The notes under the pieces were generated by a model. That model searched no databases. It was not told where the DNA came from and saw only the letters and a program-made list of their open reading frames with translations. DNA of 59,394 bases, filler included. It is 6 parts of 6 records of this genome, joined end to end, with 100 filler letters (N's around TTAATTAATTAA, not from the genome) between each part and the next. Parts side by side here need not be neighbours in the genome. Positions count along the whole stretch, not along the records: positions 24,456 to 43,848 come from SRR31156797_14151; 5 more parts are not named here. One strand, given 5' to 3'. The position numbers were made by a program, and so were the translations under genes. Shown piece by piece: positions 1-59,394 of this stretch (positions are counted from its first letter, which is position 1; every line of letters begins with the position of its first letter).

Positions 1-3
1 CCT

Positions 4-255
4 GTGGCGAAACCAGCTGCTAAACCTGCGAAAGACGAGGGTAAGAAAGAAAAGAAACCAGCTCTAACTGGCGATCCTTTTGCAAAAAAGAAGGAAGAGA
101 AGAAAGTTGAAAAGAAGAAAAAGAAACCTTCCTACTACGATGTCTATGAGGAAATGAGAAAGAAATATATGAAAAAGCAGGCAAAGGAGAAGAAGAAGGA
201 AAAAGAGGAAAAGAAAAAGAAAGATAAAAAAGCACCTGCAGGAGGTGCAAAATGA
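4..255 (+). CDS. Lys/Glu-rich low-complexity C-terminal part of an upstream gene (probably 5'-truncated)
   Basis: Frame is open from the window edge. Its TGA overlaps the ATG of the next gene (ATGA at 252-255), and GGAGG at 241-245 serves that gene. Confidence 0.6.
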   Translation: MAKPAAKPAKDEGKKEKKPALTGDPFAKKKEEKKVEKKKKKPSYYDVYEEMRKKYMKKQAKEKKKEKEEKKKKDKKAPAGGAK

Positions 256-1850
256 GAAAATTAATGCTTTTCATTTTTGTTGTTATTGCTCTGGCAGGTT
301 GTACAACTGGAGCTAAACTATACAAGAGTACATTGCTTGAAGAAAAACGACTTGAGATTGATAGATCAAGAGGCGCTGACAAGTGTGCTCCACATGATCT
401 TGCAATGGCAGAGAGTTTGATAGAAGTTGCAAGGCTTGAGCTTGAGGCGGGGAACTATATACGTGCTGAAGGTTTGCTTTCTGAAGTGGATCTATATGCA
501 GCAAAAGCTTCAACGCGTGCTGACAGCTGTATTCCAAAAGACAAGGACGGAGATGGTCTTCTCGATGTTGATGATCGTTGTCCAAACTATGCCGGACCTG
601 AAAAGTTCAAAGGTTGTCCGGATAAAGACGGAGATGAAGTGCCTGATGTCGATGATAAATGTATTGACGTTAAAGGTCCTAAGAAACTTAATGGCTGTCC
701 TCCTGCTGCTGACAGAGACAAAGATGGAATACCTGATGCAACAGACCGTTGCCCTGATGACAGAGGTTTTGCTAAACTGAAAGGTTGTCCGGATAGAGAT
801 CGTGATGGCATTGCCGACCTTGATGATCGTTGTCCAGATGTTAAAGGACTTGCAGAGCTTAAAGGTTGTCCTCCAGCTGGTGACAAGGATAAGGATGGAG
901 TTCTTGACAAGAATGATCGCTGTCCTGATGACAAGGGTCTTCCTGAGTATAAGGGCTGTCCTGATAAAGATGGGGATACAATTCCGGATATAGATGACCG
1001 TTGTCCTGAAGTTAAAGGGAAAGTAGAGCTTAAAGGTTGTCTTCCTGCTGCTGATAGAGACAAAGACGGAGTTCTTGATGCCAATGACCGTTGCCCGGAT
1101 GATAAGGGACCGGTTGAGTACAAAGGTTGTCCAGACAAAGACGGCGATACAATTCCGGATATTGAAGATAAGTGCCCGGATGTTAAGGGAAAAGTGGAGC
1201 TTAAAGGTTGCCTGCCGGAAGCTGATAGAGATAAGGATGGAGTTCTTGACAAGAACGATCGCTGCCCTGATGACAAGGGTGCTGTTGAGATGAAAGGATG
1301 TCCAGATGGCGATGGCGACAAGGTTCCGGATATTGATGATCTTTGTCCAAAGAAGCCTGGAGTTCCTGAAAAGAAAGGTTGCCCGGTGATAGTTGATAAG
1401 GATGGTGACGGAATACTTGACAAAGATGATAAGTGCCCTGATGTTCCTGGCGTTAAGGAAGAGAAAGGCTGTCCAAAGAAATATAAGCTGATCGTTGTAA
1501 CAAGCAAGAAGATCGAGCTTAAGCAGATGGTTTTCTTTGGCTCCGGTAAAGCAGTAATTAAGAGAAAGTCCTATAAGCTTCTTAAAGAAGTTGCTGATGC
1601 TATCAAGAATGCAAAAACAATAAAGAAGGTGATTATTGAAGGTCATACCGACAGTTCAGGTAGCCGCAAGATCAATCTGAGACTTTCTCAAAAAAGAGCA
1701 AATGCTGTTAGAGAGTTCCTGATAGATGAAGGCGTTAACGGATCTAAACTTGAGGCTGTGGGATATGGACCTGATAGACCTATTTCCTCTAATAGAACTA
1801 GGACAGGAAGGGCTAAAAACAGAAGAGTGGAATTCATACTGAAACAGTAG
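252..1850 (+). CDS. OmpA-family lipoprotein with a DUF4398-like helical N-domain and thrombospondin type 3-like repeats
   Basis: Lipobox LAGC; DxDxDG..D..DxCP repeats; OmpA C-terminal motifs IEGHTDS, NLRLSQKRANAV and NRRVEF. Confidence 0.9.
   Translation: MRKLMLFIFVVIALAGCTTGAKLYKSTLLEEKRLEIDRSRGADKCAPHDLAMAESLIEVARLELEAGNYIRAEGLLSEVDLYAAKASTRADSCIPKDKDGDGLLDVDDRCPNYAGPEKFKGCPDKDGDEVPDVDDKCIDVKGPKKLNGCPPAADRDKDGIPDATDRCPDDRGFAKLKGCPDRDRDGIADLDDRCPDVKGLAELKGCPPAGDKDKDGVLDKNDRCPDDKGLPEYKGCPDKDGDTIPDIDDRCPEVKGKVELKGCLPAADRDKDGVLDANDRCPDDKGPVEYKGCPDKDGDTIPDIEDKCPDVKGKVELKGCLPEADRDKDGVLDKNDRCPDDKGAVEMKGCPDGDGDKVPDIDDLCPKKPGVPEKKGCPVIVDKDGDGILDKDDKCPDVPGVKEEKGCPKKYKLIVVTSKKIELKQMVFFGSGKAVIKRKSYKLLKEVADAIKNAKTIKKVIIEGHTDSSGSRKINLRLSQKRANAVREFLIDEGVNGSKLEAVGYGPDRPISSNRTRTGRAKNRRVEFILKQ
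540..1475 (+). repeat. 11 in-frame TSP3-like repeats alternating 27 and 30 aa (57-aa/171-nt higher-order unit)
   Basis: Counted directly in the translation, from DKDGDGLLDVDDRCP..KGCP to DKDGDGILDKDDKCP..KGCP. Confidence 0.9.
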
Positions 1851-1873
1851 TAGCTTGTGTCTGGAGGACAGTA

Positions 1874-2317
1874 ATGGTTAACGGTGACGAAAAGAAAAAA
1901 GAAAAGTCAGATAAAGTTCAGTACTATAATGAAAATGGCAGAGGGAAAGACGACGTTATATTTTCAAAAAACCAGCGTTGTGAAGAAAGGCTTCATGTAG
2001 AGTTGGAAGTTTCATTAACTGGACCGCATACTTTTTTTAGTGGTTTTGCAATGGATATGAGTAAAGGCGGAATTTTCGTTGCAACTCACAAGATCTCTTC
2101 AATTGGCACAGAATTTACTGTAAGTTTAAAGTTAGGAGAAGAAATTCTTGAAATTATATCAGAAGTCGTTTGGATAAGAGAAGTAGACAGTGCTCTTATC
2201 AGTGGTGAGGAGCCTGGAATGGGGCTGAAATTTAAGAATCTTGACGATAAGTATCGTTCGCTTATTATCGGATTTTTAAAAAAGAGAGAGCCTTTATTTT
2301 ATGATACGGATATATGA
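1874..2317 (+). CDS. PilZ-domain protein (TIGR02266-like)
   Basis: RxxxR (RCEER), DMSKGG (DxSxGG), VVWIR and PGMGLKF motifs; GGAGG RBS. Confidence 0.85.
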   Translation: MVNGDEKKKEKSDKVQYYNENGRGKDDVIFSKNQRCEERLHVELEVSLTGPHTFFSGFAMDMSKGGIFVATHKISSIGTEFTVSLKLGEEILEIISEVVWIREVDSALISGEEPGMGLKFKNLDDKYRSLIIGFLKKREPLFYDTDI

Positions 2318-2562
2318 AGCAAATTTTCGAACCATCTGAAAGTGATATTGTATCATATATAAAAAGTCGAAGTTTGGGTCCGGTAGTTGTTTTTCTAATG
2401 GAAATCTTTGAGCCCTTCAATAAAATCCTCACTTCAGCTCTTACAGTTACTACTCCGTTGCTAAACATCTTTCTCAAGTCAGAAAGTGTGGATGCCTGGG
2501 GAGCTTTTCTTAAAGATGGTCAGAAAGAGAACCTGAAAAAGAAACTTCTGGAAAAGAATTGA
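2314..2562 (+). CDS. Small hypothetical protein, first gene of the GlmL-like cluster
   Basis: ATGA overlap with the upstream gene and a 1-nt gap to the downstream gene. Confidence 0.65.
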   Translation: MKQIFEPSESDIVSYIKSRSLGPVVVFLMEIFEPFNKILTSALTVTTPLLNIFLKSESVDAWGAFLKDGQKENLKKKLLEKN

Positions 2563-2563
2563 T

Positions 2564-3994
2564 ATGGCGATGTCTTTTGGAATGGTCTTTACTTCCGGAA
2601 GGCTGGAAGTTTGGGGAATAGAAAAAGAAGACTCAAAAAATGAGTACCTGAAAGAAGATACCGCTCTGACAAATGTTGAAGCACTTTATACTCAACTACA
2701 GAAGAAATTTCTAGAGCTTGGATTCTCACAGGAAACATCTCAGAAAATGGATGTTTTTGGCATATATATTCCGGAATATCTTAAAAAATCATTAGTTTGC
2801 GGAATTACCCGAGATGGATCTTTAAAAGCTGGACAAAAGCTTTCAAGGGCTCTTCTTCTTTCGCCGGAATTTTTATATGCAGAAGGCGATTTTAACGAAA
2901 CTGTTAAAGATCTGAAAAGTGATGTGATAGTTATCAGCGGAGGCTTTGATGATTCTGATGATCTGAAGATGAAAAAGCTTATTCTAGATATTTCTGAGTC
3001 TTCCTGGTTTAAGAAGATAAGACCGAAAGTTATCTATGCCGGAAACAGGCAAAGTGTCTCTGCAGCACAGCTTAGTTTTTCTCCTTTTACCGATTTTTAT
3101 GAGATCGGGAATGTTCTTGAGGAAAACTTTTTTAAAGACGATCTTGATACTTGTCAACAGCTTGACCTATGTGAAAAAGCTCCATTTGATATCGAAGATG
3201 AAGTGTCAAAAAAGATCATGCTCAGCACATATCATGATTGTATCGACAGTATTTCTAAATACTTCTGTGGTATAAATTCCGGGAGAGCGTTGACCGTTTT
3301 GATCAACAAAAACTATTCTATTTTAAATCAATGCCGTATCGAAGCTGGAAATCCGGTTTGTGAGAACATTGCTTTTTCCAAAGAAGCGTTGGAGCTTTGT
3401 CCCGATGATTTCTCAGACGCATATACGGAATTCACTGTTCGAAACGACAGTTTTGCTGTTGATATTTTTTCTGCAGACGAAATTCTACCAATTGGAGAAA
3501 GGAAAACTGAGAGTTTTTTTCGTCCAGACAAGATAGTCGGAGTTTCAATATCAGATGAAGTGAATTTGAAAAAGTTCCTAGATCTAATAAGTGATCCGGA
3601 TATCGTTAGAGGGATCGTCGAATATTATTTTGATAACACTGGCTTTTTTCTTATGTGCGGATCTATTCTTTCCAGCGGCGTTTCAAAGAGCAGGGAAAGA
3701 GTTGAGAAGATAATAGAAGATCAGGAGATAAGTTCCGGCTGGCTCATAATTCCTGACGGCAGGTTCGATAAAGATCAGGTTGCGCTGGAAGTTTATGTTG
3801 GAGGAGATGACAAAGATAAGACATCAAAGCTTTTCTGGGGAAAAAGATATACTATTTCTGTAAAAGAAGAGTCTGTGATTGAGTTGAGGTTTAAAGGAAG
3901 TGCTTTTCTTCTTGGAAGGGACCAGGTCGTTGTTCTAAAAACAGGTTCAAGACCTAGAGATCTTGTGATAGATATCAGGAAGGAGAAAAGCTGA
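2564..3994 (+). CDS. Divergent GlmL (glutamate mutase L)-like protein
   Basis: DVIVISGGFDD and KVIYAGN resemble the GlmL LLAGGTDGG and PVIYAGN motifs; the C-terminal LVIDIR is also family-like. No N-terminal DxGSTxTK motif is visible. Confidence 0.55.
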   Translation: MAMSFGMVFTSGRLEVWGIEKEDSKNEYLKEDTALTNVEALYTQLQKKFLELGFSQETSQKMDVFGIYIPEYLKKSLVCGITRDGSLKAGQKLSRALLLSPEFLYAEGDFNETVKDLKSDVIVISGGFDDSDDLKMKKLILDISESSWFKKIRPKVIYAGNRQSVSAAQLSFSPFTDFYEIGNVLEENFFKDDLDTCQQLDLCEKAPFDIEDEVSKKIMLSTYHDCIDSISKYFCGINSGRALTVLINKNYSILNQCRIEAGNPVCENIAFSKEALELCPDDFSDAYTEFTVRNDSFAVDIFSADEILPIGERKTESFFRPDKIVGVSISDEVNLKKFLDLISDPDIVRGIVEYYFDNTGFFLMCGSILSSGVSKSRERVEKIIEDQEISSGWLIIPDGRFDKDQVALEVYVGGDDKDKTSKLFWGKRYTISVKEESVIELRFKGSAFLLGRDQVVVLKTGSRPRDLVIDIRKEKS

Positions 3995-5016
3995 TGAAAA
4001 AAATGCTATTCTTCATAACTCTATTCCTGTCATTGACCGTTTTAGCGCAAGAAAGTCAGATATTGTTAAAAGTTGAAAGTGATACTGCAAATATCGTTCT
4101 TAAAACAGATGTTAAAGATTTTCAGATGATCCAGCTATTTAGAAAAAGAAAAGATGAGGCACCTGTCAATATCTTTGAATTTTCAGAACCTGAAAGTTCT
4201 TTTTCAGAGCCGGCAGAATCGGGAACGTGCTACTTTATAAAGGTCTATAGAGATTCTGACAAACCTTTTGTATCTGAAAGCAAATGTGTTTCAGGCACTT
4301 TATTGACTGGAACAGTTGAGCCGATGCTTCTTCTTTTTCTTTTACTTCTTATCTGTTCATTCTTTGCTCCGGGGTTGATAGATTTTAAATTTCTCAGCTT
4401 AGGAACTGGTGATGCAAAAAAGATCGCGGGATCAATCAAGATACTTGCAGGGGAAGACAGCAAAAGGGTTCTTCTTCATAGTTCTTCAAACTGGATAGGA
4501 GATCCTGTAAATATTGCAGTAAGTTCATTTTTTGAGAATTCATTAAGAGACGATCGGGAAAATATTGAGACCACGATCACCAACAATATGACCTTTTTTG
4601 AATTGGGTAATAAAAAGGTCTTTAAAAGAGTTCCTATTTCCAATGGACAGAGACCTTTTTTGACAAACTCTTTACGAGATGCAGTGCCTAGATCTGCTCT
4701 TTTTCATATCTGTGAAAATAACCCTGAGTCCGATCTCGATTCCTTTAAAGGCAGAAAAGAAAAAAGAAAGATGCTTTTTTCATCGTCTTTGTCGGGTGCC
4801 GTAACTGATCTGATCATGAAAAGAAAAGCGCTTGTTTCGATTGAGCCTTTTGTAATGGACTCTCAGTTAAACAGCGATAAAAAACCTGATCATTCCGGCA
4901 GCTACCTGTTTTTAATGGTGATTGCAAGCGCGATCGGATTTGGATCGATCCTAAAGACGCTTGGACTGGAAACTCTTGTAAATAACATAATTATGTTTTT
5001 TATGGGTGGATCATGA
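3994..5016 (+). CDS. Membrane protein: signal peptide, small exported beta domain, TM helix, DUF6754-like domain, C-terminal TM
   Basis: Signal peptide ending VLA-Q; two hydrophobic segments; TGATG overlap. The DUF6754 resemblance is from recall and context only. Confidence 0.5.
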   Translation: MKKMLFFITLFLSLTVLAQESQILLKVESDTANIVLKTDVKDFQMIQLFRKRKDEAPVNIFEFSEPESSFSEPAESGTCYFIKVYRDSDKPFVSESKCVSGTLLTGTVEPMLLLFLLLLICSFFAPGLIDFKFLSLGTGDAKKIAGSIKILAGEDSKRVLLHSSSNWIGDPVNIAVSSFFENSLRDDRENIETTITNNMTFFELGNKKVFKRVPISNGQRPFLTNSLRDAVPRSALFHICENNPESDLDSFKGRKEKRKMLFSSSLSGAVTDLIMKRKALVSIEPFVMDSQLNSDKKPDHSGSYLFLMVIASAIGFGSILKTLGLETLVNNIIMFFMGGS

Positions 5017-6317
5017 TGAATAGAGTAATAAAAGTTGTGATCCCCTTAGCCATTGTTTTTCTTATTTTTCTAATTTACTCATCAAGTTGTGGAGACCTTG
5101 CATCTAACTTGCTTAGATGGGGAGAGATCGTTGTTGTTATTGCGCTGCTTGCTGGAGTTTATAAGCTGATCTTTGGTGAACTGGTAAAGATCAGGAAAAA
5201 AAATACAGGTTCAATTTATTCCATCGTTACAGTTGTTGCGTTTATATGCACTTTTCTTGCGGGGGTAATAAACTTCAGGAGCGAAGAATTCGCGTTTAGC
5301 AATATTGTAAGAGAGCATCCTGATTATCTCGTTAAGACGGCTCAGATCGTTATTGAAGATGATGAATATCTTAGAAAATTCCCTGCCAAAAGAAAGCTTT
5401 CCCTGCTTATGGCTTCAAGGATAAGCAGTTACTTTATTCCCACAGATGATATGTTGAAGAATTCAGGTATGAGTTCTGATGACTATCATGAATTGACAAA
5501 TCCGGGAATGCTGCAGGAAAAAGCAGGAATAATACAGGACGGCGATCTTAAATATGCCAAAAAAGTTCAGGAAAAAGTGACGAATATAAGTAGAAATACC
5601 GTCAGGTTCATGCTGCCTGTTGTGCAGAAGATAAAAGAGTGGTCATATTTTGAATTGTCAAGGACTAACGGCCGTCTACAGGCTGTTGATGATCTGAATA
5701 TAAATGGAAAAGTAATTTCAGGAAGTGGAGAGATCCTGGCAGAGGAAATAAGATCCATTGCTCCGATCCAAAAGAAAGATGATCTTAGCAAAATGGTCGA
5801 TATTTATAGCATTATCTGCAAGAATGAGAAATTCCTAAACGTTGTTTCTAATGCTTACGCTGAAAAAACAGGGTCGGGCATTTCAGAAAAGGCCGCTAAA
5901 AGTATTATTACCGCTTTTGTTAAGACCGGCGTATCTTTCAGCCCTAGATTAAAAGGAGTTCTTCGCTGGATCTACAGGTATATCTATGATCCACTTTTTT
6001 CAACTTTTATGGCGGTGCTTGTGTTTTTCATGGTTATTGCCGCATATAGGCATTTTGATCTTAGAAAATATTCCACAGCCGTGATCACTCTGTCAGCTGT
6101 CTTTGTTATGGCGGGCTTCATTCCGCAGATTCAACTGTTTTTTGTTAATGTCGTTCCAAAACAATGGCAGGGACCTTTGACATCCGGATGGATAATGAAC
6201 TTTTTTGCAATGCCTGTATTTAAAGCCTTTGCTATAGGAACGGGAGCTGGTGTTATCTTCATGTACATAAGCAGATACTGGAGATCTTTTCCAAGAGGTG
6301 AAAGCAATGAAAAGTAG
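5013..6317 (+). CDS. Multi-pass membrane protein with a large soluble insertion between TM3 and TM4
   Basis: Three N-terminal and three C-terminal hydrophobic segments; WIYRYIYDPLFSTFMAVLVFFMVIAAYR motif. Confidence 0.75.
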   Translation: MMNRVIKVVIPLAIVFLIFLIYSSSCGDLASNLLRWGEIVVVIALLAGVYKLIFGELVKIRKKNTGSIYSIVTVVAFICTFLAGVINFRSEEFAFSNIVREHPDYLVKTAQIVIEDDEYLRKFPAKRKLSLLMASRISSYFIPTDDMLKNSGMSSDDYHELTNPGMLQEKAGIIQDGDLKYAKKVQEKVTNISRNTVRFMLPVVQKIKEWSYFELSRTNGRLQAVDDLNINGKVISGSGEILAEEIRSIAPIQKKDDLSKMVDIYSIICKNEKFLNVVSNAYAEKTGSGISEKAAKSIITAFVKTGVSFSPRLKGVLRWIYRYIYDPLFSTFMAVLVFFMVIAAYRHFDLRKYSTAVITLSAVFVMAGFIPQIQLFFVNVVPKQWQGPLTSGWIMNFFAMPVFKAFAIGTGAGVIFMYISRYWRSFPRGESNEK

Positions 6318-7152
6318 CCCGAAAGGTTTTAACGAGCTACCTACAGCATATATTGTTACGGCAATACTTATCCTCGTCCTTATTCTGGGTTTTATTGAGC
6401 AGGATCACGATCTTCCCCATAGTAATGGAGCTGTAAGTGCAGCACAAAATATAGAGAACATCCCTGACGGGTCAAAAGTAATGATCCTTGTAAATTACGG
6501 GCCGGAGGGTCGATACGAGCTGGAAGCCGGTCTGGCAACTCTTATTACAGTTCTTGCAAAAAAAGAGGTCGGTATCGTTTTTGCCTCGCTTATTCCTCAA
6601 GGGATAGAATCAACGGCGCTTGCTGTTGAAAAGAGCATTTCAAAAGTCAGTTTTAGAAAACAGGGATATTATTATGGCAAGGATTATGTTCAACTCGGGT
6701 ATTTGGCGGGAGGCTCGATTGCTGCTGCAATGATGACAGGAGATGTTGAAAGTTACAGAAAAGAGGATGTTTTTGGAAGTAGTATTCGAGATCTTCCTGT
6801 AATGAATGGCGTTTTTAGCCTAAACGATCTTTCAGCTATCATTGAGTTCTCTTCTGTTAAGGTCGAGGGTGTGCCGGGAATAGTTTTTTTCACAGTTTTT
6901 AATAGAAAAAATGAAGTTCCGGTAATATCTGTCTGCACTTCTGATATGGTCTCAGATTATATTCCGTTTGCTGATTCCGGTTCTATAACCTCGTTAGTTC
7001 AAGGTATGAAAGATCTTGTTTCAGTGGAAAAAATACTTACAGGTTCATCCGAATCAGGATCTCGCTTCTTTTCATCGGTCGGGGTCCTATGGCTTGTCTT
7101 TCTGTTAATAATTGCGAGCAATGTATTAAGATTGTTGAGGAAAAAGAAATGA
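6307..7152 (+). CDS. Membrane-anchored alpha/beta-domain protein of the GlmL-like cluster
   Basis: N- and C-terminal TM helices; NYGPEGRYEL and YGKDYVQLGYLAGG motifs. ATG 6307 follows GAGG; GTG 6298 is an alternative start. Confidence 0.75.
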   Translation: MKSSPKGFNELPTAYIVTAILILVLILGFIEQDHDLPHSNGAVSAAQNIENIPDGSKVMILVNYGPEGRYELEAGLATLITVLAKKEVGIVFASLIPQGIESTALAVEKSISKVSFRKQGYYYGKDYVQLGYLAGGSIAAAMMTGDVESYRKEDVFGSSIRDLPVMNGVFSLNDLSAIIEFSSVKVEGVPGIVFFTVFNRKNEVPVISVCTSDMVSDYIPFADSGSITSLVQGMKDLVSVEKILTGSSESGSRFFSSVGVLWLVFLLIIASNVLRLLRKKK

Positions 7153-7787
7153 TGAGCACAGATCTCAGCATTTGGATAGTGGCATTTCTAACTCTTGCAG
7201 TGTTTTCCGGAGTTTATAAGAAAAACCCCTTTTACAGGTTTGCAGAGTCGCTTTTTATAGGTGTTTCTGCTGGATATTTTGCTTGTATCTGGCTTATTTC
7301 TGTTTTGATGCCGACCTTCAATGAAATTGCCGGTGGAAGTTATCTTTATATTATTCCGGTAATTACCGGGCTTCTTGTTTTTTTTCCTGCAAAAAAGGAC
7401 AGGGCTGGAATTCACCTTATTCCCGCCGGGCTTCTGATTATTCTTTATGCAGCACTGAATATGATCGTCTATTTTGAAGCATTCATCTACAGGATGGTGT
7501 TTTCGTCAGTTGAGCCACTAATAACTTTTTATTCTGATGGATCAGTGGCTTGGGATATGACAGTCAATTCAATACTTACTGTGATCGGAGTTTGTGCGAC
7601 ACTTGTTTTTCTGTTTAGCAGAAAGTATAGCCATTCAAATTCTATCAGGACAGTAGGTGCCGTAGGCAGGTTTTATGTGCTTGTTGCAATAGGTGCATGT
7701 TTTGGATATACTCTCGTTTCAAGAATTATTCTTCTCTTTGGAAGGATAGATTTTATTGTAAGAGAATTTTTAGGGGTTACGTTTTGA
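7149..7787 (+). CDS. Multi-pass membrane protein of the GlmL-like cluster
   Basis: Start reassigned to the ATGA overlap at 7149; WIVAFLTLAVFSGVYKKNPFYRFAESLFIGVSAGY motif; about six TM segments. Confidence 0.8.
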   Translation: MMSTDLSIWIVAFLTLAVFSGVYKKNPFYRFAESLFIGVSAGYFACIWLISVLMPTFNEIAGGSYLYIIPVITGLLVFFPAKKDRAGIHLIPAGLLIILYAALNMIVYFEAFIYRMVFSSVEPLITFYSDGSVAWDMTVNSILTVIGVCATLVFLFSRKYSHSNSIRTVGAVGRFYVLVAIGACFGYTLVSRIILLFGRIDFIVREFLGVTF

Positions 7788-7804
7788 AAACAGGAGTCAG
7801 TAAT

Positions 7805-10690
7805 ATGAAAAGAAAGGCTGTGGTTGCCATTATTCTGCTTTTTATGTTGGTTTTAAATGCCAGTCTGTTCAAGAGACTATTCTCTACTTCAAGTGAATAT
7901 TCAATTTCGCAGGGAGAGGTCACAATTTATGCATTGCGGGCAGTAAAGAACCGATATCTGAACAAGTCTAAGATCAAAGCCTCTGAACTTCTTGTTGAGA
8001 GTCTGGAAGCAATGAATGACTCACTTAATGAGATACTTATAAAATACGATCCTGATAAAAGAGTCGTAAACATTCAGATATATAATAAGAAGTTTAAGAC
8101 CGATGTTCTAAGAATTAGAGATATCTATGATGTAACCTATGTTCTTAAGCAGGTTTTCGGGTATATCGAAAAAAACTACAAACCTGTTTATCCAATGAAG
8201 ATGACAGATGTTGAATATATTGCTGTAAACGGAATACTTAGAAAACTCGACCCGCATTCATACATATTTACTCCTAAGGATTTTGAGGAATTTACAAATA
8301 CGACTGAGGGCAATTTTGGTGGTCTTGGAATAGTTATCAGCACAAATGAAGATGGTGAAATAGTTGTTGTCTCTCCAATTAGCGGAACTCCAGCGATGAA
8401 GGCAGGAATTGAATCAAATGATGTTATTGTTCAGATAAACGACGAATCAGCTGTCAACATGACACTTAACCAGGCAGTAGATAGAATGCGTGGTAAGCCC
8501 GGAACTGATGTTTCGATTATGGTGAGAAGAGAAGGTTTGCCGGACCTTATTAAATTTACTATAATCAGGGCGGAAATAAAAATTGAATCTGTAATTCCAT
8601 CCATGCCGCAGCCGGGGATAGGTTATATAAAACTTACCGGATTTATGGAAAACACATATCCGGCCATGCTTAAAGCTCTTGAAAAGCTTAAGAAAGACGG
8701 AATGAAGGCACTCATACTTGATATGAGAAATAATTCAGGCGGTCTTTTATCTCAAGCTATAAAAATAAGTGACCTTTTTCTTCAAAGTGGTGTTATTGTC
8801 TCAACTGTAGGAGAGAATGAAAGAGATGTCAGTGAGGCCAAAAGACAGGACACGGACATTCTTGATATTCCTGTAGTTGTTATGACCAATGCGGGAACTG
8901 CATCAGCTGCTGAGATCGTAACTGCCGCCTTGAAAAAGAATGGCAGAGCAACTGTTTTTGGAAGAAAAAGTTTTGGTAAGGGAAGTGTTCAGAATCTTTT
9001 TAGGATCCCAAGCGGAGGTGGTATAAAGCTAACCATCGCACAGTATCTTACTCCGGGAAAGATCTCGATCCAGTCAATTGGCGTTACTCCGGATGTTGAG
9101 CTTCAGCCGGCGTTTGTTCATGAAAAGAAGATCAGTTTGTTTGATACTGATGATAACATTTTAAAAGAGGCTGATCTTAAAGAACATATTGTGAGCGAGT
9201 ATATTCCTAAAAAGACAGAAAAGCCTGCTCTGACAATAAGATATTTCAAACCTTATAAAGATGTTGAACAGTTGATAAAAGAAAGGAAAAAGGAAAAGGT
9301 TGGAGTTTATAAGGGTGATGAAGAGATAGAGATAGTGATGTCTTCTTTAAAGAAGTCAATGGACGGTAAGGGCAACCTCTTGTCAGCTGCTCAGGAAATT
9401 AAGGATGTCGAGTGGAACTCAATAGTTGCAAAACTACAGGAAACAGGTATCCCCTGGAAAAAACTCATGAAGCTTGGAGATGTTGACGGAAGAGCTATAA
9501 AAGCAAGACTTGTCAGCAGCAGCAAACTTGAAGGTGGTAAGACTCATAAGCTTAGATTTGAAGCTACTAGTCCTGCAACGATAGAGAACCTTATTGGAAT
9601 TCTTGAAACAGATATTCCCTATATGAGGCGTATAGAGATCCCTTTTGGAACTTTTTCCGGAAAAATGGAAAGAACTGTAAGTATTAAACTTCCTGAATCA
9701 ATTCCATGGATGAAAAATACTGGAAAATTAAAGCTGTCTGTGGGAAATACAGAAAAAATTCTTAAGACAGAAAATGTGGATCTTGAAACTATCCCTGTTA
9801 AAAAGCCAGAGTTGATCTTTTCAATGTTCGCCGTAGAACAGGCTGGAAACGTAAACGGAATAATAGAGCCGGATGAAGATGTCAAGTTGTATATTAATGT
9901 TAAAAATATCGGATCCGGAGAGCTTCTTGAAGGACGGGCTATGATAATAAACAATAATAACTCGAAGGAGCTGTTCATTAATAATGGAACCCAGCCCCTT
10001 GTGCTTAAACCTGGAGAGGAAAAGGAAGCAGTTTTTACTTTTAAAACAAACAGCATTACGCAAAAACAGCTCGAAGAGATCAAAATGACCTTCACTGTCT
10101 ATGATTACAAAACAAAGTATTCAGCGGGTTTTTCTGTTCCAATAAAAAAGGGTGGAGCGATCTGTAAGTATAAGACTGATGAAAAACATTATGCAGTTAA
10201 AAAAGGGCAGGCTCTTTTTGCATCTGTAAAAGGAAAAACCATTATCAATAAAACAATAAAAGACACTGCTTTTGACTCAAAAGGTGTTTGCGGAGAAATG
10301 GTTCTTCTTGAAAATGGTTTGTGGGCAAAAGGTCTGAAACCTGCTAAAAAAGGAAAAAAAGTTCAAAAGAAAGATCTAAAGAAAGTTTACACTATAAAGA
10401 TGCCTTCTTTAAAACTGGATAATTCGCCGATAGTTGATGAGGATGGAAAATTCGATATTAATTTTGAAGCTGTCCCGGAGAATATTAGAGATATTTTTGT
10501 ATATCTCAACGATAAAAAGATCTACTACAAGAGACTTGATGGAAAGAGCGATGTTTTTAAAGATAAGCTTAGAATAGTTCTGGAAAATAAAGTTAATAAC
10601 ATCTCTTTTGTTGCAAAAGGTGTCGACCCTGAAAAAAGTGTTGTCATTAAAAAAATAGCAATATTTCCAAAAGGAAAAGACCAGAAGTAA
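7805..10690 (+). CDS. S41-family C-terminal processing protease with PDZ domain and long C-terminal extension (MXAN_5808-like architecture)
   Basis: LDPHS, GNFGGLGI (PDZ), LDMRNNSGGLL, TASAAEI (catalytic Ser) and SFGKGSVQ (Lys). AGGAG RBS before ATG 7805; N-terminal signal/anchor. Confidence 0.9.
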   Translation: MKRKAVVAIILLFMLVLNASLFKRLFSTSSEYSISQGEVTIYALRAVKNRYLNKSKIKASELLVESLEAMNDSLNEILIKYDPDKRVVNIQIYNKKFKTDVLRIRDIYDVTYVLKQVFGYIEKNYKPVYPMKMTDVEYIAVNGILRKLDPHSYIFTPKDFEEFTNTTEGNFGGLGIVISTNEDGEIVVVSPISGTPAMKAGIESNDVIVQINDESAVNMTLNQAVDRMRGKPGTDVSIMVRREGLPDLIKFTIIRAEIKIESVIPSMPQPGIGYIKLTGFMENTYPAMLKALEKLKKDGMKALILDMRNNSGGLLSQAIKISDLFLQSGVIVSTVGENERDVSEAKRQDTDILDIPVVVMTNAGTASAAEIVTAALKKNGRATVFGRKSFGKGSVQNLFRIPSGGGIKLTIAQYLTPGKISIQSIGVTPDVELQPAFVHEKKISLFDTDDNILKEADLKEHIVSEYIPKKTEKPALTIRYFKPYKDVEQLIKERKKEKVGVYKGDEEIEIVMSSLKKSMDGKGNLLSAAQEIKDVEWNSIVAKLQETGIPWKKLMKLGDVDGRAIKARLVSSSKLEGGKTHKLRFEATSPATIENLIGILETDIPYMRRIEIPFGTFSGKMERTVSIKLPESIPWMKNTGKLKLSVGNTEKILKTENVDLETIPVKKPELIFSMFAVEQAGNVNGIIEPDEDVKLYINVKNIGSGELLEGRAMIINNNNSKELFINNGTQPLVLKPGEEKEAVFTFKTNSITQKQLEEIKMTFTVYDYKTKYSAGFSVPIKKGGAICKYKTDEKHYAVKKGQALFASVKGKTIINKTIKDTAFDSKGVCGEMVLLENGLWAKGLKPAKKGKKVQKKDLKKVYTIKMPSLKLDNSPIVDEDGKFDINFEAVPENIRDIFVYLNDKKIYYKRLDGKSDVFKDKLRIVLENKVNNISFVAKGVDPEKSVVIKKIAIFPKGKDQK

Positions 10691-10803
10691 CTATATTCAC
10701 AGCCTTCCTTATTACACTTAAAACATTTTCTTGATTTTCAATAATCTATGAGACATATTTCCGAAGGTTTGAATGTTTTTTATTGAATTATGGAGATGAT
10801 GAT

Positions 10804-11262
10804 ATGAGAAAGATTTCACAAAGAGGAGCAGATCTGCCACCTTCACCTATTAGAAAATTAAAACCATATGACGATCAGGCGCGGGGACTTGGGAAAACGG
10901 TTCATCATTTAAATATCGGTCAGCCTGATATTGAAACTCCACCTGAAATGCTCAAGGTGCTGGAAAATATCGGTACAAAAGTGATAGGTTATGGTCCTAG
11001 TCAGGGAATTCCGCAGTATCAGGATGCTCTTATAAGGTATTACGCAAGACACGACATCAATATTGAAAGGGACAATGTGATAGTAACAACTGGCGGAAGT
11101 GAAGCGATCACAATGGCTTTTACCGTTTGTATGGATCCTGGTGATGAAGTTATTATCCCTGAGCCTTTTTACACTAACTATAATGGTTTTGCAGTTGCAG
11201 CCGGTGTAAAGATCGTCCCACTTACAACTTACCTTGAAAATAATTGGGAAATGCCAAGTGCT
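10804..11262 (+). CDS. Class I/II PLP aminotransferase (3'-truncated by the gap)
   Basis: SPIRKL, LNIGQPD, VTTGGSEA and PEPFYTNY motifs; GGAG RBS. Confidence 0.9.
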
Positions 11263-11362
11263 NNNNNNNNNNNNNNNNNNNNNNNNNNNNNNNNNNNNNN
11301 NNNNNNTTAATTAATTAANNNNNNNNNNNNNNNNNNNNNNNNNNNNNNNNNNNNNNNNNNNN
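11263..11362. other. Artificial contig spacer (N run with TTAATTAATTAA)
   Basis: 100-nt spacer; base composition changes across it. Confidence 0.98.
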
Positions 11363-11391
11363 TCATAAATATGATGATTAAATACTTCCAT
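11363..11391 (-). CDS. N-terminus of a DUF2023-like protein (truncated by the gap; not in the ORF track)
   Basis: GAGGAG RBS, then ATG giving MEVFNHHIY(E), which I recognise as the DUF2023 N-terminal motif. Only 10 codons are visible. Confidence 0.6.
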
Positions 11392-11434
11392 TCTCTTTTC
11401 TCCTCTAATTGTTTTAAGTTTTTATGATTCAAAA

Positions 11435-11683
11435 CTAATCGTTTTTCTTTCCGGTTAATATCCAGTATTTCCCAAATCCCTTACAATATTTCGCGCTACC
11501 TCTCATAGGACATAATCCTTTTAGCTCACAATCAGAGCAGCTCATTGTGCTAAATAGTTTCTTTTTCTCCATCCCCTTAAATATATACTCCAATAATACT
11601 GAACTTATTTTCATTTCATGCAATAATTGCCGAACTTCAATTTCTTTCTCTTCTTCTATTTTATTTATTATCTTCTCGATCAT
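11435..11683 (-). CDS. FeoC-like winged-helix protein with a Cys cluster
   Basis: Helical N-part followed by CSDCELKGLC...C; DUF2325/DUF2023 neighbourhood. Confidence 0.6.
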   Translation of the reverse strand: MIEKIINKIEEEKEIEVRQLLHEMKISSVLLEYIFKGMEKKKLFSTMSCSDCELKGLCPMRGSAKYCKGFGKYWILTGKKND

Positions 11684-11719
11684 AAAAGCCTACTTTCTAC
11701 AATAATTTAGCTAGACTTT

Positions 11720-11738
11720 TATTTTGATCCTCAAAGTT
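11720..11738. promoter_or_regulatory. Second copy of a TATTTTGA-N3-TCAAAATA-like operator
   Basis: TATTTTGA-TCC-TCAAAGTT upstream of the FeoC-like gene, nested within a larger AATTTAGCTA...TAGCTAAATT inverted repeat. Confidence 0.4.
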
Positions 11739-11753
11739 TTTAGCTAAATTTTT

Positions 11754-11867
11754 TTACTTACTACAGCATTCATCACTTTTTCCCTGTTTACAGGCACAAG
11801 CGTTACCACAATTACATTCATGTTTTTTATCCAGTTTTTCATTATTTATTGAAATTTTATTATCCAT
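11754..11867 (-). CDS. Uncalled 37-aa Cys-rich (metallothionein-like) peptide MDNKISINNEKLDKKHECNCGNACACKQGKSDECCSK
   Basis: Translated by hand; GGGGGA RBS; 6 Cys and 1 His in CxC-x3-CxC-x7-CC; co-oriented within the operon. Confidence 0.7.
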   Translation of the reverse strand: MDNKISINNEKLDKKHECNCGNACACKQGKSDECCSK

Positions 11868-11917
11868 ACTTCCCCCTATATTATTTTCTTATATAAATTT
11901 TAACTAAATAGCTTTTA

Positions 11918-12205
11918 TTAATGCGTACAGCCAATCTCTTCCAAGCTTTCTTTTAAACAATTGATACCACTTGCATTTGCTTTGATAAGAGTTATGTCAT
12001 TTTTTCTACATAATTTATAACACTCTTTTGCCATTTTGTGACTACATGTTTTTGTCATTAATATACATGCATCTACATTTTGAATTTTTTTAGTAAAATT
12101 AGGACAGTTCTGATTGAACAACTTACACTTATAGTTATAATCTTTTACTGTATCCTTATACTGTCTTTCGATACTTTTTACACCACCAATAATTGCAACC
12201 GTCAT
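11918..12205 (-). CDS. DUF2325-domain protein
   Basis: MTVAIIGG...DACILMTKTCSHKM...SGINCL pattern; GGGAGG RBS places the start at 12205. Confidence 0.8.
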   Translation of the reverse strand: MTVAIIGGVKSIERQYKDTVKDYNYKCKLFNQNCPNFTKKIQNVDACILMTKTCSHKMAKECYKLCRKNDITLIKANASGINCLKESLEEIGCTH

Positions 12206-12226
12206 ATCTTGCACCTCCCGTTTTTT

Positions 12227-12288
12227 TATTTTGAACCTCAAAATATTTCTTTCACTTATAACTTATCACACTTTCGTTTTATAGTCAA
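12227..12288 (-). promoter_or_regulatory. Sigma70 promoter (TTGACT-N17-TAAGTT with TGn extension) plus downstream palindrome TATTTTGA-ACC-TCAAAATA
   Basis: -35 at 12288-12283, -10 at 12265-12260; perfect 8-3-8 inverted repeat at 12227-12245. Confidence 0.55.
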
Positions 12289-12481
12289 TGTTTTTTTGAG
12301 TTTTACATATACCTGTTTTTAATGTTAACGATATATTTTATAAATAACTTCTTTTTTTAATTGTTATTGATTTTAATTTTTAGCCTTTTGCAATATGGGT
12401 TAGCAATTAAAATTACACATGTTTTTAATAAAGTGAAAAAATAATGAATTTACAAATTTTTTCATATACTTTTTAGCATAT

Positions 12482-12506
12482 AAAAAGCAAGCCCCAAAGG
12501 GCTTGC
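12482..12506 (-). terminator. Intrinsic terminator after the ASCH gene
   Basis: GCAAGCCC-TTTG-GGGCTTGC followed by a T run on the minus strand. Confidence 0.8.
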
Positions 12507-12521
12507 CAAATAAATTTAACT

Positions 12522-12989
12522 CTAATATACTTTTTCAAACTCCTCCAAAACTACCAACATATCCTCATTAAATTCAATATTCATTTCTTTACATCGATTA
12601 ACGTAACACTCATTATGAACTCTCTTCCAATAACCCAGTGTTTTATCTCCCTCACCCTCTCTATATGCAAATTCCTCACTTACATCTTTGAATGGCATTA
12701 CCATAACTTTTGTTGTTTTAATTATACAGACAGCATTCCCTTCCCAATCAGTTATAATGCTCAAATCGCCCTCTTTTGGAATTTCATCTCCTTCAACTTC
12801 ATAATCATAATGAAGTGAAGTTGTTGCTCTTTTAATTCCTTTATTCGTTAGTTCCGCGAGTTCATTTGCATTTTTTTCATCAGCACAAAAATGCCACGCT
12901 TCATAACTTAATTGCTCTTTTTCTATCTGACTATCCAATTGATCTAAATAATTATTCCACATTTTTTCTATAGTTGTATTTTTAGTCAT
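12522..12989 (-). CDS. ASCH-domain protein
   Basis: GIKRATTS (GxKxATxS) and FAYREGEGDKTLGYWKRVH motifs. Confidence 0.9.
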   Translation of the reverse strand: MTKNTTIEKMWNNYLDQLDSQIEKEQLSYEAWHFCADEKNANELAELTNKGIKRATTSLHYDYEVEGDEIPKEGDLSIITDWEGNAVCIIKTTKVMVMPFKDVSEEFAYREGEGDKTLGYWKRVHNECYVNRCKEMNIEFNEDMLVVLEEFEKVY

Positions 12990-13185
12990 CTTGAACCCCT
13001 TTCAAATTATTTCTCGATATATTTAATAACATTTACCATAAAAAGTCCACTTTTCTTTTTTATACAACTCTTAGCATTTTTTATCTTTTCTTTTTAATTT
13101 TTAAAAATTTGATTTTGCTCACCTGATAAGGTAGAATTAACTTGTGAGTTTACGAAGGTAATATGATTATAAATGGAGGACGTAA

Positions 13186-14025
13186 ATGAAAAACACAAAA
13201 GTATGGTTTGTAACAGGAGCATCACAAGGTTTAGGTTTAGCACTGGTTAAACAACTACTAAAAAGCGGATACAAAGTTGCTGCAACTTCAAGATCAAAAG
13301 AAAGACTTGTAAAAGCTGTGGCAAATACAAGCGCAAATTTTCTTCCTATGAAAGTCAATTTATTGGATGAAAACAGAATCGCCGGAGCAATAAGTTCAAC
13401 TGTTAAAACTTTTGGTAAAATTGATGTTATAGTTAATAATGCCGGTTATGGTTTGGGGGGAAGTTTAGAGGAGATCTCCGATACTGAGATCAGAGATCAA
13501 TTTGATATTAACGTCTTTGCTATGACTAATGTAATTAGACAAGTAATGCCATATTTGAGAAAACAAAATTCCGGGCATATTTTCAATATATCTTCATTAT
13601 CAGGTTTTGTTGGTGATGCCGGTTTCGGGAGCTACAATGCAAGCAAATTTGCTATTACCGGATTAACTGAAGCTCTTGCTGCCGAGGTCAAAGCTTTTGG
13701 AATCGATGTAACATTAGTTGCACCGGGATTTTTTAGAACAAATTTTTTAAGTGAAACATCTGTTAAAATTCATGAAAAAATAATTGATGATTATAGTTTT
13801 ATTCATGATGTGATGGATTATCTACAAAACGTTAAAAACGGAACTCAGGAAGGAGATCCTGATAAAGCTGCTTTAGCAATGATAAAGGTTGCTCAATCAG
13901 AAAATCCACCACTTCACCTGTTTTTAGGCCCTGACGCTTATGAGAGAGTTAGCTCATATATCGAAGATATAAAGACAAGTCTGGAGACTTGGAAGGAGAT
14001 AACTTTATCAACTGATTTTGATTAG
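13186..14025 (+). CDS. Short-chain dehydrogenase/reductase
   Basis: TGASQGLG, VNNAGYG and YNASK motifs; GGAGG RBS. Confidence 0.92.
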   Translation: MKNTKVWFVTGASQGLGLALVKQLLKSGYKVAATSRSKERLVKAVANTSANFLPMKVNLLDENRIAGAISSTVKTFGKIDVIVNNAGYGLGGSLEEISDTEIRDQFDINVFAMTNVIRQVMPYLRKQNSGHIFNISSLSGFVGDAGFGSYNASKFAITGLTEALAAEVKAFGIDVTLVAPGFFRTNFLSETSVKIHEKIIDDYSFIHDVMDYLQNVKNGTQEGDPDKAALAMIKVAQSENPPLHLFLGPDAYERVSSYIEDIKTSLETWKEITLSTDFD

Positions 14026-14062
14026 AATTTTTTCGTTATGAATCTTTAAATTTTTCCAAACC

Positions 14063-14091
14063 TTGTAATTTCAATACAGAAATTGTATAAT
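14063..14091 (+). promoter_or_regulatory. Sigma70 promoter TTGTAA-N17-TATAAT for the HAD gene
   Basis: Near-consensus hexamers with a 17-nt spacer, about 50 nt before the ATG. Confidence 0.6.
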
Positions 14092-14139
14092 ATTTGTGTT
14101 GCTGACACTTCCTAAAATAAGCGACATAAGGAGATTTAT

Positions 14140-14937
14140 ATGAATAACGATATTAAAGTGATATCACTTGATTTGGATGGTACGCTACTTAACTCTGATC
14201 ATGAAATGTCAGAGGAAAATAAAAAGGTTTTACTTGAACTGGATAAAAAAGGGATAGATATTATCCTGTGCACCGGTAGGCCCTATAATGCAATGAAAAG
14301 ATTCAAGCAGGAGCTTGGACTTAGTCATCCTGTAATCTGCTTTAACGGAGCTGTTATGGTGGATAATGAGGAAAACTTTGTTTTTTCAACAACACTTAAT
14401 ACAGATATCTCAAAAGAGCTGGTTGAAGTGGGTCGTAAATATGAAATTTATCATCATGGTTTTGTAGGTAATGACTGGTTGCTTCCATTTAGAAGTGAGT
14501 ATTCTGAGAGTTATAAAAACAGAACTGGTTTGGTTGAAAATTTAATTAATTTTGATGATTATGACGAGCTTAATTTTATCAAAATGATGTTTATCGGAGA
14601 AAATGAAATTTTGCTGAAAATCTTTGATGAAGTAAGTGACAGACTTGGAGATAAAGTTTATAAAGCTTTCTCTAACCCTAACTATCTTGAAGTATTAAAT
14701 CCAAAATGTTCAAAGGCTAAAGCGCTTGATTTTTATCTAAAATCAAAAGGATTAGACAAAACTAATCTACTATCAATGGGTGATGGTGGAAATGACAGAG
14801 AGATGCTAAAATATTCTCAAATTGGTGTAGTTATGGAGAATGCTCCGGAAGAGTTAAAAGCTGAGTTTGATATTAAAGCTCCATCTAATGATGATAATGG
14901 AGTAGCTGTATTTTTAAGGGAATTTTTCGAGTTATAA
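14140..14937 (+). CDS. Cof-type HAD-IIB hydrolase
   Basis: DLDGTLL, CTGR, SK and GDGGNDREML motifs. Confidence 0.92.
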   Translation: MNNDIKVISLDLDGTLLNSDHEMSEENKKVLLELDKKGIDIILCTGRPYNAMKRFKQELGLSHPVICFNGAVMVDNEENFVFSTTLNTDISKELVEVGRKYEIYHHGFVGNDWLLPFRSEYSESYKNRTGLVENLINFDDYDELNFIKMMFIGENEILLKIFDEVSDRLGDKVYKAFSNPNYLEVLNPKCSKAKALDFYLKSKGLDKTNLLSMGDGGNDREMLKYSQIGVVMENAPEELKAEFDIKAPSNDDNGVAVFLREFFEL

Positions 14938-14956
14938 AATTAAATATTCTAAATAC

Positions 14957-14993
14957 AAAAAAACGACAGGAGAAATATCTCACTGTCGTTTTT
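14957..14993. terminator. Bidirectional intrinsic terminator
   Basis: AAAAACGACAG...CTGTCGTTTTT between the convergent HAD gene and the peptide ORF. Confidence 0.8.
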
Positions 14994-14996
14994 AAA

Positions 14997-15137
14997 TTAT
15001 TTTTTGATTGGTTTTATGATCACTACGTCGTCATTTCCAGAACCTGGATTAACTGAGCATGTTCCACCTTCACCAGCTATTGCAAAAGTTAACGATGTAA
15101 TCACTAACATCGCTAATAATAATATTAGTTTTTTCAT
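14997..15137 (-). CDS. Uncalled 46-aa secreted pro-peptide MKKLILLLAMLVITSLTFAIAGEGGTCSVNPGSGNDDVVIIKPIKK
   Basis: Translated by hand; AAGGAG RBS; ATGA overlap with the TPR gene stop; MKK, hydrophobic core and TFA/AIA cleavage site; terminator immediately after the stop. Confidence 0.85.
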   Translation of the reverse strand: MKKLILLLAMLVITSLTFAIAGEGGTCSVNPGSGNDDVVIIKPIKK

Positions 15138-16450
15138 ATCTCATTCTCCTTTTCATTTAATCTAAAAAACATAGTTTTTATTTCATCTTCTAAGTTATTT
15201 TCTAGAAAGTATAATGTTAAATCAAAAAAAAGTTCTTTTAAATTAAATTTTTTTCTATTTTCCAATATATAATTAATTATTGTTTTAATCAATTTAAAGT
15301 CATCTTTATTTGCATTCTTTATTGCAAGATGCAATACCTTTTCTCTAGCTCTTATACGTTTTGAATTTTTTAATTCAATTTTCATAATTTCAATTGCACA
15401 AAGTAAAATATCGTCTTTTTTTCCTAAATATTTACTTATTAAGCATAAATTACAGATTCTGAGAACTTTCGCTTTATAAGGCATATTAATTGGGACATGT
15501 TTTTTAGAAGAAAATGCTGTTAATTTTATTGAATTATACAGTTCTGCTACTTTTTCTCGCTCATTCATCAGCATATATAATTCAGCTCTGTTACTTATCA
15601 CATTCTCAATTTGTTCAGTCATTCCGGTTCCGTTATTTTGTATTGTCAAATATAATTTCTCTGCTTCTGCAAATTTCCCTAGCATTGCTAAGCAATGCCC
15701 CATTTGAAAATTTGCCTCAAATTCCAAATGCTTAAGAGACTCTTTGAACTTTAAATCCTTAACTAATTCTAAACTTTTTTCAAATTGATTTAATTTTGCA
15801 AATGCAATCCCCAAGTTCAATTTTATCACATTAAAGTGTTCTAATTTTTTCTCTGGAATCTGATTAATTAAATTATATAAAAATACTGCTTTTGAAAGTT
15901 CATCAAGTTGCTGATAATAATAAGCAACCCTACGACAAATAACATCCACTTTATCAAACAGTTTATTCTCAATATAAAAAAGTAAATTTTTCTCATAATG
16001 TTCCATTGACCTGCGCATCGCCATGTCCATATCTAAATTCTCAAAAAAGAAATTCCCCAATTCATAATTCAGATATAACTCATTTGAATAAGCACAATCC
16101 TTTAATATCTCCTGAGCACCTAAATATGCGTCTTCAATATTTTCACCCTGACGCATTTGTTTTAGGATTTTTTCAGCCTCTTTTCTTTCTTTTACCTCTT
16201 CTTCAAAGTAAAATTCAGAGACATCTACTTCTCTAGTACTTGCTTTTTCTTTTAGCACCAGATTCATTCTCTTCATAATTTGAGTTGCTTTTGTTTTCGT
16301 TAAACTCCTACGTTGTTTGATTACATCAATAATATCTCGTTCATAAACTGTTGAGTCAGCAGTTTTTCCCGCTATCTCTTTTTTAGTTAACTCTAATTTC
16401 CCTATAGTGCTTTTTAATTCCATAAAAGCACTTTTCTTTTTTCTACCCAC
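15134..16450 (-). CDS. HTH plus TPR-repeat regulator (RRNPP-like)
   Basis: N-terminal LELTKKEIAG...RRSLTKTKATQIMKRMN resembles an XRE HTH; TPR helices (LNLGIAFAKLNQFEKSLE, FQMGHCLAMLGKFAEAEKLY). GGGAG RBS favours GTG 16450 over the ORF-track start at 16495. Confidence 0.7.
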   Translation of the reverse strand: MGRKKKSAFMELKSTIGKLELTKKEIAGKTADSTVYERDIIDVIKQRRSLTKTKATQIMKRMNLVLKEKASTREVDVSEFYFEEEVKERKEAEKILKQMRQGENIEDAYLGAQEILKDCAYSNELYLNYELGNFFFENLDMDMAMRRSMEHYEKNLLFYIENKLFDKVDVICRRVAYYYQQLDELSKAVFLYNLINQIPEKKLEHFNVIKLNLGIAFAKLNQFEKSLELVKDLKFKESLKHLEFEANFQMGHCLAMLGKFAEAEKLYLTIQNNGTGMTEQIENVISNRAELYMLMNEREKVAELYNSIKLTAFSSKKHVPINMPYKAKVLRICNLCLISKYLGKKDDILLCAIEIMKIELKNSKRIRAREKVLHLAIKNANKDDFKLIKTIINYILENRKKFNLKELFFDLTLYFLENNLEDEIKTMFFRLNEKENEI

Positions 16451-16497
16451 GCCTTTTCTCCCATTTTTTGCTTTTATAACTCTAAATAACACCACTC

Positions 16498-16560
16498 AAT
16501 GTTAATTTTTGCAAAAATTAACATTTTGCCTTTGACAATTTGCAAATTTAGGTATAAAAT
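16498..16560. promoter_or_regulatory. Perfect 28-bp palindrome, a second TTTGCAAA palindrome and a plus-strand TTGACA-N17-TAAAAT promoter
   Basis: AATGTTAATTTTTG/CAAAAATTAACATT at 16498-16525; AATTTGCAAATT at 16537-16548; -35 at 16532-16537, -10 at 16555-16560. Confidence 0.6.
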
Positions 16561-16604
16561 TAAATAGAAATGTCGTACTAAGACATTGATACTATTAAAA
16601 TTAC

Positions 16605-16859
16605 TTATACTTTTTTATCTGCAACATAATCCATAATAGTGTTGTCATCTAGAAACCCCGAAACTTTATAAAGTTCAATTACGTTAATTTTTAGAATTCT
16701 CGCAATTCTCATCAAAGTATCAGGTTTTGGAAATCTTTTATCATTTTCAATTTGCGACATTCGTGCTTTTGAGATTCCGTGTATTGCAAAATGCCCTAGT
16801 GAAAGCCTTCTTTCAAGCCTTTGTTTTTTAATGTACGTACCCACCGTGATTTTTTCCAA
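16605..16859 (-). CDS. XRE-family HTH regulator
   Basis: GTYIKKQR...GISKARMSQIEND..PKPDTLMRIARIL; AAGGA RBS before TTG. Confidence 0.88.
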   Translation of the reverse strand: MEKITVGTYIKKQRLERRLSLGHFAIHGISKARMSQIENDKRFPKPDTLMRIARILKINVIELYKVSGFLDDNTIMDYVADKKV

Positions 16860-16910
16860 AACAATCAGTCCTTTTTGCTAGATTCTTAAAAGTTAATTAT
16901 ACCAAATAAA

Positions 16911-16965
16911 ATTACTGAAAAAAAGGAAAAAGTTATCAAAAAGTTATCAAAAGATTACTGAAAAA
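16911..16965. repeat. Short direct repeats: ATTACTGAAAAA x2 flanking tandem AAAAAGTTATC x2
   Basis: Read directly in the divergent intergenic region; another AAAAAGTTATC lies at 17053-17063. Confidence 0.6.
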
Positions 16966-17024
16966 GTTTCAATCCCTATTTTTCAACGATTCATTCTATC
17001 AATATTATAAAGGAGATTTTGAAA

Positions 17025-17207
17025 ATGTCAAACTTAAATAAAGAAAAAATCAAAAAAGTTATCACTTTAGTAAAAAAAACTGAAAACACTGATAAAGAAT
17101 TTCTGAAAGTATACAGACCTCAGCTTAAGGAAATGAGTGAAGAGGAGCTTGATTTAGAAATTAGATTATTAGAAAAAGAGATTGCAGAAATGAAAGTTCA
17201 GGTATAA
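17025..17207 (+). CDS. Small charged helical hypothetical protein
   Basis: AGGAG RBS 9 nt before ATG 17025; followed by a terminator. Confidence 0.65.
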   Translation: MSNLNKEKIKKVITLVKKTENTDKEFLKVYRPQLKEMSEEELDLEIRLLEKEIAEMKVQV

Positions 17208-17231
17208 AAAATTATGTCTTATAATTAGTCT

Positions 17232-17269
17232 AGGCCAGAATGAAGTTCACTTTCAATCTGGCCTTTTTT
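17232..17269 (+). terminator. Intrinsic terminator
   Basis: AGGCCAGA...TCTGGCCT followed by a T run. Confidence 0.75.
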
Positions 17270-17298
17270 AATCACCAAGCAACACCGCAAGCAGACAA
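17269..17298. repeat. Degenerate copy of a CCGCAAGCRGAC element (IS200/IS605-end- or REP-like)
   Basis: 24 of 30 nt identical to 18212-18241 in the same orientation. Confidence 0.5.
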
Positions 17299-17346
17299 GC
17301 TATGATATAACAGAAAATCACTGCTATAGTTTCAAACTATCGTTTT

Positions 17347-18114
17347 TTAAAATTCAACAAAATATTCTCCTAATATTTTACGGTACGTTCCATCTGCTTT
17401 CATTTCTCTAATAGTTATATTAATCTGATCAATTTGATTAGCTAAAACAGATTTTTTCGACACTCCATAATACAGTGTTAATTTTGTCAATGGCTTTTCT
17501 GCACGTTTTATATTTTCAGAACCCTTAATTTCAGATAACAAATTTTGGGCAACCGAAAAAAATAAAGGTGTTATTTCAATTCTTTTTTTTATTAATTTAT
17601 TTATATTCAATTCATCATTTCTTACTTTATCAATCTTATAGTTATATTTTTGAACTGCCTCATCCCACTCTTTTGAGAATTGATATCCCCTGACAATACC
17701 AATATTATATGGCTCTAAATCTTTCCACTCTTCCCACTGGAAATCTTCTAATACTTCACTATTATAATATAAATAGACCGGATCTACATATATTGGATCA
17801 GTAAAAATCATATATTCTATTCGATCAATATTTTTCGTAAGCATAGGAATAAGATCACTATCACCACTTTTAATATTTGATAATGCTCTTGCCCAAGGTA
17901 CTGTATCTAATTTCATTTTGTAGTTTAGTCTCTCTAATAGTTCTTTTGTTAGATCTACCGCTAACCCTTCTGTAACATTTTGCTTTTTTTCATCTAAAGC
18001 TATCTCTCATGGCGGCCAGTGTTCTACGACAACAGAAATTTCTTTTGTATGAATATTTTGAATTAATAAATTAAACAATATCAATAAATAAATAAAATTT
18101 ATTATTTTCATCAT
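17347..18114 (-). pseudogene. Family 3 solute-binding protein interrupted by an in-frame TGA
   Basis: GAGGAG RBS, ATG 18114, signal peptide, EHWPP*EIA (TGA at 18009-18007), then the same frame continues through GLAVDL..VPWARAL..GIVRGY. Confidence 0.8.
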
Positions 18115-18211
18115 AGTAAACTCCTCTTTAACAATACTAAATGTAACTTAGTTAATTAATTTTGATTCCAGTCTTAAAAGTCCTTTCATTGAAATAATAA
18201 AAATTCACTTG

Positions 18212-18241
18212 TAATCACCAACCCACGCCGCAAGCGGACGG
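18212..18241. repeat. CCCACGCCGCAAGCGGACGG element truncated at the contig end
   Basis: GC-rich motif in AT-rich DNA; the contig breaks inside it; second copy at 17269. Confidence 0.5.
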
Positions 18242-18341
18242 NNNNNNNNNNNNNNNNNNNNNNNNNNNNNNNNNNNNNNNNNNNNTTAATTAATTAANNN
18301 NNNNNNNNNNNNNNNNNNNNNNNNNNNNNNNNNNNNNNNNN
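18242..18341. other. Artificial contig spacer
   Basis: N run with TTAATTAATTAA. Confidence 0.98.
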
Positions 18342-18635
18342 TTGGCAAGCAAGCACACGAATCGGTGAGGTCCCTTATTGTGGGATAGCCAGAACATAAT
18401 TACCTGATTACCCGAGTGGCATCATTTGCCCCATAGACCGACCATCTATGCCAACGTTTATTAATTTTTCGGCCTCAATCACATTTTATCTTTTGTTTGT
18501 GCGAATAGGGTTTCCTTTTCAGGAGATCTGAAAAATGGTAATTCGATGTCTATGTTTAACTGGTTTGCAGGCGAAAAATAAATTATACTGGAACATCTGC
18601 AACTATCATTGAAACTGCGTCCACAATAGCTCACG

Positions 18636-20276
18636 ATGAAAAAGACAACCAAAGTGAAAGAGATAGAGCGGCTTGAGAAAACTGTCGTCGAATTACGCCA
18701 GACAATCGATACCCTGAAGCAATCCAGCGAAGCCAAATTGAAGCAGATTGCTGAAAATCTTCCCGAAGGAGGATTCTATCAGTTGGTACACACTCCAGAC
18801 GGAAGGCGTTATTGTTCGTATGTCAGTGAACGTTACGGGCGTTTGTTCCAAACAGACAACGAACTGATTAAAAAAGACGTCAATGTGCTCTATAATATGT
18901 TTTTTCCTGAAGACGTAGAACGTGTGGTGCGTTTGGAGAAGGCATCCCTCGAACGTATGGACAGGTTCGATTTGGAAGCCCCTATGCGTTTACCGAACGG
19001 TCAGATCCGATGGTTCCAGTGGCATTCCAAACCAGAGCGTTCAAACAATGGCACTTGCGTCTGGAATGGCGTCTGCCTCGATATCACGCGGCGGAAAAAG
19101 GCGGAAGAAGCGCTTCGAAAAATGCGAGATGATCTTGAAATTCAAGTGCAACATCGAACCGCAGAAATGTTGAGGACAAACAAAACCCTTGAGGACGAAA
19201 TTGAGAACCGCAAACAAGCGGAAAAGAAGCTGAGCAAAGCGCTATCGGAAATTAATAAACTAAAGAACCAACTGGAAGCCGAGTGCACTTACTTGGGTGA
19301 AGAAATAAAGCTGATCCATGACTATGGCAATATCATTGGCGAGAGCGAAGTGATGAAGTATGTGTTGTACAGCATGGAGCAGATTGCACCGACCGATACT
19401 ACTGTTATGATTCTAGGCGAATCCGGCACCGGCAAGGAACTCATCGCAAGAGCACTCCATCACAATAGCAAACGAAAGGAAAGGCCGCTTATCAAGGTAG
19501 ACTGTGCCGCCTTGCCCGCCAACTTAATCGAATCTGAGCTTTTCGGTCATGAGAAAGGTGCGTTCACTGGCGCGATGGAGAAGCGGATTGGGCGATTCGA
19601 ACTGGCAAACGGTGCCACAATTTTTCTGGACGAAATCGGCGAATTACCATTGGGGTTGCAGCAAAAATTACTACGGGTTCTTCAGGACGGCGAATTTGAG
19701 CGATTGGGAAGTGCTAACGTGATGCAAACCGATGTCCGCGTCATTGCAGCGACCAATCGAGACCTTGAAGCGGATGTTCGTGATGGAAATTTCAAAAAGG
19801 ATCTCTGGTATCGATTAAATGTATTGCCAGTATCCCTCCCACCACTTCGAGACCGTGTGGATGACATTCCTGCTCTCGTTGAACTGATCATTAGCAGATC
19901 TCAACGACGGCTTGGAAAACACATTAAAACCGTTCCCAACGAAGTCATGAAAGAACTTAGAGCCTATCCCTGGCCTGGAAATGTCAGGGAACTGGAAAAT
20001 GTGATTGAACGGGCCGTTATCTTCACGAAGGGAAACAGTCTGAGGTTGGCCGCACCACTGACAAAAGCTATAACTGCCCAAGACAATAATCAACACCTTG
20101 CACCCATGAAGACGCTTGCCGATATGGAAAAAGAGTATATCCTGAGAGCACTGAACCAAACCCACTGGAACGTAGCCGGCAAGGGGGGGGCCGCCGATCT
20201 GCTCGGACTGAATTCCAGTACTCTTCGAGGACGGATGCGTAAGCACGATATCCGCCGGCCATCCAATAATTCCTGA
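18636..20276 (+). CDS. Sigma54-dependent activator (PAS, coiled coil, AAA+, Fis-type HTH)
   Basis: GESGTGKE, ESELFGHEKGAFTGA, FLDEIG, WPGNVRELEN and a C-terminal HTH. Confidence 0.95.
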   Translation: MKKTTKVKEIERLEKTVVELRQTIDTLKQSSEAKLKQIAENLPEGGFYQLVHTPDGRRYCSYVSERYGRLFQTDNELIKKDVNVLYNMFFPEDVERVVRLEKASLERMDRFDLEAPMRLPNGQIRWFQWHSKPERSNNGTCVWNGVCLDITRRKKAEEALRKMRDDLEIQVQHRTAEMLRTNKTLEDEIENRKQAEKKLSKALSEINKLKNQLEAECTYLGEEIKLIHDYGNIIGESEVMKYVLYSMEQIAPTDTTVMILGESGTGKELIARALHHNSKRKERPLIKVDCAALPANLIESELFGHEKGAFTGAMEKRIGRFELANGATIFLDEIGELPLGLQQKLLRVLQDGEFERLGSANVMQTDVRVIAATNRDLEADVRDGNFKKDLWYRLNVLPVSLPPLRDRVDDIPALVELIISRSQRRLGKHIKTVPNEVMKELRAYPWPGNVRELENVIERAVIFTKGNSLRLAAPLTKAITAQDNNQHLAPMKTLADMEKEYILRALNQTHWNVAGKGGAADLLGLNSSTLRGRMRKHDIRRPSNNS

Positions 20277-20286
20277 ACCGCCATAA

Positions 20287-20317
20287 GTCATATTTGACCT
20301 GTTAGGTTATATATGAC
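20287..20317. promoter_or_regulatory. Paired palindromic upstream activator sites (GTCATATATGAC consensus)
   Basis: GTCATATTTGAC at 20287-20298 and GTTATATATGAC at 20306-20317, about 100-130 nt upstream of the -24 box. Confidence 0.6.
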
Positions 20318-20414
20318 GTTTTCTTGCTTTTGGTTTTTCCCCACGCTCTTCCTAAAGTAGACATTATTTGTACCATTCCAAGTTGTTATAAATTGTCCAA
20401 AATAAACGCCGTCC

Positions 20415-20431
20415 TTGGCACCGTTTTTGTT
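20415..20431 (+). promoter_or_regulatory. Sigma54 -24/-12 promoter
   Basis: TTGGCAC-CGTTT-TTGTT has the correct spacing, with GT instead of GC at -12. Confidence 0.65.
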
Positions 20432-20474
20432 ATCTCTATATGAAAAATCAATTTAAAGATATTGAAGCACCATC

Positions 20475-20798
20475 GTGGAAATACTATTCATATCCATCCA
20501 TCCTCATCGGGCCAAAAGCAAAGAACTGTTGAGAGCCTGCCATATGATATCGGACCAGACACACGAAGTCCCCGGATGCATGGATAGTCGGGTACGGGCT
20601 GATATCGGTGAGGAAGATACCATCCATCTCGAACAGCATTGGAGTGAAAGGCATTTGCTCGACGACTATTTTCGATCCGAACATTTCAGTGCACTGCTGG
20701 GTGCCATGAAGCTGCTGGCCATCAATTATGAAATTGCTTTAAATGATGGAACACCGGAGCATGCGAAGGTGGAGATTAAGAGCGCCAGAGGCCCATGA
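20475..20798 (+). CDS. Antibiotic biosynthesis monooxygenase (ABM)-family protein
   Basis: PGC...EQHW.....LDDYFRSEHFSALLGAM pattern. Confidence 0.75.
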   Translation: MEILFISIHPHRAKSKELLRACHMISDQTHEVPGCMDSRVRADIGEEDTIHLEQHWSERHLLDDYFRSEHFSALLGAMKLLAINYEIALNDGTPEHAKVEIKSARGP

Positions 20799-20862
20799 AT
20801 CGATCTGGTGATGTAAGAACTCATCCATCAACCCATATCACATTAAAACAAGGAGGATTAAC

Positions 20863-22461
20863 ATGTTGAAAAAAAGGACAATTATAACTGCAGGCGCAGC
20901 TGTCATTCTGGCATTTTTTGTTGCCGGAAATGCGTTTGCCAAAAAACAGATCATTCATGATGCCGAATTTCAATTGCTTCAGGAGCAATATGGCGAGAAG
21001 TGGGCGGCAGAAGATAAGGAAATCGATCAGAAATTGGAAGCACTTCTCCAAAAGCATGGTAAACGCCCAAATATCATTCATATCATATGGGATGATATGA
21101 AATACGGGGCCATCGGTCATCCGATGCTTAATAATGTGACGGGATACAAGTCACCCAACATCAACAAGCTTGCAGAAGAAGGAATGGCTTTCACCCGCAT
21201 GTATACCGAGCCTTCTTGCACCCCTACTCGTGTAGCGAGAATGACAGGCCGACAACCAGTTCGCAGCGGCATGATCTTGCCGATCTTTCCCATTCAGCGC
21301 ATGGGGTTGCCTGGTTCCGAAGTAACGCTTGCTGAAGTGTTTGACGATGACTATAACACGGGATTTTTTGAAAAATCACATTTCGGAGATCAGGAAGAAT
21401 CCTATTTGCACAACCAGGGTTATGACGAAGCCATCTTCACCCTTTACAATCAGTTTGCCGGTCAAGCATTCACCCCTGAGTTGGAGGATATGGGGATAAC
21501 GATAGGCTGGGAACGGGACGCATGGGACCATCATGCCCTTGATCAAAAGTTTCGCCCGACCGAATGGTTGTGGGCTGTAGAAGGATTTGAAGGGCAAAGG
21601 GGCAAAGAAGTCGCCACACCGAGAACAACCAAGGAATACCACGATTTCAACAAAATGGCCTATAAGCGTGTACTGGCATTTATTAAAAAGCACGCAGGGG
21701 ATGACAAACCCTTTTTATTGGACTGGTGGCCCAATCTGATAGAATTTGATAATCCTGAAAACAAACCCAAGCAAACACCACACGGGTCACCCAGCGCAGA
21801 GAGCTTTTATCGCTTTGACAAAAAGGTTGGAGAAATCGTTGCCTTGATTGAGGAATTGGGCATTGCAGACAACACCCTCATCGTATTGATGGGTGACAAC
21901 GGACCCATGGAACCGATCTGGCCCGATACCTTCCAAAATCCGGGCATCTTCCGTGGCGGCAAAAACGATTTTCTGGAAGGCGGCGTGCGCGTGCCCGCAT
22001 TTGCCTACTGGCCGGAGGTAATCGAAAAGGGGACTGTGGTGCACGACATGGTGCATGTGGCTGATTTGTTTACGACCTTTGCCCGTCTGGGCGGGAAAAT
22101 GGATGCCATCCCCAGAGATCGCGTCATCGATGGGATCGACCAGACAGCGTTGTTGCTGAAAGGTGATGGACACGGCCGCCGGGATCATGTTTTCATCTAC
22201 CAAGGTCCGGTGCTTTCCGCAGTTGTAAAGCAGCAGTACAAACGACACTTTGCTGGTGCTGCCCCTGGATTGGCTGGCAAGGGATTCTTTGACCTTGAAA
22301 AAGATCCCCGGGAAGAGCATCCCATGATGGCTCAATTCCTCTGGGCCTGGCCTGCGTTCGATCAGATGAAAGAACGCCATGAGGCTCAAATCAAAGAATA
22401 CCCCCATACGCCGGTTGCCACAGGGGAACCTTATACGGGTGTCGATCGTATGCAACGTTAA
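20863..22461 (+). CDS. Secreted formylglycine-type (Cys) sulfatase
   Basis: Signal peptide; PNIIHIIWDD, CTPTR (CxPxR), MTGR, GDNG and EGGVRVP motifs; AGGAGG RBS. Confidence 0.92.
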   Translation: MLKKRTIITAGAAVILAFFVAGNAFAKKQIIHDAEFQLLQEQYGEKWAAEDKEIDQKLEALLQKHGKRPNIIHIIWDDMKYGAIGHPMLNNVTGYKSPNINKLAEEGMAFTRMYTEPSCTPTRVARMTGRQPVRSGMILPIFPIQRMGLPGSEVTLAEVFDDDYNTGFFEKSHFGDQEESYLHNQGYDEAIFTLYNQFAGQAFTPELEDMGITIGWERDAWDHHALDQKFRPTEWLWAVEGFEGQRGKEVATPRTTKEYHDFNKMAYKRVLAFIKKHAGDDKPFLLDWWPNLIEFDNPENKPKQTPHGSPSAESFYRFDKKVGEIVALIEELGIADNTLIVLMGDNGPMEPIWPDTFQNPGIFRGGKNDFLEGGVRVPAFAYWPEVIEKGTVVHDMVHVADLFTTFARLGGKMDAIPRDRVIDGIDQTALLLKGDGHGRRDHVFIYQGPVLSAVVKQQYKRHFAGAAPGLAGKGFFDLEKDPREEHPMMAQFLWAWPAFDQMKERHEAQIKEYPHTPVATGEPYTGVDRMQR

Positions 22462-22706
22462 TGTCAATTGCTGCGATTCAAAAGCCTGGGGATAAGGATA
22501 TCCCCAGGTTATCTGATAACGGCACTACACCTTCTGGGCGACAAAATGGTTGTCCAAATTTGAACAATAAAACAGGATAACATTCCCACATATCAGGAGG
22601 GGCGACAGGGTGAACATTGTGTCGCCTTTCTCGCCAAGAAAAAGACGGTGCTCTGAAAAAAATCATACAACACTAAAACATTCCCCATGGATTGCCGGAG
22701 ACTGCC

Positions 22707-23537
22707 ATGACCCGCAAAATTGCTTTTATTTTCATATTTGTTTTTATTTCATTCTTTTTTTGTAATATCGCCATTGCGCAATCGGTATCGGAAAATGGCG
22801 GGCCGTCTTCAGCCGACGCTGCGGCGCAAGCCAACAACCCGCTGGCCAACATGAAGGCATTCAACCTGCAAAACTACTATATTGGTGAACTGACCGAATC
22901 CGATGAAAACGCCAACCAGTTTTGGATGCGGTACGCCCAACCCTTCTCCATTGCAGAAACCGACTGGCTGATGCGGGCATCACTACCCGTCATGACCTAT
23001 CCAACTCCTCCTGATGCCAGTCATGATACAGGCCTTGGTGACTTTAATATTTTTGCCGCCTATTTGTTTGACATGCCCAATCCGGCACTCAGTGTCGGCC
23101 TTGGGCCGCAGATTACGGCACCGACAGCAACCGAAGACGCGCTGGGTAGTGAGAAATGGTCTGCAGGCCTGGCCCAGATTACCTTTGATGCCAGAAATCC
23201 CAAGTATCAATATGGTTTCTTGCTGACCTGGCAAGCCAGCTTTGCCGGGGAGGACGACCGTGACGACGTCAATGTGGGCGCTTTTCAGCCTTTTTTCTTT
23301 TACCAGCTTGGCGGCGGCACCTATCTTAGGTCCGCCCCAATATGGGTGTACGATTTTGAAAACGACGGCTACAGCGTTCCCCTCGGTTTAGGTATCGGGC
23401 AGGTGCTGAAAAAAGGGAGTACGGTATTCAACTTTTTTGTGGAACCCCAGTATTCAGTGGCGGATAATGGCGCTGGTTATCCGGAATGGCAAATTTTCTT
23501 TGCCATGAATATGCAGTTTGCTGGTTCTAAACAATAA
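22707..23537 (+). CDS. Putative outer-membrane beta-barrel protein
   Basis: Signal peptide; ANNPL, GLGD and LGSEKWSAG motifs; alternating beta strands; terminal MQF. GGAG RBS before ATG 22707. Confidence 0.65.
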
Positions 23538-23573
23538 ATTGGGGCACAAACAAAGACGTGAAAGCGGGGGGCT

Positions 23574-24355
23574 ATGCAACAAAAATCACGGAAAAAAGAA
23601 CGCTTTGCCGGGCTATCACGCCGCAGCTTCATCAAAACGACCGCACTTACGCTCGGGGCCATTGGTGTTGGTTCGCGCTATAAACCCAAAGTGGTTAACG
23701 CTTCTGAAAAGTCAGCAGGGCTGTCCCTTGCCATGGCTGGGTACAATTTAGACCGCACCAGGGCGCTCTTTGACGGAAGGGTCAAAGTAGACAGGTGTGA
23801 CTTTCAGATCGAGGAACAGGGCATCGGCCCACTGAACACCCATGTGTTCAGTGGGCCACAAACATTGGATGTCACTGAAATCGGCCTGCACCCTTTTATG
23901 CTTGCCTATGCCAATGAAGGTTTCAGGGATTACTCGCTGCTGCCGATTTACCCGATACGCGTCTTCCGGCACAAAAGCATATTCATCCGTACCGATCGGG
24001 GAATTAAATGGCCTGAAGATTTGCGTGGGAGAAAGGTGGCAACGCCAGGCTTTTCCTCGACCTCCCTGACCTGGCTGCGCGGCATAATGCAACATGAATA
24101 TGGCCTCCGCCCCGAAGAGATCCAGTGGTACGTATCGGCCAAGGACTCGTCTGCAGAGGCCGCCGGCAAGGTGTCGAAACAGGAGAGCGTGGTACCCAAA
24201 GGCCTCTCCGTCAGCAAAGGGCCGGAGGGAAAAGATGAATCGGATATGCTTGAATCCGGTGAGGTGGACGCACTGTTTCACGCTGCCGAGCCAAGGGCCT
24301 ACATAGAGGGCCATCCCAAGATCGCCCGGCTTTTCCCCGATTTTCGAAAGACCGA
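23574..24355 (+). CDS. Tat-exported type II periplasmic-binding-fold protein (4,5-dihydroxyphthalate decarboxylase-like), truncated
   Basis: SRRSFIK Tat motif; DRTRALFDG, RVFRH, PEDLRGRKV and WLRGIM motifs. Confidence 0.75.
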
Positions 24356-24455
24356 NNNNNNNNNNNNNNNNNNNNNNNNNNNNNNNNNNNNNNNNNNNNT
24401 TAATTAATTAANNNNNNNNNNNNNNNNNNNNNNNNNNNNNNNNNNNNNNNNNNNN
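24356..24455. other. Artificial contig spacer
   Basis: N run with TTAATTAATTAA. Confidence 0.98.
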
Positions 24456-24532
24456 ACGCCTTCATGGCGCAGAAACAGGTGTTTTCCGGTTTAAAGGTTG
24501 TTTGAAGCGGGGCAAAAGACCGCCTTGTATCC

Positions 24533-24587
24533 AAAAAAAAGCTACGACCGCCCTTCTCCTTTTCTAGGATATAGCGCCTTCGTGGCT
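24533..24587 (-). promoter_or_regulatory. Leader terminator element, copy 1 (AGCCACGAAGGC...GTCGTAGC-U8)
   Basis: Lies downstream of TTGACA-N17-TAAAAT (24680-24652). A further truncated 5' arm CGCCATGAAGGCG is at 24469-24457. Confidence 0.6.
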
Positions 24588-24662
24588 ATGATTATAATTA
24601 TGAATAAATTATGAATAAATTATGGACATTCCATCCATATAATTTCATTATATTTTATGGTA

Positions 24663-25475
24663 TCAGCTAAGTCTTGTCAAGGGTTTTTGTTGAAAAAAAC
24701 TGATGAGTTTTTCAAGTTCGATGGCGTAAGGCCGTGCATCCAGAGGTTTTCCCTCAAGGCATACCGATTGAATATGGCCATGATGCTCCATGACGCCGAT
24801 CACCGGAACCCCCAGTTCATCCAACTTGGTCTCCATCAAGTTTTTCTGTTCACCGGACGTGATCTTGTTCAGGATGACGCCTTGAAAACGGGCGCCGGAC
24901 GTCTGGGTCAACGCCATGACCTTTGCTCCGAGGGATATGGATTCCAGAGAGGGTTCAACTACACCGATCACAAGATCAACGCCGGTTTCCACGCCTCTTC
25001 CGAAATGCTCTACGCCGGCTTCCATGTCCACCAAGACGATTTCATCGGATGCGGGTTGGAGTTTTTTAAGGAACTCCCGGGTCACGGTTCCCATGGGGCA
25101 GGCGCACCCTTCCATGGCCTGATGAATTTTCCCGGTGGCCGCCAATGCAACGCCGTTTTTTCGCACCACGAATCCGGACGGAATATCATGGGTAGCAATG
25201 CCCGCCTTCTCCCATATGCTCATGGCCGGTTCGCTTTCGCCGGCGGAAAATTTTGCGATCATCTTTTTTTGAACGCTCTTTTTCCCCCCTACCAGATCCA
25301 TGAGCGGTTGCGGCGGCTGTTCAAAGCCCAGCATCCAGAATAAGCTTGAATTGGATTCATCTGAATCCAAAACGAACACCTGTTTGCCGCTACGATTGAA
25401 TGTACCCGCCAACAATGCCGTGATGGTGCTCTTTCCACTTCCCCCTTTGCCGCACAAACATATCTTCATAGTCAA
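24663..25475 (-). CDS. cooC: CooC/AcsF-like nickel-insertion ATPase
   Basis: GKGGSGKS, DSDESN, GKIH...GCACP and DMEAGVEHFGRG motifs. Confidence 0.8.
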   Translation of the reverse strand: MTMKICLCGKGGSGKSTITALLAGTFNRSGKQVFVLDSDESNSSLFWMLGFEQPPQPLMDLVGGKKSVQKKMIAKFSAGESEPAMSIWEKAGIATHDIPSGFVVRKNGVALAATGKIHQAMEGCACPMGTVTREFLKKLQPASDEIVLVDMEAGVEHFGRGVETGVDLVIGVVEPSLESISLGAKVMALTQTSGARFQGVILNKITSGEQKNLMETKLDELGVPVIGVMEHHGHIQSVCLEGKPLDARPYAIELEKLISFFQQKPLTRLS

Positions 25476-25498
25476 TGCCTCCTTCTAAGGTTTTATAA

Positions 25499-26104
25499 TC
25501 ATGAATATTTATCTGTAAAAGGGTCCTTACCGTTCGGGAACATGGCGGAAAATGCCTCCGAAGCCCCGAGTTCCTGAAGGGTGCAAAAATGCATTCCCTT
25601 TTTGGAGCCTGTCATCATGAGGGGTTTTGCCTTTTCAATATCGAGGCCGCCATCCGGTTTCAGGACATCATCGTCCACCTCAAGACTGAGAACCTTGCCT
25701 ACAAGAAGTACATATTGCTCTTCCTCCAATTCCCTTTGAAGTTCGCATTCCATCCAGGCGTAGCACCCCGCAATCCCGGGTGGTTCAACCAATCGAGAGG
25801 ACTTTTCGTCCAGGCCCGCCGCTTCGAATTCATCCACTTCAGGAGTGCTGTACCGGGCCGTGGGGATCACTTTATCCTGCATGGCCACTCCCGCCAGATT
25901 CAATACAAACTGCCCGGTCTCCCTTATATTTACCAGGGTATCCCGTTTTTTGGCGGATGCCGCGCAGATTAGCTCCAGAGGCCGCAATATGGGCATTACA
26001 CAGGACCAGGGCGCAATATTTCGAATGCCCTCCCGGCTGATGGTGGAGATAAATGTCACGGGCAGGGGCATCAATCCTTCACGCATAAACGGTTTTAGAA
26101 GCAT
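25499..26104 (-). CDS. Flavin reductase-like FMN-binding protein
   Basis: PLPVTFIST..NIAPWS, DTLVNIRETGQFVLN and WMEC motifs; AAGGAG RBS places the start at 26104. Confidence 0.88.
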   Translation of the reverse strand: MLLKPFMREGLMPLPVTFISTISREGIRNIAPWSCVMPILRPLELICAASAKKRDTLVNIRETGQFVLNLAGVAMQDKVIPTARYSTPEVDEFEAAGLDEKSSRLVEPPGIAGCYAWMECELQRELEEEQYVLLVGKVLSLEVDDDVLKPDGGLDIEKAKPLMMTGSKKGMHFCTLQELGASEAFSAMFPNGKDPFTDKYS

Positions 26105-26124
26105 GATATTCTCCTTTCTCTCGC

Positions 26125-26179
26125 AAAAAAAAAGCCACGAAGGACTCTCCCCCCTATGGAGGATGTCGCCTTCGTGGCG
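26125..26179 (-). promoter_or_regulatory. Leader terminator element, copy 2 (CGCCACGAAGGCG...CCTTCGTGGC-U9)
   Basis: Perfect 10-bp stem ending about 20 nt before the start codon; promoter TTGACA(26295-26290)-N17-TACAAG upstream. Confidence 0.7.
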
Positions 26180-26521
26180 TCTCATTATTTCCGGAAATGA
26201 ATGTGGCTTTTGGTTTAATCGTCGGCCCTGTTGCGGCCGTGCAGATTTCATGCTCTGCTTTGAGCCCTTGTAACCAAGGCCCGTGTTTTTGTCAAGAGTG
26301 AAAAAGCCTTTCCTTTCTTGTTGACAAAACATGGATTCTCGGATATTCGGTTGTCTTTGGAAATGCGCTGTATGAAACAGCGTCTGCGGTTATTTGAGCA
26401 AGAATTCAACCAGGGTGCATACCCGTACGGAAGCAGTTCGGCATTGATTCGTACTGTTGGAGCTGTTTCACCTATTGTTTGACGGGATTGTCGCATCCGG
26501 AATTGTCCAAAACCGGAGTAG

Positions 26522-26577
26522 AGCCATGAAGGCATTTTTTTCTGCGGATGAAACCCGCGGCCGTCATGGCTTTTTTT
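26522..26577 (+). promoter_or_regulatory. Leader terminator element, copy 3 (AGCCATGAAGGC...GCCGTCATGGC-U7)
   Basis: 11 of 12 bp paired; lies between TTGACA(26321)-N17-TATTCG and the methyltransferase/NAS operon. Confidence 0.7.
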
Positions 26578-26661
26578 ATTTCAAGGCCGGAATCAGAGGG
26601 CCTCGTCCATGGCTGCCCATTTCTTTTGGAACGAAAAGCGTAAAACCGAGATGGTGTTTAA

Positions 26662-27405
26662 ATGGGACGGAAAAAGGGGTCTATCCAAAAATACTGGGAC
26701 TGGAGAAGCTGCACATATCCATATGATGAGGACAAATCGGAGCGGATTGCCGAAACCTGGGAAAATATTTTGGCCGGTCTGGTGGCGGGCACCCCGGGAA
26801 GACGGGCTATCGACATGGGAACGGGGACGGGCCAATTCGCCATCTATCTGGCGCGGCTGGGCTTTCAGGTCGCCGGCATCGATCTTTCGGAAAAAATGCT
26901 CCGGAAAGCGAGGGAGCATGCTGATGATTACAACCTGGATATCGAATTTCAACGGCAGGATGCTGAAAACCTTCGGTTCAAGGACAATACCTTCGATGTG
27001 GTCGTATCGAGGAACCTTCTGTGGACTCTCCCGAATCCCGGTAAGTCCCTTCGGGAATGGAGACGGATCATGAAACCTGATGGCGCGCTGGTTGTAAGCG
27101 ACGGCATGTGGATGAACTACACTTGGAAACGGGTTCACCATCTTGCGTTCAAGATTGTCAGAGGAATGCTCAATAACGGAAGCATGCTCTCCCTGCGGTT
27201 TTTCCTCGCCTATGCCGGTCTTCAAAAAAACCTCCCTTTTTATGAAGGAATAGGTCTTACCCAAATGCAAACACTTTTTCAAGTCGCCGGGTTCAGGGAA
27301 ATCAAATCACATGACACCACATATTTCGATACAAACCCTTATGGAAAGGATAGATTACAACAAAGAAATGATCTCCCTTTCTTTATTGTTCATGCCAGAA
27401 AATAA
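26662..27405 (+). CDS. Class I SAM-dependent methyltransferase
   Basis: IDMGTGTG, GIDLSEKML, DAENL, FDVVVSRNLLWTLP and MKPDG motifs. Confidence 0.9.
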   Translation: MGRKKGSIQKYWDWRSCTYPYDEDKSERIAETWENILAGLVAGTPGRRAIDMGTGTGQFAIYLARLGFQVAGIDLSEKMLRKAREHADDYNLDIEFQRQDAENLRFKDNTFDVVVSRNLLWTLPNPGKSLREWRRIMKPDGALVVSDGMWMNYTWKRVHHLAFKIVRGMLNNGSMLSLRFFLAYAGLQKNLPFYEGIGLTQMQTLFQVAGFREIKSHDTTYFDTNPYGKDRLQQRNDLPFFIVHARK

Positions 27406-27469
27406 GCATCATCGGCTAACCTCGTTTACAGGTTTTTTGGGAACACCCGTTTTTTCAAGGAGCAGCCCC

Positions 27470-28354
27470 ATGCATGATATCAACTATTTTCACGAGCACG
27501 AACTCAAAGATCATGATTTTCTGGGCTGTTGCAAGGACTGCCGCGCCAGTCTGAACATCATCAAACCCCACATTCTGGCATTTGCCGAGAAAATCCGAAA
27601 ATATACGCGTCGAATGCTGGAGGACCTCCCGCCCGACGACCTCTACCGCCTGTATCAGCTGTTGGACGATCTGGCCCACATGGATGCGGGGGCGCACCTG
27701 GCGGCCCTGATCCTGAAGGAAGAAGAGATCAAATCCGTGCTGCCGGTCATACGGACCTATTATGCCGCATTCTTCTCCATTCATGAGGAACGCTTGGCAA
27801 AGGCCGTGGCCGCCGCCGGCGATCCCTGGGAAAGCCTTTCGAAATTCCCCCTTTATCCACGGTATGAAACACTGATCAAAAACCAGATGGCAGCCATGCC
27901 CAGCCCTTTCCCCAACAAGCTGGCCTTCATCGGATGCGGTCCCGTTCCCATGAGCCTCATCCTCATGAACCGCCTATTCGGGATACGATCCCTGGGGTTT
28001 GAAACCTCCCGGGAAAGCGTTCGATCGGCAAGGGCCGTAATTCAAGCCCTGGGACTGGAAAGCCATATCGAGATCATTCACGGGGATGACCTCATGCTCA
28101 AGGGTGTGGGCTGTGATGCGGTCCTGGTGGCGGCACTGGCGGAACCCAAAGAGCGGATATTTCGAAACCTGAGGAAAATCCTGTCTGCAAAAAGCAACCA
28201 TGTCCCGGTTATTTACAGGACTTACACCGGCATGCGGGCCGTTTTGTATGAACCGGTCAGCGAATCGGATGTCAAAGGATTCAGGATTGTTCAAAAGATC
28301 TTTCCCACCGGCCGGGTCAACAACACCACCATCTTTGCCGAACTGGAGAATTGA
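27470..28354 (+). CDS. Nicotianamine synthase-like protein 1
   Basis: FPLYPRY, FIGCGPVPMS, VLVAALAEPK, YRTYTGMRAVLY and VNNT motifs; AAGGAG RBS before ATG 27470. Confidence 0.85.
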   Translation: MHDINYFHEHELKDHDFLGCCKDCRASLNIIKPHILAFAEKIRKYTRRMLEDLPPDDLYRLYQLLDDLAHMDAGAHLAALILKEEEIKSVLPVIRTYYAAFFSIHEERLAKAVAAAGDPWESLSKFPLYPRYETLIKNQMAAMPSPFPNKLAFIGCGPVPMSLILMNRLFGIRSLGFETSRESVRSARAVIQALGLESHIEIIHGDDLMLKGVGCDAVLVAALAEPKERIFRNLRKILSAKSNHVPVIYRTYTGMRAVLYEPVSESDVKGFRIVQKIFPTGRVNNTTIFAELEN

Positions 28355-29166
28355 TGGATACGACCTTTTCCACCATAAAAAATGAATTTCTCGGAATCGA
28401 TGCTTTGCTGAAGGATCTGACCCGGAATGAAATCGAGAAGGCGCCCGAGAGTATTTATCATACCCATCTGGCGGGACTCAACCGGCTGGCGGCAACCCCC
28501 GTGTCGGAGAAGGTCCTTGGAAGATTGATCTCCGACGAAACCTTGTCCCCGGCCATTGCGCGCATCTCCCGCCTCAAAAGGTTTATCGGGCTGAATATGG
28601 AAATCCAAGCCGCCCAATCCGTTGTTGCCGATTCCGATCCTTGGGCCAGAATCGAGCAATTCCCCTATTTTCCCAATTACGTGGCCCTGGCCCGCATGGA
28701 ATACGGGGGCGCCGGGCTTCGGCCCGAAGACCGGGTGGTTTTCCTGGGAAGCGGCCCCCTTCCCCTCAGTCTGGTCTGCCTTTCAAAGGGATACGGCGTT
28801 CAGGGCGTGGGAATTGAACGGGACGAACGGATGGCGGCCCTTTCAAGGGCGCTCATTGGTAAACTGGGGCTGGACCATGGCATTTCCGTGGTCCATGGAA
28901 ACCACTTCGACCTGCCCCTGAAAGGGCCCTGCAACCTCATTATGGTGGGGGCCGACGCTTCCCCCAAAGGCGCCATTTTCGCCCATTTGGCAACGGTGCT
29001 TGCATCCGGGCAAATGATTTCCTATCGGATCTATGAGAAGGGCTTGAGACGTCTTCTGGACGACCAGTCCATGTTTCAGCCGCCGCCGGAATTCGTGGAA
29101 CGGGCCCGCGTCCGTCCAACGCCCCCCGTGAACAACACCACGGTATTTGCGGTTAAAGCCGGTTAG
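28354..29166 (+). CDS. Nicotianamine synthase-like protein 2
   Basis: FPYFPNYVALARME, FLGSGPLPLS, YRIYEKGLRRLL and VNNT motifs; TGATG overlap. Confidence 0.85.
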   Translation: MDTTFSTIKNEFLGIDALLKDLTRNEIEKAPESIYHTHLAGLNRLAATPVSEKVLGRLISDETLSPAIARISRLKRFIGLNMEIQAAQSVVADSDPWARIEQFPYFPNYVALARMEYGGAGLRPEDRVVFLGSGPLPLSLVCLSKGYGVQGVGIERDERMAALSRALIGKLGLDHGISVVHGNHFDLPLKGPCNLIMVGADASPKGAIFAHLATVLASGQMISYRIYEKGLRRLLDDQSMFQPPPEFVERARVRPTPPVNNTTVFAVKAG

Positions 29167-29377
29167 GCGGGTTACATTTTTTGCCCTTTTGTGGACATCT
29201 TTTGTCCCCAGTTGCCCATCAGATAAATTTGAATGAAAGCAAAACATTGAAATAATTAAAAATTCCTTTCCCCAACCGGTTGCATGGTTTTTGCAACGTC
29301 AAAAGTAATTCCGGAAGCTGAAATTCGTGTTCGCCGTAACGCTCAAAAACATCTCTAAGGGATAGATGGGGGTATTC

Positions 29378-32020
29378 ATGAAAAACCGTCAAGACAATAT
29401 TCAGACCTTCACGGTTCGCACTATCCTGACTTGCTGCTTCTGTCTTCTGTTGCCCTCTCTTTCGGGTGCCGCTACCTTTCATGTACGATTGGACGGCGGC
29501 ACGTACCATCAATGTAATGGAACGGCCGATGCGCCGTATCCGGGGGAAGGCACGGGGAAAACCTGTGCCTGGTCGCACCCTTTCCAGGCATTGGATGACC
29601 GGGGAAACTGGCGTATCAAGGGGGGCGATTCGCTGATCATCCATTCGGGGCGTTACCGAATGGGCTTTGGCGCACCCAATACCGGATGGTGTGAAGCCGC
29701 AGGGTCCTATGATTGCCATCTCCCCCCCTTGCCGTCAGGGCCTGATGCTCAGCATCCCACGCGCATTCTGGGGAGTACCTGGGACCGGGGTTGTACGGAT
29801 CCCCCCCAATTATGGGGTTCCGAAAGAGCGTGGCAGATCATCAGCCTGGACGGGACGGACAACGCAATTGTCAGCTGCCTCGAGCTGACCGACCACTCCG
29901 GTTGCGTGGAACACCACTCCAATACCCAGGTAAAGTGCCAAAGAGACACACCACCCTATGGAGATTGGGCCGGTGCGGGTATTCATGCATCGGATTCATC
30001 CCATGTGTCGTTGAGCAACCTGAACATTCACGGCATGGCGGATCGGGGCATATATGCCGGGCGTATTTCGGATTGGCGCGTGGATAATGTTCGGATCGCC
30101 GGAAATGGATGGGCCGGTTGGGATGGGGATATACCGGGGGATGATGCCAATACCGGCAATATACATTTCAGGAACTGGCTTGTGGAATGGAACGGTTGTG
30201 CGGAAAGCTACCCCGAGGGGCTGCCCAACAACTGCTGGGCACAGACCGCCGGGGGGTACGGCGACGGGGTCGGCACCGGGTCCACCGGAGGAGACTGGAT
30301 CATCGAGGATTCCATTTTTCGGTACAATACTTCCGACGGGCTTGACCTGCTTTATGCCCGCTTTGACTCCCGCATCCACATGAAACGGGTCCGGGCTTAC
30401 GGAAATGCGGGGAACCAGATCAAGGTCAATGGGCCCACCGCCATTGAAAACGCACTTTTGATCGGCAACTGCGGCTATTTTCAGGGAAAAGATTTCACTT
30501 ATCATGTGGATCCCTGCCGCGCCGGAGGCGCTGCCGTCTCCCTCAATATGAGGCGTGGAAACAGCGTTTCACTGATTAATTCAACTATTTCCGGGGAAGG
30601 GGATTGTCTCGGAACCATTGAATGCTCGGACTCCATGGGATGTGATGGATCCGAATCGGTCATCATTCAAAACAACATATTCAGAGGAAACAAGGAATTT
30701 CTCTCCCCAACGGACATCACCTGCTATCTTTGGTGGGATCAAGAGGGTTTTTACGACGCACAAATCGATTACAATGTGGTTTTCGGCGCAAAAATCGGTA
30801 CTTTCGGGCTGTCAGATAATGATATCAACAAGGACCCGCTCTTCATGGATGCGGATTTGAGCACTTTTAAGGGTCGTCTCCGCAAAAATTCCCCGGCCCT
30901 CAAAAGCGGACTCCCCGCAGGCGGGCTGAATGGTTTGGTGCCCACCGAAGACCTGGTAAATACTCCGAGACCCATGGGGAGTGCCGTGGATCGCGGTGCC
31001 TATGAAAAAAGGGTCGGGCCCCTTATCATCGATCACACCTGTACGGACATTTCCCAAATCCCCTCCTACTGGATTGAACAGGCCAAACAATCGACCCTGC
31101 ATTACGCCCATACCTCCCATGGCGGGCAGATCTGCCAGGGTGCTGAAAATCTTGAAGGGTTCGATGCAACCTATGGCTTTACAAGGCGCATCAGCGGCAC
31201 CGAAGGGCTTCCCCCGTCGGAAACCCCACCGGCCCTCCGCATCTACGACGGCAACCCGCCCCATACCTACATCACTCCGGAACGTTACTGGGATTCCGAC
31301 GACGGAAGGGAGAGCACCCGATCCGTTGCCCATACGGGACATTACGACTTTTCCATGTGGGCATGGTGCGGCCAGGTCTCCGGCGCCACACAGGCCTACA
31401 TTCAGCGCTATCTGGATACCATGGACCGGTTCGAGACGGAATACCCCGGTATGGGCTTTATCCATATGACCGGCCATCTGGACGGGAGCGGTTCAACGGG
31501 AACGCTGCATCAACGAAACGAACAGATCCGGGCCTACTGCCGGGCCAACAATAAAATCCTTTTCGATTTCGCCGATATTGAGCGTTATAACCCGGACGGT
31601 ACGGATTTCCTGGATCTTTCCGCGGACGATGAATGTAACCATGAGCATGGAAACTGGGCCGATGAGTGGTGTGCAAAAAACCCGGACTCCCCCTTGTGCA
31701 GGGCGTGCAGCTGCAATCATTCGAAACCCCTCAACTGCAACCTGAAGGCAAGGGCCTTTTGGTGGATGATGGCGCGCCTGGCGGGGTGGACCCCCTCCCC
31801 CGCCCCATGTCCCGATTTTCCCGGCCCTTCGCCGGTCATCCGGGATGTGGATTTTCCCGGGCAAGCCCATTGCACCTATTCGGATAGCATTTCCATTACC
31901 ATCGGTCCCAATGTCCATATCCCGTCGGATGCCACGGCTATTTTCCAAGCGCCCATCATCATCATAAAGAGCCCCTTTCACCCGGAGAAAGGGGCGACCG
32001 TTCGATTTGTGGCGAAATAG
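29378..32020 (+). CDS. Secreted Cys-rich multidomain protein: parallel beta-helix, choice-of-anchor-Q-like segment, second alpha/beta domain, short C-terminal beta domain
   Basis: Signal peptide; Asn/Gly-rich coils (FRYNTSDGLDLLY, GNAGNQIK); DPLF...SPA...DRGAYE; IIDHTCTD..YAHTSHGGQ. Confidence 0.7.
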   Translation: MKNRQDNIQTFTVRTILTCCFCLLLPSLSGAATFHVRLDGGTYHQCNGTADAPYPGEGTGKTCAWSHPFQALDDRGNWRIKGGDSLIIHSGRYRMGFGAPNTGWCEAAGSYDCHLPPLPSGPDAQHPTRILGSTWDRGCTDPPQLWGSERAWQIISLDGTDNAIVSCLELTDHSGCVEHHSNTQVKCQRDTPPYGDWAGAGIHASDSSHVSLSNLNIHGMADRGIYAGRISDWRVDNVRIAGNGWAGWDGDIPGDDANTGNIHFRNWLVEWNGCAESYPEGLPNNCWAQTAGGYGDGVGTGSTGGDWIIEDSIFRYNTSDGLDLLYARFDSRIHMKRVRAYGNAGNQIKVNGPTAIENALLIGNCGYFQGKDFTYHVDPCRAGGAAVSLNMRRGNSVSLINSTISGEGDCLGTIECSDSMGCDGSESVIIQNNIFRGNKEFLSPTDITCYLWWDQEGFYDAQIDYNVVFGAKIGTFGLSDNDINKDPLFMDADLSTFKGRLRKNSPALKSGLPAGGLNGLVPTEDLVNTPRPMGSAVDRGAYEKRVGPLIIDHTCTDISQIPSYWIEQAKQSTLHYAHTSHGGQICQGAENLEGFDATYGFTRRISGTEGLPPSETPPALRIYDGNPPHTYITPERYWDSDDGRESTRSVAHTGHYDFSMWAWCGQVSGATQAYIQRYLDTMDRFETEYPGMGFIHMTGHLDGSGSTGTLHQRNEQIRAYCRANNKILFDFADIERYNPDGTDFLDLSADDECNHEHGNWADEWCAKNPDSPLCRACSCNHSKPLNCNLKARAFWWMMARLAGWTPSPAPCPDFPGPSPVIRDVDFPGQAHCTYSDSISITIGPNVHIPSDATAIFQAPIIIIKSPFHPEKGATVRFVAK

Positions 32021-32239
32021 TCCGTTTCAGATGAATCGCCCATGCCGCCACCCCTTTTCCCAACGCGTGAAAGCCGTTTCCAGGGGGATAAATTTCAAAA
32101 CAAGAATTACCGGAATCCGTATTTCAAGCTTGACACCCTGCTCGGCGCTGTTGTATAGATCGCGCCAGCATAATGCGTAATACGAAATTGCGCAGTACAA
32201 ACAGAGCAGAACCTTAATATAGACATATTTGTAATTTTA

Positions 32240-32294
32240 AAGCCAGGAAGGCTTATCCGGAATGAATTTCGGAAGGCTTCCCGGCTTTTTTTTT
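32240..32294 (+). promoter_or_regulatory. Leader terminator element, copy 4 (AAGCCAGGAAGGCTT...AGGCTTCCCGGC-U9)
   Basis: Lies between TTGACA(32130)-N18-TATAGA and the TonB receptor start. Confidence 0.7.
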
Positions 32295-32378
32295 GGCTGA
32301 ACACTACCTGAAAACCAAAACCGTCCGGCAGTAGCGGGCACCGGGTATCTATTGTGAGGTCAAGGAGGAGAGAGAACA

Positions 32379-34427
32379 ATGAAGAATGTGAAATACCTGA
32401 TATTATGTTTATTGATCGGCAACCTGCTTTTTTTTTCACCGGCCTGGGGAGATGAAACCTCGGATGGGGAAACAATCTCCGGAAAGATGGACACCGAAAA
32501 GTCAAAACCGGTGCAAATGGATGAAATAGTGGTTACCGCCACCAAGTATGAATCCTCCACCAGGGACATACCGTCAAACGTGACGGTGGTCACGGGGGAA
32601 GAGATCCGGGCACAATATCTGCCGGACAACGACATCGGGGACGCCTTGCGCAACATATCGGGCCTCACCACCCGCCGCGCCTATGCGCCCTTTCCCGCCT
32701 ACATCAACATTCGCGGGGTGGGGAACAAGGGGACGGTTATCCTGGTAAACGGCATCCCCACCAACTGGGAAATCACCCAGGCCATTCCCCCCGGGAACAT
32801 CGAGCGGGTGGAGATCGTGAGAGGACCCGCATCGGCCCTTTACGGGGCCAATGCCAGCGGCGGGGTGATCAACATCATTACCAAGGAAGGGGGAGAAGGG
32901 ATTAACGGCAGCGTCAGCGGGGGGTACGGCACTTTCAATACCTGGCGGGTCCGGGCCGCAACCGACGGCACCGTGGATAAATTTCATTATTCCTTTGCCG
33001 GTTACAAGGATAAATCCGACGGAACCAATGTGGTCAAGAACACGGTGTTGCCCAGCGTCACCATGATCGGGGACTGTTCCTATGACAAATGGGCAGGGTC
33101 GCTCACCGCCGCCTACGACGTGAACGAAAAAGGGAAAATCTCCTTTCTTTTCAATTATTTTAAGGACGAATACACACGGGGCCGACCCAATGTGGGAGGG
33201 GACTGGGACCGTTATTTTACCAGCCTGATTTACGACCAGGCTTTTGGAGATATGTTTCTGTTCAAGGGGTATGTGGGGTTTCGGTATGATGATCTGCTCC
33301 ACCGTTACGACAAGGGGAATCAGAATTACGAACTCAGACAGACCCGGAATACCGATTATCGGGAAATCCCCATGGAGCTTCAATTGACGGCCCACCTGGG
33401 CTTTGGCAATGCGCTCACGGGCGGTTTTTTTTACAATTACCAGGATACGGATCAGGATTATCACAATCCCGCGGGCGCTTTGATCAGCCACAACCGCTAC
33501 AAGGTACGCACCGTGGCCGGGTACCTTCAGGACGTCTGGAAACCCATGGAAAAACTGGCCATCACGGCGGGCCTCCGTTACGACAACTGGCGAAATTACG
33601 ACAATACCTTTACGAAATACGTGGATGAACATCCGGGAGATCGAACCGACGACAACTGGAGCCCTAAAATCGGCGCCAAATACAACTTCACGGACCGCCT
33701 GGGCCTGTGGGCCAATTATGCGGTGGGATTTAACCCCCCGACCCCCGAGCAGCTCTACGACGACCGGACCAGCGGTGGAAATCCGCGGGAACCGAACCCG
33801 AACCTGCAACCGGAAACCACCCGAAGCTGGGAGCTGGGGGTTGAGAACTGGTTTACGGACAGTCTCAGCGCCAAGATGGTGGGATTTTACAACTATACGG
33901 ACGACAAGATTATTTCCTGGTTCAATGACGAGAATATCTGGATTAACAAAAACATCGGCCGAAGCAAATCTTACGGTGTGGAACTGGATATGTTTTTTCA
34001 GCCCACGGAAAACTGGATCGTCAATGCCAACTATACCTGGAACCCGGCTAAAATCGACAGCAATCCGTCAAACCCCGGGCAGGAAGGGAACGAACTCCCC
34101 TTTTCACCCAAGCACAAGGCCAACCTGAGCGTTACCTACCAGTGGGTCAGAAATTTTGAACTGAGCGGTTTTTTTCGATACCTGAGCAAACAGCAGACCA
34201 ACGAAGCCAATACGGAATATACCAAAGGGGGCGAAGCGCGTTACATGCCGTCCTCTTTTGTGGTGGATTTCAAGGGCGTCAAGCATTTTCCCGTGGCGTG
34301 GGGGGCGCTTAAAAATATCGATGTGGCCCTGGCCGTGGACAATGTTTTTAACGCCAATTACCGGACCTTATACATCTATGAAGATCCGGGACGGACCTTT
34401 TTCGGGGAAGTCAAGTTTTTCTTTTAA
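32379..34427 (+). CDS. TonB-dependent receptor
   Basis: TonB box DEIVVTA; IERVEIVRGPASALYG..GGVINIITK; NPNLQPE; terminal Phe; AGGAGG RBS. Confidence 0.95.
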   Translation: MKNVKYLILCLLIGNLLFFSPAWGDETSDGETISGKMDTEKSKPVQMDEIVVTATKYESSTRDIPSNVTVVTGEEIRAQYLPDNDIGDALRNISGLTTRRAYAPFPAYINIRGVGNKGTVILVNGIPTNWEITQAIPPGNIERVEIVRGPASALYGANASGGVINIITKEGGEGINGSVSGGYGTFNTWRVRAATDGTVDKFHYSFAGYKDKSDGTNVVKNTVLPSVTMIGDCSYDKWAGSLTAAYDVNEKGKISFLFNYFKDEYTRGRPNVGGDWDRYFTSLIYDQAFGDMFLFKGYVGFRYDDLLHRYDKGNQNYELRQTRNTDYREIPMELQLTAHLGFGNALTGGFFYNYQDTDQDYHNPAGALISHNRYKVRTVAGYLQDVWKPMEKLAITAGLRYDNWRNYDNTFTKYVDEHPGDRTDDNWSPKIGAKYNFTDRLGLWANYAVGFNPPTPEQLYDDRTSGGNPREPNPNLQPETTRSWELGVENWFTDSLSAKMVGFYNYTDDKIISWFNDENIWINKNIGRSKSYGVELDMFFQPTENWIVNANYTWNPAKIDSNPSNPGQEGNELPFSPKHKANLSVTYQWVRNFELSGFFRYLSKQQTNEANTEYTKGGEARYMPSSFVVDFKGVKHFPVAWGALKNIDVALAVDNVFNANYRTLYIYEDPGRTFFGEVKFFF

Positions 34428-34435
34428 CGGCTGCC

Positions 34436-36142
34436 ATGTCCATTCATCTCCACAAACGCACCCGGCCCGGCCGGGAGAAGGGTGCGGATCGGGTCCGCCC
34501 CAACAAGGGATGCGGCTTTCTTAAGGGATCTTTGCTGCTGATGTTGTTTTTGCTCATGGCCCCGGGGTGTTCAAAGGAGACCGAATCGAAAACACCCCCC
34601 CCTTCGGAACAGGTACTTCGAATCGGAACCGCCATGAAAATCAAACAGGCCAATCCGGTGGCGGATTATTATTACAATATCCTGGCCATGGTCATGACCC
34701 ATGATTCCCTGGTGCGGTTTGATGAAAAACTGAATCCGATTCCCCAACTGGCCCGAAAATTCGCATCCGATGAGTCTGCCAAAATCTGGACCTTTGAGCT
34801 GACCCCGGATGCCAAGTGGCATGATGGACGGCCGGTAACGGCCGACGATGTGGTCTTTACGTTTCGATACATGGCCCGAAACCATGGATCGGGAGCCTGG
34901 GTGGGCCATCTCATCGAAAATATTGAAGCCCGGGAAAATTGCGTCATTTTCCGGCTGAAAAGACCGTGCAGCAGATTTCTGCTGAATGCCGGTTTCGTGG
35001 TCCGGATTCTGCCGCGCCATATCTGGGAAAATATTTCCCATCCACGCCGGACCAAGGATACGGCTGTCACCGTGGGATGCGGCCCCTACCGGTTTGCGGG
35101 TTTTGACCGTAGCGCGGGGACCATCCGTTTCCATGTCAATGCCGACTACCACGGTTTTGTCCCCCAAGCGGACCGGGTCGATTTTTGCACCTACGGGACC
35201 ATGGATCTGCTGGCCCTGGCCCTGATCAAGGGGAGGGTGGATCTTTACTACCAGTACGCTTCCGGCTTGCCGGTTCCTTATGTGGATAAGCTCAAGGCCG
35301 AACCGGGTCTGGATTGCATGGAAGCGGCATCCATGGGAATTCCGGCGGTGCTGGGTTTCAACCTTTCCCGTCCATTGGTAAAATCCATCAAAGTCCGTCG
35401 GGCCGTTGCCCTGGCCGTGGATTATGCCCATATGAACAACTGTCTCATGAAAGGGAAAGGAAGGATTCCTTCCCCGGGACTGGTACCGCCGTCCTTTCCG
35501 GTTCATATGCATATGGCGCCATGGGTTCAAGATCTTGATCAAAGCCGCTCTCTTCTGGAATCCGAAGGGTGGGTGGATACAAACGGGGACGGTCTTTTGA
35601 ACACGCCCCAAGGCGAAAACGTCCAACTGACCCTTCTGGTTCGATCCGATTTATGGGGAGAAGCACAGATGGTAAAGCTGCTGGCCCGTGATTTTGAACG
35701 GGTGGGCATCGGACTGAAAGTTCGATCGGCGGATCTCTCCACCTATCTGGCATTTTTAAAGGGAGGAGACTACGACCTGGTGCTCTTTCGCACCACCCCC
35801 TGGGGCATGGTGATGCATGCGGGGTATGGCAGCGGATATTTTGACGCGAAAACATCCGGGCATCTCAACATGTGCCGTCTGAAGGATCCCGGATTTTCAA
35901 CCCTGTGCGACCGAATCTTGAGCACTCGCGATCCCCGAACCTTGAAAACCCTTTACACGAAACTGCAAAAATATTATGCGGAACACCTCCCCGCCGTGGC
36001 CCTGTGCTGGGGCCGAAGCTTCTTCCCTTACTCGGGAAAATGGCAAGGGTTTCAGATCAACCCCCTTGAAGGGGGGTTGGCAAACCGATTTTCCTGGCGG
36101 AGACTCAAGCTTTTAAATAGGGTTAAACCGGAGGGACCTTAG
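34436..36142 (+). CDS. Family 5 ABC substrate-binding lipoprotein (Nik/Opp/Cnt type)
   Basis: Lipobox APGC; WHDGRPVTADDVVFT and GCGPY motifs. Confidence 0.9.
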   Translation: MSIHLHKRTRPGREKGADRVRPNKGCGFLKGSLLLMLFLLMAPGCSKETESKTPPPSEQVLRIGTAMKIKQANPVADYYYNILAMVMTHDSLVRFDEKLNPIPQLARKFASDESAKIWTFELTPDAKWHDGRPVTADDVVFTFRYMARNHGSGAWVGHLIENIEARENCVIFRLKRPCSRFLLNAGFVVRILPRHIWENISHPRRTKDTAVTVGCGPYRFAGFDRSAGTIRFHVNADYHGFVPQADRVDFCTYGTMDLLALALIKGRVDLYYQYASGLPVPYVDKLKAEPGLDCMEAASMGIPAVLGFNLSRPLVKSIKVRRAVALAVDYAHMNNCLMKGKGRIPSPGLVPPSFPVHMHMAPWVQDLDQSRSLLESEGWVDTNGDGLLNTPQGENVQLTLLVRSDLWGEAQMVKLLARDFERVGIGLKVRSADLSTYLAFLKGGDYDLVLFRTTPWGMVMHAGYGSGYFDAKTSGHLNMCRLKDPGFSTLCDRILSTRDPRTLKTLYTKLQKYYAEHLPAVALCWGRSFFPYSGKWQGFQINPLEGGLANRFSWRRLKLLNRVKPEGP

Positions 36143-36145
36143 AGA

Positions 36146-37132
36146 TTGGCGCTTTTACGACATAAAATAGGGCGCTACGGGCTTTGCATTTTCTTTGTTT
36201 TAAGCCTGAATTTTTTCATCGTACACCTGCTTCCCGGTGATCCGTTGGTTCATCTGGTGGGAGAAGAGACCTATTTTCAGCTTCAGGGCGGAAATCCCGA
36301 GGCCCTTTCGGAACTTCGCGCCCAATACGGCTTGGACAGGCCTCTTTATGAACGGTTTTTCGTCTCCATGACCCATATTCTTTCCTTTCGTCTGGGTTGG
36401 TCCTCTCATTACGGAAAACCCGTGGTGGAAATTCTGTGGTATCGCCTCAAGTGGACCCTGTTGCTCCTCTTTCCGGCCATGGTTCTATCCGCGGTTTTCG
36501 GCCTGCTCCTGGGGTGTATTTGCGGTCGACCCGGAAAAAACACGCCGGATGGTTTCATGACGCCCCTTTGGCTTACGGTCTATTCGGTTCCCGCCTACTG
36601 CCTGGCTTTTCTGCTGTTGCTCCTTTTCGCCCATCTGGGAGATTTTTTCCCCCTGGGAGGCATGCGGGAAGTGTCCCGGACGGGGAATGCGGTTTTCGGA
36701 GATGTGTTGCGACATATGGTCCTCCCCTTGATGGTTCTTGTGCTGCATACCACGGCCTACCTCTATATGATCATGCGAAGCACCATACGTCAGGCTTTCG
36801 GAGCGGCCCATGTGTTGACGGCCGCGTCCAAGGGGCTGACGCCCGGGCGGGTGTTGATGCGCCATGTCCTTTTAAATGCCCTTCCCCCTTACATTGCGGC
36901 CGTGGCCATCAATTTCGGTTTTATTGCGGGGGGGGCGCTTTTGGTGGAGGTGGTCTTTTCCTGGCAGGGAATGGGGTCCCTCATGTACGAGGCGGTGTTG
37001 AGCAGGGATTATCCCATTCTATCGGGCTGCTTCCTCTTCCTCTCCTTTTCGGTCATAGGCTTTAACATCATGGCGGATCTTTTGTGCGGTTTCATCGATC
37101 CACGGATGAGGGATGATGCCGCGATTATGTAA
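36146..37132 (+). CDS. ABC permease (NikB/OppB type)
   Basis: LPGDP, YGLDRPL, VEVVFSWQGMG and RDYP motifs. Confidence 0.9.
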   Translation: MALLRHKIGRYGLCIFFVLSLNFFIVHLLPGDPLVHLVGEETYFQLQGGNPEALSELRAQYGLDRPLYERFFVSMTHILSFRLGWSSHYGKPVVEILWYRLKWTLLLLFPAMVLSAVFGLLLGCICGRPGKNTPDGFMTPLWLTVYSVPAYCLAFLLLLLFAHLGDFFPLGGMREVSRTGNAVFGDVLRHMVLPLMVLVLHTTAYLYMIMRSTIRQAFGAAHVLTAASKGLTPGRVLMRHVLLNALPPYIAAVAINFGFIAGGALLVEVVFSWQGMGSLMYEAVLSRDYPILSGCFLFLSFSVIGFNIMADLLCGFIDPRMRDDAAIM

Positions 37133-38915
37133 AGGGCGGGTCATATGGGCCCCTTCCGCATGCCTGTGTCTGCTTCTCGCGGCGGCCGCATTTCCAGGGC
37201 TCCTGGCCCCTTTTTCCCCCGGAGAGCTGGCGTTACCCTACATGCCGCCCGCCGGTCGGCACCTTCTGGGAACGAACCACATCGGGCAGGACCTGTTCAG
37301 CCAACTCATCTATTCGGCCCGCATGACCCTGGCCGTATCCCTTGGTGCCTCTTTTCTGGCCACGGGCATGGGAACCCTTGTGGGGTTGACGGCGGGTTAT
37401 AGGAGAGGGCGGTGGGACGGGTGGCTCATGCGCATAACCGATATATTCCTGCTCCTGCCGGGGTTACCCCTGATCATTCTACTGGCGGCCCACATGGATT
37501 CAGGAATGACCGGTATTGCCATGGTCATCGGCATGACCGCGTGGCCCGGCACGGCCCGGGTGATCCGCGCCAATGTGCTTCAGATAAGCCGGCGGAACTT
37601 CATTCGAAGCGCCGAGGTCATGGGGGCCGGGCCTCTGTATATCATGTTCGCCCACATCCTGCCCAATATCTTTCATGTGGTCCTGGCCAAAACCGTTTTA
37701 GCGGCGGCATCGGCCATGGTGACGGAAGCCGGCGTCAGTTTTCTGGGATTGGGGGATCCCCAGTACAAAAGCTGGGGCGCCATGTTGCACGAGGCTTTTA
37801 CCAACGGCGGTCTGTTGAACGGATGTTACGGGTGGTATCTCCCCCCCATCATCTGTATTTCCATGACGGTTCTCTGTTTGACCCTGGCGGGACGGAAATT
37901 GATGGGCGATGATGATCAAACCCTTCTCCCCGGACGCGCCGTGGGTCATGGTCCGCTGGGGTCCCTGAAACCCCGAAACGACCCATGCCTAGAGATAACG
38001 GATTTGTCCGTTGATTTCGCCAATCCCCACGGAACCCCCGTTCGGGCCATGGATCGCGTGAACCTGACGGTGAACCGGGGCCGGCATCTGGCGGTCATCG
38101 GGGAAACGGGCAGCGGAAAAAGCGTGCTGTTGCTGGCCCTTATGGGCTTGCTCCCTGAAAACGGTTCAGCCACGGGGGCGATCCGTTTTTGTGGACAAAA
38201 TCTTTTGGACCTTTCCGAAAGGGCATTTTGCAGGCTTCGGGGTCGATATGTGGCTTACGTTCCCCAAGGGGCCGGTCAGGCCCTGAACCCTTTGATTCGG
38301 GTGGGAGGGCAAGTGGCGGAGCCCCTTCGAGTTCATGAACGGATGTCCCGAAAGGAGGCCCTTCAAAAGGCCGTGGAGATGCTGGATCGAATGGGGATTC
38401 CCGATGCCCACGACCGAAGCCGGGAATATCCCCATCAATACAGCGGCGGCATGATCCAGCGGGCTTTAGGGGCCATGGGACTGATTTCGGGGGCGTCTCT
38501 CATACTTCTGGATGAGCCCACCAAAGGGTTGGATTCCGAAAACAAAGAGGCGATTTTTAATCTTCTTGAAGAATATGCGGAGGAAACCTTTGTGATGGTG
38601 ACCCATGACCTGCTTTTTGCAAAGCGGTTTTCCCACGAAGTGGCGGTTATGCTGAATGCTCGAATCGTGGAAAAGGCGCCTTCGCGCGTTTTTTTTGAAA
38701 CCCCCCTGCACCCTTATGCCAGGGCCCTGCTGAAGGCCCAGCCGAGCCATGGCATGCAGGTGGAAACCCCCTTTCATTCCGAACCATTCTCTGCATGGGG
38801 CTGCCCCTTTGCCGACCGCTGTCCACAGGCGGTTGGAAGATGCGGTCACATGCCTCCCATGATCAATATGGGCAAACGTTCGGTGCGGTGCTGGCTTTAT
38901 GATCCTGAAAACTGA
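37113..38915 (+). CDS. Fused ABC permease and ATPase (OppC-OppD type)
   Basis: HLLGT..GQD and HILPN, then GETGSGKS, YSGGM, DEPT, HPY and the Cys-rich C-terminus in one frame. Confidence 0.88.
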   Translation: MMPRLCKGRVIWAPSACLCLLLAAAAFPGLLAPFSPGELALPYMPPAGRHLLGTNHIGQDLFSQLIYSARMTLAVSLGASFLATGMGTLVGLTAGYRRGRWDGWLMRITDIFLLLPGLPLIILLAAHMDSGMTGIAMVIGMTAWPGTARVIRANVLQISRRNFIRSAEVMGAGPLYIMFAHILPNIFHVVLAKTVLAAASAMVTEAGVSFLGLGDPQYKSWGAMLHEAFTNGGLLNGCYGWYLPPIICISMTVLCLTLAGRKLMGDDDQTLLPGRAVGHGPLGSLKPRNDPCLEITDLSVDFANPHGTPVRAMDRVNLTVNRGRHLAVIGETGSGKSVLLLALMGLLPENGSATGAIRFCGQNLLDLSERAFCRLRGRYVAYVPQGAGQALNPLIRVGGQVAEPLRVHERMSRKEALQKAVEMLDRMGIPDAHDRSREYPHQYSGGMIQRALGAMGLISGASLILLDEPTKGLDSENKEAIFNLLEEYAEETFVMVTHDLLFAKRFSHEVAVMLNARIVEKAPSRVFFETPLHPYARALLKAQPSHGMQVETPFHSEPFSAWGCPFADRCPQAVGRCGHMPPMINMGKRSVRCWLYDPEN

Positions 38916-39585
38916 AAATCTGCATAAAAGCTTTAATACCTACCGGCGGCATGCCGAAGGACGTTTTGTGCTCAATGGGGTCCGCTTTCTCCTGGATGCG
39001 GGAGAAACCATCGGAATTTCAGGAAAAAGCGGCGCGGGCAAGAGCACCCTGGCCCTCATTTTGTGCGGTCTCGAAAAACCCGACCGGGGGGAGGTGTGGT
39101 TGGGGGAAACTTCCGTATGGCCCCGAGCCGGACGGCGGGGGCGTCAACACATTCATCGCCGCCTCCAGATCCTGTGGCAGCATCCCGAAACCGCTTTCAA
39201 CCCCCGCTGGAAACTGGCGAGAAGTCTGCTGGAACCCTTGCGCATTCATGGTTTGCCCGCTCCTTCGAATATTTTGAAAGGGCCATTGGATGAGCTTCAT
39301 TTGCCCCCCGATGTTCTAAAACGATACCCCCTTCAGTTGAGTGGAGGGGAGTTACAGCGACTGGCCCTGGCCAGGGCCCTCATGCTGAAACCGGAGGTTC
39401 TCATCCTGGATGAACCCACCAGCATGCTCGATGTCCTGACCCAGGCCCGGATCATTCGGCTTCTTCAAGGCATTCAGCGAAAAACCGGTTTGTCCTATGT
39501 ATTTATCAGCCACGACAGGGACTTGGTGGACCGGTTCAGTCACCGGGCCTTTCTTTTGAGTGAAGGATTGTTGAAACCTTTGTGA
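38899..39585 (+). CDS. ABC ATPase (NikE/OppF type)
   Basis: GKSGAGKS, LSGGELQR, LDEPTSMLD and ISHD motifs. Confidence 0.92.
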   Translation: MILKTENLHKSFNTYRRHAEGRFVLNGVRFLLDAGETIGISGKSGAGKSTLALILCGLEKPDRGEVWLGETSVWPRAGRRGRQHIHRRLQILWQHPETAFNPRWKLARSLLEPLRIHGLPAPSNILKGPLDELHLPPDVLKRYPLQLSGGELQRLALARALMLKPEVLILDEPTSMLDVLTQARIIRLLQGIQRKTGLSYVFISHDRDLVDRFSHRAFLLSEGLLKPL

Positions 39586-39594
39586 GATTCAAAA

Positions 39595-40452
39595 ATGACC
39601 ATGAATAATGGAAAAGGCCGCCACTTGAAATTGCATAATAGCGCCGGGCGGGGCCCCCGGGCCAAGGCATGGGCCTCTCAAATGGGCGGCTGGCATGGGG
39701 AAAGAACCGGAACCGGAGGGCCGGTCGACTCCGGAAGTTTCTGGAACGGCTTTGATCTCTGGGAGACCTATGAGCCCTACACGCGCTATCCGGGAAAATT
39801 GATGGCGCCCATTTTAAACTGCATCACGCCGCAAACAACGGTGCTGGACGTGGGTGCGGGCACCGGGGCCCTCACCCTGCCCATGGCCGCCCACGCCCGC
39901 TCGGTAACGGCGGTTGAACCTTCTTCTGCTCAATGTGCGCGTCTCCTGAAAAACGCCGAACAGCTGGGGTTTGCCAACCTGAAAGTATTGGAAAATCGCT
40001 GGGAAGACGTGCGGGTTCAAGCATTGGAAACCCATGATGTGGTGACCGCCGGCTATTGCCTCTTTATGCCGGAGATTGAACCGGTCCTTTGGAAAATGGA
40101 TCAACTGGCGCGCCGCCGTATTTTCATGGTGCACCTGGCGGATCATGATCTTCAGGAACCCATCCGGCGGATTTTGGGCCGACGGACGGCCCTTCCCGAC
40201 CACCGGATGTTGCATAATGTTCTAACGGAATTGGGATGGAAGGTTCAAAGCACGATTTTCACCCGGAATTTTGAACTGCCCCTGCGCCTTCAAATGGACA
40301 TGTTCCGCTACGCACAACATTTCAGCGACGGGGAATTGAACGAACTGGAAAGTTACCTTCAAAAAAGTGGGCGGGTCCGCATGGGGCAGGGAATTTCATG
40401 GGTGAAACGGCAATACCGCGATGCCCTCATAAGCGTCAAAAAAAATGATTAA
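39595..40452 (+). CDS. Class I SAM-dependent methyltransferase
   Basis: VLDVGAGTGAL, AVEPS, RWED and HDVV motifs. Confidence 0.85.
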   Translation: MTMNNGKGRHLKLHNSAGRGPRAKAWASQMGGWHGERTGTGGPVDSGSFWNGFDLWETYEPYTRYPGKLMAPILNCITPQTTVLDVGAGTGALTLPMAAHARSVTAVEPSSAQCARLLKNAEQLGFANLKVLENRWEDVRVQALETHDVVTAGYCLFMPEIEPVLWKMDQLARRRIFMVHLADHDLQEPIRRILGRRTALPDHRMLHNVLTELGWKVQSTIFTRNFELPLRLQMDMFRYAQHFSDGELNELESYLQKSGRVRMGQGISWVKRQYRDALISVKKND

Positions 40453-40520
40453 GGCGCAGCCAAATGGGATCGGAAACGGGCGTTAACAGAACCCTATGAT
40501 TGGAGCCTGCGGGACTATTG

Positions 40521-42962
40521 TTACGGGATGACGGCGCCGGCCAGAACCTCGCGAAGAACGGCCCGGATGTCATCCACCCGATACGGTTTGGTCAGTTTGG
40601 CGCAAAACCCGTTGGATCCGGGGTCGGCCATGACCGGATCGGTGGCGTAGCCGGACGAAACTATGGCCCTGACGCCGGGGTCCATCTCCTTAAGGCGGGC
40701 CAAGGTTTCCTTTCCTCCCATGCCTCCCGGAATGGTAAGGTCCAAGATCACGGCATCGAAACCCCCGCCATTCCGCCTCGCCCGCTCATAAGCTTCAATC
40801 GCCTCTGCTCCGTCGGCAACCGCGCACACCGTGTAGCCCAACGCAAGGAGGATCGACTCCATTACGGAGCGTACCGATGCCTCGTCATCCACAACGAGGA
40901 TATGTCCACCTCCCGATACGGCCCTTTTCCCAAAGTCCGCTTGCGCCTTCACATCCTCGTAAGACGCGGGAAGATAAACCGTAAATGTGGTTCCGACCCG
41001 CACCTGTGAATGCACCCCGATGTGCCCCCCGTGCTTTTGGATTATGGAATAACAACTGAACAATCCCAGCCCGCTGCCCTTCTCTTTGGTGGTGAAGAAA
41101 GGATCGAATATCTTGAATAGACGCTCCTCCGGAATACCGATGCCGGAATCGGAGACGGCAATCTTCACGTAATTCGCCGGCGGCAACGGAAGATCGTCAT
41201 CATGGGCCACCGTTACATTCTCGGCCCCGATACGGATCACGCCGCCCTTCGGCATTGCCTGATCGGCATTGATCACCAGATTATTGATCACCTGGCTGAT
41301 TTGTCCCGGGTCCGCCTTCACGTTGAACAAATCGTGGGAAATCCGAAATTCGCACTTGGCCCCGGAACCCCGTATGGCAAACCCGGCCGAATCTCGAATA
41401 ATATCTTCGATTGAGGTCGTCTCAAACAAGGGGGCCCCGCCTTTGGAGAACGTCAGCAGTTGCTGTGTGAGATCTTTCGCACGCAAGGCGGCTTTTTCGG
41501 CTTTGCGGATCAATTGCCCAATCTCGGTCCCCGCATCGGCATGGATACCGGCCAAGGAGATATTGCCGAGGATCGCAGCAAGAAGGTTATTGAAATCATG
41601 GGCGATTCCTCCGGCCAGCGTGCCGACGGATTCCAGTTTTTCAGCCTTGGCCAACTCCTCTTCCATGCGCTTTCGATCGGTAATATCCGTAATCATTGCG
41701 AAAGCGCCAAGCACGCTCCCGTCCCCGTCGAACATGGGCCTGGCATTGACAATCGTGAACAGTGTACTCCCGTCTTTTCGCAGCAAACTGAGATCATACT
41801 GGTCCCCGAGACCCCGCAGGCGCCTGGAAAACTGATTCTTGAAGCGGATCGCATTCTCCTCATCCAGAAAATCGCCGACCTTACGCCCCATCATTTCATG
41901 GACGGAATACCCCAGCATATGCGCCAGGCGCCCGTTGACGAATGAATAGCGCCCATGGAGATCAACAATTGAAATACCTTCTCCGGCCGTTTCAATGAGC
42001 ATTCGATACCGCTCCTCGCTTTGGCGGAGGGCCTCGGTTCTCCGGCGCACCTGCCCCTTGAGGGATCGGTTCCACACGGCGACCGCTGCCGCAATCAGCA
42101 GCAAAGCGGCCAACCCCGCGGAAACAAACAACATCCGTTTCCGCCACACAGTGTCGCGGGGCGCACCGAGATGGACCCATTTTCGATATATCCCGTCCCG
42201 GGTCTCGGGCGATATTCGTGTCAGAGCCTTATCAAGGATGCTTCTCAATTCCGGCCAGTCTTTTCGGCAGGCAATTCCCAGATCATACACATAGCCGGTC
42301 TCTCCAGCCGCTCTGAGATTGGTTATGCCTTCCTGATCGATAAAGTAGGAGGCCACCCCCATATGTGCAATGAGGGCATCCGTCATCCCGAAGGAAACTT
42401 TTCGTAATGCCGTCTTCACATCGGAGACCGGATCCAACAGGATACCGGGATAATCCCTGTGAACCCATTTTGTGGCCGCGAAACCCGCCACACAGGAAAC
42501 CGTCATCCCCTCAAGCATATCAAGGGTGACCGTACCTTTTACGCCGTTATGTACGATAATCACCACAGGGCAGTGCAGATAGGGTTTGGTGAAATTCATG
42601 AACCGGGAACGCTCCACGGTATTCATTGCCGACGGCTGCATATCCAGTCGGCGGGCCTTCAGCTTATCCCAAAGCCCCGTCCAGGAATCCTCAGGCGTCA
42701 CCGTAAACCTTATGCCGAGTTGCTCTTCAATCAGAGCAATGTAGTCCGCTGAGATACCGAGATATTCGCCGTTATTACCCGAAAATTCGATGGGGGGATA
42801 GCGCGTATCAAAGCCCATTCGGATATCCGGATGTTCAGCCAGCCATTGACGTTCGCTTTGGGTGAGGAAGTCCGTCGGCTCAACTCCCAACGATTGTGCG
42901 CCGGGGAGCAGCAACAGCATGATGGAAAGGAGAAAACCCGATAGGGATCTGATACTATTCAT
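40521..42962 (-). CDS. Hybrid sensor histidine kinase (periplasmic binding domain, PAS, HisKA, HATPase, receiver)
   Basis: YPPIEF, GGIAHDFNNLL, NLVINA, FDPFFTTK..GSGLGL, LVVDDE and ILDL motifs. Confidence 0.93.
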   Translation of the reverse strand: MNSIRSLSGFLLSIMLLLLPGAQSLGVEPTDFLTQSERQWLAEHPDIRMGFDTRYPPIEFSGNNGEYLGISADYIALIEEQLGIRFTVTPEDSWTGLWDKLKARRLDMQPSAMNTVERSRFMNFTKPYLHCPVVIIVHNGVKGTVTLDMLEGMTVSCVAGFAATKWVHRDYPGILLDPVSDVKTALRKVSFGMTDALIAHMGVASYFIDQEGITNLRAAGETGYVYDLGIACRKDWPELRSILDKALTRISPETRDGIYRKWVHLGAPRDTVWRKRMLFVSAGLAALLLIAAAVAVWNRSLKGQVRRRTEALRQSEERYRMLIETAGEGISIVDLHGRYSFVNGRLAHMLGYSVHEMMGRKVGDFLDEENAIRFKNQFSRRLRGLGDQYDLSLLRKDGSTLFTIVNARPMFDGDGSVLGAFAMITDITDRKRMEEELAKAEKLESVGTLAGGIAHDFNNLLAAILGNISLAGIHADAGTEIGQLIRKAEKAALRAKDLTQQLLTFSKGGAPLFETTSIEDIIRDSAGFAIRGSGAKCEFRISHDLFNVKADPGQISQVINNLVINADQAMPKGGVIRIGAENVTVAHDDDLPLPPANYVKIAVSDSGIGIPEERLFKIFDPFFTTKEKGSGLGLFSCYSIIQKHGGHIGVHSQVRVGTTFTVYLPASYEDVKAQADFGKRAVSGGGHILVVDDEASVRSVMESILLALGYTVCAVADGAEAIEAYERARRNGGGFDAVILDLTIPGGMGGKETLARLKEMDPGVRAIVSSGYATDPVMADPGSNGFCAKLTKPYRVDDIRAVLREVLAGAVIP

Positions 42963-43086
42963 ATTCAGTGGGCATGGTTAATATTCCGCCACAATCGTTG
43001 AAGGGAAGCGGTCTTCTTGGGGTCCGTCATCCGGGGTGAGTTAAAAAGAGGGTCCATGAACGGCGCTCACGGACCATCGTCAAGGG

Positions 43087-43803
43087 TTATTCCGGAGGCA
43101 TGGTGCTCATATCGGGAACCCAACCTTCGGGCGTCTTTCGGTACAGGGGGTACCGGATGGGCGACTTGACCAGGGCGGGCCATTTGGGATCCATGGATCC
43201 AAGGCGGTCCACCCACACATTGGTCTCCCGGTTGGCCACCACGATCCCCACAAGTTCGATCCCCAGTTTTTCCACCAGTTTCAATTCGGCCGATAAGGTT
43301 CCGCCGGTGCTGATGACATCCTCCACGAGGATGGCCCTTTTGCCGTCAAGACGTTCCAGCAGTTTGGGATCGATATATACCTGCTTCGGCACCGTGGGGC
43401 TTGTGATGGATGTGACCGGCACGGAAAGTTCGTCTTCGTACCAGAATTTGCGGGAGTAACCCAGGGGCACGTAGCGCTCATGCCCCAATTTCCTGGCCAC
43501 GATGGGGGCGTAGACCATCCCCAGGGTAGGCATCCCGATAACCACTTCCGGATTCCACTGTTGAGCCAAATTGGCCATTTCCGTTGTGAGACGATCTTCC
43601 ACCTCGAAAGTGGTCTGATTGGAGCACAAAAACGCGATGGCCGTATCGAAGTCGGGGGGCAAGGGGAGGATGGGAAGATCGAGCCAGTCACCGTCCGGAA
43701 GCTGAACGGGAACACTATCCTGATAGGGGGGTTGGGGGGCCTCTTTCATTTCAGATGCCGGGATCAACCGTTCACAATTACTTCCTCTACCTTTCAAATC
43801 CAT
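43087..43803 (-). CDS. Type I phosphoribosyltransferase
   Basis: PRPP-binding motif ILVEDVISTGGT; GMPTLG; SRKFWY. Confidence 0.85.
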   Translation of the reverse strand: MDLKGRGSNCERLIPASEMKEAPQPPYQDSVPVQLPDGDWLDLPILPLPPDFDTAIAFLCSNQTTFEVEDRLTTEMANLAQQWNPEVVIGMPTLGMVYAPIVARKLGHERYVPLGYSRKFWYEDELSVPVTSITSPTVPKQVYIDPKLLERLDGKRAILVEDVISTGGTLSAELKLVEKLGIELVGIVVANRETNVWVDRLGSMDPKWPALVKSPIRYPLYRKTPEGWVPDMSTMPPE

Positions 43804-43848
43804 GAAACACTCCTATTTGTTAATAATCATTGGAAAACATAGTACGGG

Positions 43849-43948
43849 NNNNNNNNNNNNNNNNNNNNNNNNNNNNNNNNNNNNNNNNNNNNTTAATTAA
43901 TTAANNNNNNNNNNNNNNNNNNNNNNNNNNNNNNNNNNNNNNNNNNNN
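43849..43948. other. Artificial contig spacer
   Basis: N run with TTAATTAATTAA. Confidence 0.98.
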
Positions 43949-43949
43949 T

Positions 43950-46583
43950 GGTATTGGTACAATTAACAATAGTGATCCACTATATATTGTAGATGGGATG
44001 CCTATTGGCGGAGGGATTGATTATCTAAATCCTAGTGATATAAAATCTGTTGAGGTTTTGAAAGATGCTGCTTCAGGAGCAGTATATGGAGCTCGTGCTG
44101 CCAATGGTGTTATTCTGATAACAACAAAAAATGGTAGTAAAGGCAAATTATCTGTAACCTATGATTTTTCAAAAGGTTGGCAAAGTAAGTGGAACAAAAG
44201 AGATGTATTAAATGCTCAGCAGTATGCTTTGTTGATTAATGAAGGATTGGTTAATTCAGGAGAAGAGAAGAGATATGACGATCCTTATGCTTTGGGTAAA
44301 GGAACAGATTGGCAAGATTTGGTTTTTTATGATAATGCTCCTGTTGAAAATCATCAGGTAAGTGTAAGTGGAGGTGGTGATAAAGTTCTTTACTATTTTT
44401 CTGGAGGATATTACAAGCAGGATGGTATTGTTGGCGGTAATTTTGACCGTTCCAATTATGAGAGAATTTCATTAAGAACAAATACTACCTATAACCTTTT
44501 GGATAATAAGGATCGTAACTTTTTAAATAAATTCTCAGCGGGAATTAATATTGCTTACACAAGAATTAATTCTAAAGGAATTGGTACAAATTCAGAGTAT
44601 GGTTCGGCACTTGGTGGTGCAATTTCATTTTCTCCATTGTTAGGTTTGTATGAAGAAGATCAAGCTGCAGCTGCTGCCCTACATCCAACGGCAGTTCGTG
44701 ATCCTAAAAATGGATTGATTTACACAATTGCAGGTGACGATTATAATGAAATTACTAACCCTGTAGCTCAGCTTGCTTTACCAGGAGCTGAGGATACTTC
44801 AGATAAATTTGTATCTACGTTTTGGGGTGAATTAAACATCTGGGATAATTTAAAGATTAGATCATCATTTGGTACTGATTTAGCATATTGGGGGAATGAT
44901 GGTTGGACTCCTGAATATTATTTGGGTAAATCTTCTTATTCTGATGATTCAAAAGTTTGGTCGAGTATGAATCGTGGATATACTTGGCAGGTAGAAAACA
45001 TTTTATCATACGAGAAGAGTATAAACGATAAGCATAATTTCAACATCATGTTGGGACAATCTGCTAAAAAAACTACTGGTCGTAGCTTAAGTGGTAGTAA
45101 TAAGTATATGGTTGAAGAAAATGGCGATAAAGCCAATATCGATTTTACAACCGGAACTGCTGCTAATGGCGATCAAACAGCTGGAGGTGGCGCTTGGAGT
45201 CCACATACTTTATCGTCTGTTTTTGCTCGATTAAGCTATAACTTTTCAGAGAAATACATGTTCCAGGCTACAATTCGTAGAGATGGTTCATCGAACTTTG
45301 GTCCAGGTAAAAAGTACGGTACTTTCCCATCGGTTTCTTTCGGATGGAATATTACAAAAGAAGCGTTCATGGACTCTCGTCCAGAGTGGTTTACATCTAC
45401 CAAGTTAAGAGCTTCATGGGGTAAGAATGGTAATGAAAATATTGGTGCTTTTGGATACACTGCTCTTACTTCTACTGGAAATAATTATGCATTCGGACCT
45501 GGTGATGGTGTATTGGTTAATGGAACAAAAGCATCTGGATTAGCGAATACATTATTGGCGTGGGAAGAATCAGAGCAAACAGACATTGGTCTTGATTTTG
45601 GTTTCCTAGATAATGCATTGACTTTTACAGTTGATTATTATGAGAAAAAAACCAACGGAATGTTGATGACTATGGCTATCCCTTCTTATGTTGGTGAATC
45701 AAAACCAACGGGTAATGTTGGAGATATGAAAAATTGGGGTGTTGAATTCGATTTAGGATATAAATTCAAAGTTGGTGATTTCAACTTTAACATTCGTGGT
45801 AATGCTTCATATCTGGAAAATGAATTGGTTAATTTAGGTAATGCAGATGGTTTTGCAAACTATGACGGTTATGCGAATGTAGGAACAATTTCAAGAGCTG
45901 AAAATGGAATGCCATTCCCATATTTCTATGGATATAAAACAGATGGTATTTTCCAAAATTCCTCAGAGGTTAATGCGCATGTTAACAATGAAGGAGGTTT
46001 AATACAAGCAGATGCAGTCCCTGGAGATGTAAGGTTTGTGGATATTAATGGTGATGGTACCATTAATGATGAAGATCGTACTAAGATTGGTAAAGGTATG
46101 CCGGATTGGACCTATGGTTTAAATATTGGTATTGATTACAAAGGGTTTGATTTTAGCATGATGTTGCAAGGTACAATTGGAAACGATATTTACGATGCTA
46201 CAAGACGTACAGACTTGCGCTACATCAATTTACCTGCCTACATGCTAGACCGTTGGACAGGTGAAGGAACATCTAATACAATTCCACGTTTTTCATTCTC
46301 AGATAATAATGGAAATTGGTTGTCATCTGATCTATACGTTAAAAAAGGAGATTACATGCGTGTTAAAAATGTAACCTTAGGTTATACTTTACCAAAAAAT
46401 CTTGTTAACAAAGCATTTGTGAAAAGTTTACGTTTATACGTTTCTGCTGAAAATCTTTTCACTTTCACAAAATATGAAGGTTTTGATCCTGAAATCTCTT
46501 CAGGAGGTACGTCTCTTGGAATTGATCGTGGTATATACCCACAGGCAAGAACATATACAGTTGGTGTAAATCTGGCTTTTTAA
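43950..46583 (+). CDS. susC: SusC/RagA TonB-dependent transporter (5'-truncated)
   Basis: PLYIVDG, VLKDAASGAVYGARAANGVILITTK, RRDGSS and YPQART..F motifs. Confidence 0.95.
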   Translation, partial: GIGTINNSDPLYIVDGMPIGGGIDYLNPSDIKSVEVLKDAASGAVYGARAANGVILITTKNGSKGKLSVTYDFSKGWQSKWNKRDVLNAQQYALLINEGLVNSGEEKRYDDPYALGKGTDWQDLVFYDNAPVENHQVSVSGGGDKVLYYFSGGYYKQDGIVGGNFDRSNYERISLRTNTTYNLLDNKDRNFLNKFSAGINIAYTRINSKGIGTNSEYGSALGGAISFSPLLGLYEEDQAAAAALHPTAVRDPKNGLIYTIAGDDYNEITNPVAQLALPGAEDTSDKFVSTFWGELNIWDNLKIRSSFGTDLAYWGNDGWTPEYYLGKSSYSDDSKVWSSMNRGYTWQVENILSYEKSINDKHNFNIMLGQSAKKTTGRSLSGSNKYMVEENGDKANIDFTTGTAANGDQTAGGGAWSPHTLSSVFARLSYNFSEKYMFQATIRRDGSSNFGPGKKYGTFPSVSFGWNITKEAFMDSRPEWFTSTKLRASWGKNGNENIGAFGYTALTSTGNNYAFGPGDGVLVNGTKASGLANTLLAWEESEQTDIGLDFGFLDNALTFTVDYYEKKTNGMLMTMAIPSYVGESKPTGNVGDMKNWGVEFDLGYKFKVGDFNFNIRGNASYLENELVNLGNADGFANYDGYANVGTISRAENGMPFPYFYGYKTDGIFQNSSEVNAHVNNEGGLIQADAVPGDVRFVDINGDGTINDEDRTKIGKGMPDWTYGLNIGIDYKGFDFSMMLQGTIGNDIYDATRRTDLRYINLPAYMLDRWTGEGTSNTIPRFSFSDNNGNWLSSDLYVKKGDYMRVKNVTLGYTLPKNLVNKAFVKSLRLYVSAENLFTFTKYEGFDPEISSGGTSLGIDRGIYPQARTYTVGVNLAF

Positions 46584-46602
46584 CGACTAAAAACATAAAG
46601 AA

Positions 46603-48114
46603 ATGAAGAATAAATATATTTTAATTTTTACCGTTCTTTTTTCTATCCTTTTGGGATCTTGTAAAGAGGAGTTTCTAGAAGTAGATGCTGCAAGCAGTGT
46701 TTTGATAGATGATTATTATAATACCGAGGAGCGTATTTTTGAAGCTCTTGTGGCTGCATATGATCCACTGTCGTGGACCGATTATGCATGGGGACAATTT
46801 GTGCAATTGAATTTGGTGTCGGATGTAATGTCTGATGATGTTTATGTTGGTGGTAACGATCAAGGTGACCAGGCTGTTCTGCATAAAATGTTTAATTACG
46901 ATGCAACTCCTGAAATTGTTTGTAGCGATTTATGGACAACATTGTATTCTGGAGTAAAGCGTGCCAATGCTGTTTCTGAATATATGGATGATGTTCAGGA
47001 TATTACTGAACCAACAAAAGCACTTTACTTAGCGGAAGCAAAAGTGTTACGATCATACTACTATATGTGGTTGTGGAAGTTATGGGGTAATTTACCTTAT
47101 TATGAAACGAATCTGGATTTTCCATATACAGCAGATCAGTTAAGTGCTACTGAAGTTTATGAGGGTATCGTTACAACTTTAGAAGATGCAATTAACAATG
47201 GTGGTTTGCCAATGAAAACAACTTCTGAAAATACAGGACGTGTTTCTTTGGCAATGGCATACATGATTTATGCTGAGGTGGTAATGTACCAAAATGACGA
47301 AAGTCGTTATGCTACAGCATTAGTTTATATGAACGAAATTATTTCAAGCCAGAATTATAATTTAAATAGTGATTTCGCAAATATTTGGGAAGCAAGTGGT
47401 GAGTGGACTGATGAATCAATATTTGAAGTTAATTACTTTAGTAATAATGGAGGAAAAGATTGGGGATATGCCATTGGTGATGGTGGTACAGTTTATCCTA
47501 AATTGATTGGAATTAATAGTTTGTCAGGAAGTAGTGATTTTGATGGTGGTTGGGGATTTGAACCCGTTCGCCAGGAAGTATATGATTTGTACGATGATAC
47601 TGATCAACGCAAAAATGCTGGAATTTTAAACTTTGCAACTTATGCTGCTCAAACCGGTGCAACTTACGAAGGACGTTATCAGGACACAGGTAATTTCTTA
47701 AAAAAATATCTTCCAAGAGCTAACGGCAACGAAGGTGCTTCAGCTTCTCCTGATATGAACTATAATAATAACCTTAGAGTTTATAGATATTCTGAAACAT
47801 TATTAAATGCGGCAGAATTGCTGGCAAGAGGAGTTTCGGGATCGGGAAGTGCTCAATCTTATTTAGATGAGGTTCGAAATAGAGCTGGTGTTGGCAATGT
47901 TACAGCTACGGTTGATAATATTATTCAGGAACGTCGCCTGGAGTTTGTAGGAGAAGGTAAGCGTTATTGGGATTTAGTTCGCACAGGAATGGCTGCCACA
48001 ACGCTTGTGCCAAACGAGTACAGAACAAATACATGGTCTGAGAATAAAAAATATCTACCAATTCCGCAATCAGAGATGGATTCAGATAGCGGTTTAACTC
48101 AAAATTCTTATTAA
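46603..48114 (+). CDS. susD: SusD/RagB lipoprotein
   Basis: Lipobox LGSC; RYSETLLNAAE, ERRLEFVGEGKRYWDL and LPIP motifs. Confidence 0.95.
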   Translation: MKNKYILIFTVLFSILLGSCKEEFLEVDAASSVLIDDYYNTEERIFEALVAAYDPLSWTDYAWGQFVQLNLVSDVMSDDVYVGGNDQGDQAVLHKMFNYDATPEIVCSDLWTTLYSGVKRANAVSEYMDDVQDITEPTKALYLAEAKVLRSYYYMWLWKLWGNLPYYETNLDFPYTADQLSATEVYEGIVTTLEDAINNGGLPMKTTSENTGRVSLAMAYMIYAEVVMYQNDESRYATALVYMNEIISSQNYNLNSDFANIWEASGEWTDESIFEVNYFSNNGGKDWGYAIGDGGTVYPKLIGINSLSGSSDFDGGWGFEPVRQEVYDLYDDTDQRKNAGILNFATYAAQTGATYEGRYQDTGNFLKKYLPRANGNEGASASPDMNYNNNLRVYRYSETLLNAAELLARGVSGSGSAQSYLDEVRNRAGVGNVTATVDNIIQERRLEFVGEGKRYWDLVRTGMAATTLVPNEYRTNTWSENKKYLPIPQSEMDSDSGLTQNSY

Positions 48115-48133
48115 AGATCAAAAAAATAATAAT

Positions 48134-49000
48134 ATGAAACGTATTAAAACGATATACATAGGCTTATTCGTCATGTTAGTTTCTTTAGGAATGGTTTCCT
48201 GCACTCAGGATACTTACGACGATCAAGAACCTGTAACAGTACAAATGTTAGACGCAACATTTTCAGTAGAGGAAATATCTGCAAATAAATATCAAATAAC
48301 GGCTAATAGTAACGTAAATGTTATTAGTAATTATTGGGATTTAGGAGCAGGAACAGGTTTTTCTACTGGTAGTAATTCATTTGAATTGTTCTTACCTGAT
48401 GCAGGAGAATATGAAATAAAGCATAAAGTTGTTGGAGCAGGTGGAATTTTTAGTGGCGAATCATCCACATTGGTGAATGTTGAAACTTCAGATCCAATTG
48501 CCGGAAATCTTGTTAAAGGCGGTAAATTTTCTTCTGATGATGATATTGCACAGTGGACTATTGGTGGCACAGGAGCTGGCAATGGGACTTGGGATTTTAG
48601 CGAGGGTAATGCTAATTTAACTGCTCCAGGTTGGGGAGGTAACGGTATTTACCAAGCAATAGAGGTTGTTGAAGATCGTACCTACCAGATTGATATGTTT
48701 GTAGGTTCAACTACAGGAGTCTCTGATACTTGGTTTGAGGTTTATTGTGGTTACAGCGATCCGGCAAGCGTATCAGGCGATTACAATGAAGGCGGAATTT
48801 TACTGAAAATTAATACTTGGGAAGGAACTGGAAATGCACCATTTGGCGGTAAATTTACTAGTGTAGGAAGTTCAACTGAATCTAATGGAACTTTTACCGC
48901 AACAGCAAGCGGAACTGTATACCTTTTAATTAGAGGTGGAGGTGGTGATATGAAGGAAGGAATTTATATAGATAATGTAGAATTTCGTTCCGTTCAATAA
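48134..49000 (+). CDS. Surface lipoprotein with PKD-like and CBM-like domains
   Basis: Lipobox VSC; YWDLG..AGEY; NLVKGGKF...YIDNV. Confidence 0.7.
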   Translation: MKRIKTIYIGLFVMLVSLGMVSCTQDTYDDQEPVTVQMLDATFSVEEISANKYQITANSNVNVISNYWDLGAGTGFSTGSNSFELFLPDAGEYEIKHKVVGAGGIFSGESSTLVNVETSDPIAGNLVKGGKFSSDDDIAQWTIGGTGAGNGTWDFSEGNANLTAPGWGGNGIYQAIEVVEDRTYQIDMFVGSTTGVSDTWFEVYCGYSDPASVSGDYNEGGILLKINTWEGTGNAPFGGKFTSVGSSTESNGTFTATASGTVYLLIRGGGGDMKEGIYIDNVEFRSVQ

Positions 49001-49010
49001 AACCAAATGA

Positions 49011-49051
49011 TTTAAAAAGCCTGACTGACTATTGTAGTCAGGCTTTTTAAA
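49011..49051 (+). terminator. Intrinsic terminator
   Basis: AAAAAGCCTGACT...AGTCAGGCTTTTT. Confidence 0.85.
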
Positions 49052-49271
49052 TGACTCGAATTAACTGATACATAAAAGAAATTTTATGTGTAAAATTTAG
49101 CGATTTATAAATACAAGAGGCATTTATAATTTATTACAATCAAATTACTATTGATATAAAGCCTTTTATTTTGTCCACTATGGTGGATGTAAAATAATAA
49201 TAAGATGAAACGAACATGATTATTTTAATCTTGTGACTTCCATCTGATAACTGAGAGAAAAATATAAACAG

Positions 49272-51515
49272 ATGAATATTAGATTATATTTCTTTATCGT
49301 AAGCTTAGTTTTTTTACAAGCATGCGGTCATACCAATAAAGAATCAGATCCAAAGGTTGAAGATTTATTGGCTAAAATGACCATTGAGGAGAAGATTGGA
49401 CAAATGGCTCAAATCAATGGTTTCGGTGGCGATATTCCAAGTGAGCTAAAAGAGAACATTAAAGTTGGTAGAGTTGGTTCTATACTTAATGAGGTTAATG
49501 TAAAAACATTAAACGAAATTCAGAGAATAGCAATTGAAGAAAGTCGTTTAGGTATTCCTTTGCTTATAGGTAGAGACGTTGTTCATGGGTTTAAAACAGC
49601 CTTTCCTATACCTTTGGGTTTAGCAGCAACCTGGAATCCTGAAATTGTTAAGAAAGGATCGGAAATTGCAGCGGCTGAAGCTTCTTCTTCTGGTGTTAAC
49701 TGGACATTTGCTCCTATGATTGACATTTCGAGAGATTCGCGTTGGGGAAGAATTGCAGAAAGTTTTGGAGAAGATCCTTATTTGGTATCACAAATGGCAA
49801 TTGCAAGTACCCAAGGGTTTCAAGGAGTAGAAAATACAAAATTCTCAGATGGTAAAATTGCAGCTTGTGCCAAGCACTTTGTTGGATATGGTGCGGCTGA
49901 AGGAGGTAGAGATTACAATACAACATTGATTCCTGAAAGAGAATTAAGAGATGTTTACCTCCCACCTTTTAAGGCGGCTGTTGATGCAGGTATCATGACA
50001 TTCATGACTGGATTTAATGATTTAAATGGAATTCCAGCTTCTGGAAATCAGTTTTTGTTTAAAGATATTTTAAGAGAAGAGTGGCAATTTAATGGAATGG
50101 TTGTAAGTGATTGGGCATCTATCTCTGAAATGATTGCACATGGTTTTGCTGCCGACGAAAAAGATGCTGCTATGAAAGCAATTAATGCAGGAGTAGACAT
50201 GGAAATGGCTACAAGGTGTTATGCTGAAAACCTTAAGGATTTGATTAATAGTGGTGCAATTGATGAAAGCCTTTTGGATAATGCTGTGCGAAACATATTA
50301 CAAATCAAATTCAAATTGGGTTTGTTTGATAATCCATACGTGCCAGAGGAGAAGCAAAATATTTTTGGAGAAGAAGAGAGTTTGGAAGCTGCATTAAAAG
50401 CTGCCGAACAGAGTGTCGTTCTTCTAAAGAATGAGAATCAATTATTACCATTATCGAAAGATATTAATTCAGTAGCTGTAATTGGTCCAATGTCACATGA
50501 AAAATATGAACAAGGTGGTACCTGGAATTTTGACGGTGATAGTCTTTACTCTGTAACTCCACTTGAGGGAATTAAAGAGATACTGGGTGATAGAAAAGTG
50601 AAATACGTTAAAGGGCTTAACTATTCAAGAGATAATTCTAAATCAGGATTTGATGTGGCGATTAAGGCAGCTAAAAATTCTGATGTTGTAGTTTTATGTC
50701 TTGGAGAGGAAGCTATTATTTCTGGTGAAGCACATTGCAGAGCTCATATTGATTTGCCTGGAGCACAAACAGAGCTAGTAAATGAGATTGCAAAACTGAA
50801 TAAGCCTGTAGTAATGATTGTTATGGCAGGTAGAGCACTTTGTATTGGTGAGGAAGTAAGTAAATCTAATGCGGTATTGTATGCTTGGCATCCTGGATGT
50901 ATGGGTGGAAAAGCATTAGCTAGCCTTATTTTTGGAGATGCAGTTCCTTCTGGTAAGCTGCCAATTACATTTCCTAAGTCAGTAGGACAAATTCCTATGC
51001 ATTACAATCATAAACCATGTGGTCGTCCGGTAGATCCTGCAAATTGGTTATCAATAGATGATATTCCAGTAAAAACATATCAGACTTCTTTAGGTAATAC
51101 ATCACATTATCTTGATGAAGGATTTACTCCATTATTTCCATTTGGTTATGGATTATCTTATACGACTTTTGAGTATTCAAATTTAATAATAGAAACTCCT
51201 TTGCTTAGTGCCAATGAGGAAGTAAAACTATCATTTACTCTTAAAAATTCAGGTAAAATTGAAGCTGAAGAAGTAGCTCAGATATACATTCGTGATGTTG
51301 TAGGAAATGTAACTCGTCCGGTGCGTGAACTAAAAGCATTTAGGAGAGTGAAACTAACTCCAAATCAGGAAAAACAAATTAGTATTACCATTCCAGTAAG
51401 CGAATTGGCTTTTTACAATCAGGCAATCGAAAAAGTTGTAGAAGCAGGATTATTCAAAGTATGGGTTGGTGGAGATTCTAATGCCAATCTGGAAAATTCA
51501 TTTGAAATAAAATAG
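49272..51515 (+). CDS. GH3 beta-glucosidase (BglX-like) lipoprotein
   Basis: DVVHG, RWGRIAESFGEDP, AKHF, nucleophile motif VSDW and FPFGYGLSYT; Fn3-like C-terminus. Confidence 0.93.
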   Translation: MNIRLYFFIVSLVFLQACGHTNKESDPKVEDLLAKMTIEEKIGQMAQINGFGGDIPSELKENIKVGRVGSILNEVNVKTLNEIQRIAIEESRLGIPLLIGRDVVHGFKTAFPIPLGLAATWNPEIVKKGSEIAAAEASSSGVNWTFAPMIDISRDSRWGRIAESFGEDPYLVSQMAIASTQGFQGVENTKFSDGKIAACAKHFVGYGAAEGGRDYNTTLIPERELRDVYLPPFKAAVDAGIMTFMTGFNDLNGIPASGNQFLFKDILREEWQFNGMVVSDWASISEMIAHGFAADEKDAAMKAINAGVDMEMATRCYAENLKDLINSGAIDESLLDNAVRNILQIKFKLGLFDNPYVPEEKQNIFGEEESLEAALKAAEQSVVLLKNENQLLPLSKDINSVAVIGPMSHEKYEQGGTWNFDGDSLYSVTPLEGIKEILGDRKVKYVKGLNYSRDNSKSGFDVAIKAAKNSDVVVLCLGEEAIISGEAHCRAHIDLPGAQTELVNEIAKLNKPVVMIVMAGRALCIGEEVSKSNAVLYAWHPGCMGGKALASLIFGDAVPSGKLPITFPKSVGQIPMHYNHKPCGRPVDPANWLSIDDIPVKTYQTSLGNTSHYLDEGFTPLFPFGYGLSYTTFEYSNLIIETPLLSANEEVKLSFTLKNSGKIEAEEVAQIYIRDVVGNVTRPVRELKAFRRVKLTPNQEKQISITIPVSELAFYNQAIEKVVEAGLFKVWVGGDSNANLENSFEIK

Positions 51516-51553
51516 TTCATTTTTCATAAATTAGTTTTATAAATTAGATGATT

Positions 51554-51584
51554 ACCTCTTCTCATAATTTGAGAGGAGGTTTTT
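51554..51584 (+). terminator. Intrinsic terminator after the GH3 gene
   Basis: ACCTCTTCTCA...TGAGAGGAGGT followed by a T run. Confidence 0.75.
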
Positions 51585-51675
51585 ATTATAGAGTGATTCA
51601 GATACCTATAATCCATTAAATGATAGGAGTTCAATAGATAACTACTATGGATTAAAACAGAGTGAGTACAATGCA

Positions 51676-51712
51676 AACAGCACCATTAAATCAAAGATTT
51701 AATGGTGCTGTT
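51676..51712 (-). terminator. Long hairpin downstream of tmRNA
   Basis: AACAGCACCATTAAATC-AAA-GATTTAATGGTGCTGTT, a perfect 17-bp stem. Confidence 0.7.
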
Positions 51713-51719
51713 ATGTTAA

Positions 51720-52004
51720 GTGGAGCTGCAGGGAATCGAACCCTGGTCCAAACATGCGACCAATAGGCTTTCTACACGCTTAGTGATTTATTAATTTTCG
51801 ACCAAGGTTAGGGAAATCACACCCGAAGTCTTAGCTTATCTTCTAAATTTCGCCGATAACCCGAAGTAAATTATCAACTAACCTCGAATTGATAGCATCC
51901 AATTACTTACCGGAACAAGGTGGAACCATAAGCTGGATGTCTCGTCTCCACTCCTAGAGTGATGATGAAGCTTTAATCTACTATGATTCGATTAAGCAGC
52001 AAGA
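51720..52004 (-). ncRNA. ssrA: tmRNA, 3' portion (5' end lost in the gap)
   Basis: Minus strand ends GGACCAGGGTTCGATTCCCTGCAGCTCCAC (T arm and Ala acceptor stem) and begins with the tag-peptide end CTT GCT GCT TAA (LAA*). Confidence 0.9.
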
Positions 52005-52104
52005 NNNNNNNNNNNNNNNNNNNNNNNNNNNNNNNNNNNNNNNNNNNNTTAATTAATTAANNNNNNNNNNNNNNNNNNNNNNNNNNNNNNNNNNNNNNNN
52101 NNNN
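52005..52104. other. Artificial contig spacer
   Basis: N run with TTAATTAATTAA. Confidence 0.98.
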
Positions 52105-52131
52105 GGTTACGCTTCGCTAACCCAACCTACG
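52105..52131 (-). repeat. GTAG-type REP element, truncated at the contig edge
   Basis: Minus strand GTAGGTTGGGTTAGCGAAGCGTAACC: GTAG tetranucleotide plus an imperfect palindrome. Confidence 0.65.
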
Positions 52132-52176
52132 GGATGGCCTGTAAGGATTAATATTTACTGATAGCGCACAACGGCG

Positions 52177-53346
52177 CTACCCCTTGTAGCTGACGCCGTC
52201 TTTAAGCTTCAGAAATCTCTCCCCGGCGGCGATTAGAGTACTTTCATTTTTGGCAAAATGAAAACGCACAAGGTGATTTACCGGCTCGCGGAAAAAGCTG
52301 GAGCCCGGAACCCCGGCCACTCCTATTTCCTTGATCAGCCAGCGGCAAAAATCCGTGTCATTCTTAATTCCATACTCGGAAAAGTCGACCAAAACATAAT
52401 ACGCGCCCTGGGGATCGGTATAATTTAGCCCGGCCTTGTCCAGGTATCCCAGAAAACAGTCGCGCCTTTTAACATAATCGGCGGCCAGTTGATCGTAATA
52501 ACTCATTGGAAAATCAAGAGCCGTCGCCGCGGCCTCCTGCAAGGGGGCGGGGGCGCCCACTGTCAGAAAGTCGTGGACCTTTCTGGCTTCATTAATAATT
52601 TCCGGAGGCGCGATAATATAACCGAGCCTCCAGCCGGATATGGAATAGGTTTTGGATAATGAACTGCACGAAAGCGTGCGTTCAAACATTCCGGGCAGGG
52701 AAGCGATGTATGTATGTTCATAAGGAGGAAAAATGATGTGTTCGTACACTTCGTCCGTCAGAACGAATGTATCGTATTCAATAGCCAGGTCCGCGATTAA
52801 TTGCAGTTCTTCCCGGGTGAATACCTTGCCCGTGGGATTGGAAGGGTTGCACAGGACAAGAGCCTTTACGCCCTGGGCAAATGCGGCCTTCAGTTCATCC
52901 GGGTCAAAGGAAAAATCAGGCGGACTTAGCGGCACATAAATGGGCTCCGCTCCCGACAGTATTGTATCCGCTCCATAATTCTCATAAAAGGGAGAAAAGA
53001 CAATGACTTTGTCCCTCGGGTTGCATACGGTCATCATGGCCGTGATCATGGCCTCGGTGCTGCCGCAGGTGACGACAAAATTCTCATTAGGGTCCAAATC
53101 CAGTCCCATGAAAAATTTTTGCTTTCTGGCCAAAGCTTCGCGGAAGCTCAAGGCGCCCCAGGTGATGGCATACTGGTGATGGCCGCTGTCCAGGGCTTTA
53201 TGGGCCGCGGCTACAAGTTCCGCCGGCGGATCAAAATCGGGAAAGCCCTGGGAAAGATTAATACAATCATGTTCGTTTGAAATCCTGGTCATCTCGCGTA
53301 TGACGGATTCGGTAAAGTGTTTCAGATGATTGGCTGTGGTGGGCAA
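52177..53346 (-). CDS. Class I/II PLP aminotransferase
   Basis: INLSQGFPD, NPSNPTG, DEVY and SLSKTYSISGWRLG motifs; GGAGG RBS. Confidence 0.93.
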   Translation of the reverse strand: MPTTANHLKHFTESVIREMTRISNEHDCINLSQGFPDFDPPAELVAAAHKALDSGHHQYAITWGALSFREALARKQKFFMGLDLDPNENFVVTCGSTEAMITAMMTVCNPRDKVIVFSPFYENYGADTILSGAEPIYVPLSPPDFSFDPDELKAAFAQGVKALVLCNPSNPTGKVFTREELQLIADLAIEYDTFVLTDEVYEHIIFPPYEHTYIASLPGMFERTLSCSSLSKTYSISGWRLGYIIAPPEIINEARKVHDFLTVGAPAPLQEAAATALDFPMSYYDQLAADYVKRRDCFLGYLDKAGLNYTDPQGAYYVLVDFSEYGIKNDTDFCRWLIKEIGVAGVPGSSFFREPVNHLVRFHFAKNESTLIAAGERFLKLKDGVSYKG

Positions 53347-53712
53347 CTGTAAGGACCTCCAAATATAATTGATTGATATAATTGTAGTATATGTTTAAAA
53401 CAAGGTTGCATTCTATGTTTTCATAAATAAAGAGTCAATCTTAATTTGTTGATGCGGCTGGGTTTCGGGGAATCCGGGGCCGATCATTGAATCTCGGCCC
53501 CCTATCTGTCATATTTAAACAAGTTGGGCATGCGGATGCATAAATCCGATTATCTATATGATATCCAGGTTTTTTCCATTAATTTATCCGGATTTCCCTA
53601 TTCTGCAAAAATGGATTTTCGTGCATCGGCGCATCGCCCGGATACGGCGTGGATCTCATCCAAATCTGGTTTTGAACTTGTGAAAAACAGATATTGATAA
53701 AAAGGAGGACCC

Positions 53713-55419
53713 ATGAGCGTCAAGGACCGCCGCGAAGTAGAGGAATTCGTGGCAGTACAAAAGGACCAGCTAGGTCTGAACGACGATGAAGCTCAAGCGC
53801 TGCTCGATCAGTCCATGGAAGAAGCAGCCTTCGACATTGAAGAGGATGCTGAAGAATTCATTGAATATGAAAGGGCCGAACCGGTGATGGCCGCGGCCCA
53901 ACCGCCCCCGCTTTTCAAGCCCGGAGCTGTATCTCCGGGCGGACCGCCGCCGGAACGTAGAAAAAGAACAAAGGCCGGGAGGAAAGACATGGCTGATCCA
54001 TACTTGCCGCAATCACAAACCATCAAGGCTCGACCAACCAAAGTGAGCAAGACGCGCTCTTTCTTTTTTGAATTCGCCCTGCCGAATGAATATATCGTAC
54101 AGATAGGCGTAAAGGACGCCAAGCCCGTGCTCGGGGGTAAATTTTTCAAGCTGGGTAAAAGATTCCTCAAGTTTCCGGCAGCGGTGCAAACCGTGTATTT
54201 TACATCCGACAATGCCAATAAAAACTACCAGGGGCTCAGAATTGACGGGTACGCCTGTTGGAGAGTGGACCCGGAAAGCTCTGATATGGCGGCCCGGACT
54301 CTTGATTTTTCAGACCAGGAAAATCCAATGGGCAACACGAACAGGATATTGCGAACAATCTGCACCGAGGCTATCCGCCACATTATTGCCAATATCGGGA
54401 TTGAAGAAGCTTTGACTAAAAAAGATGAAATCGGACGGGACCTGAAAGCCCAACTGGAAAGAATAGAGAGAAGTTGGGGCGTCATATTCGACCAGGTTGG
54501 GATAGAGAGAGTCACGATATTGTCTTCAAGCGTCTTTGACGACCTGCAGCAGAAAACCCGGGATAATTTAAGACTCGCCGCATCCGAGAGCCGTATGTCA
54601 ACGGACAGGGAAATCGAAAAGAAAAAAGCTGAATACACTGAAGAAATGGAACAGATGCACAGTAAGACGGAAAAAGAAACCAGGATCAGAAGGGCGTCTA
54701 CTGAGAGCGAAATACATAAAGTGGAGTTGGCTGAACGGGCCAAGAGAGAGACTGAAGAAAGAAAGGCGGCCGAAGAAAGCGCCAGGGAGGAAATGGAATC
54801 CGCTGAAAGGGCTGATGAACAGAAAGCGGAGCAGACCAAGAGGCAGGCGATCAGGGATGCGGAAATAAAATCGGCCTCCGTTGAAGCGGACGCCAAGGCA
54901 GCCGAAGCCCGTTCTGAAAGTGAATCCCTGATGGCTGCAGCCGAGCATCGGAAGCAATTGAAAGTCAAGGAACTGGAGGCGGCTCGCGAGGCCGCATCAT
55001 TAAAAGCGGAAATGGACCTTGAAACTGAAAGGCAGGCGGCTGAACTCGAATTATCCGCCAGGCGATTCGCGCGCAAAATGGAAAAAAAGAAGGAAAAAGC
55101 CCTGGTTGAACATGAACTGGAAGTCAAGCGACTCGAGCGGATCAGGGTGGAGGAGGAAGTCCGCAACCTTCTTTCCGATAACAGGGTGCTGGCGGCGTTG
55201 GTAAAGAATCTGCCGGCCATAGTATCATCAATGAAGATAGATCGTTACACCGTAGTGGACGGGGGGGGAGGTTCGCCTTTGTCCAGCACTATTGCCCAGG
55301 TGCTTTCCATTTTTGATGAACAAGGCCTGGGAAAATTCCTCGGAGATAAACTGGAAAAGGCTGAAACAGTCGAAGTTAAGGCCGACGAGGATGAAAGCGA
55401 CATTAATTTGGAAGAATAA
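53713..55419 (+). CDS. SPFH/band-7 (flotillin-like) protein with long coiled coil
   Basis: PNEY, beta-rich SPFH core, IRHIIANIGIEEAL and SWGVIFDQVGI; Ala/Glu-rich heptads; LPAIV; AGGAGG RBS. Confidence 0.8.
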   Translation: MSVKDRREVEEFVAVQKDQLGLNDDEAQALLDQSMEEAAFDIEEDAEEFIEYERAEPVMAAAQPPPLFKPGAVSPGGPPPERRKRTKAGRKDMADPYLPQSQTIKARPTKVSKTRSFFFEFALPNEYIVQIGVKDAKPVLGGKFFKLGKRFLKFPAAVQTVYFTSDNANKNYQGLRIDGYACWRVDPESSDMAARTLDFSDQENPMGNTNRILRTICTEAIRHIIANIGIEEALTKKDEIGRDLKAQLERIERSWGVIFDQVGIERVTILSSSVFDDLQQKTRDNLRLAASESRMSTDREIEKKKAEYTEEMEQMHSKTEKETRIRRASTESEIHKVELAERAKRETEERKAAEESAREEMESAERADEQKAEQTKRQAIRDAEIKSASVEADAKAAEARSESESLMAAAEHRKQLKVKELEAAREAASLKAEMDLETERQAAELELSARRFARKMEKKKEKALVEHELEVKRLERIRVEEEVRNLLSDNRVLAALVKNLPAIVSSMKIDRYTVVDGGGGSPLSSTIAQVLSIFDEQGLGKFLGDKLEKAETVEVKADEDESDINLEE

Positions 55420-55610
55420 TTTTTAAGATATCAGCTGCGGCGGCCTTAACCAGAGGGCGCCGCGGCCGTCCATTCCTTTATATTTATTTAAACCCGCCCA
55501 TCATATTGATTCCCCGGCATTAATAAAACCATTGGCTTTAGACTGGCATTCGTCCGGGTCGTGATTTATAATCCGCTGGTTTTCAAATAATCCTCAAAAG
55601 CGGTGTAAGA

Positions 55611-56333
55611 GTGATACTTGTAATTTTTGATATAGATGGAACGCTGCTGGATACGAGCGGCGTGGACGATGAGTGCCTGGTCCGGGCCATGGAAATGGTT
55701 TTCGGGATCAAGGTGACTAATTGCAACTGGGATGAATATCCGAGCGCCACGGATTCCGGAGTAATAAACGAGATTGTCAGGCAGGAGCGCGGACGAATTC
55801 CAAATGAATCGGAAATAAATCTTTTCATAGATGAGTTTGTCGGACTGCTCAAGGGTTGTCAACAAAGTGATCCCGGTCTGTTCAGGGAAATAAACGGGGC
55901 GGGCCGCATGCTTGGCCGACTGGTTTCCAGCAAAAAATATTGCGTGGCCGTGGCAACCGGCGGTTGGAAAGCATCGGCGATATTGAAACTCACCCTGGCC
56001 GGACTGCCTCTGGACGGCCTGCCCCTGGCCTCGGCCGATGACAGTCCCGTGCGCGAGAATATTGTTCAGACGGCAATAAAGAAAGCGCAGGCAAAATACA
56101 AAGTCGACAACTTTACCAGAATGATCAGCATCGGCGACGGGCCTTGGGATGTAAAAGCGGCCAGGCTGTTGAATCTGCCGTTTATCGGTATAGGAAAAGG
56201 ATTCTCCCTTGGACCTTTTGGCGCGAAAAGCATGATTGAAGATTATTCCGACCTGAATGCTTTCCTGGAATTATTGGAAAAAGCGGAACCACCCCGGGAT
56301 TTGAAGATGAACGAGAATGACGGCCGTAAATAA
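55611..56333 (+). CDS. HAD-family hydrolase
   Basis: FDIDGTL, ATGG and IGDGPWD motifs. Confidence 0.88.
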   Translation: MILVIFDIDGTLLDTSGVDDECLVRAMEMVFGIKVTNCNWDEYPSATDSGVINEIVRQERGRIPNESEINLFIDEFVGLLKGCQQSDPGLFREINGAGRMLGRLVSSKKYCVAVATGGWKASAILKLTLAGLPLDGLPLASADDSPVRENIVQTAIKKAQAKYKVDNFTRMISIGDGPWDVKAARLLNLPFIGIGKGFSLGPFGAKSMIEDYSDLNAFLELLEKAEPPRDLKMNENDGRK

Positions 56334-56338
56334 GCGGC

Positions 56339-59302
56339 TTGAGCAACCAAGACAGGTTTAAAGTGAGCGAAATAGAAAGCAGCCCGGTAAAGAAATTGAC
56401 TCCTTCCGGTTTTGAACGCATCGAGTTTCATCGACAAAGCGTGGCCTTGCTTCCCCGGGACGGCGACAAAACTCCCGGGTGCGCCATGTTGGTGGTTGAA
56501 GAAAAATCCGGAATGGATTTGAGAATTTGCACCTGCGGAAAAATAAAAAAGAAAACCTGCCCGCATATCCTCGAGCTTTCAAACCTTTACCGGAAACTAT
56601 TAAAGAAATATCAAAACCGGTCCCCTTACGAAGCTTTCCGCGCCGGCATCTGGTTCACCATTGCTTCCATACTGGGCGACGAAGCCAGGGAAAAAGTAGA
56701 TTATGTGAAAGTAATTGCCCGGGGGAAAAACAATGACGGCTATCTGGTTATTTGCGGGCCGGACAACCGGGAACTGGTAAGATACTATTCAAGAAAAGGC
56801 GATGCGTTTCGACTGGCCCAAAGGTTGGGCAGCGTGCACGGGGGAGATGAAAACGACAACCGGGCCGCGATATTGGAAAGACTTTTTAATTACACGCTGA
56901 CCGAAAATGAAAGAATGATGAAGGATAGGGGCTTCCCTACGTTTCGCATGATTTTCGAACAGTCGTTTTGGCACAGGCTGGCCTATCATTGTTTCAGGGA
57001 ATTCGGTTCCGCTGACGTATCCTTAAGACCCGCGGTAAATGAAAGAAGCGGTGAATTTACCATCACGGCCTTGGATTCCGACGGGAATGATATCTGCCGG
57101 ATCGCCGTTCCCGGGAATAAGGTCAAAACAGTTTTGAAAACTCTGGAAAGAAAATTGCCCAACCAAAAAGGCCTGGCTATTCACCCCATTCCTCTCAGGT
57201 CAATTTTCAAGGTCAGCGTAAATACCGAGCTGGATCTTGAGGTCAGGCCGACCATCCGCATGCTCCAGGAAAACGGCGAAGAAATGTTTTTTGAAAGAGA
57301 GTCATTCGAACGCTTCCGGTACGGCGATTTGGTTTACGTGCGCGAACTGGGAATCATGGCTCAACTTGAAAGAGAAAACGGCAAGGAAAGGCGATTTGCG
57401 GCGCCGGTTAAAATGGTGCTGGCCAAATCCGAGGTCCCCGCTTTTCTGGACGAACATGGCGACGAGTTTCAAAATGAGGAATACATGGTCGATCCAGAAG
57501 TGGAGAGCTTACGAATTTACAAGGATTATGACCGGATCGAAATTTTGCCTGAAGCCCTGGATCGTGAATGGTGCTGGCTTGACATGCGCTACGGTTTCGG
57601 CGCCGAAGATATTTCCCTGTCGGACATTTTGGAGGCGCGCAGGGACAACAAGCGCTACTTGCCGACAGCCCGGGGGTGGATCGATTGCCGGGCCGATGTC
57701 TTTCACGGGTTGGAAGAAAGGGTCAGGCTGGAAGAGGGTCGTGACGGCCGGGTAGGGCTTAATCGCATGAACCTGCTGCGCCTGGGCGCATTAAGCGGCG
57801 CAAAAACAAGCGTTGCCGGCGGATCTGAAAAATCAAAATTGCTGAAGAGATTTTTTGAATTAAAACCCGCCCGCCCGGTTGATAAGCCTGAATGCCTGGA
57901 ATCCGAATTGCGGCCGTACCAGGTGCTTGGATTTGAATGGTTGTCCTTTCTTTCGGAAAACATGCTTGGCGGTCTTTTATGCGACGAAATGGGTTTGGGC
58001 AAAACCCATCAGGCCATGGCCTTGATGGCAAGCATGATGGAAGCAGGAAACCGGTCTCCAATGCTGGTGATCTGCCCGACAACGGTTTTAAGCCATTGGC
58101 AGGATAAACTGGCCAGGTATGCTCCGGGCCTGAAAGCATCTGTTTACCACGGCGCCGGCAGGAACCTGGCTGAAGTGCTCAAGGATAATACCGTGCTGCT
58201 GACTTCTTACGGAGTAATGCGCATTGATGCTGAAAATCTTGGTGAAGTCAACTGGTCGCTGGTGGTGTTTGATGAAATTCAGAATCTGAAAAATACCAAA
58301 ACAAAGAGTTTTGAGGCGGCGACAAAGCTTAACGGCGGGCTGAAAATCGGGTTGACCGGCACGCCCATTGAAAACAGCCTGGAAGACCTTAAAGCCCTGT
58401 TCGACCTTACCTTGCCCGGGTACTTCGGCAGAGACGACGATTTCCAGAAAAGATATTCAGTAGCTAAACGCGGCAACGATAATGACAGGGAAAAGGCGGA
58501 AATCAGGAAATTGATAACGCCGTTTGTCCTGCGCCGAAAAAAGGCGGCCGTGCTCACGGAACTGCCTGAAAAAATAGAAGACATTATGGCCTGCGAATTG
58601 AGCGAGAACCAGGTCCGCCTGTACAGGGAGGCCATTGATTCGCGGGGCGTAGGCCTGGCCGATACAATTCGGCGCGGCAATGAACCGGTCCCCTATATAC
58701 ACATTTTTGCTCTTTTGGGATTGCTCAAGCAGATCTGCAACCATCCGGCCCTGGTTGAAGGCGACTGGAGTAATTATGAGAACTTCGAGTCGGGCAAGTG
58801 GAATCTTTTCAAGGAGATCATGGAACAATGCCTGGCCGGAGATGAAAAGATCGTGGTTTACAGCCAGTACCTGGACATGATCAGGATAATGGAAAGTTAC
58901 TTTTCTACCCTGGGCGTCAATCATGTTACTCTGACCGGCCAAAGCCGTAACCGGGGGGATATTATTTCCAGGTTCCAGAACGATCCGGATTGCCGTATTT
59001 TCGTGGGCAGCTTAAAGGCCGGCGGCGTTGGCATCGACCTTGTAGCCGCTTCCGTGGTCATCCATTTTGATCGCTGGTGGAACGCGGCCCGTGAAGACCA
59101 GGCCACGGACCGAGTGCACCGCATCGGCCAGCGCAGGGGCGTGCATGTGTTTAAACTGGTTACATCAGGCACGCTGGAAGAAAAGATATCCGCGATTATT
59201 GAAAAGAAGCGCAGCCTCATGGAAGACGTGATCCAGGAAGACGACCCCGGCCTGCTAAAAACATTCAGCAAGGAAGAACTAATTGAGCTTTTGAGCTTTT
59301 AA
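56339..59302 (+). CDS. SNF2-family helicase with a SWIM-like Zn finger
   Basis: CTC..CPH; CDEMGLGKT, DEIQ, LTGTPIEN, LRRKK, SLKAGGVG and QATDRVHRIGQ. Start codon uncertain. Confidence 0.92.
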   Translation: MSNQDRFKVSEIESSPVKKLTPSGFERIEFHRQSVALLPRDGDKTPGCAMLVVEEKSGMDLRICTCGKIKKKTCPHILELSNLYRKLLKKYQNRSPYEAFRAGIWFTIASILGDEAREKVDYVKVIARGKNNDGYLVICGPDNRELVRYYSRKGDAFRLAQRLGSVHGGDENDNRAAILERLFNYTLTENERMMKDRGFPTFRMIFEQSFWHRLAYHCFREFGSADVSLRPAVNERSGEFTITALDSDGNDICRIAVPGNKVKTVLKTLERKLPNQKGLAIHPIPLRSIFKVSVNTELDLEVRPTIRMLQENGEEMFFERESFERFRYGDLVYVRELGIMAQLERENGKERRFAAPVKMVLAKSEVPAFLDEHGDEFQNEEYMVDPEVESLRIYKDYDRIEILPEALDREWCWLDMRYGFGAEDISLSDILEARRDNKRYLPTARGWIDCRADVFHGLEERVRLEEGRDGRVGLNRMNLLRLGALSGAKTSVAGGSEKSKLLKRFFELKPARPVDKPECLESELRPYQVLGFEWLSFLSENMLGGLLCDEMGLGKTHQAMALMASMMEAGNRSPMLVICPTTVLSHWQDKLARYAPGLKASVYHGAGRNLAEVLKDNTVLLTSYGVMRIDAENLGEVNWSLVVFDEIQNLKNTKTKSFEAATKLNGGLKIGLTGTPIENSLEDLKALFDLTLPGYFGRDDDFQKRYSVAKRGNDNDREKAEIRKLITPFVLRRKKAAVLTELPEKIEDIMACELSENQVRLYREAIDSRGVGLADTIRRGNEPVPYIHIFALLGLLKQICNHPALVEGDWSNYENFESGKWNLFKEIMEQCLAGDEKIVVYSQYLDMIRIMESYFSTLGVNHVTLTGQSRNRGDIISRFQNDPDCRIFVGSLKAGGVGIDLVAASVVIHFDRWWNAAREDQATDRVHRIGQRRGVHVFKLVTSGTLEEKISAIIEKKRSLMEDVIQEDDPGLLKTFSKEELIELLSF

Positions 59303-59394
59303 CCGGAATCAATCGTCCCCGCCAAATGGACTCGAATCTATTTACTTCTCGTGCCCGTGCTCTTCGCCAATGTTGTTGACTTAAGTATTAACAT

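Follow-up and report, generated by a model that had tools for sequence, protein, structure and literature searches.

Background

The locus described here lies closest to RRNPP-type systems, in which a cytoplasmic TPR receptor is paired with an exported pro-peptide. The nprX gene lies directly downstream of nprR, and in the classic Rap-Phr layout the phr genes overlap the 3' ends of the rap genes. According to the excerpted text of the structural study, NprR contains 18 helices that make up nine TPRs and has a full-length mass of 51 kDa (PMC3763537). The excerpted text of the RRNPP_detector study gives a five-point signature for such pairs: a propeptide of 10-100 aa (21-50 aa in validated systems), its secretion through a Sec/SPI signal detected by SignalP or a match to the SHP profile, a receptor of 250-500 aa (validated 285-473), a match of the receptor to TPR HMMs, the TPRs lying towards its C-terminus, and genes that are direct neighbours at -60 to +400 bp (validated -50 to +191), where an unannotated peptide needs a high-confidence RBS (PMC10075063). 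Clusters were further filtered in the same study for peptides with a basic N-terminus and a long hydrophobic core, and its catalogue from complete Firmicutes and virus genomes contains 11 known and 21 candidate RRNPP subfamilies (PMC10075063). Judged by title among the matches listed, the literature searched held no RRNPP system outside Bacillota and their mobile elements.

Organization of the receptor and peptide genes

The window, which is the whole stretch of 59,394 nucleotides analysed, joins six unrelated contigs into one pseudomolecule, and a 6.9-kb contig with a GC content of 30% carries the receptor and peptide pair. The features of the pair are as follows.

15134-16450, minus strand: candidate receptor gene, an ORF of 438 aa (51.8 kDa, predicted cytoplasmic)
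14997-15137, minus strand: candidate pro-peptide ORF of 46 aa, ATG at 15137-15135
15075-15137, minus strand: putative Sec/SPase I signal peptide, residues 1-21, ending in A-I-A
15000-15074, minus strand: polar tail, residues 22-46, GEGGTCSVNPGSGNDDVVIIKPIKK, 25 residues (GEGG...KPIKK)
15146-15151, minus strand: Shine-Dalgarno AAGGAG for the peptide ORF, 8 nt ahead of the ATG and still inside the receptor gene near its 3' end
15134-15137, minus strand: ATGA overlap of receptor stop and peptide start, 4 nt
14959-14993, either strand: bidirectional intrinsic terminator (inverted repeat I6) separating the peptide ORF from the HAD gene, which converges on it

The best start of the receptor is the GTG at 16450-16448, preceded by GGGAG at 16462-16458 with a spacer of 7 nt (minus strand). 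The frame is open further upstream to the GTG at 16495 (453 aa), so that other starts give proteins of 429-453 aa, and the stop TGA occupies 15136-15134 (minus strand). The protein has neither a TM segment nor a signal peptide. Its TPR region was recognised by Pfam TPR_2 (PF07719; one repeat at E 1.9e-6, 28 bits with the cut-off at 27) and by the AF2 model (pLDDT 71, residues 1-50 below 50), in which 18 helices run from residue 82 to the end of the receptor as about nine TPR-like pairs. The N-terminal ~75 residues are basic (pI 10.3, 20 K/R vs 9 D/E), and an HTH was found in the receptor by none of Pfam, NCBIfam and hhalign against the neighbouring XRE protein. The preliminary description of this gene as an HTH-TPR protein of ~438 aa thus holds for size and TPR, while its HTH part has no profile match. 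A divergent HTH at the N-terminus is only suggested, by the basic helical character of this region, a sub-threshold HTH_3 in the relative P0001 (see below) and the language-model neighbours. It may have been missed by HMMs as in AimR, whose HTH escapes public HMMs according to the RRNPP_detector authors in the text excerpted (PMC10075063).

The preliminary description had placed a 46-aa ORF across the receptor stop, with an RBS of its own, a signal-peptide-like start, a short polar tail and a terminator directly after it, and all of these were read again at the positions listed. The terminator hairpin begins 4 nt past the peptide stop and is followed by U7 (-19 kcal/mol, z -6.5, none of 200 shuffles as good). 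As the translational coupling is tight and the terminator is private to the pair, the two genes were regarded as one unit. The peptide begins with MKK, followed by an uncharged hydrophobic stretch of 17 residues (maximum KD7 3.4) and by A-I-A at -3/-1, and it lacks a lipobox; its putative signal peptide was assigned by our own heuristic. The tail is near-neutral (pI 6.1) and contains one Cys.

It is unlikely that the peptide ORF arose by chance. At the composition of the contig, a frame stays open over 46 codons with p ~0.014. The contig has 30 small ORFs of 30-100 aa, and the peptide ORF is the only one of them to pass a home-made signal-peptide rule, which was drawn up after sight of the peptide. 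When applied to 200 simulated contigs, the rule gave 0.02 passes per contig, and 0 with a Shine-Dalgarno sequence. The in-frame codon score of the peptide was 0.35 per codon vs 0.20-0.375 for the real genes of the contig, with negative values in the two sense off-frames; one antisense frame over the ORF scored 0.47, so the codon score does not settle the strand. The search for peptide homologs gave no word-sharing candidate and no match in ESM-Atlas, and nothing exceeded any cut-off in Pfam, NCBIfam or PHROG. The NCBIfam matches seen were confined to the signal-peptide part and far under the cut-offs (Bd0108-type, 17.9 bits vs 40), and were set aside.

When compared with the published signature, the receptor has 438 aa, TPR_2 above the Pfam cut-off and helices from residue 82 onward; the peptide has 46 aa and lies at -4 bp with AAGGAG 8 nt before its ATG. 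For the secretion point there are signal-peptide features from manual, heuristic reading. The pair fits the other four points as excerpted and would, by this reading, fit secretion as well (PMC10075063), in agreement with the RRNPP-like layout first described for it. The basic N-terminus and long hydrophobic core of the peptide also conform to the cluster filter.

Upstream region

Three elements precede the receptor gene.

16498-16525, either strand: perfect 28-bp palindrome AATGTTAATTTTTG/CAAAAATTAACATT (inverted repeat I4), lying 48-75 nt before the start of the receptor
16605-16859, minus strand: XRE/Cro-type HTH repressor gene of 84 aa, upstream of the receptor and 154 nt away from its start
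17004-17031, minus strand: sigma-70-type promoter TTGACA-16-TATAAT, 12/12 to consensus, upstream of the XRE gene

None of 300 first-order Markov simulations produced an arm of 14 like that of the palindrome (the longest was 13), and with as many as 2 mismatches allowed the half-site has no other copy anywhere in the window. We consider the palindrome a candidate operator. The 84-aa protein was assigned to Pfam HTH_3 (6.4e-5, 23.4 bits vs a cut-off of 23) and to phrog_3, a transcriptional repressor (8.9e-10). On the minus strand, no promoter-like site of at least 9/12 was found at 16496-16604, and the XRE gene may head a three-gene operon that also includes the receptor and the peptide. The promoter upstream of the XRE gene lies in a divergent control region with direct repeats of 11 nt and 15 nt (16908-16965).

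Relatives and fold of the receptor

Among 1.84 billion representative proteins (HMMER, E <= 0.001), the sole full-length relative of the receptor was P0001, at 25% identity (E 8.6e-7). The N-terminus of P0001 is XRE-like (HTH_3 E 0.0016, below cut-off) and the N-terminal 75 residues of the receptor align to it, with the significant part of the alignment starting past the putative recognition helix. A word-indexed search of 5.8 billion proteins gave no receptor homolog, and the two-sequence profile A1 recovered P0001 alone. Homologs were likewise absent from the GTDB species genomes, from five individual genomes, and from the candidate stretches drawn from IMG/VR (0 of 450) and the JGI metagenomes (0 of 599); tblastn gave no match in 50,697 phage records and none in plasmids. 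The 401 genomes of the phylum of genome G001 yielded two weak matches, both confined to the TPRs. In ESM-Atlas, the ten rows listed for the nearest clusters all bear HTH_3 and/or TPR, are 375-435 aa long and mostly from Bacillota, each with a score of 0.95 that expresses language-model likeness alone. Besides, phmmer and profile searches of the PDB sequences returned designed consensus TPRs only, and neither a Pfam or NCBIfam subfamily model nor a PDB sequence match linked the receptor to Rap, Rgg, NprR, PlcR, PrgX, AimR, ComR, TraA, AloR, Qsr or QssR.

The AF2 model of the receptor was aligned to known structures. The best bacterial match was apo NprR (5dbk_B), at Z 17.1 and rmsd 8.6 over 308 aligned residues (VIA-align). 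RapI scored Z 16.1 within a range of Z 12-16 for RapI, RapH and phage Rap structures, and PlcR (2qfc) gave Z 13.2 over 205 residues. RRNPP receptors are thus among the matches, but the eukaryotic LGN/Pins TPRs outscore NprR (Z 18.3), and with TPR-superhelix matches at Z 14-18 many unrelated TPR proteins fall within 1-3 Z units. The modelled fold is that of a generic TPR protein and does not set RRNPP receptors apart from unrelated ones. Prediction of a complex between the receptor TPR domain and peptide residues 17-46, run without controls or a supplied alignment, scored 0.01 in both runs, which is evidence neither way.

Origin of the contig

As the window joins six unrelated contigs, the question of the host is confined to the 6.9 kb that carry the pair. 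An earlier guess at Fusobacteriota or another diderm found no support, the contig being without a close relative in the collections searched. Pattern searches of the GTDB species genomes and JGI metagenomes with the flanking HAD and SDR genes, and also the solute-binding protein (SBP) gene, gave near-full-length matches of at most 41% identity. Against 301 genomes of one Bacillota-type phylum, HAD reached at most 35% identity among the matches listed. DUF2325 was above cut-off in 10 of the 21 genomes of the family of G001, a weak hint on the host. No rRNA, tRNA or other Rfam match was found anywhere in the window, and megablast of 12000-18200 against plasmids gave no match. In the sequencing-run index one run had a full share and is probably the source; the small shares of 0.08 for an estuary metatranscriptome and 0.06 for a sediment metagenome are no evidence of habitat. 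Opp-like genes at 34436-38915 belong to another contig of 52-57% GC and are not attributable to the host of the receptor.

Genetic code 4 (TGA=Trp) was considered because of a TGA that follows HWPP in frame in the SBP gene. It was rejected, as ten ORFs contain 13 TGG vs 1 in-frame TGA and the receptor gene itself stops at TGA.

We regard a non-Bacillota origin of the 30%-GC contig, perhaps in a diderm lineage, as unlikely. Two hints point that way: the signal peptide of the neighbouring SBP is of the cleavable type without a lipobox cysteine, and none of the collections searched contains a close relative of the flanking genes.

Proposed function and alternative explanations

From the genes and models alone, we hold it slightly probable, on balance, that the locus is a two-gene RRNPP-type peptide-signalling cassette, and the receptor with its 46-aa ORF is a credible new candidate receptor/propeptide pair, known from one locus. 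A single transcript, possibly beginning at the promoter of the XRE gene, would give the TPR protein and the pro-peptide, translationally coupled via ATGA and AAGGAG. The pro-peptide would be exported by Sec and cleaved after A-I-A (residue 21), and extracellular trimming would reduce the 25-residue tail to a short oligopeptide, derived most likely from the C-terminal part (..VVIIKPIKK). At high density the oligopeptide would be re-imported via an oligopeptide permease and bind the concave face of the nine-TPR superhelix, thereby shifting the oligomeric state and the DNA binding of the receptor, for which the 28-bp palindrome before its own gene is a plausible target. From export and processing through re-import, peptide binding and DNA binding to the regulated genes, these steps are what we infer for the cassette.

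The same arrangement could also arise if the TPR protein were a regulator or scaffold that senses something else and the small ORF coded for an unrelated exported peptide sharing its operon, for example a periplasmic or extracellular small protein or an antimicrobial-like peptide. We consider this somewhat unlikely. The generic TPR fold, the lack of a sequence-level link to any RRNPP family and the occurrence of the pair at one locus all leave room for it, but the tight coupling and private terminator argue against it, as does the 25-aa tail with its pI of 6.1 and single Cys, which is unlike typical bacteriocins, these being cationic. The figures excerpted from the RRNPP_detector study cut both ways: 34 of the 76 clusters with strict pairs passed the authors' filters, so small signature-positive clusters can be false, whereas counted by pairs 11,872 of 12,050 were retained (PMC10075063). 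A much smaller share still, in our judgement, falls to an untranslated 46-aa ORF, in which the 140 nt from receptor stop to terminator would be a 3' UTR open by accident. The peptide is without homolog or family match and the codon score of an antisense frame is just as good, as this reading would have it, but it is highly improbable in view of the length of the open frame (p ~0.014), an ATG with both AAGGAG at 8 nt and ATGA coupling, the failure of any of the 200 simulated contigs to produce a signal-peptide-like ORF with a Shine-Dalgarno sequence, and an in-frame codon score on par with real genes while the sense off-frames are negative.

A Rap-like variant, in which the TPR protein inhibits another protein instead of binding DNA and the peptide relieves the inhibition as in Rap-Phr or RappLS20, appears quite unlikely. 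Its partner could be the adjacent 84-aa XRE repressor, encoded directly upstream on the same strand, or a response regulator. The variant would account for the undetectable HTH and agrees with the Z 12-16 matches to RapI, RapH and phage Rap and with the rap-phr style of overlap. It is opposed by the strongly basic N-terminal 75 residues (pI 10.3), by their alignment to the XRE-like N-terminus of P0001 and by the HTH_3 borne by the ESM-Atlas neighbours listed.

If the RRNPP-type cassette is functional, it would represent a new receptor/peptide family that stands very much by itself, with one relative among 1.84 billion representative proteins and a source bacterium not closely matched in the collections searched, and would add evidence of RRNPP-type diversity beyond the subfamilies catalogued in the excerpted text (PMC10075063). 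The larger stake is whether RRNPP-type systems exist outside Bacillota, and this hinges wholly on the identity of the host. A host outside Bacillota would make this the first RRNPP-type system of cytoplasmic receptor and exported peptide there, and in a diderm a peptide exported by Sec would face an outer membrane both on its way out and on its way back in.

Comparison with known systems

The layout of the pair, a cytoplasmic TPR regulator with an overlapping gene for an exported peptide (both as predicted), is that of Gram-positive peptide quorum-sensing pairs. The uncharacterised Bacillota HTH_3-TPR regulators of ESM-Atlas resemble the receptor in all ten rows listed (375-435 aa, 0.95 each, by language-model likeness), although HMMER (E <= 0.001) finds none of them save P0001. 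In PlcR-PapR and AimR-AimP the receptor is likewise followed by a co-directional pro-peptide of less than 50 aa with a Sec signal (here predicted). PlcR is far shorter, the 2qfc chain having 284 residues, and in contrast to the arbitrium system AimR-AimP the contig carries no phage genes and the receptor has no PHROG match. The Rap-Phr systems of Bacillus, plasmids and phages share the order of a TPR receptor and then a small exported pro-peptide gene (here predicted), but Rap lacks a DNA-binding domain and acts on proteins, whereas the N-terminus here is basic and in P0001 XRE-like. Although the receptor differs from NprR-NprX in having no detectable sequence similarity, an unrelated peptide, no HTH by profiles and no nprA-like target gene next door, it resembles this system in its mass (~51 kDa, here 51.8), in the 18 helices or nine TPRs placed behind a small N-terminal domain, and in a pro-peptide with a Sec signal (here predicted) that would carry the signal in its C-terminal part.

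Composition of the window and gene content

Five identical linkers (44 N, TTAATTAATTAA, 44 N) lie in the 59,394 bases of the window, at 11263-11362, 18242-18341, 24356-24455, 43849-43948 and 52005-52104. These, together with the differing GC and gene content, identify the window as a mixed, metagenome-like pseudomolecule of six contigs and not one piece of a genome. GC content, about 29-32% around the candidate receptor/peptide pair, rises to 36-43% in the first and fifth contigs and reaches 57% at most in those within 18342-43848. SusD-family, TonB-dependent receptor and GH3 genes are found on 43949-52004, and a sigma-54 activator, a sulfatase, a TonB receptor, Opp/Dpp-like genes and a hybrid kinase within 18342-43848. 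GC varies from about 29% to 57% between contigs, and their genes differ as well; the neighbouring contigs are uninformative on the host of the pair, and evidence on both host and pair comes only from the contig at 11363-18241 (6,879 bp).

The high-GC contig also encodes a fused Dpp/Opp permease-ATPase as one 600-aa ORF at 37113-38915 (+), with BPD_transp_1, ABC_tran and oligo_HPY domains, adjoining both an SBP_bac_5 gene and a gene for a TonB-dependent receptor. At 40521-42962 (-) the high-GC contig carries a hybrid sensor kinase in which an N-terminal SBP_bac_3 domain is combined with PAS, HisKA/HATPase and receiver domains.

Gene order on the contig at 11363-18241, from first to last
11435-11683 (-): 82-aa ORF with a Cys-rich C-terminal motif; no Pfam match at E <= 0.1
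11918-12241 (-): DUF2325 gene (E 4.7e-23), adjoining the 82-aa ORF
after DUF2325: ASCH gene (E 3.5e-24)
after ASCH: SDR gene (adh_short, E 6.3e-51)
after SDR: Cof-type HAD gene (Hydrolase_3, E 3.1e-61), convergent with the peptide ORF
14997-15137 (-): 46-aa candidate pro-peptide ORF (the peptide)
15134-16450 (-): 438-aa candidate receptor; the pair lies between the HAD and XRE genes
16605-16859 (-): 84-aa XRE-type repressor gene (the XRE gene)
17019/17025-17207: 60-62-aa coiled-coil-like ORF, divergent from the XRE gene, with AAGGAG RBS and its own terminator (17232-17264)
17347-18114 (-): SBP_bac_3 gene, disrupted by one in-frame TGA codon

The TGA in the SBP_bac_3 gene falls directly after ..EHWPP, where Trp would fit under genetic code 4. 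This code was ruled out for the contig by 13 TGG against one in-frame TGA, and the break reflects either a sequencing error or pseudogene formation by a TGG-to-TGA change. The broken gene is bracketed by two copies, 26/31 identical, of a relatively GC-rich 31-nt motif (TAATCACCAA..CCGCAAGC.GAC) at 17265-17295 and 18208-18238, the second forming the contig end; the motif could represent a REP-like or an att-like repeat.

Layout of the pair and the peptide ORF

Re-reading of the minus strand gave the same anatomy as the preliminary description, namely a 438-aa ORF and an overlapping 46-aa ORF with RBS and terminator. The receptor frame is open from 16495 (-) and its best start is GTG at 16450, with GGGAG 7 nt upstream, giving 438 aa; an alternative ATG at 16423 is without SD. 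The receptor stop TGA (15136-15134) and the peptide ATG (15137-15135) overlap as ATGA, and AAGGAG lies 8 nt upstream of this ATG. The peptide consists of MKK, a 17-residue uncharged hydrophobic run (7-residue Kyte-Doolittle mean up to 3.4), A-I-A and a 25-residue tail (pI 6.1, 2.5 kDa, one Cys). A hairpin at 14959-14993 (-19 kcal/mol, z -6.5, equalled by 0/200 shuffles) begins 4 nt past the peptide TAA, is followed by seven U, and serves as a common terminator for the peptide ORF and the convergent HAD gene.

An open frame of 46 codons would arise by chance with p about 0.014. Of the contig's 30 small ORFs, the peptide ORF alone passed a signal-peptide rule, a simple heuristic drawn up once the peptide sequence was known, and simulated contigs gave 0.02 passing ORFs each, none with SD. 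Its in-frame codon score of 0.35 is at the level of the contig genes (0.20-0.375) and both other sense frames score below zero; an antisense frame reaches 0.47, so the score does not settle the strand. A chance origin of the peptide ORF is unlikely. Sequence searches detected no relatives of the peptide.

Relatives and predicted structure of the receptor

The receptor (51.8 kDa) had been described as an HTH-TPR protein, and of this the TPR part holds. Pfam matched one TPR_2 repeat (28 bits against a cut-off of 27), and the structural model is a TPR superhelix. No HTH was matched by Pfam in the whole protein or its first 80 residues, nor by hhalign when a two-sequence profile was compared with the adjacent XRE protein; NCBIfam and PHROGs gave no receptor match. 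A basic stretch of 75 N-terminal residues (pI 10.3) precedes a near-neutral remainder (pI 6.4), and no transmembrane-like segment is present (19-residue hydropathy maximum 0.95). Scanned in full with HMMER, 1.84 billion cluster representatives yielded five matches at E <= 0.001, of which none reached E <= 1e-10 and four involve TPR repeats only. The fifth, P0001 (418 aa), the only full-length relative found, aligned over almost the whole receptor at 25% identity (HMMER E 8.6e-7; pairwise BLASTP E 1e-13). Its N-terminus is XRE-like (HTH_3 at 18.9 bits, E 0.0016, below the cut-off of 23) and its TPR matches are likewise sub-threshold. The significant alignment begins only around receptor residue 37, past the putative recognition helix, near which a forced global alignment required a 5-residue insertion. 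Given this start and the lack of Pfam and hhalign matches, a divergent HTH at the receptor N-terminus is at most plausible. The best 10 listed of the nearest ESM-Atlas clusters (each 0.95) all bear HTH_3 and/or TPR, measure 375-435 aa and are mostly from Bacillota; their agreement with the receptor architecture is a lead. No locus of a receptor relative was obtained from any collection searched.

AF2 modelling reached pLDDT 64.5 from the single sequence and pLDDT 71.0 (pTM 0.60) with P0001 added, predicting four low-confidence N-terminal helices (residues 1-50 below 50) followed by 18 helices over residues 82-433. Foldseek and VIA-align retrieved TPR superhelices of every sort. RRNPP receptors (the family of receptors with exported signalling peptides) are among the matches, with NprR, RapI and PlcR, but unrelated TPR proteins match equally well, any kinship to RRNPP receptors being putative. 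LGN/Pins scored highest (Z 18.3), and the first bacterial entry was apo NprR 5dbk_B (Z 17.1 over 308 aligned residues, rmsd 8.6), with RapI at 16.1, NprR-NprX at 14.3 and phage Raps at about 14, Z values of a size that is non-discriminating for helical repeats. A Foldseek-independent scan placed PlcR-PapR (Z 13.2), RapH (12.7) and NprR (12.1) amid many unrelated repeat proteins of like Z. Among PDB chains, searched by single sequence and by profile, only designed consensus TPRs matched.

Putative regulatory surroundings

A perfect 28-bp palindrome at 16498-16525, 48-75 nt before the GTG start of the receptor, is a good candidate operator for the receptor or the XRE protein; its 14-nt arm arose in 0/300 simulations and the half-site is unique within the window. 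Adjoining it at 16532-16560 (+) is a sigma-70-like promoter matching at 11/12 (TTGACA-17-TAAAAT), which is directed in antisense towards the 3' end of the XRE gene; promoter-like sites as a whole are not enriched (34 found against 35 expected). Minus-strand sequence from the XRE gene to the receptor contains no promoter-like site of at least 9/12. A consensus promoter (12/12, 17031-17004) lies upstream of the XRE gene, as do direct repeats resembling operators (16908-16965), so one operon could comprise the XRE, receptor and peptide genes. The divergent control region 16860-17210, between the XRE gene and the 60-62-aa ORF, combines the 12/12 promoter with direct repeats (11-nt in tandem, 15-nt spaced) and is laid out like a Cro/CI switch, with no further phage genes present on this contig.

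Host of the pair

SD-like motifs precede most genes of this contig. As such motifs before most genes speak against Bacteroidota, this argues against a host of that kind, unlike for the neighbouring SusD-family contig. GTDB species genomes held no close relatives of the flanking genes (HAD up to 30% identity, SDR up to 41%), near-full-length SDR matches in JGI metagenomes reached at most 41%, and the SBP search found no relative. The HAD protein matched 229 of 301 genomes of one Bacillota-type phylum at E <= 1e-20, with up to 35% identity among the matches listed, and DUF2325 was above cut-off in 10 of 21 genomes of a Clostridium-containing family. The distribution of DUF2325 and the ESM-Atlas neighbours hint at a Bacillota host. 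The SBP_bac_3 pre-protein carries an N-terminal hydrophobic signal without any (lipobox) cysteine and, as monoderm binding proteins are usually lipoproteins, this hints at a diderm. None of these hints is decisive, and a host from Bacillota in the broad sense is somewhat favoured. A host outside Bacillota, the exciting part of the preliminary description, is a guess, and such a host with a functional system is improbable. The searchable literature, as far as the available text of the sources goes, reports RRNPP systems solely from Bacillota and the mobile elements of this phylum (PMC12700828, PMC9765709), and the large-scale survey, by its accessible sections, covered only Firmicutes and viruses (PMC10075063).

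Comparison with known RRNPP systems

According to the accessible sections of its description, RRNPP_detector applies five testable criteria: the propeptide is small and Sec-secreted, the receptor has about 250-500 aa and contains TPRs, and the two genes are direct neighbours. Its cluster filter asks for propeptides with a basic N-terminus and an extended hydrophobic core; validated systems span propeptides of 21-50 aa, receptors of 285-473 aa and intergenic distances of -50 to +191 bp (PMC10075063). The pair studied here shows 46 aa, 438 aa and -4 bp, one TPR match above cut-off, MKK with a hydrophobic core and a strong SD, and would fall in the 'strict' class if SignalP were positive. The signature itself has limits, since 34 of 76 clusters with strict pairs were kept as high-confidence, retaining 11,872 of 12,050 strict pairs (PMC10075063, in the part available). 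The same text notes that the AimR HTH is missed by public HMMs (PMC10075063). An RRNPP-like peptide-signalling pair is the best available explanation, at about even chances, on a basis that is architectural and not evolutionary or functional. The modelled receptor fold is TPR and NprR-like in size and helix count: NprR, in the portion of its description available, has 18 helices forming nine TPRs and a full-length mass of 51 kDa (PMC3763537), as against 18 helices and 51.8 kDa here.

Follow-up and report, generated by a model that had tools for sequence, protein, structure and literature searches.

Why should the same interrupted hairpin recur along one bacterial scaffold, and could it act there as a regulatory switch? 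The window analysed here, that is, the whole stretch of 59,394 nucleotides in six joined parts (positions 24,456 to 43,848 derive from SRR31156797_14151), contains the 11-mer GCCANGAAGGC five times, at 24458-24468 (-), 24576-24586 (-), 26168-26178 (-), 26523-26533 (+) and 32242-32252 (+), against an expectation of 0.17 (standard deviation 0.45, maximum 2; none of 100 shuffles reached five). These exact matches confirm the five copies, one of them truncated, that a preliminary description of this DNA had reported. It had also called the 5′ arm invariant; the 11-mer is indeed exact in all five, an invariance that is partly ascertainment because the copies and the seed of the model used below were picked through the 5′ arm. 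The reading that we favour, at a probability of roughly 0.6, is that the copies are the terminator half of a conserved 5′-leader attenuator gating nickel/cobalt uptake and nicotianamine-like chelator genes, most likely through a dimeric reader protein for which DUF3842 is the best candidate. This analysis supports the earlier proposal that an uncatalogued attenuator sits in the leaders of metal-uptake units, with a 5′ arm able to exclude the terminator.

Each of the four full copies folds into a long, interrupted hairpin and continues into a run of 7-9 U. Copy 1 (24532 to 24592, minus strand) matches the model R1 with 49.4 bits (E 7e-10) and folds at -17.5 kcal/mol (z = -1.5). It lies 71 nt past the stop codon of a P-loop ATPase gene and comprises the 5′ arm GCCACGAAGGC, an inner hairpin with an AGAAA loop, an imperfect 3′ arm and U8. 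About 118 nt downstream, in tandem, the 11-mer and a reading of the sequence identify copy 5 (24457 to 24471, minus strand), which is a 5′ arm only (GCCATGAAGGC, C-G flanked), truncated by a scaffold join with N runs and the linker ttaattaattaa at 24356-24455; tandem pairs are found again in three relatives (L008, L065 and L085). Copy 2 (26125 to 26184, minus strand; 53.8 bits; -30.2 kcal/mol, z = -4.9) has a perfect outer stem of 10 bp and U9, and its end is followed by an AGGAGA ribosome site and, at 20 nt, by the ATG of a flavin-reductase-like gene. Copy 3 (26517 to 26579, plus strand; 52.9 bits; -27.0 kcal/mol, z = -4.1), with the 5′ arm GCCATGAAGGC and an AUGAAAC inner loop, precedes an operon of methyltransferase and nicotianamine-synthase-like (NAS-like) genes. 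Copy 4 (32236 to 32294, plus strand; 53.1 bits; -25.7 kcal/mol, z = -3.4), with the 5′ arm GCCAGGAAGGC and a UGAA inner loop, precedes an operon for a TonB receptor and a Nik-like ABC importer. The start codons after copies 2, 3 and 4 stand at 26104 (-), 26662 (+) and 32379 (+), as had been claimed.

A TTGACA promoter had been proposed for every full copy. An exact TTGACA does occur upstream of each; only the site of copy 1 (24652 to 24680, minus strand; TTGACA, 17 nt, TAAAAT) was promoter-like in a promoter scan, where it matched 11 of 12 consensus positions, and it overlaps the 3′ end of the ATPase gene. The -10 hexamers of the other sites are weak. The putative promoters of the copy-2 unit (26267 to 26295, minus strand; TTGACA at 26295-26290, 17 nt, TACAAG) and of the copy-4 unit (32130 to 32159, plus strand; TTGACA, 18 nt, TATAGA) were read from the sequence and are absent from the list produced by the scan; the latter sits ahead of the leader, downstream of the stop codon at 32020 that closes the preceding operon. 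The copy-2 hexamer is back to back with the -35 of copy 3 (26321 to 26326, plus strand), also read by eye, which aligns in two related leaders (L016 and L039) and reads TTATTT at the same place in a third (L019).

The genes behind the copies, in the window and in relatives, are of nickel/cobalt-type uptake and chelator character, in line with the metal-uptake assignment made earlier. The unit behind copy 2 (24663 to 26104, minus strand) comprises the flavin-reductase-like gene (25499-26104; PF01613, 3.6e-21) and a CbiA/ParA/MinD-type P-loop ATPase gene (24663-25475; PF01656, 6.5e-15). Copy 3 is followed (26662 to 32020, plus strand) by a SAM methyltransferase, two nicotianamine-synthase-like genes and an 884-aa beta-helix protein, with matches to PF08241, PF03059 (twice, 2.9e-23 and 1.7e-24) and PF13229. 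By domain matches, the unit behind copy 4 (32379 to 40449, plus strand) encodes a TonB-dependent receptor, a family-5 binding protein (NikA/CntA-like), a permease, a permease-ATPase fusion, an ATPase and a methyltransferase; its Nik/Cnt-type NCBIfam matches all fall under the curated cut-offs. Among ORFs hand-picked next to the sites of the family, TonB receptors account for 11 of 24 scanned, and for 12 of 32 in another scan; the other genes found include SBP_bac_5, CbiM, DUF4198, FecCD, FmdE, methyltransferase/NAS and DUF3842. With Nik/Cnt names below cut-off and CbiM named for cobalt, the metal may be nickel, cobalt or zinc.

The Rfam search, covariance model and scan of relatives that had been suggested were carried out. 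In the window and relatives together, the covariance model picks out 79 distinct sites; cultured carriers include Desulfosarcina variabilis and strain NaphS2. The element matches no Rfam family, riboswitch models included, and the covariation of the seed (0.138) exceeds that of shuffles (0.072; none of 500 reached 0.138). The central base N is C at 40 sites, A at 18, U at 14 and G at 7, and with its partner forms CG 40, AU 14, UA 9, GC 7 and UG 5, being unpaired at 4. Positions 7 and 17 always pair (GC 63, GU 11, AU 5), and the stem as a whole holds 72 G-U against 22 A-C cells of 869, while the partners of positions 12-17 are poorly conserved (0.5-1.1 bits). The terminator stem is a real RNA pairing. 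The inner region between the arms varies from 18 to 30 nt, and the U-run is on the gene-proximal side at every site. The model gives 8-14 matches per 8-Mb genome, both strands counted, concentrated around the NAS island. Judged by sequence comparison, the elements most likely form a family of conserved, uncatalogued RNA switches of sulfate-reducing bacteria, the switch role being a prediction.

Upstream of the terminator, many leaders carry a second structure. Stable hairpins with a Y-[ANGAA]-R pentaloop (P1) number 48 and cover 45 of the 79 sites, at 2.74 per kb against a background of 0.121 per kb; the other strand of these regions has only three. Ranked by frequency, all four ANGAA loops come ahead of every other loop among 414 pentaloop hairpins. 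The linker to the element is variable, mostly 28-64 nt. The strict pentaloop search found two in the window, a partner hairpin that the preliminary description does not mention. The copy-3 leader has a 7-bp stem with an AUGAA loop (gcgctgtATGAAacagcgt; 26365 to 26383, plus strand), 135 nt upstream of the element and kept in L016 and L039 with changed stem bases; the copy-4 leader has an 8-bp stem with an ACGAA loop (tgcgtaatACGAAattgcgca; 32174 to 32194, plus strand), 43 nt from the element. At 34 of the 79 sites, copies 1 and 2 among them, no strict hairpin was found upstream. For copy 2, a possible partner with a 5-bp stem and an 8-nt loop (GCAUGAAA; 26241 to 26258, minus strand) can be read from the sequence, a loose ANGAA variant that fails the strict rule; proper ANGAA hairpins are present in related leaders (L003, L048, L021 and L023) before a flavin-reductase-type or methyltransferase gene. 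GAA is present in the inner loop at 34 of the 79 sites, compared with 16 of 160 generic terminators from the same loci, and in some inner hairpins CCA(N)GAAGG recurs as a true stem-loop.

These hairpins bear on the claim that the 5′ arm can by itself form GCC[ANGAA]GGC, a mini-hairpin (P2) of only three base pairs. The fold gains support because the same pentaloop recurs on independent, stable upstream hairpins and on some inner ones, which backs it far better than the window alone could. Family-wide, the extension by flanking pairs stressed earlier differs little from chance: 38 of 79 sites have one or more extra pairs (30.5 +/- 2.3 in shuffles) and 19 have two or more (16.7 +/- 2.1). The window element is the Desulfatiglandales/Desulfobacterales form, in which the second hairpin is cut down to GCC[ANGAA]GGC inside the terminator arm. 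Starting at the promoter, the leader would comprise P1 (at most sites), the linker and the second ANGAA motif, whose bases also supply the 5′ arm of the intrinsic terminator; next would come an inner hairpin that varies and frequently has GAA in its loop, the 3′ arm, the U-run and the ribosome site. Termination would be the default state. A factor acting in trans, probably an RNA-binding protein dimer, would clamp P1 and P2 together, keeping the 5′ arm from the terminator and allowing RNA polymerase to read through.

Regarding the reader, the tabulation of co-occurring proteins that had been recommended singles out DUF3842. Across 151 genomes of the phylum it is present in all 35 model-positive genomes and in 58 overall, and the RNA is found in none of the 93 DUF3842-less genomes, negatives that are soft because 36-150 candidates were scored per genome in the model search; in an order sample, 4 of 47 model-positive genomes lack it. 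Shared ancestry and incomplete genomes confound this co-occurrence. In several genomes the element immediately precedes or adjoins a DUF3842 gene, and it is at most 1.5 kb away at only 5 of 30 DUF3842 loci; most DUF3842 genes have parB, plsY, pgk and a metallo-beta-lactamase-fold gene as neighbours, not metal genes. Structure prediction suggests that DUF3842 forms a homodimer: it scores 0.60 (best control 0.00), a mark reached by 21 of 30 solved one-chain pairs and by none of 23 solved single chains, with at least 98% contact agreement between runs and a partner pLDDT of at least 88. The protein has a generic three-layer alpha/beta fold and is, by residue count, not notably basic; no RNA-binding relative was found by Foldseek (best E 4e-4, TM 0.46-0.58) or VIA (best Z 9.1). 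As the best candidate, DUF3842 would bind the RNA at nickel scarcity and release it once nickel is bound.

The closest known systems have a comparable logic. The ANTAR-regulated dual-hairpin leaders, reportedly described by Ramesh and colleagues in 2012 as targets of EutV, NasR and AmiR, likewise consist of two small hairpins whose loops share a conserved motif, and one of the two has bases in common with the 5′ side of the terminator; a dimeric protein causes antitermination, as proposed here, and the leaders precede several units of one regulon. They differ in their hexaloop (A at position 1, G at 4), here replaced by a Y-R-closed A-N-G-A-A pentaloop, as well as in the long linker, the 3-bp P2 and the metal-uptake regulon of the present element. 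An ANTAR protein was rejected as reader, since ANTAR genes do not co-occur with the RNA (15 of 35 model-positive genomes, 61 of 151 overall). In the PyrR attenuator (RF00515), whose consensus is a purine-rich hairpin loop closed by C-G pairs, an enzyme-like alpha/beta protein reads a hairpin and selects the terminator or an alternative fold, as the candidate reader might. However, the Rfam model is unmatched, PyrR binding promotes termination, none of the genes here is a pyr gene, and no PRTase match is among the fold hits listed for DUF3842.

A protein-free riboswitch, in which the two tiny hairpins bind a ligand or metal ion and so shift the balance between P2 and the terminator, is unlikely. 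Guanidine-II (mini-ykkC) riboswitches bind their ligand with two very small ACGR hairpins of conserved loop and variable linker, and the bipartite layout seen here is similar; soft metals might find N7 sites in the purine run GAAGG, and the fold searches give DUF3842 no RNA-binding domain. On the other hand, ACGR loops pair with each other whereas ANGAA loops lack complementary bases for such contact, the gene context differs, and the variable bases opposite the conserved arm leave the terminator form without a two-stranded pocket. Moreover, stabilising P2 would give readthrough, so that a metal ligand would turn uptake on at high metal, the wrong direction. The NiCo (czcD) riboswitch also serves nickel/cobalt homeostasis, but it is a four-way junction that turns on exporters, and it gives no Rfam match here.

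Unregulated terminators or insulators, or a dispersed repeat spread with duplicated paralogous uptake genes, are quite improbable. Every full copy is a competent hairpin with a U-run, a gene ends shortly before copy 1, two co-directional operons flank copy 4, and many sites have A-rich 5′ flanks and matches on both strands. The preliminary description had raised occurrence mostly at gene 3′ ends as evidence to the contrary. Of the 79 sites, 34 have a co-directional upstream neighbour, 26 a divergent one and 19 none within 600 nt, and on the downstream side 67 have a co-directional neighbour, 7 a convergent one and 5 none; because of these 67 sites and the 45 without a same-strand upstream gene within 600 nt, the copies are 5′ leaders rather than gene-end terminators. 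Generic terminators of the same loci lack the motif and seldom have GAA loops, and the upstream ANGAA hairpins would have no role in plain termination. The copy number is low (30-66 11-mers per genome, 20-32 for the reversed control). The gene families behind the element are mutually unrelated, and it persists across orders in which NAS proteins are only 57-63% identical and the leader flanks largely diverge.

If anything a shade less credible is a trans-acting small RNA pairing with the invariant 5′ arm to prevent or promote the terminator. The invariant stretch of 9-11 nt across many leaders resembles a shared seed target, and every 5′ arm finds its complement in perfect 3′ arms such as GCCUUCGUGGC, but the free variation of N fits a flipped-out loop base better and the motif also forms the loop in hairpins that are closed (P1 and inner ones), which would hinder such pairing. 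Barely conceivable is a DNA operator, the inverted repeat GCCACGAAGG...CCTTCGTGGC bound as duplex by a metal-responsive repressor, since the palindrome near metal-gene promoters does recall NikR-type operators, which are spaced inverted repeats, but varies in arm spacing, prefers G-U over A-C strand-specifically, always has its U-run on the gene-proximal side, lies 60-165 nt downstream of the putative promoters rather than over them, and often has a degenerate 3′ arm and an intact 5′ arm.

The attenuator with a protein reader would serve genes that elsewhere belong to NikR: in other bacteria, nik ABC importers as well as TonB receptors are under NikR control (PMC11247825). Unlike the proposed switch, NikR is a DNA-binding repressor, and it is scarce among the RNA carriers (6 of 35, against 66 of the 116 other genomes); its C-terminal domain (NikR_C) occurs in 9 of 58 DUF3842-positive and in 63 of 93 DUF3842-negative genomes.

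The exact sequence GCCANGAAGGC occurs five times in the window, against 0.17 expected per shuffle (five or more in 0 of 100 shuffles), and these matches confirm all five copies where they were first read: copy 1 at 24532..24592(-), copy 2 at 26125..26184(-), copy 3 at 26517..26579(+), copy 4 at 32236..32294(+), and copy 5 at 24457..24471(-). When one mismatch is permitted, four extra matches appear, two of them being the opposite-strand reading of the 3' arms of copies 2 and 3. The linker ttaattaattaa between two N runs (24356-24455) is a contig join across which the gene order is not real, so that copy 1 and the cut-off copy 5 stand at a contig edge, and the gene unit behind them is missing. 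Each of the four full copies forms a single long interrupted hairpin (-17.5 to -30.2 kcal/mol) followed by 7-9 U, in which the outer stem GCCAnGA/UCnUGGC is succeeded by a more irregular upper stem GGC/GCC, a variable inner hairpin and the U-run. The fold energy is well under that of shuffles in three of the four and weak for copy 1 (z = -1.5). All four have the G+C-rich hairpin and immediate U-run of an intrinsic (Rho-independent) terminator. The preliminary description could not match the element to a named RNA family, and a search with Rfam 15 (4227 models, including ANTAR-target, PyrR, mini-ykkC, NiCo, and cobalamin) agrees: there are no matches at the gathering score in the whole window and, at E up to 10, three irrelevant weak matches in 24400-32500, none on a copy.

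Relatives were collected with the first nicotianamine synthase (NAS)-like protein of the window as query, which yielded 29 loci from Desulfatiglandales (including strain NaphS2), Desulfobacter, Desulfospira, and Desulfosarcina. The 11-mer, i.e., the conserved 5'-arm sequence, is present exactly in 10 of these loci, with identical hairpin-plus-U-run anatomy in all 10. In the seed alignment A1 (21 instances, 11-bp outer stem only), 88.3% of the cells are paired, compared with 26-52% in slid controls, and the covariation score is 0.138 versus 0.072 shuffled (0 of 500 shuffles as high). The corresponding covariance model, R1, recovers variants that the 11-mer overlooks, e.g., ACCACGAAGGU...CUUUCGUGGU. 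Applied to the window and 75 relatives' loci at E up to 0.001, it returns 113 matches, which reduce to 79 distinct sites after removal of opposite-strand matches to a site already counted and of identical copies from overlapping loci. Over these 79 sites, 83% of the outer-stem cells are Watson-Crick and 8% G-U (719 Watson-Crick, 72 G-U, 22 A-C, and 56 other; n=869), and the variable base N and its partner covary across all four Watson-Crick types. This covariation, together with the preponderance of G-U over A-C cells, indicates that the terminator helix is selected as RNA on the strand of the element. The contrast first noted between an invariant 5' arm and a varying 3' arm survives in a weakened form, since the values of about 2 bits at positions 8-10 and 12-16 and of only 0.5-1.1 bits at the partners of positions 12-17 are in part ascertainment, the seed having been chosen through the 5' arm.

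A dispersed repeat, which the preliminary description had named among the outcomes that would refute its proposal, here taken as one of the REP, MITE, or uptake-sequence type, does not fit the copy number. The exact 11-mer occurs 30-66 times per genome versus 20-32 for the reversed control (five relatives' genomes of 6.6-9.6 Mb). In three 8-Mb genomes R1 gives 14, 12, and 8 matches, both strands counted and just 150 of about 4,650 first-look candidates scored, mostly clustered at most tens of kb from the NAS island.

The surroundings of the 79 sites are those of a 5'-leader attenuator, between promoter and gene start. Downstream, 67 sites have a co-directional ORF as their nearest neighbour, 7 a convergent one, and 5 none within 600 nt. 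On the upstream side the closest ORF runs the same way at 34 sites and divergently at 26, and 19 sites have none within 600 nt, which leaves 45/79 without a co-directional upstream gene in that interval. The gap to the downstream ORF has a median of 91 nt, with a few distances being artefacts of crude ORF calls (longest frames with greedy overlap removal; at least 120 aa, or at least 60 aa when open-ended at the locus end). The placement in leaders and not at gene 3' ends, as originally proposed, is thereby upheld, and so is the presence of metal-uptake genes behind the element. Among 24 ORFs in three complete genomes, chosen by eye from ORF lists and including a few second-in-operon or upstream ORFs, Pfam identifies 11 as TonB receptor/Plug, two as Methyltransferase, two as DUF3842, and one each as SBP_bac_5, CbiM, DUF4198, FecCD, DUF3786, GNAT, and DsbA, with two lacking a Pfam hit. 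A second set of 32 ORFs from 27 further genomes of the order, picked in the same manner and with the same few exceptions, contains 12 TonB receptor/Plug, four DUF4198, three SBP_bac_5, and two FmdE proteins, one CbiM, one CobN-type fragment, one amino-acid permease, one weak DUF6802 match below the cut-off, and seven ORFs with no Pfam hit. CbiM exceeds the cut-off of its NCBIfam model. Judged by these domains, the downstream genes are a nickel/cobalt-type uptake set in which no single metal is singled out.

In the window, a flavin-reductase-like gene and a CbiA/ParA/MinD-type P-loop ATPase lie behind copy 2. Copy 3 is followed, at 26662-32020, by a SAM methyltransferase, two nicotianamine-synthase-like genes, and an 884-aa beta-helix protein, and copy 4 by a TonB-dependent receptor, a family-5 binding protein, a permease, a permease-ATPase fusion, an ATPase, and a methyltransferase. 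The best NCBIfam names for the ABC parts behind copy 4 are of the NikA-E, Opp, and CntA/C/D/F types, all under curated cut-offs. At 37113-38915, a single ORF fuses a NikC/OppC-type permease (residues 1-263) with a NikD/OppD-type ATPase (residues 290-597). The scanned ORFs include no gene for an opine dehydrogenase (CntM-type), and the product of the chelator-type operon 26662-32020 may therefore differ from staphylopine-type opines. With regard to the TTGACA promoter claimed before each copy, an exact TTGACA is indeed found upstream of each leader, but a full promoter-like match only before copy 1 (11/12). Around copy 4, the succession of stop codon (32020), TTGACA (32130), leader, terminator (32294), and start codon (32379) fits a leader and not a terminator of the upstream operon. 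Copies 2 and 3 share a divergent intergenic region, where they are separated by two exact TTGACA hexamers pointing apart with 26 nt between them (26267-26326), which look like back-to-back promoters of two divergent units. On another contig, a SusC-like TonB receptor is followed by a SusD/RagB-family gene (43998-48111), with a GH3 glycosidase farther on; the combination is characteristic of Bacteroidota and comes as a surprise near Desulfobacterota-like genes, and the contig may be mis-binned.

When the copy-3 leader is aligned with three related methyltransferase/NAS-type leaders, a second conserved block emerges, a hairpin directly past the promoter with an AUGAA or ACGAA loop (P1), which the first reading of the sequence had overlooked. 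When 220 nt ahead of each of the 79 sites are scanned for A-N-G-A-A pentaloops on stems of 4-9 bp, 48 hairpins are found at 45/79 sites, a density of 2.74 per kb versus a background of 0.121 per kb (window plus the relatives' loci L001-L029, both strands); the opposite strand of the scanned regions contains only three. AAGAA, ACGAA, AGGAA, and ATGAA are the four most frequent loops among 414 pentaloop hairpins upstream. The closing pair of the ANGAA hairpins is C-G in 22, U-A in 19, U-G in 6, and G-C in 1, and 35/48 of these hairpins lie 28-64 nt from the terminator arm. Strict hairpins of this type occur in the window at 26365-26383(+) and 32174-32194(+), the copy-2 leader has a loose one at 26241-26258(-) (5-bp stem, loop GCAUGAAA, read from the sequence), and upstream of copy 1 there is none. 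A 36-codon ORF at 26373-26483(+), whose AUG lies within the P1 loop of the copy-3 leader and whose ribosome site is not clear, is probably not a leader peptide.

The same loop recurs within the terminators. GAA is present in the apical loop of the inner hairpin at 34/79 sites, compared with 16/160 generic terminator-like hairpins of the same loci; a second GAA follows 14-18 nt past the first in 32 of these 34, and CCA(N)GAAGG is repeated as a true stem-loop in several inner hairpins. Taken together, the upstream hairpins, the GAA inner loops, and the CCA(N)GAAGG stem-loops point to a hairpin Y-[ANGAA]-R as the recognised unit. GCC[ANGAA]GGC in the terminator arm (P2) would then be a minimal copy of it, formed only when the terminator is not. 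That the 5' arm can fold alone in this way had been proposed at the outset, and the recurrence of its motif upstream at 45/79 sites strengthens the proposal. Its suggested extension by flanking pairs is near chance, pairing beyond the three core pairs being not clearly above shuffles at the 79 sites. Positions 7 and 17, the would-be closing pair, are GC in 63, GU in 11, AU in 5, and unpaired in none, the five AU closers including related leaders that precede a flavin-reductase-type gene and thus representing few independent events.

The best-supported model has the logic of ANTAR antitermination. Termination would be the default, given that the terminators look competent alone; a dimer holding P1 and P2 would keep the 5' arm from the terminator and let the polymerase read on, and binding when metal is scarce would be the sensible direction for uptake genes. 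The comparison with ANTAR-target leaders, already made in the preliminary description, is sound for the arrangement of two hairpins with the second overlapping the terminator (45/79 sites) and unsound for the loops and the protein. The loops of ANTAR-target leaders are hexanucleotides with A at position 1 and G at position 4, whereas here they are pentaloops, A-N-G-A-A. An ANTAR-domain protein (PF03861) is rejected as the reader on co-occurrence, as it shows no association with the RNA in a phylum sample of 151 genomes (15/35 R1-positive at E up to 1e-4 versus 61/151 overall; like every co-occurrence figure given here for DUF3842, NikR_C, and the RNA, confounded by shared ancestry and incomplete genomes). 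The main rival dispenses with a protein and reads the two hairpins as a riboswitch, but the direction would be wrong for a metal ligand and the loop bases are not complementary. The guanidine-II (mini-ykkC) class also has two hairpins, whose ACGR tetraloops can pair with each other; membership in it is rejected on the ANGAA loops and the lack of an Rfam match. Nor was an upstream stretch complementary to the 5' arm, as expected of a cis antiterminator, found by reading the four window leaders. A small RNA acting on the nearly invariant 5' arm is disfavoured, the free base N and the closed hairpins speaking against a seed duplex. Plain terminators would account for the hairpin and U-run; the position, the gene set, and the hairpins upstream speak against them. 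A DNA operator is disfavoured by the variable spacing, the G-U over A-C cells, and the U-run.

For antitermination by a bound dimer, the candidate reader is DUF3842 (PF12953). It is present in 58/151 genomes of the phylum sample and in all 35 R1-positive ones, and the RNA occurs in none of the 93 DUF3842-negative genomes. In a sample of the order (n=61), 43 genomes have both, 8 only DUF3842, 4 only the RNA, and 6 neither. NikR_C, found in 72/151 genomes of the phylum sample, is nearly complementary to DUF3842 and the RNA, since it occurs in 6/35 R1-positive genomes (one weak) versus 66/116 R1-negative ones, and in 9/58 DUF3842-positive versus 63/93 DUF3842-negative genomes. The element stands immediately before DUF3842 genes in two relatives' genomes (G001, locus L036; G004, locus L053), and by coordinates it lies beside DUF3842 in other genomes too. 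Such adjacency is not the rule: in an unselected set the element accompanies only 5/30 DUF3842 loci (within 1.5 kb on either side, filters off), and the usual neighbours are housekeeping genes. In these loci of 30 genomes (L089-L118), the main DUF3842 gene neighbours parA/parB, plsY, pgk, and a metallo-beta-lactamase-fold gene, and extra (second) copies adjoin TonB, ExbD, FmdE, and flavin-reductase genes.

The protein, of about 141 aa and with at least 5420 homologues, is very conserved (invariant C9, D12, GQGGGIG, GTNA, C73, W82, and H127). NCBIfam gives it no name, and by sequence it has no match among solved structures (best E 0.29). Its model is a three-layer alpha/beta domain (pLDDT 80) for which Foldseek returns only generic nucleotide-binding-like domains (best 3ic5, E 4e-4, TM 0.46-0.58) and VIA-align a best Z of 9.1 (rmsd 3.7 A, 126 residues) at which many unrelated alpha/beta domains tie. 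The homodimer score, calculated with the alignment not used, is 0.60 versus 0.00 for the best control, a mark reached by 21/30 proteins solved as one-chain pairs and 0/23 solved as single chains; contacts agree between dimer runs in at least 98%, and the partner pLDDT is at least 88. These predictions are compatible with a regulator, with RNA reading as a candidate role. The one paper found on DUF3842 is, by its title, on EPS and virulence in Ralstonia. We give roughly one chance in three to the full reading, in which DUF3842 would represent a new class of antiterminators that bind RNA and respond to metal. As a small dimer with an alpha/beta fold, it would read pairs of Y-[ANGAA]-R pentaloop hairpins and, across much of the Desulfobacterota, would have displaced NikR as the regulator of nickel (perhaps also cobalt) import, of TonB receptors, and of a nicotianamine-like chelator pathway. 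If so, nickel uptake in those Desulfobacterota would be controlled at transcription elongation.

To our knowledge, the bacteria examined to date repress nickel import through NikR acting on DNA, and the known nickel/cobalt riboswitch acts on exporters. The organisms concerned have a strong dependence on nickel enzymes, among them CO dehydrogenase/acetyl-CoA synthase and NiFe hydrogenases. A leader-RNA regulon that takes in TonB receptors, importers of the Nik and CbiM types, and a nicotianamine-like chelator pathway would be a second, RNA-level control of nickel uptake. It would also give the unstudied DUF3842 family a testable role, provide a compact motif, Y-[ANGAA]-R, for predicting nickel-related genes, and mark the NAS-like cluster of the window as a member of the metal-uptake regulon. 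No paper on such a leader was found in the accessible portions of the literature on nickel uptake, attenuation/antitermination, riboswitches, TonB, and Desulfo organisms, and the terms leader and terminator do not occur in PMC11247825. Mechanisms of this kind are known, but not this RNA family, its regulon, or the candidate protein.

Two variants of the arrangement were observed among the relatives. Tandem pairs resembling copies 1 and 5 are also found in L008, L065, and L085. At L038 (G004:C1:2754438-2754502), L009 (17517-17577), and L019 (226-290), the sites are near-perfect palindromes between divergent genes that R1 matches on both strands, and one hairpin may serve two leaders there.

Follow-up and report, generated by a model that had tools for sequence, protein, structure and literature searches.

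The window, meaning the whole 59,394-nucleotide stretch of DNA analysed here, carries on its plus strand and in this order the genes for a methyltransferase (MT1), two nicotianamine synthase-like proteins (NAS1 and NAS2), a beta-helix protein, a TonB-dependent receptor, a family-5 ABC importer and a further methyltransferase (MT2). Genes for a flavin-reductase-like and a CooC-like protein lie divergently, 5' of MT1. The genes and leader features are:

24663-25475, minus strand: CooC-like P-loop ATPase, a type accessory to nickel insertion (Pfam CbiA 55.6 bits)
25499-26104 likely (ORF to 26332), minus strand: flavin-reductase-like protein (Flavin_Reduct 75 bits; likely start M77)
26129-26179, minus strand: terminator-like hairpin with U-run (pattern match), 25 nt 5' of the likely flavin-reductase start
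26362-26386, plus strand: "Hairpin A", 5' side of the MT1-NAS leader (7-bp stem, loop AUGAA)
26522-26575, plus strand: terminator-like hairpin AGCCAUGAAGGC...GCCGUCAUGGCU with U-run, 87 nt 5' of MT1
26662-27405, plus strand: MT1, class I SAM methyltransferase of the UbiE/Methyltransf_11 type (Methyltransf_11 97 bits)
27470-28354 likely (ORF 27311-28354), plus strand: NAS1 (PF03059 83 bits, cut-off 27.1)
28354-29166 (ORF 28351-29166), plus strand: NAS2 (PF03059 87.1 bits)
29366-32020, plus strand: secreted right-handed beta-helix protein, 884 aa (Beta_helix 27.2 bits)
32172-32196, plus strand: "Hairpin A" of the TonB-receptor leader (8-bp stem, loop ACGAA)
32241-32290, plus strand: terminator-like hairpin with U-run, 89 nt 5' of the TonB receptor
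32379-34427, plus strand: TonB-dependent receptor, plug and barrel (TIGR01783 214.6 bits, cut-off 223.5)
34436-36142, plus strand: family-5 solute-binding protein (SBP_bac_5 188 bits)
36146-37132, plus strand: ABC permease of the Opp/Nik B type (domain-model matches)
37113-38915, plus strand: fused permease (C type)-ATPase (D type) (BPD_transp_1, ABC_tran and oligo_HPY)
38899-39585, plus strand: NikE/OppF-like ABC ATPase (NikE 181 bits, cut-offs 332-354)
39595-40452, plus strand: MT2, class I methyltransferase (Methyltransf_25 38.5 bits)

The genes named in an earlier note on this DNA are all present approximately where it had placed them, with Pfam scores far above the cut-offs, although its inventory missed the beta-helix gene in the gap between NAS2 and the receptor. 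The beta-helix protein has 841 homologues from several phyla with varying C-terminal domains, none of them found at any NAS or transporter locus compared, and is probably not part of the system. CooC-type ATPases bind nickel through a CxC motif. This motif is aligned in the divergently encoded ATPase, whose top solved relative is CooC1 (3KJE). The earlier assignment of a CooC-like protein at this place stands. The homologue of the flavin-reductase-like protein in the NaphS2 genome is 203 aa long, and homologues with 75-76% identity are encoded 3' of CbiO in a nickel ECF operon at two other loci (L002 and L005). Neither a Staph_opine_DH match, as expected of CntM, which the earlier note had also failed to see, nor a DapF-type racemase was detected among the 40 ORFs scanned in the window. 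The window likewise lacks a nikR gene and an ECF importer, and the gene of the CooC-like ATPase is the sole nickel-flavoured one in it. The base composition of the window is mosaic, with both breaks falling outside the cluster.

NAS1 is most likely encoded at 27470-28354, without overlapping MT1, because all its close homologues begin at residue 54 (M54) of the long ORF. Of the overlaps described earlier, only that between NAS1 and NAS2 is therefore retained, the TGA stop of the former and the ATG start of the latter having one base in common. The two proteins are 28% identical, in line with the earlier description of them as clearly divergent. Judged by their sequences, both are true members of the NAS family, as had been claimed: besides the PF03059 matches, they align with the thermonicotianamine synthase MtNAS (3FPE) with 156.8 bits over about 230 residues for NAS1 and 88.8 bits for NAS2, and the Gly-rich SAM motif of MtNAS is kept in both. 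Across the loci, all 139 family members keep the residues matching E81 and Y107, with the catalytic Glu and Tyr present in all 54 NAS1-side and all 85 NAS2-side sequences; mutation of the equivalent residues abolished the activity of AtNAS1, according to the part of PMC10248798 drawn on here. NAS1 has in addition an N-terminal HxHE...GCCxxC motif, with GCCxxC present in 51 of 54 sequences. With the CntL equivalog model the two NAS proteins reached only 22.6 and 29.7 bits, where the cut-off is 350. NAS1 is predicted to be an MtNAS-like aminobutyryl transferase and NAS2 a divergent NAS paralogue.

The two genes form a fixed module, NAS2 alone having yielded 398 homologues. An adjacent NAS pair was found in many sulfate-reducing bacteria and methane-oxidising archaea, and wherever two full ORFs are present (52 bacterial loci and the window) the upstream position is always taken by a member of the NAS1 clade and the downstream one by a member of the NAS2 clade, a recurrence of order which indicates that the pairing is more than chance. 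In each of five genomes searched, all NAS matches fall at a single locus, with four of them in G003 and two in each of the others. MT1 homologues adjoin the two NAS genes at 12 loci, of which four are archaeal, and tblastn detected them at 10 of the 65 bacterial loci and 4 of the 14 archaeal ones. Many relatives have, travelling with the pair, a PLP enzyme of the D-threonine-aldolase/D-3-hydroxyaspartate-aldolase family, which is absent from the window. Receptors of several kinds occur near the pair elsewhere (L008, L040, L049 and L055 among others), and no exporter recurs beside it in the loci compared.

The neighbourhood of the pair in relatives points to nickel. Among 26 well-flanked bacterial loci, defined as those with at least 6 kb on each side, 18 possess an uptake module of some kind and 8 have none; CbiM is encoded in 15, NikK/DUF4198 in 13 and NikL in 12 (a NikL neighbour scoring 185 bits, cut-off 100), and NikK/NikL-type ECF importers are present in 15. 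These ECF systems contain NikK and NikL, not CbiN, and both components are assigned to nickel transport in the portion of PMC545781 used here. In four archaeal loci CfbA, the sirohydrochlorin nickelochelatase of F430 synthesis, is encoded between or beside the NAS copies (152.7 bits, cut-off 120). NikR operators were found at NAS loci in two Desulfobulbales genomes. One locus (L031) has, 174 nt 5' of NAS1, a perfect NikR box of the delta-proteobacterial form, as given in Table 4 of PMC545781. In the other genome (G156) a NikR box is followed by nikR and nikMLKQO, and a further one, with one mismatch, by genes for a TonB receptor, DUF4198 and a 149-aa protein and by NAS1 and NAS2, this string consisting of ORFs that overlap or nearly touch; 3' of NAS2 there are MT1, a NikR-like box and ExbB-ExbD-TonB. 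No NikR box was found in the intergenic DNA of the window even at three mismatches, and no cobalamin riboswitch in the window or in the 15 loci searched. The ECF importers, NikR boxes and CfbA tie the pair to nickel and bear out the earlier suggestion of metal supply in anaerobes.

The receptor, ABC importer and MT2 constitute a conserved and separable module of their own. It is present without NAS genes in the flanks at three loci (L087, L089 and L091), where, as on a NaphS2 contig (C147), MT2 is kept beside it, and the receptor orthologues are 54-86% identical. At none of the 26 well-flanked bacterial NAS loci did the block or a homologue of the solute-binding protein turn up. Among 401 sampled genomes of the phylum, many of them incomplete and with only two candidates scored per genome, NAS1 occurs in seven and the receptor orthologue in four, the two being found together only in the genome at the centre of the sample (G002). 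Since the block is separable and this co-occurrence is limited to the central genome, MT2, which was not found at NAS loci, is assigned to the transporter block; of the two methyltransferases formerly placed in biosynthesis only MT1, whose homologues recur next to bacterial and archaeal pairs alike, is kept there. The description of the importer as Nik-type is not supported, as the NikA, NikB, NikE and CntA models all score far below their cut-offs (112 against 393 for nikA and 86 against 800 for CntA with the solute-binding protein). The top solved relatives of this protein are AppA and oligopeptide binders (about 91 bits), with NikA at 70, and as far as such scores tell it is non-diagnostic for nickel or a metallophore.

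A terminator-like hairpin is common to the leaders of the flavin reductase-CooC, MT1-NAS1-NAS2 and receptor-ABC-MT2 operons, and the last two also have in common a 5' hairpin with an AYGAA loop. The hairpin at 26522-26575 is taken as a 5' leader element because no gene lies upstream of it on the plus strand. The one at 26129-26179 has a folding energy of -33.4 kcal/mol (z = -4.10), and the 136-nt receptor leader folds with z = -3.66. The terminator hairpin of the latter is found 5' of the orthologous receptor in NaphS2 (C147), at L089 and at L100 of G004, a genome in which locus L044 bears the title Desulfosarcina variabilis; Hairpin A of the MT1-NAS leader is conserved in three further leaders (L006, L007 and L009). 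With a strict pattern the NaphS2 genome has eight distinct hairpin sites, five of which lie on the 100-kb NAS contig and one 5' of a receptor-SBP5-permease-ATPase-MT2 block 61-82% identical to that of the window, while in G004 four of nine sites are 15-90 kb away from the NAS pair and one is 5' of the same importer block. Of 66 terminator hairpins, 13 have Hairpin A upstream, where 0.5 would be expected; covariation in the stem of Hairpin A was counted on sequences chosen for pairing. The hairpin set is also found 5' of a CobN-like chelatase and of a receptor adjoining a tetrapyrrole methylase, which would be in keeping with cobalt or corrinoids. The leaders match none of 4227 Rfam families, loose threshold included, and since two hairpins alone are shared, with no common aptamer-like core seen, a protein or an RNA is suggested as the partner and not a small molecule. 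The shared hairpins are read here as a sign of co-regulation of the operons carrying them, although they could be terminators typical of the lineage.

Because the NAS pair recurs beside nickel-uptake genes, its product is probably a nickel-binding small molecule. On balance we favour, with reasonable though far from full confidence, a CntM-less two-NAS pathway making a chelator similar to nicotianamine or thermonicotianamine for the supply of nickel (cobalt less likely) in sulfidic anaerobes; literature searches found no published description of such a pathway. The scheme that we infer, with its product, metal, secretion and choice of cognate importer, would run as follows. Each NAS would use SAM as the donor of a 3-amino-3-carboxypropyl group, placing it on an amine and releasing MTA. 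The two paralogues, which may act in sequence or as a heterodimer, would perform different steps or use different acceptors, and MT1 may methylate their product. In relatives, the PLP aldolase-family enzyme would supply or tailor a D-amino-acid starter. The metal complex would be taken up via a TonB-dependent receptor and then, in the window, by the family-5 ABC importer, most relatives presumably using periplasmic DUF4198/NikK and a NikMLQO-type ECF importer for nickel uptake instead. The leader hairpins would co-regulate the operons of the window.

It is also conceivable, but rather unlikely, that the product stays inside the cell as a buffer or hand-over ligand passing nickel (or cobalt) from the ECF or ABC importer on to insertases, CfbA and those of the CooC type among them, with the TonB receptor and ABC importer belonging to the same nickel regulon and importing something else. 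In plants, nicotianamine is an intracellular metal buffer and hand-over ligand. The ECF Ni/Co importers, which are the commonest neighbours of the pair (15 of 26 loci), are believed to import the free ion, so that a ligand kept in the cell would fit them no less well than a secreted one. NAS genes adjoin CfbA in archaea, whose cells lack an outer membrane, a CooC-like ATPase is encoded divergently upstream in the window, the receptor-ABC block exists without NAS, and an exporter is never recurrent beside the pair; in known metallophore systems, however, export is often the task of a general pump or of a protein encoded elsewhere. Retention in the cell is also hard to reconcile with the tight string of the NAS pair, TonB receptor and DUF4198 under a NikR box beside ExbBD-TonB in G156, with the several kinds of receptor near the pair elsewhere and with the leader motifs common to receptor operons.

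A chelator or regulon tuned to cobalt or corrinoids, with BtuB-like receptors, seems improbable. The cobalt-derived names of the CbiM/CbiQ/CbiO models, FecCD/Peripla_BP_2 importers near NAS and the CobN-like and tetrapyrrole-methylase-linked members of the hairpin regulon would agree with it, and CfbA-type chelatases insert cobalt in vitro too, according to excerpted literature; against this, no cobalamin riboswitch accompanies the searched loci, the NikK-NikL composition of the ECF systems (assigned to nickel in the same portion of PMC545781) speaks for nickel, as do the NikR boxes and nikR gene around the pair in G156 and L031, and the archaeal neighbour exceeds the CfbA equivalog cut-off. 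It is more improbable still that the product, for instance a polyamine-like solute or tailoring group, has nothing to do with metals and that the transport neighbours are incidental. The aminocarboxypropyl group transferred by the NAS family is indeed generic and 8 of the 26 loci lack an uptake module, but a Ni/Co ECF importer adjoins the pair in 15, NikR boxes, CfbA adjacency and leaders in common with receptor operons argue against it too, and the characterised NAS-family products described in the parts of PMC10248798 and PMC7438024 cited here are metal chelators or their precursors.

The preferred two-NAS pathway resembles several known systems. With the Methanothermobacter enzyme MtNAS (PDB 3FPE/3O31), NAS1 and NAS2 share the fold family, the catalytic Glu/Tyr and the SAM motif, and neither system would need an opine dehydrogenase. 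The details of the two transfers made by MtNAS onto glutamate were reportedly given by Dreyfus in 2009. MtNAS is a lone enzyme performing both transfers in succession, as stated in the relevant part of PMC10248798, whereas NAS1 and NAS2 are always paired paralogues, NAS1 has the extra N-terminal motif, and a methyltransferase and often the PLP D-amino-acid enzyme accompany the pair. As in the NikR regulon of delta-proteobacteria with its NikKMLQO-type ECF importer (PMC545781), the pair of relatives adjoins nikK/nikL/cbiM/cbiQ/cbiO and lies 3' of GTAACAC-N13-GTGTTAC boxes, in contrast to the window, which has neither importer nor box; the portion of that source used here names neither the NAS pair nor the receptor-DUF4198 pair within the regulon. 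The leaders are similar to riboswitch or attenuator leaders, such as those with the cobalamin riboswitch, in placing a terminator hairpin before receptor, importer and biosynthesis operons, and differ from them in lacking an Rfam match and in sharing two hairpins with conserved loops and stem sequence. The Cnt systems of staphylopine, pseudopaline and yersinopine consist of CntK/L/M, an exporter and CntA-F or a TonB receptor. They likewise have a NAS-family gene beside metal-chelate import genes (family-5 ABC or TonB receptor) and a D-amino-acid starter enzyme, to which the PLP enzyme of the relatives would be the analogue. Two NAS genes without a visible CntM or exporter set the present pair apart from them, and, compared with the zinc-related Cnt systems of pathogens described in the part of PMC7438024 cited here, its context is that of nickel in free-living anaerobes.

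The cluster occupies 24.6-40.5 kb of the window, within a segment of 50-56% G+C, and its genes, named by Pfam and NCBIfam, are as follows:

24663-25475, minus strand: CooC-like P-loop ATPase
25499-26332 as an ORF, with the likely start M77 at 26104, minus strand: flavin-reductase-like gene
26662-27405, plus strand: methyltransferase MT1
27470-28354, plus strand: NAS1, the first nicotianamine-synthase-like gene, starting at residue 54 of a longer ORF
from an ATG sharing one base with the NAS1 stop codon, plus strand: NAS2, the second nicotianamine-synthase-like gene
29366-32020, plus strand: secreted beta-helix protein of 884 aa
32379-34427, plus strand: TonB-dependent receptor
34436-36142, plus strand: family-5 solute-binding protein (SBP5)
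36146-37132, plus strand: permease
37113-38915, plus strand: permease-ATPase fusion
38899-39585, plus strand: second ATPase
39595-40452, plus strand: methyltransferase MT2

The gene list of the earlier note was otherwise right but omitted the beta-helix and flavin-reductase genes and accepted the long NAS1 ORF as it was. All close NAS1 homologues start at residue 54 of that ORF, so the gene does not overlap MT1, while the reported overlap of the two NAS genes is real and amounts to the single shared base. The CooC-like nature of the upstream ATPase was borne out by its best solved relative, CooC1 (3KJE), with which its CxC motif is aligned. The likely start of the flavin-reductase gene was placed at M77 because its homologues are about 203 aa long. 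The beta-helix protein was ruled out as a pathway member, since its family is large and widespread and none of the related loci has it. Next to MT2, and abutting it, is a gene (40521-42962, minus strand) for a hybrid histidine kinase that has an SBP_bac_3 sensor domain at its N-terminus, and several hybrid kinases are likewise located upstream of the receptor block in locus L089.

The window is a mosaic with regard to G+C content, which is 29-43% up to about 18.4 kb, 41-57% between 18.4 and 43.8 kb, 36% from 43.8 to 52 kb and 47-50% thereafter, the change at about 43.8 kb being abrupt. The low-GC parts contain a SusC/SusD pair and a GH3 enzyme, which are hallmarks of Bacteroidota, and a SusC-like ORF at 43998 is devoid of most of the plug domain. 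There are also an aminotransferase fragment at 10783-11310 and, in the low-GC DNA just before the composition break at about 18.4 kb, a 189-aa SBP_bac_3 fragment (17347-17916, minus strand). No tRNA gene was detected in the window. The mosaic could be either a chimeric assembly or a transferred island.

NAS1 and NAS2 belong to the nicotianamine synthase family (PF03059) of SAM aminobutyryl/aminocarboxypropyl transferases, as the earlier note had proposed that the Pfam model be used to check, with scores of 83 and 87.1 bits, respectively, against a cut-off of 27.1. They were also rightly said to be clearly divergent, sharing 28% identity. Aligned to MtNAS, the thermonicotianamine synthase of Methanothermobacter (PDB 3FPE), NAS1 scores 156.8 bits and NAS2 88.8 bits, and both possess the Glu and Tyr residues matching E81 and Y107 of MtNAS (E77 and Y106 of AtNAS1). 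These catalytic residues are kept in all 139 family members from related loci, namely 54/54 NAS1, 62/62 bacterial NAS2-type and 23/23 archaeal proteins; mutation of the equivalent residues of AtNAS1 is reported to abolish its activity (PMC10248798). Only NAS1 has an N-terminal extension, with HxHE in 49 and GCCxxC in 51 of the 54 NAS1 proteins and in 0/85 on the NAS2 side, which in the window corresponds to residues 1-30 (27470-27560). This HxHE...GCCxxC arrangement resembles a metal-binding motif and may be a metal-sensing or regulatory site. The superfamily is small, with 692 proteins at E<=1e-3 and 30 at E<=1e-30 among 1.84 billion representatives. NAS2 has 398 homologues in a large protein collection, originating from Deltaproteobacteria MAGs and deposited as "methyltransferase" or "nicotianamine synthase family protein". 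The 2670-aa protein P0157, in which a NAS-like domain spans residues 635-870 (107 bits to NAS1), is a giant fusion belonging to the family.

A scan of one genome per species yielded 105 relatives, and 79 loci were kept. Going by the titles of their records, bacterial loci come from Desulfatiglandales, including strain NaphS2, from Desulfobacterales (Desulfosarcina, Desulfonema magnum, Desulfospira and Desulfobacter curvatus) and from a few contigs labelled as other phyla, and the 14 archaeal loci come from ANME-1 (Methanophagales), Ca. Methanocomedens and other Methanosarcinales. The pairing of the two genes is fixed: a midpoint-rooted FastTree phylogeny of 139 proteins separates upstream from downstream genes into two clades for all 52 bacterial pairs and for the window. 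All 23 archaeal copies group on the NAS2 side, with two or three paralogues per locus, and a single archaeal-labelled contig (L062) has a bacterial-type NAS1 match by TBLASTN. In each of the five carrier genomes searched, NAS matches are confined to one locus, with two matches in each genome and four in genome G003. The pair is rare: of 201 Desulfobulbales genomes sampled, it was detected in 3, and of 401 sampled across the phylum, in 7.

The genomic context of the pair, studied by clustering the ORFs of all loci and naming the recurrent clusters, is one of nickel. The recurrent ECF importer consists of DUF4198/NikK, CbiM, NikL (185 bits against a cut-off of 100), CbiQ and CbiO, and in four Methanosarcinales loci CfbA, the sirohydrochlorin nickelochelatase of F430 synthesis, is encoded between or beside the NAS copies (152.7 bits, cut-off 120). 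Other recurrent neighbours include FecCD/Peripla_BP_2 importers and TonB receptors, the latter often accompanied by a second DUF4198 gene; DUF4198 proteins have lately been described as periplasmic metal-capture proteins (PMC12663993). Directly downstream of the pair in 35 bacterial loci there is a gene for a PLP enzyme with Ala_racemase_N and D-ser_dehydrat domains, whose best solved relatives are D-threonine aldolase 4V15 (127.7 bits) and D-3-hydroxyaspartate aldolase, and 12 loci, including four archaeal ones, have an MT1 homologue. Of the 26 bacterial loci flanked by 6 kb or more on each side, 18 have some uptake module, CbiM being found in 15, the PLP enzyme in 14, NikK in 13, NikL in 12 and MT1 in six, and the family-5 binding protein, MT2 and the beta-helix protein each in none. 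In three Desulfatiglandales loci (L002, L005, L009) an OprB-like porin gene lies between NikK and CbiM of the ECF nickel operon, and three further loci of the whole set (L025, L054, L055) have a gene for a DtxR/IdeR-family metal-dependent repressor near the pair, on the downstream side of NAS and the PLP gene.

For delta-proteobacteria, the NikR operator is given in Table 4 of PMC545781 as GTGTTAC-N13/14-GTAACAC or its reverse. The same table has, for Desulfotalea psychrophila, two NikR sites at an uncharacterised cluster of two genes, which is a candidate for the NAS pair. Boxes with at most two mismatches number 10 over all loci, compared to 10-21 in shuffled sequences, i.e. there is no excess, so only perfect and well-placed sites carry weight. 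A perfect reversed box is present 174 nt upstream of NAS1 in locus L031. In G156, one of two Desulfobulbales genomes with NikR operators, a perfect box precedes nikR (NikR_C, 121.8 bits) followed by CbiM-NikL-NikK-CbiQ-CbiO, and a box with one mismatch is located 124 nt before a TonB receptor gene, which is followed by DUF4198, a 149-aa ORF, NAS1 and NAS2, all these ORFs overlapping or nearly touching. On the opposite strand of this genome MT1 faces a symmetric box with two mismatches, after which come a 200-aa ORF and ExbB-ExbD-TonB. No NikR box was found in the intergenic DNA of the window, and neither cobalamin riboswitches nor Rfam riboswitches of any kind were found in the window or 15 loci; Rfam 15 gave no matches to the leaders at the gathering score and chance-level ones only at E<=5. 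No exact palindromes common to the upstream regions of the operons were found, and k-mer enrichment upstream mostly pointed to the start codon of NAS1 and its surroundings, apart from a direct repeat peculiar to one clade. The repeat, of about 9 nt (ATCCGTGTAA-like), occurs in three tandem copies 40-130 nt upstream of NAS1 in one Desulfobacteraceae subgroup (L037, L041, L048, L049, L053, L055) and may be a binding site for another regulator. In the ANME-1 locus L079 (Methanophagales) there are two near-identical NikR-like inverted repeats with two mismatches, one (7747-7793) about 120 nt upstream of a NAS copy (7966-8742) and the other (12574-12621) about 220 nt upstream of a NAS fragment (12845-13186).

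The leader upstream of MT1 is conserved among the window and loci L006, L007 and L014, and its most striking part is a terminator-like hairpin, AGCCAnGAAGG...CCTTCnTGGCT, followed by a T-run. The window contains three copies, located 87 nt before MT1, 89 nt before the receptor gene and, on the minus strand, 25 nt before the point where the flavin-reductase gene probably starts. For two of them no gene lies upstream on the same strand, which places them within 5' leaders. The loci, about 1.3 Mb in all, contain 58 distinct sites, and 32 of the 44 sites with a one-sided T-run fold better on the T-run strand, as expected for RNA. With at most two mismatches allowed, the motif is rare and clustered genome-wide. 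NaphS2 (6.6 Mb) has eight distinct sites, five of them on the 100-kb contig with the NAS genes, where they adjoin the NikK-NAS1 divergent region, the MT1-PLP operon, a split TonB receptor gene, the end of a CbiO-flavin-reductase operon and an ABC-2 exporter; the other three are found before a receptor-SBP5-...-MT2 block, before a receptor gene adjoining a tetrapyrrole methylase and, as a duplicate, at a contig edge. Genome G004 (9.6 Mb), whose locus L044 is titled Desulfosarcina variabilis, has nine sites, four of them within 15-90 kb of the NAS pair, and those examined precede a receptor-SBP5 block, a CobN-like chelatase gene facing DUF3450-ExbB, and a receptor-DUF4198 pair.

A second element, hairpin A, whose loop A(C/U)GAA is closed by a stem of 5 bp or more, precedes 13 of 66 strand-specific terminator sites at a distance of 36-145 nt, with about 0.5 expected from the background rate and with two downstream and four antisense occurrences as controls. 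It is present in the MT1 and receptor leaders of the window, in ECF leaders (L005, L009), in the MT1-PLP leader of NaphS2 and in the receptor leader of L089. Its stems vary in sequence yet stay paired, with G-U pairs, the count of such pairings being biased because the sequences were chosen for pairing. A simple promoter/terminator scan, whose loop limit misses long hairpins, gave nothing above shuffled sequences. The leader hairpins are read as a common attenuation mechanism, by which the NAS, importer and flavin-reductase-CooC operons of the window would form one regulon, and are possibly a new regulatory RNA element; they may instead represent a lineage-typical terminator family.

The importer block of the window is a module separate from the NAS pair. 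A metagenome scan with the receptor as a query yielded 13 loci, three of which (L087, L089, L091) have the receptor, SBP5, permease, permease/ATPase, ATPase and MT2 genes together with no NAS gene within the flanks of the block. NaphS2 carries an orthologous block including MT2, with 61-82% identity to the window proteins, on a contig other than that with the NAS genes, and in G004 a more distant copy is located about 75 kb from the NAS pair. In the 401-genome sample, with two candidates scored per genome and many genomes incomplete, a receptor orthologue (E<=1e-100) was found in four and NAS1 in seven, both coinciding only in G002, the genome at the centre of the sample; the co-occurrence of NAS and transporter genes elsewhere, which the earlier note required, was not supported for this block. 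MT2 was rejected as a biosynthetic enzyme, as it travels with the importer block in the three metagenomic loci and NaphS2. The description of the importer as Nik-type fared no better: the scores for nikA (112 against 393 bits), nikB (150.6 against 447) and nikE (181 against 332.55), as well as that for CntA, are far below the cut-offs, and solved NikA aligns to the binding protein at about 70 bits, below oligopeptide binders, so "Nik-type" is a family label and not a specificity. Neither equivalog models nor solved relatives allow a ligand to be called for the solute-binding protein.

The best-supported interpretation of these sequences is a chelator pathway of the NAS type lacking CntM, with two specialised enzymes, that would be dedicated to nickel. 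We infer that NAS1 and NAS2 divide the labour in making its product, which would be secreted, and the importer of the window may have a role in the pathway. An intracellular nickel buffer is a rival to such a secreted chelator and would agree with the lack of an exporter, with the ECF neighbours and with the archaeal loci. Another rival is a cobalt or corrinoid role, in whose favour the hairpin set includes a CobN-like chelatase and a tetrapyrrole methylase; a non-metal product of the NAS pair is unlikely.

Methyl-coenzyme M reductase (F430), CODH/ACS and hydrogenases create a large demand for nickel. Sulfide locks nickel away, and its acquisition by anaerobes under such conditions is an open question. 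We tentatively suggest, while regarding it as rather doubtful in its entirety, that an undescribed nickelophore pathway based on two dedicated NAS-type enzymes is common to Desulfobacterota that reduce sulfate and to the methane-oxidising archaea living beside them (ANME-1, ANME-2 and other Methanosarcinales), that in sulfidic sediment it maintains the supply of nickel for F430, CODH/ACS and hydrogenases, and that in Desulfatiglandales and Desulfobacterales it is switched by a new two-hairpin RNA leader defining a nickel-acquisition regulon of biosynthesis genes, TonB receptors, and ECF and ABC importers. If true, a nickel chelator common to both partners would give a testable genetic handle on nickel supply under sulfide and would add the communities of anaerobic sediments to the plants and pathogens in which NAS-type metallophores are known. 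Dividing the work between two enzymes would be a new variant of NAS chemistry, and the leader hairpins may mark a whole metal-uptake regulon.

The literature search returned nothing linking NAS genes to Desulfobacterota, ANME, CfbA/F430 or Nik ECF systems, and no description of tandem NAS genes in these organisms, while a 2020 review of cntL neighbourhoods may bear on the point: "The ancient roots of nicotianamine" by Laffont and Arnoux (Metallomics) reportedly surveys these neighbourhoods and could already include loci of this kind. Among known systems, the Cnt opine metallophore clusters come nearest. As the earlier note had observed, no CntM (PF10100) is visible: neither the 40 ORFs scanned in the window nor the recurrent clusters of neighbouring genes include one; a search of five carrier whole genomes gave no match either, the positive control being likewise silent. 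The absence of an exporter from the window was also confirmed and extends to the neighbour clusters present in at least two loci, an ABC-2 exporter being found beside one hairpin in NaphS2 only. The CntL equivalog model (NF033601) gives 22.6 and 29.7 bits against a cut-off of 350. Thus none of the features defining the Cnt clusters, namely CntM, the CntL equivalog, the exporter and CntA, was found here. The nearest known enzyme to NAS1 and NAS2 is MtNAS. The cluster is therefore considered to work like the Cnt systems without belonging to them.
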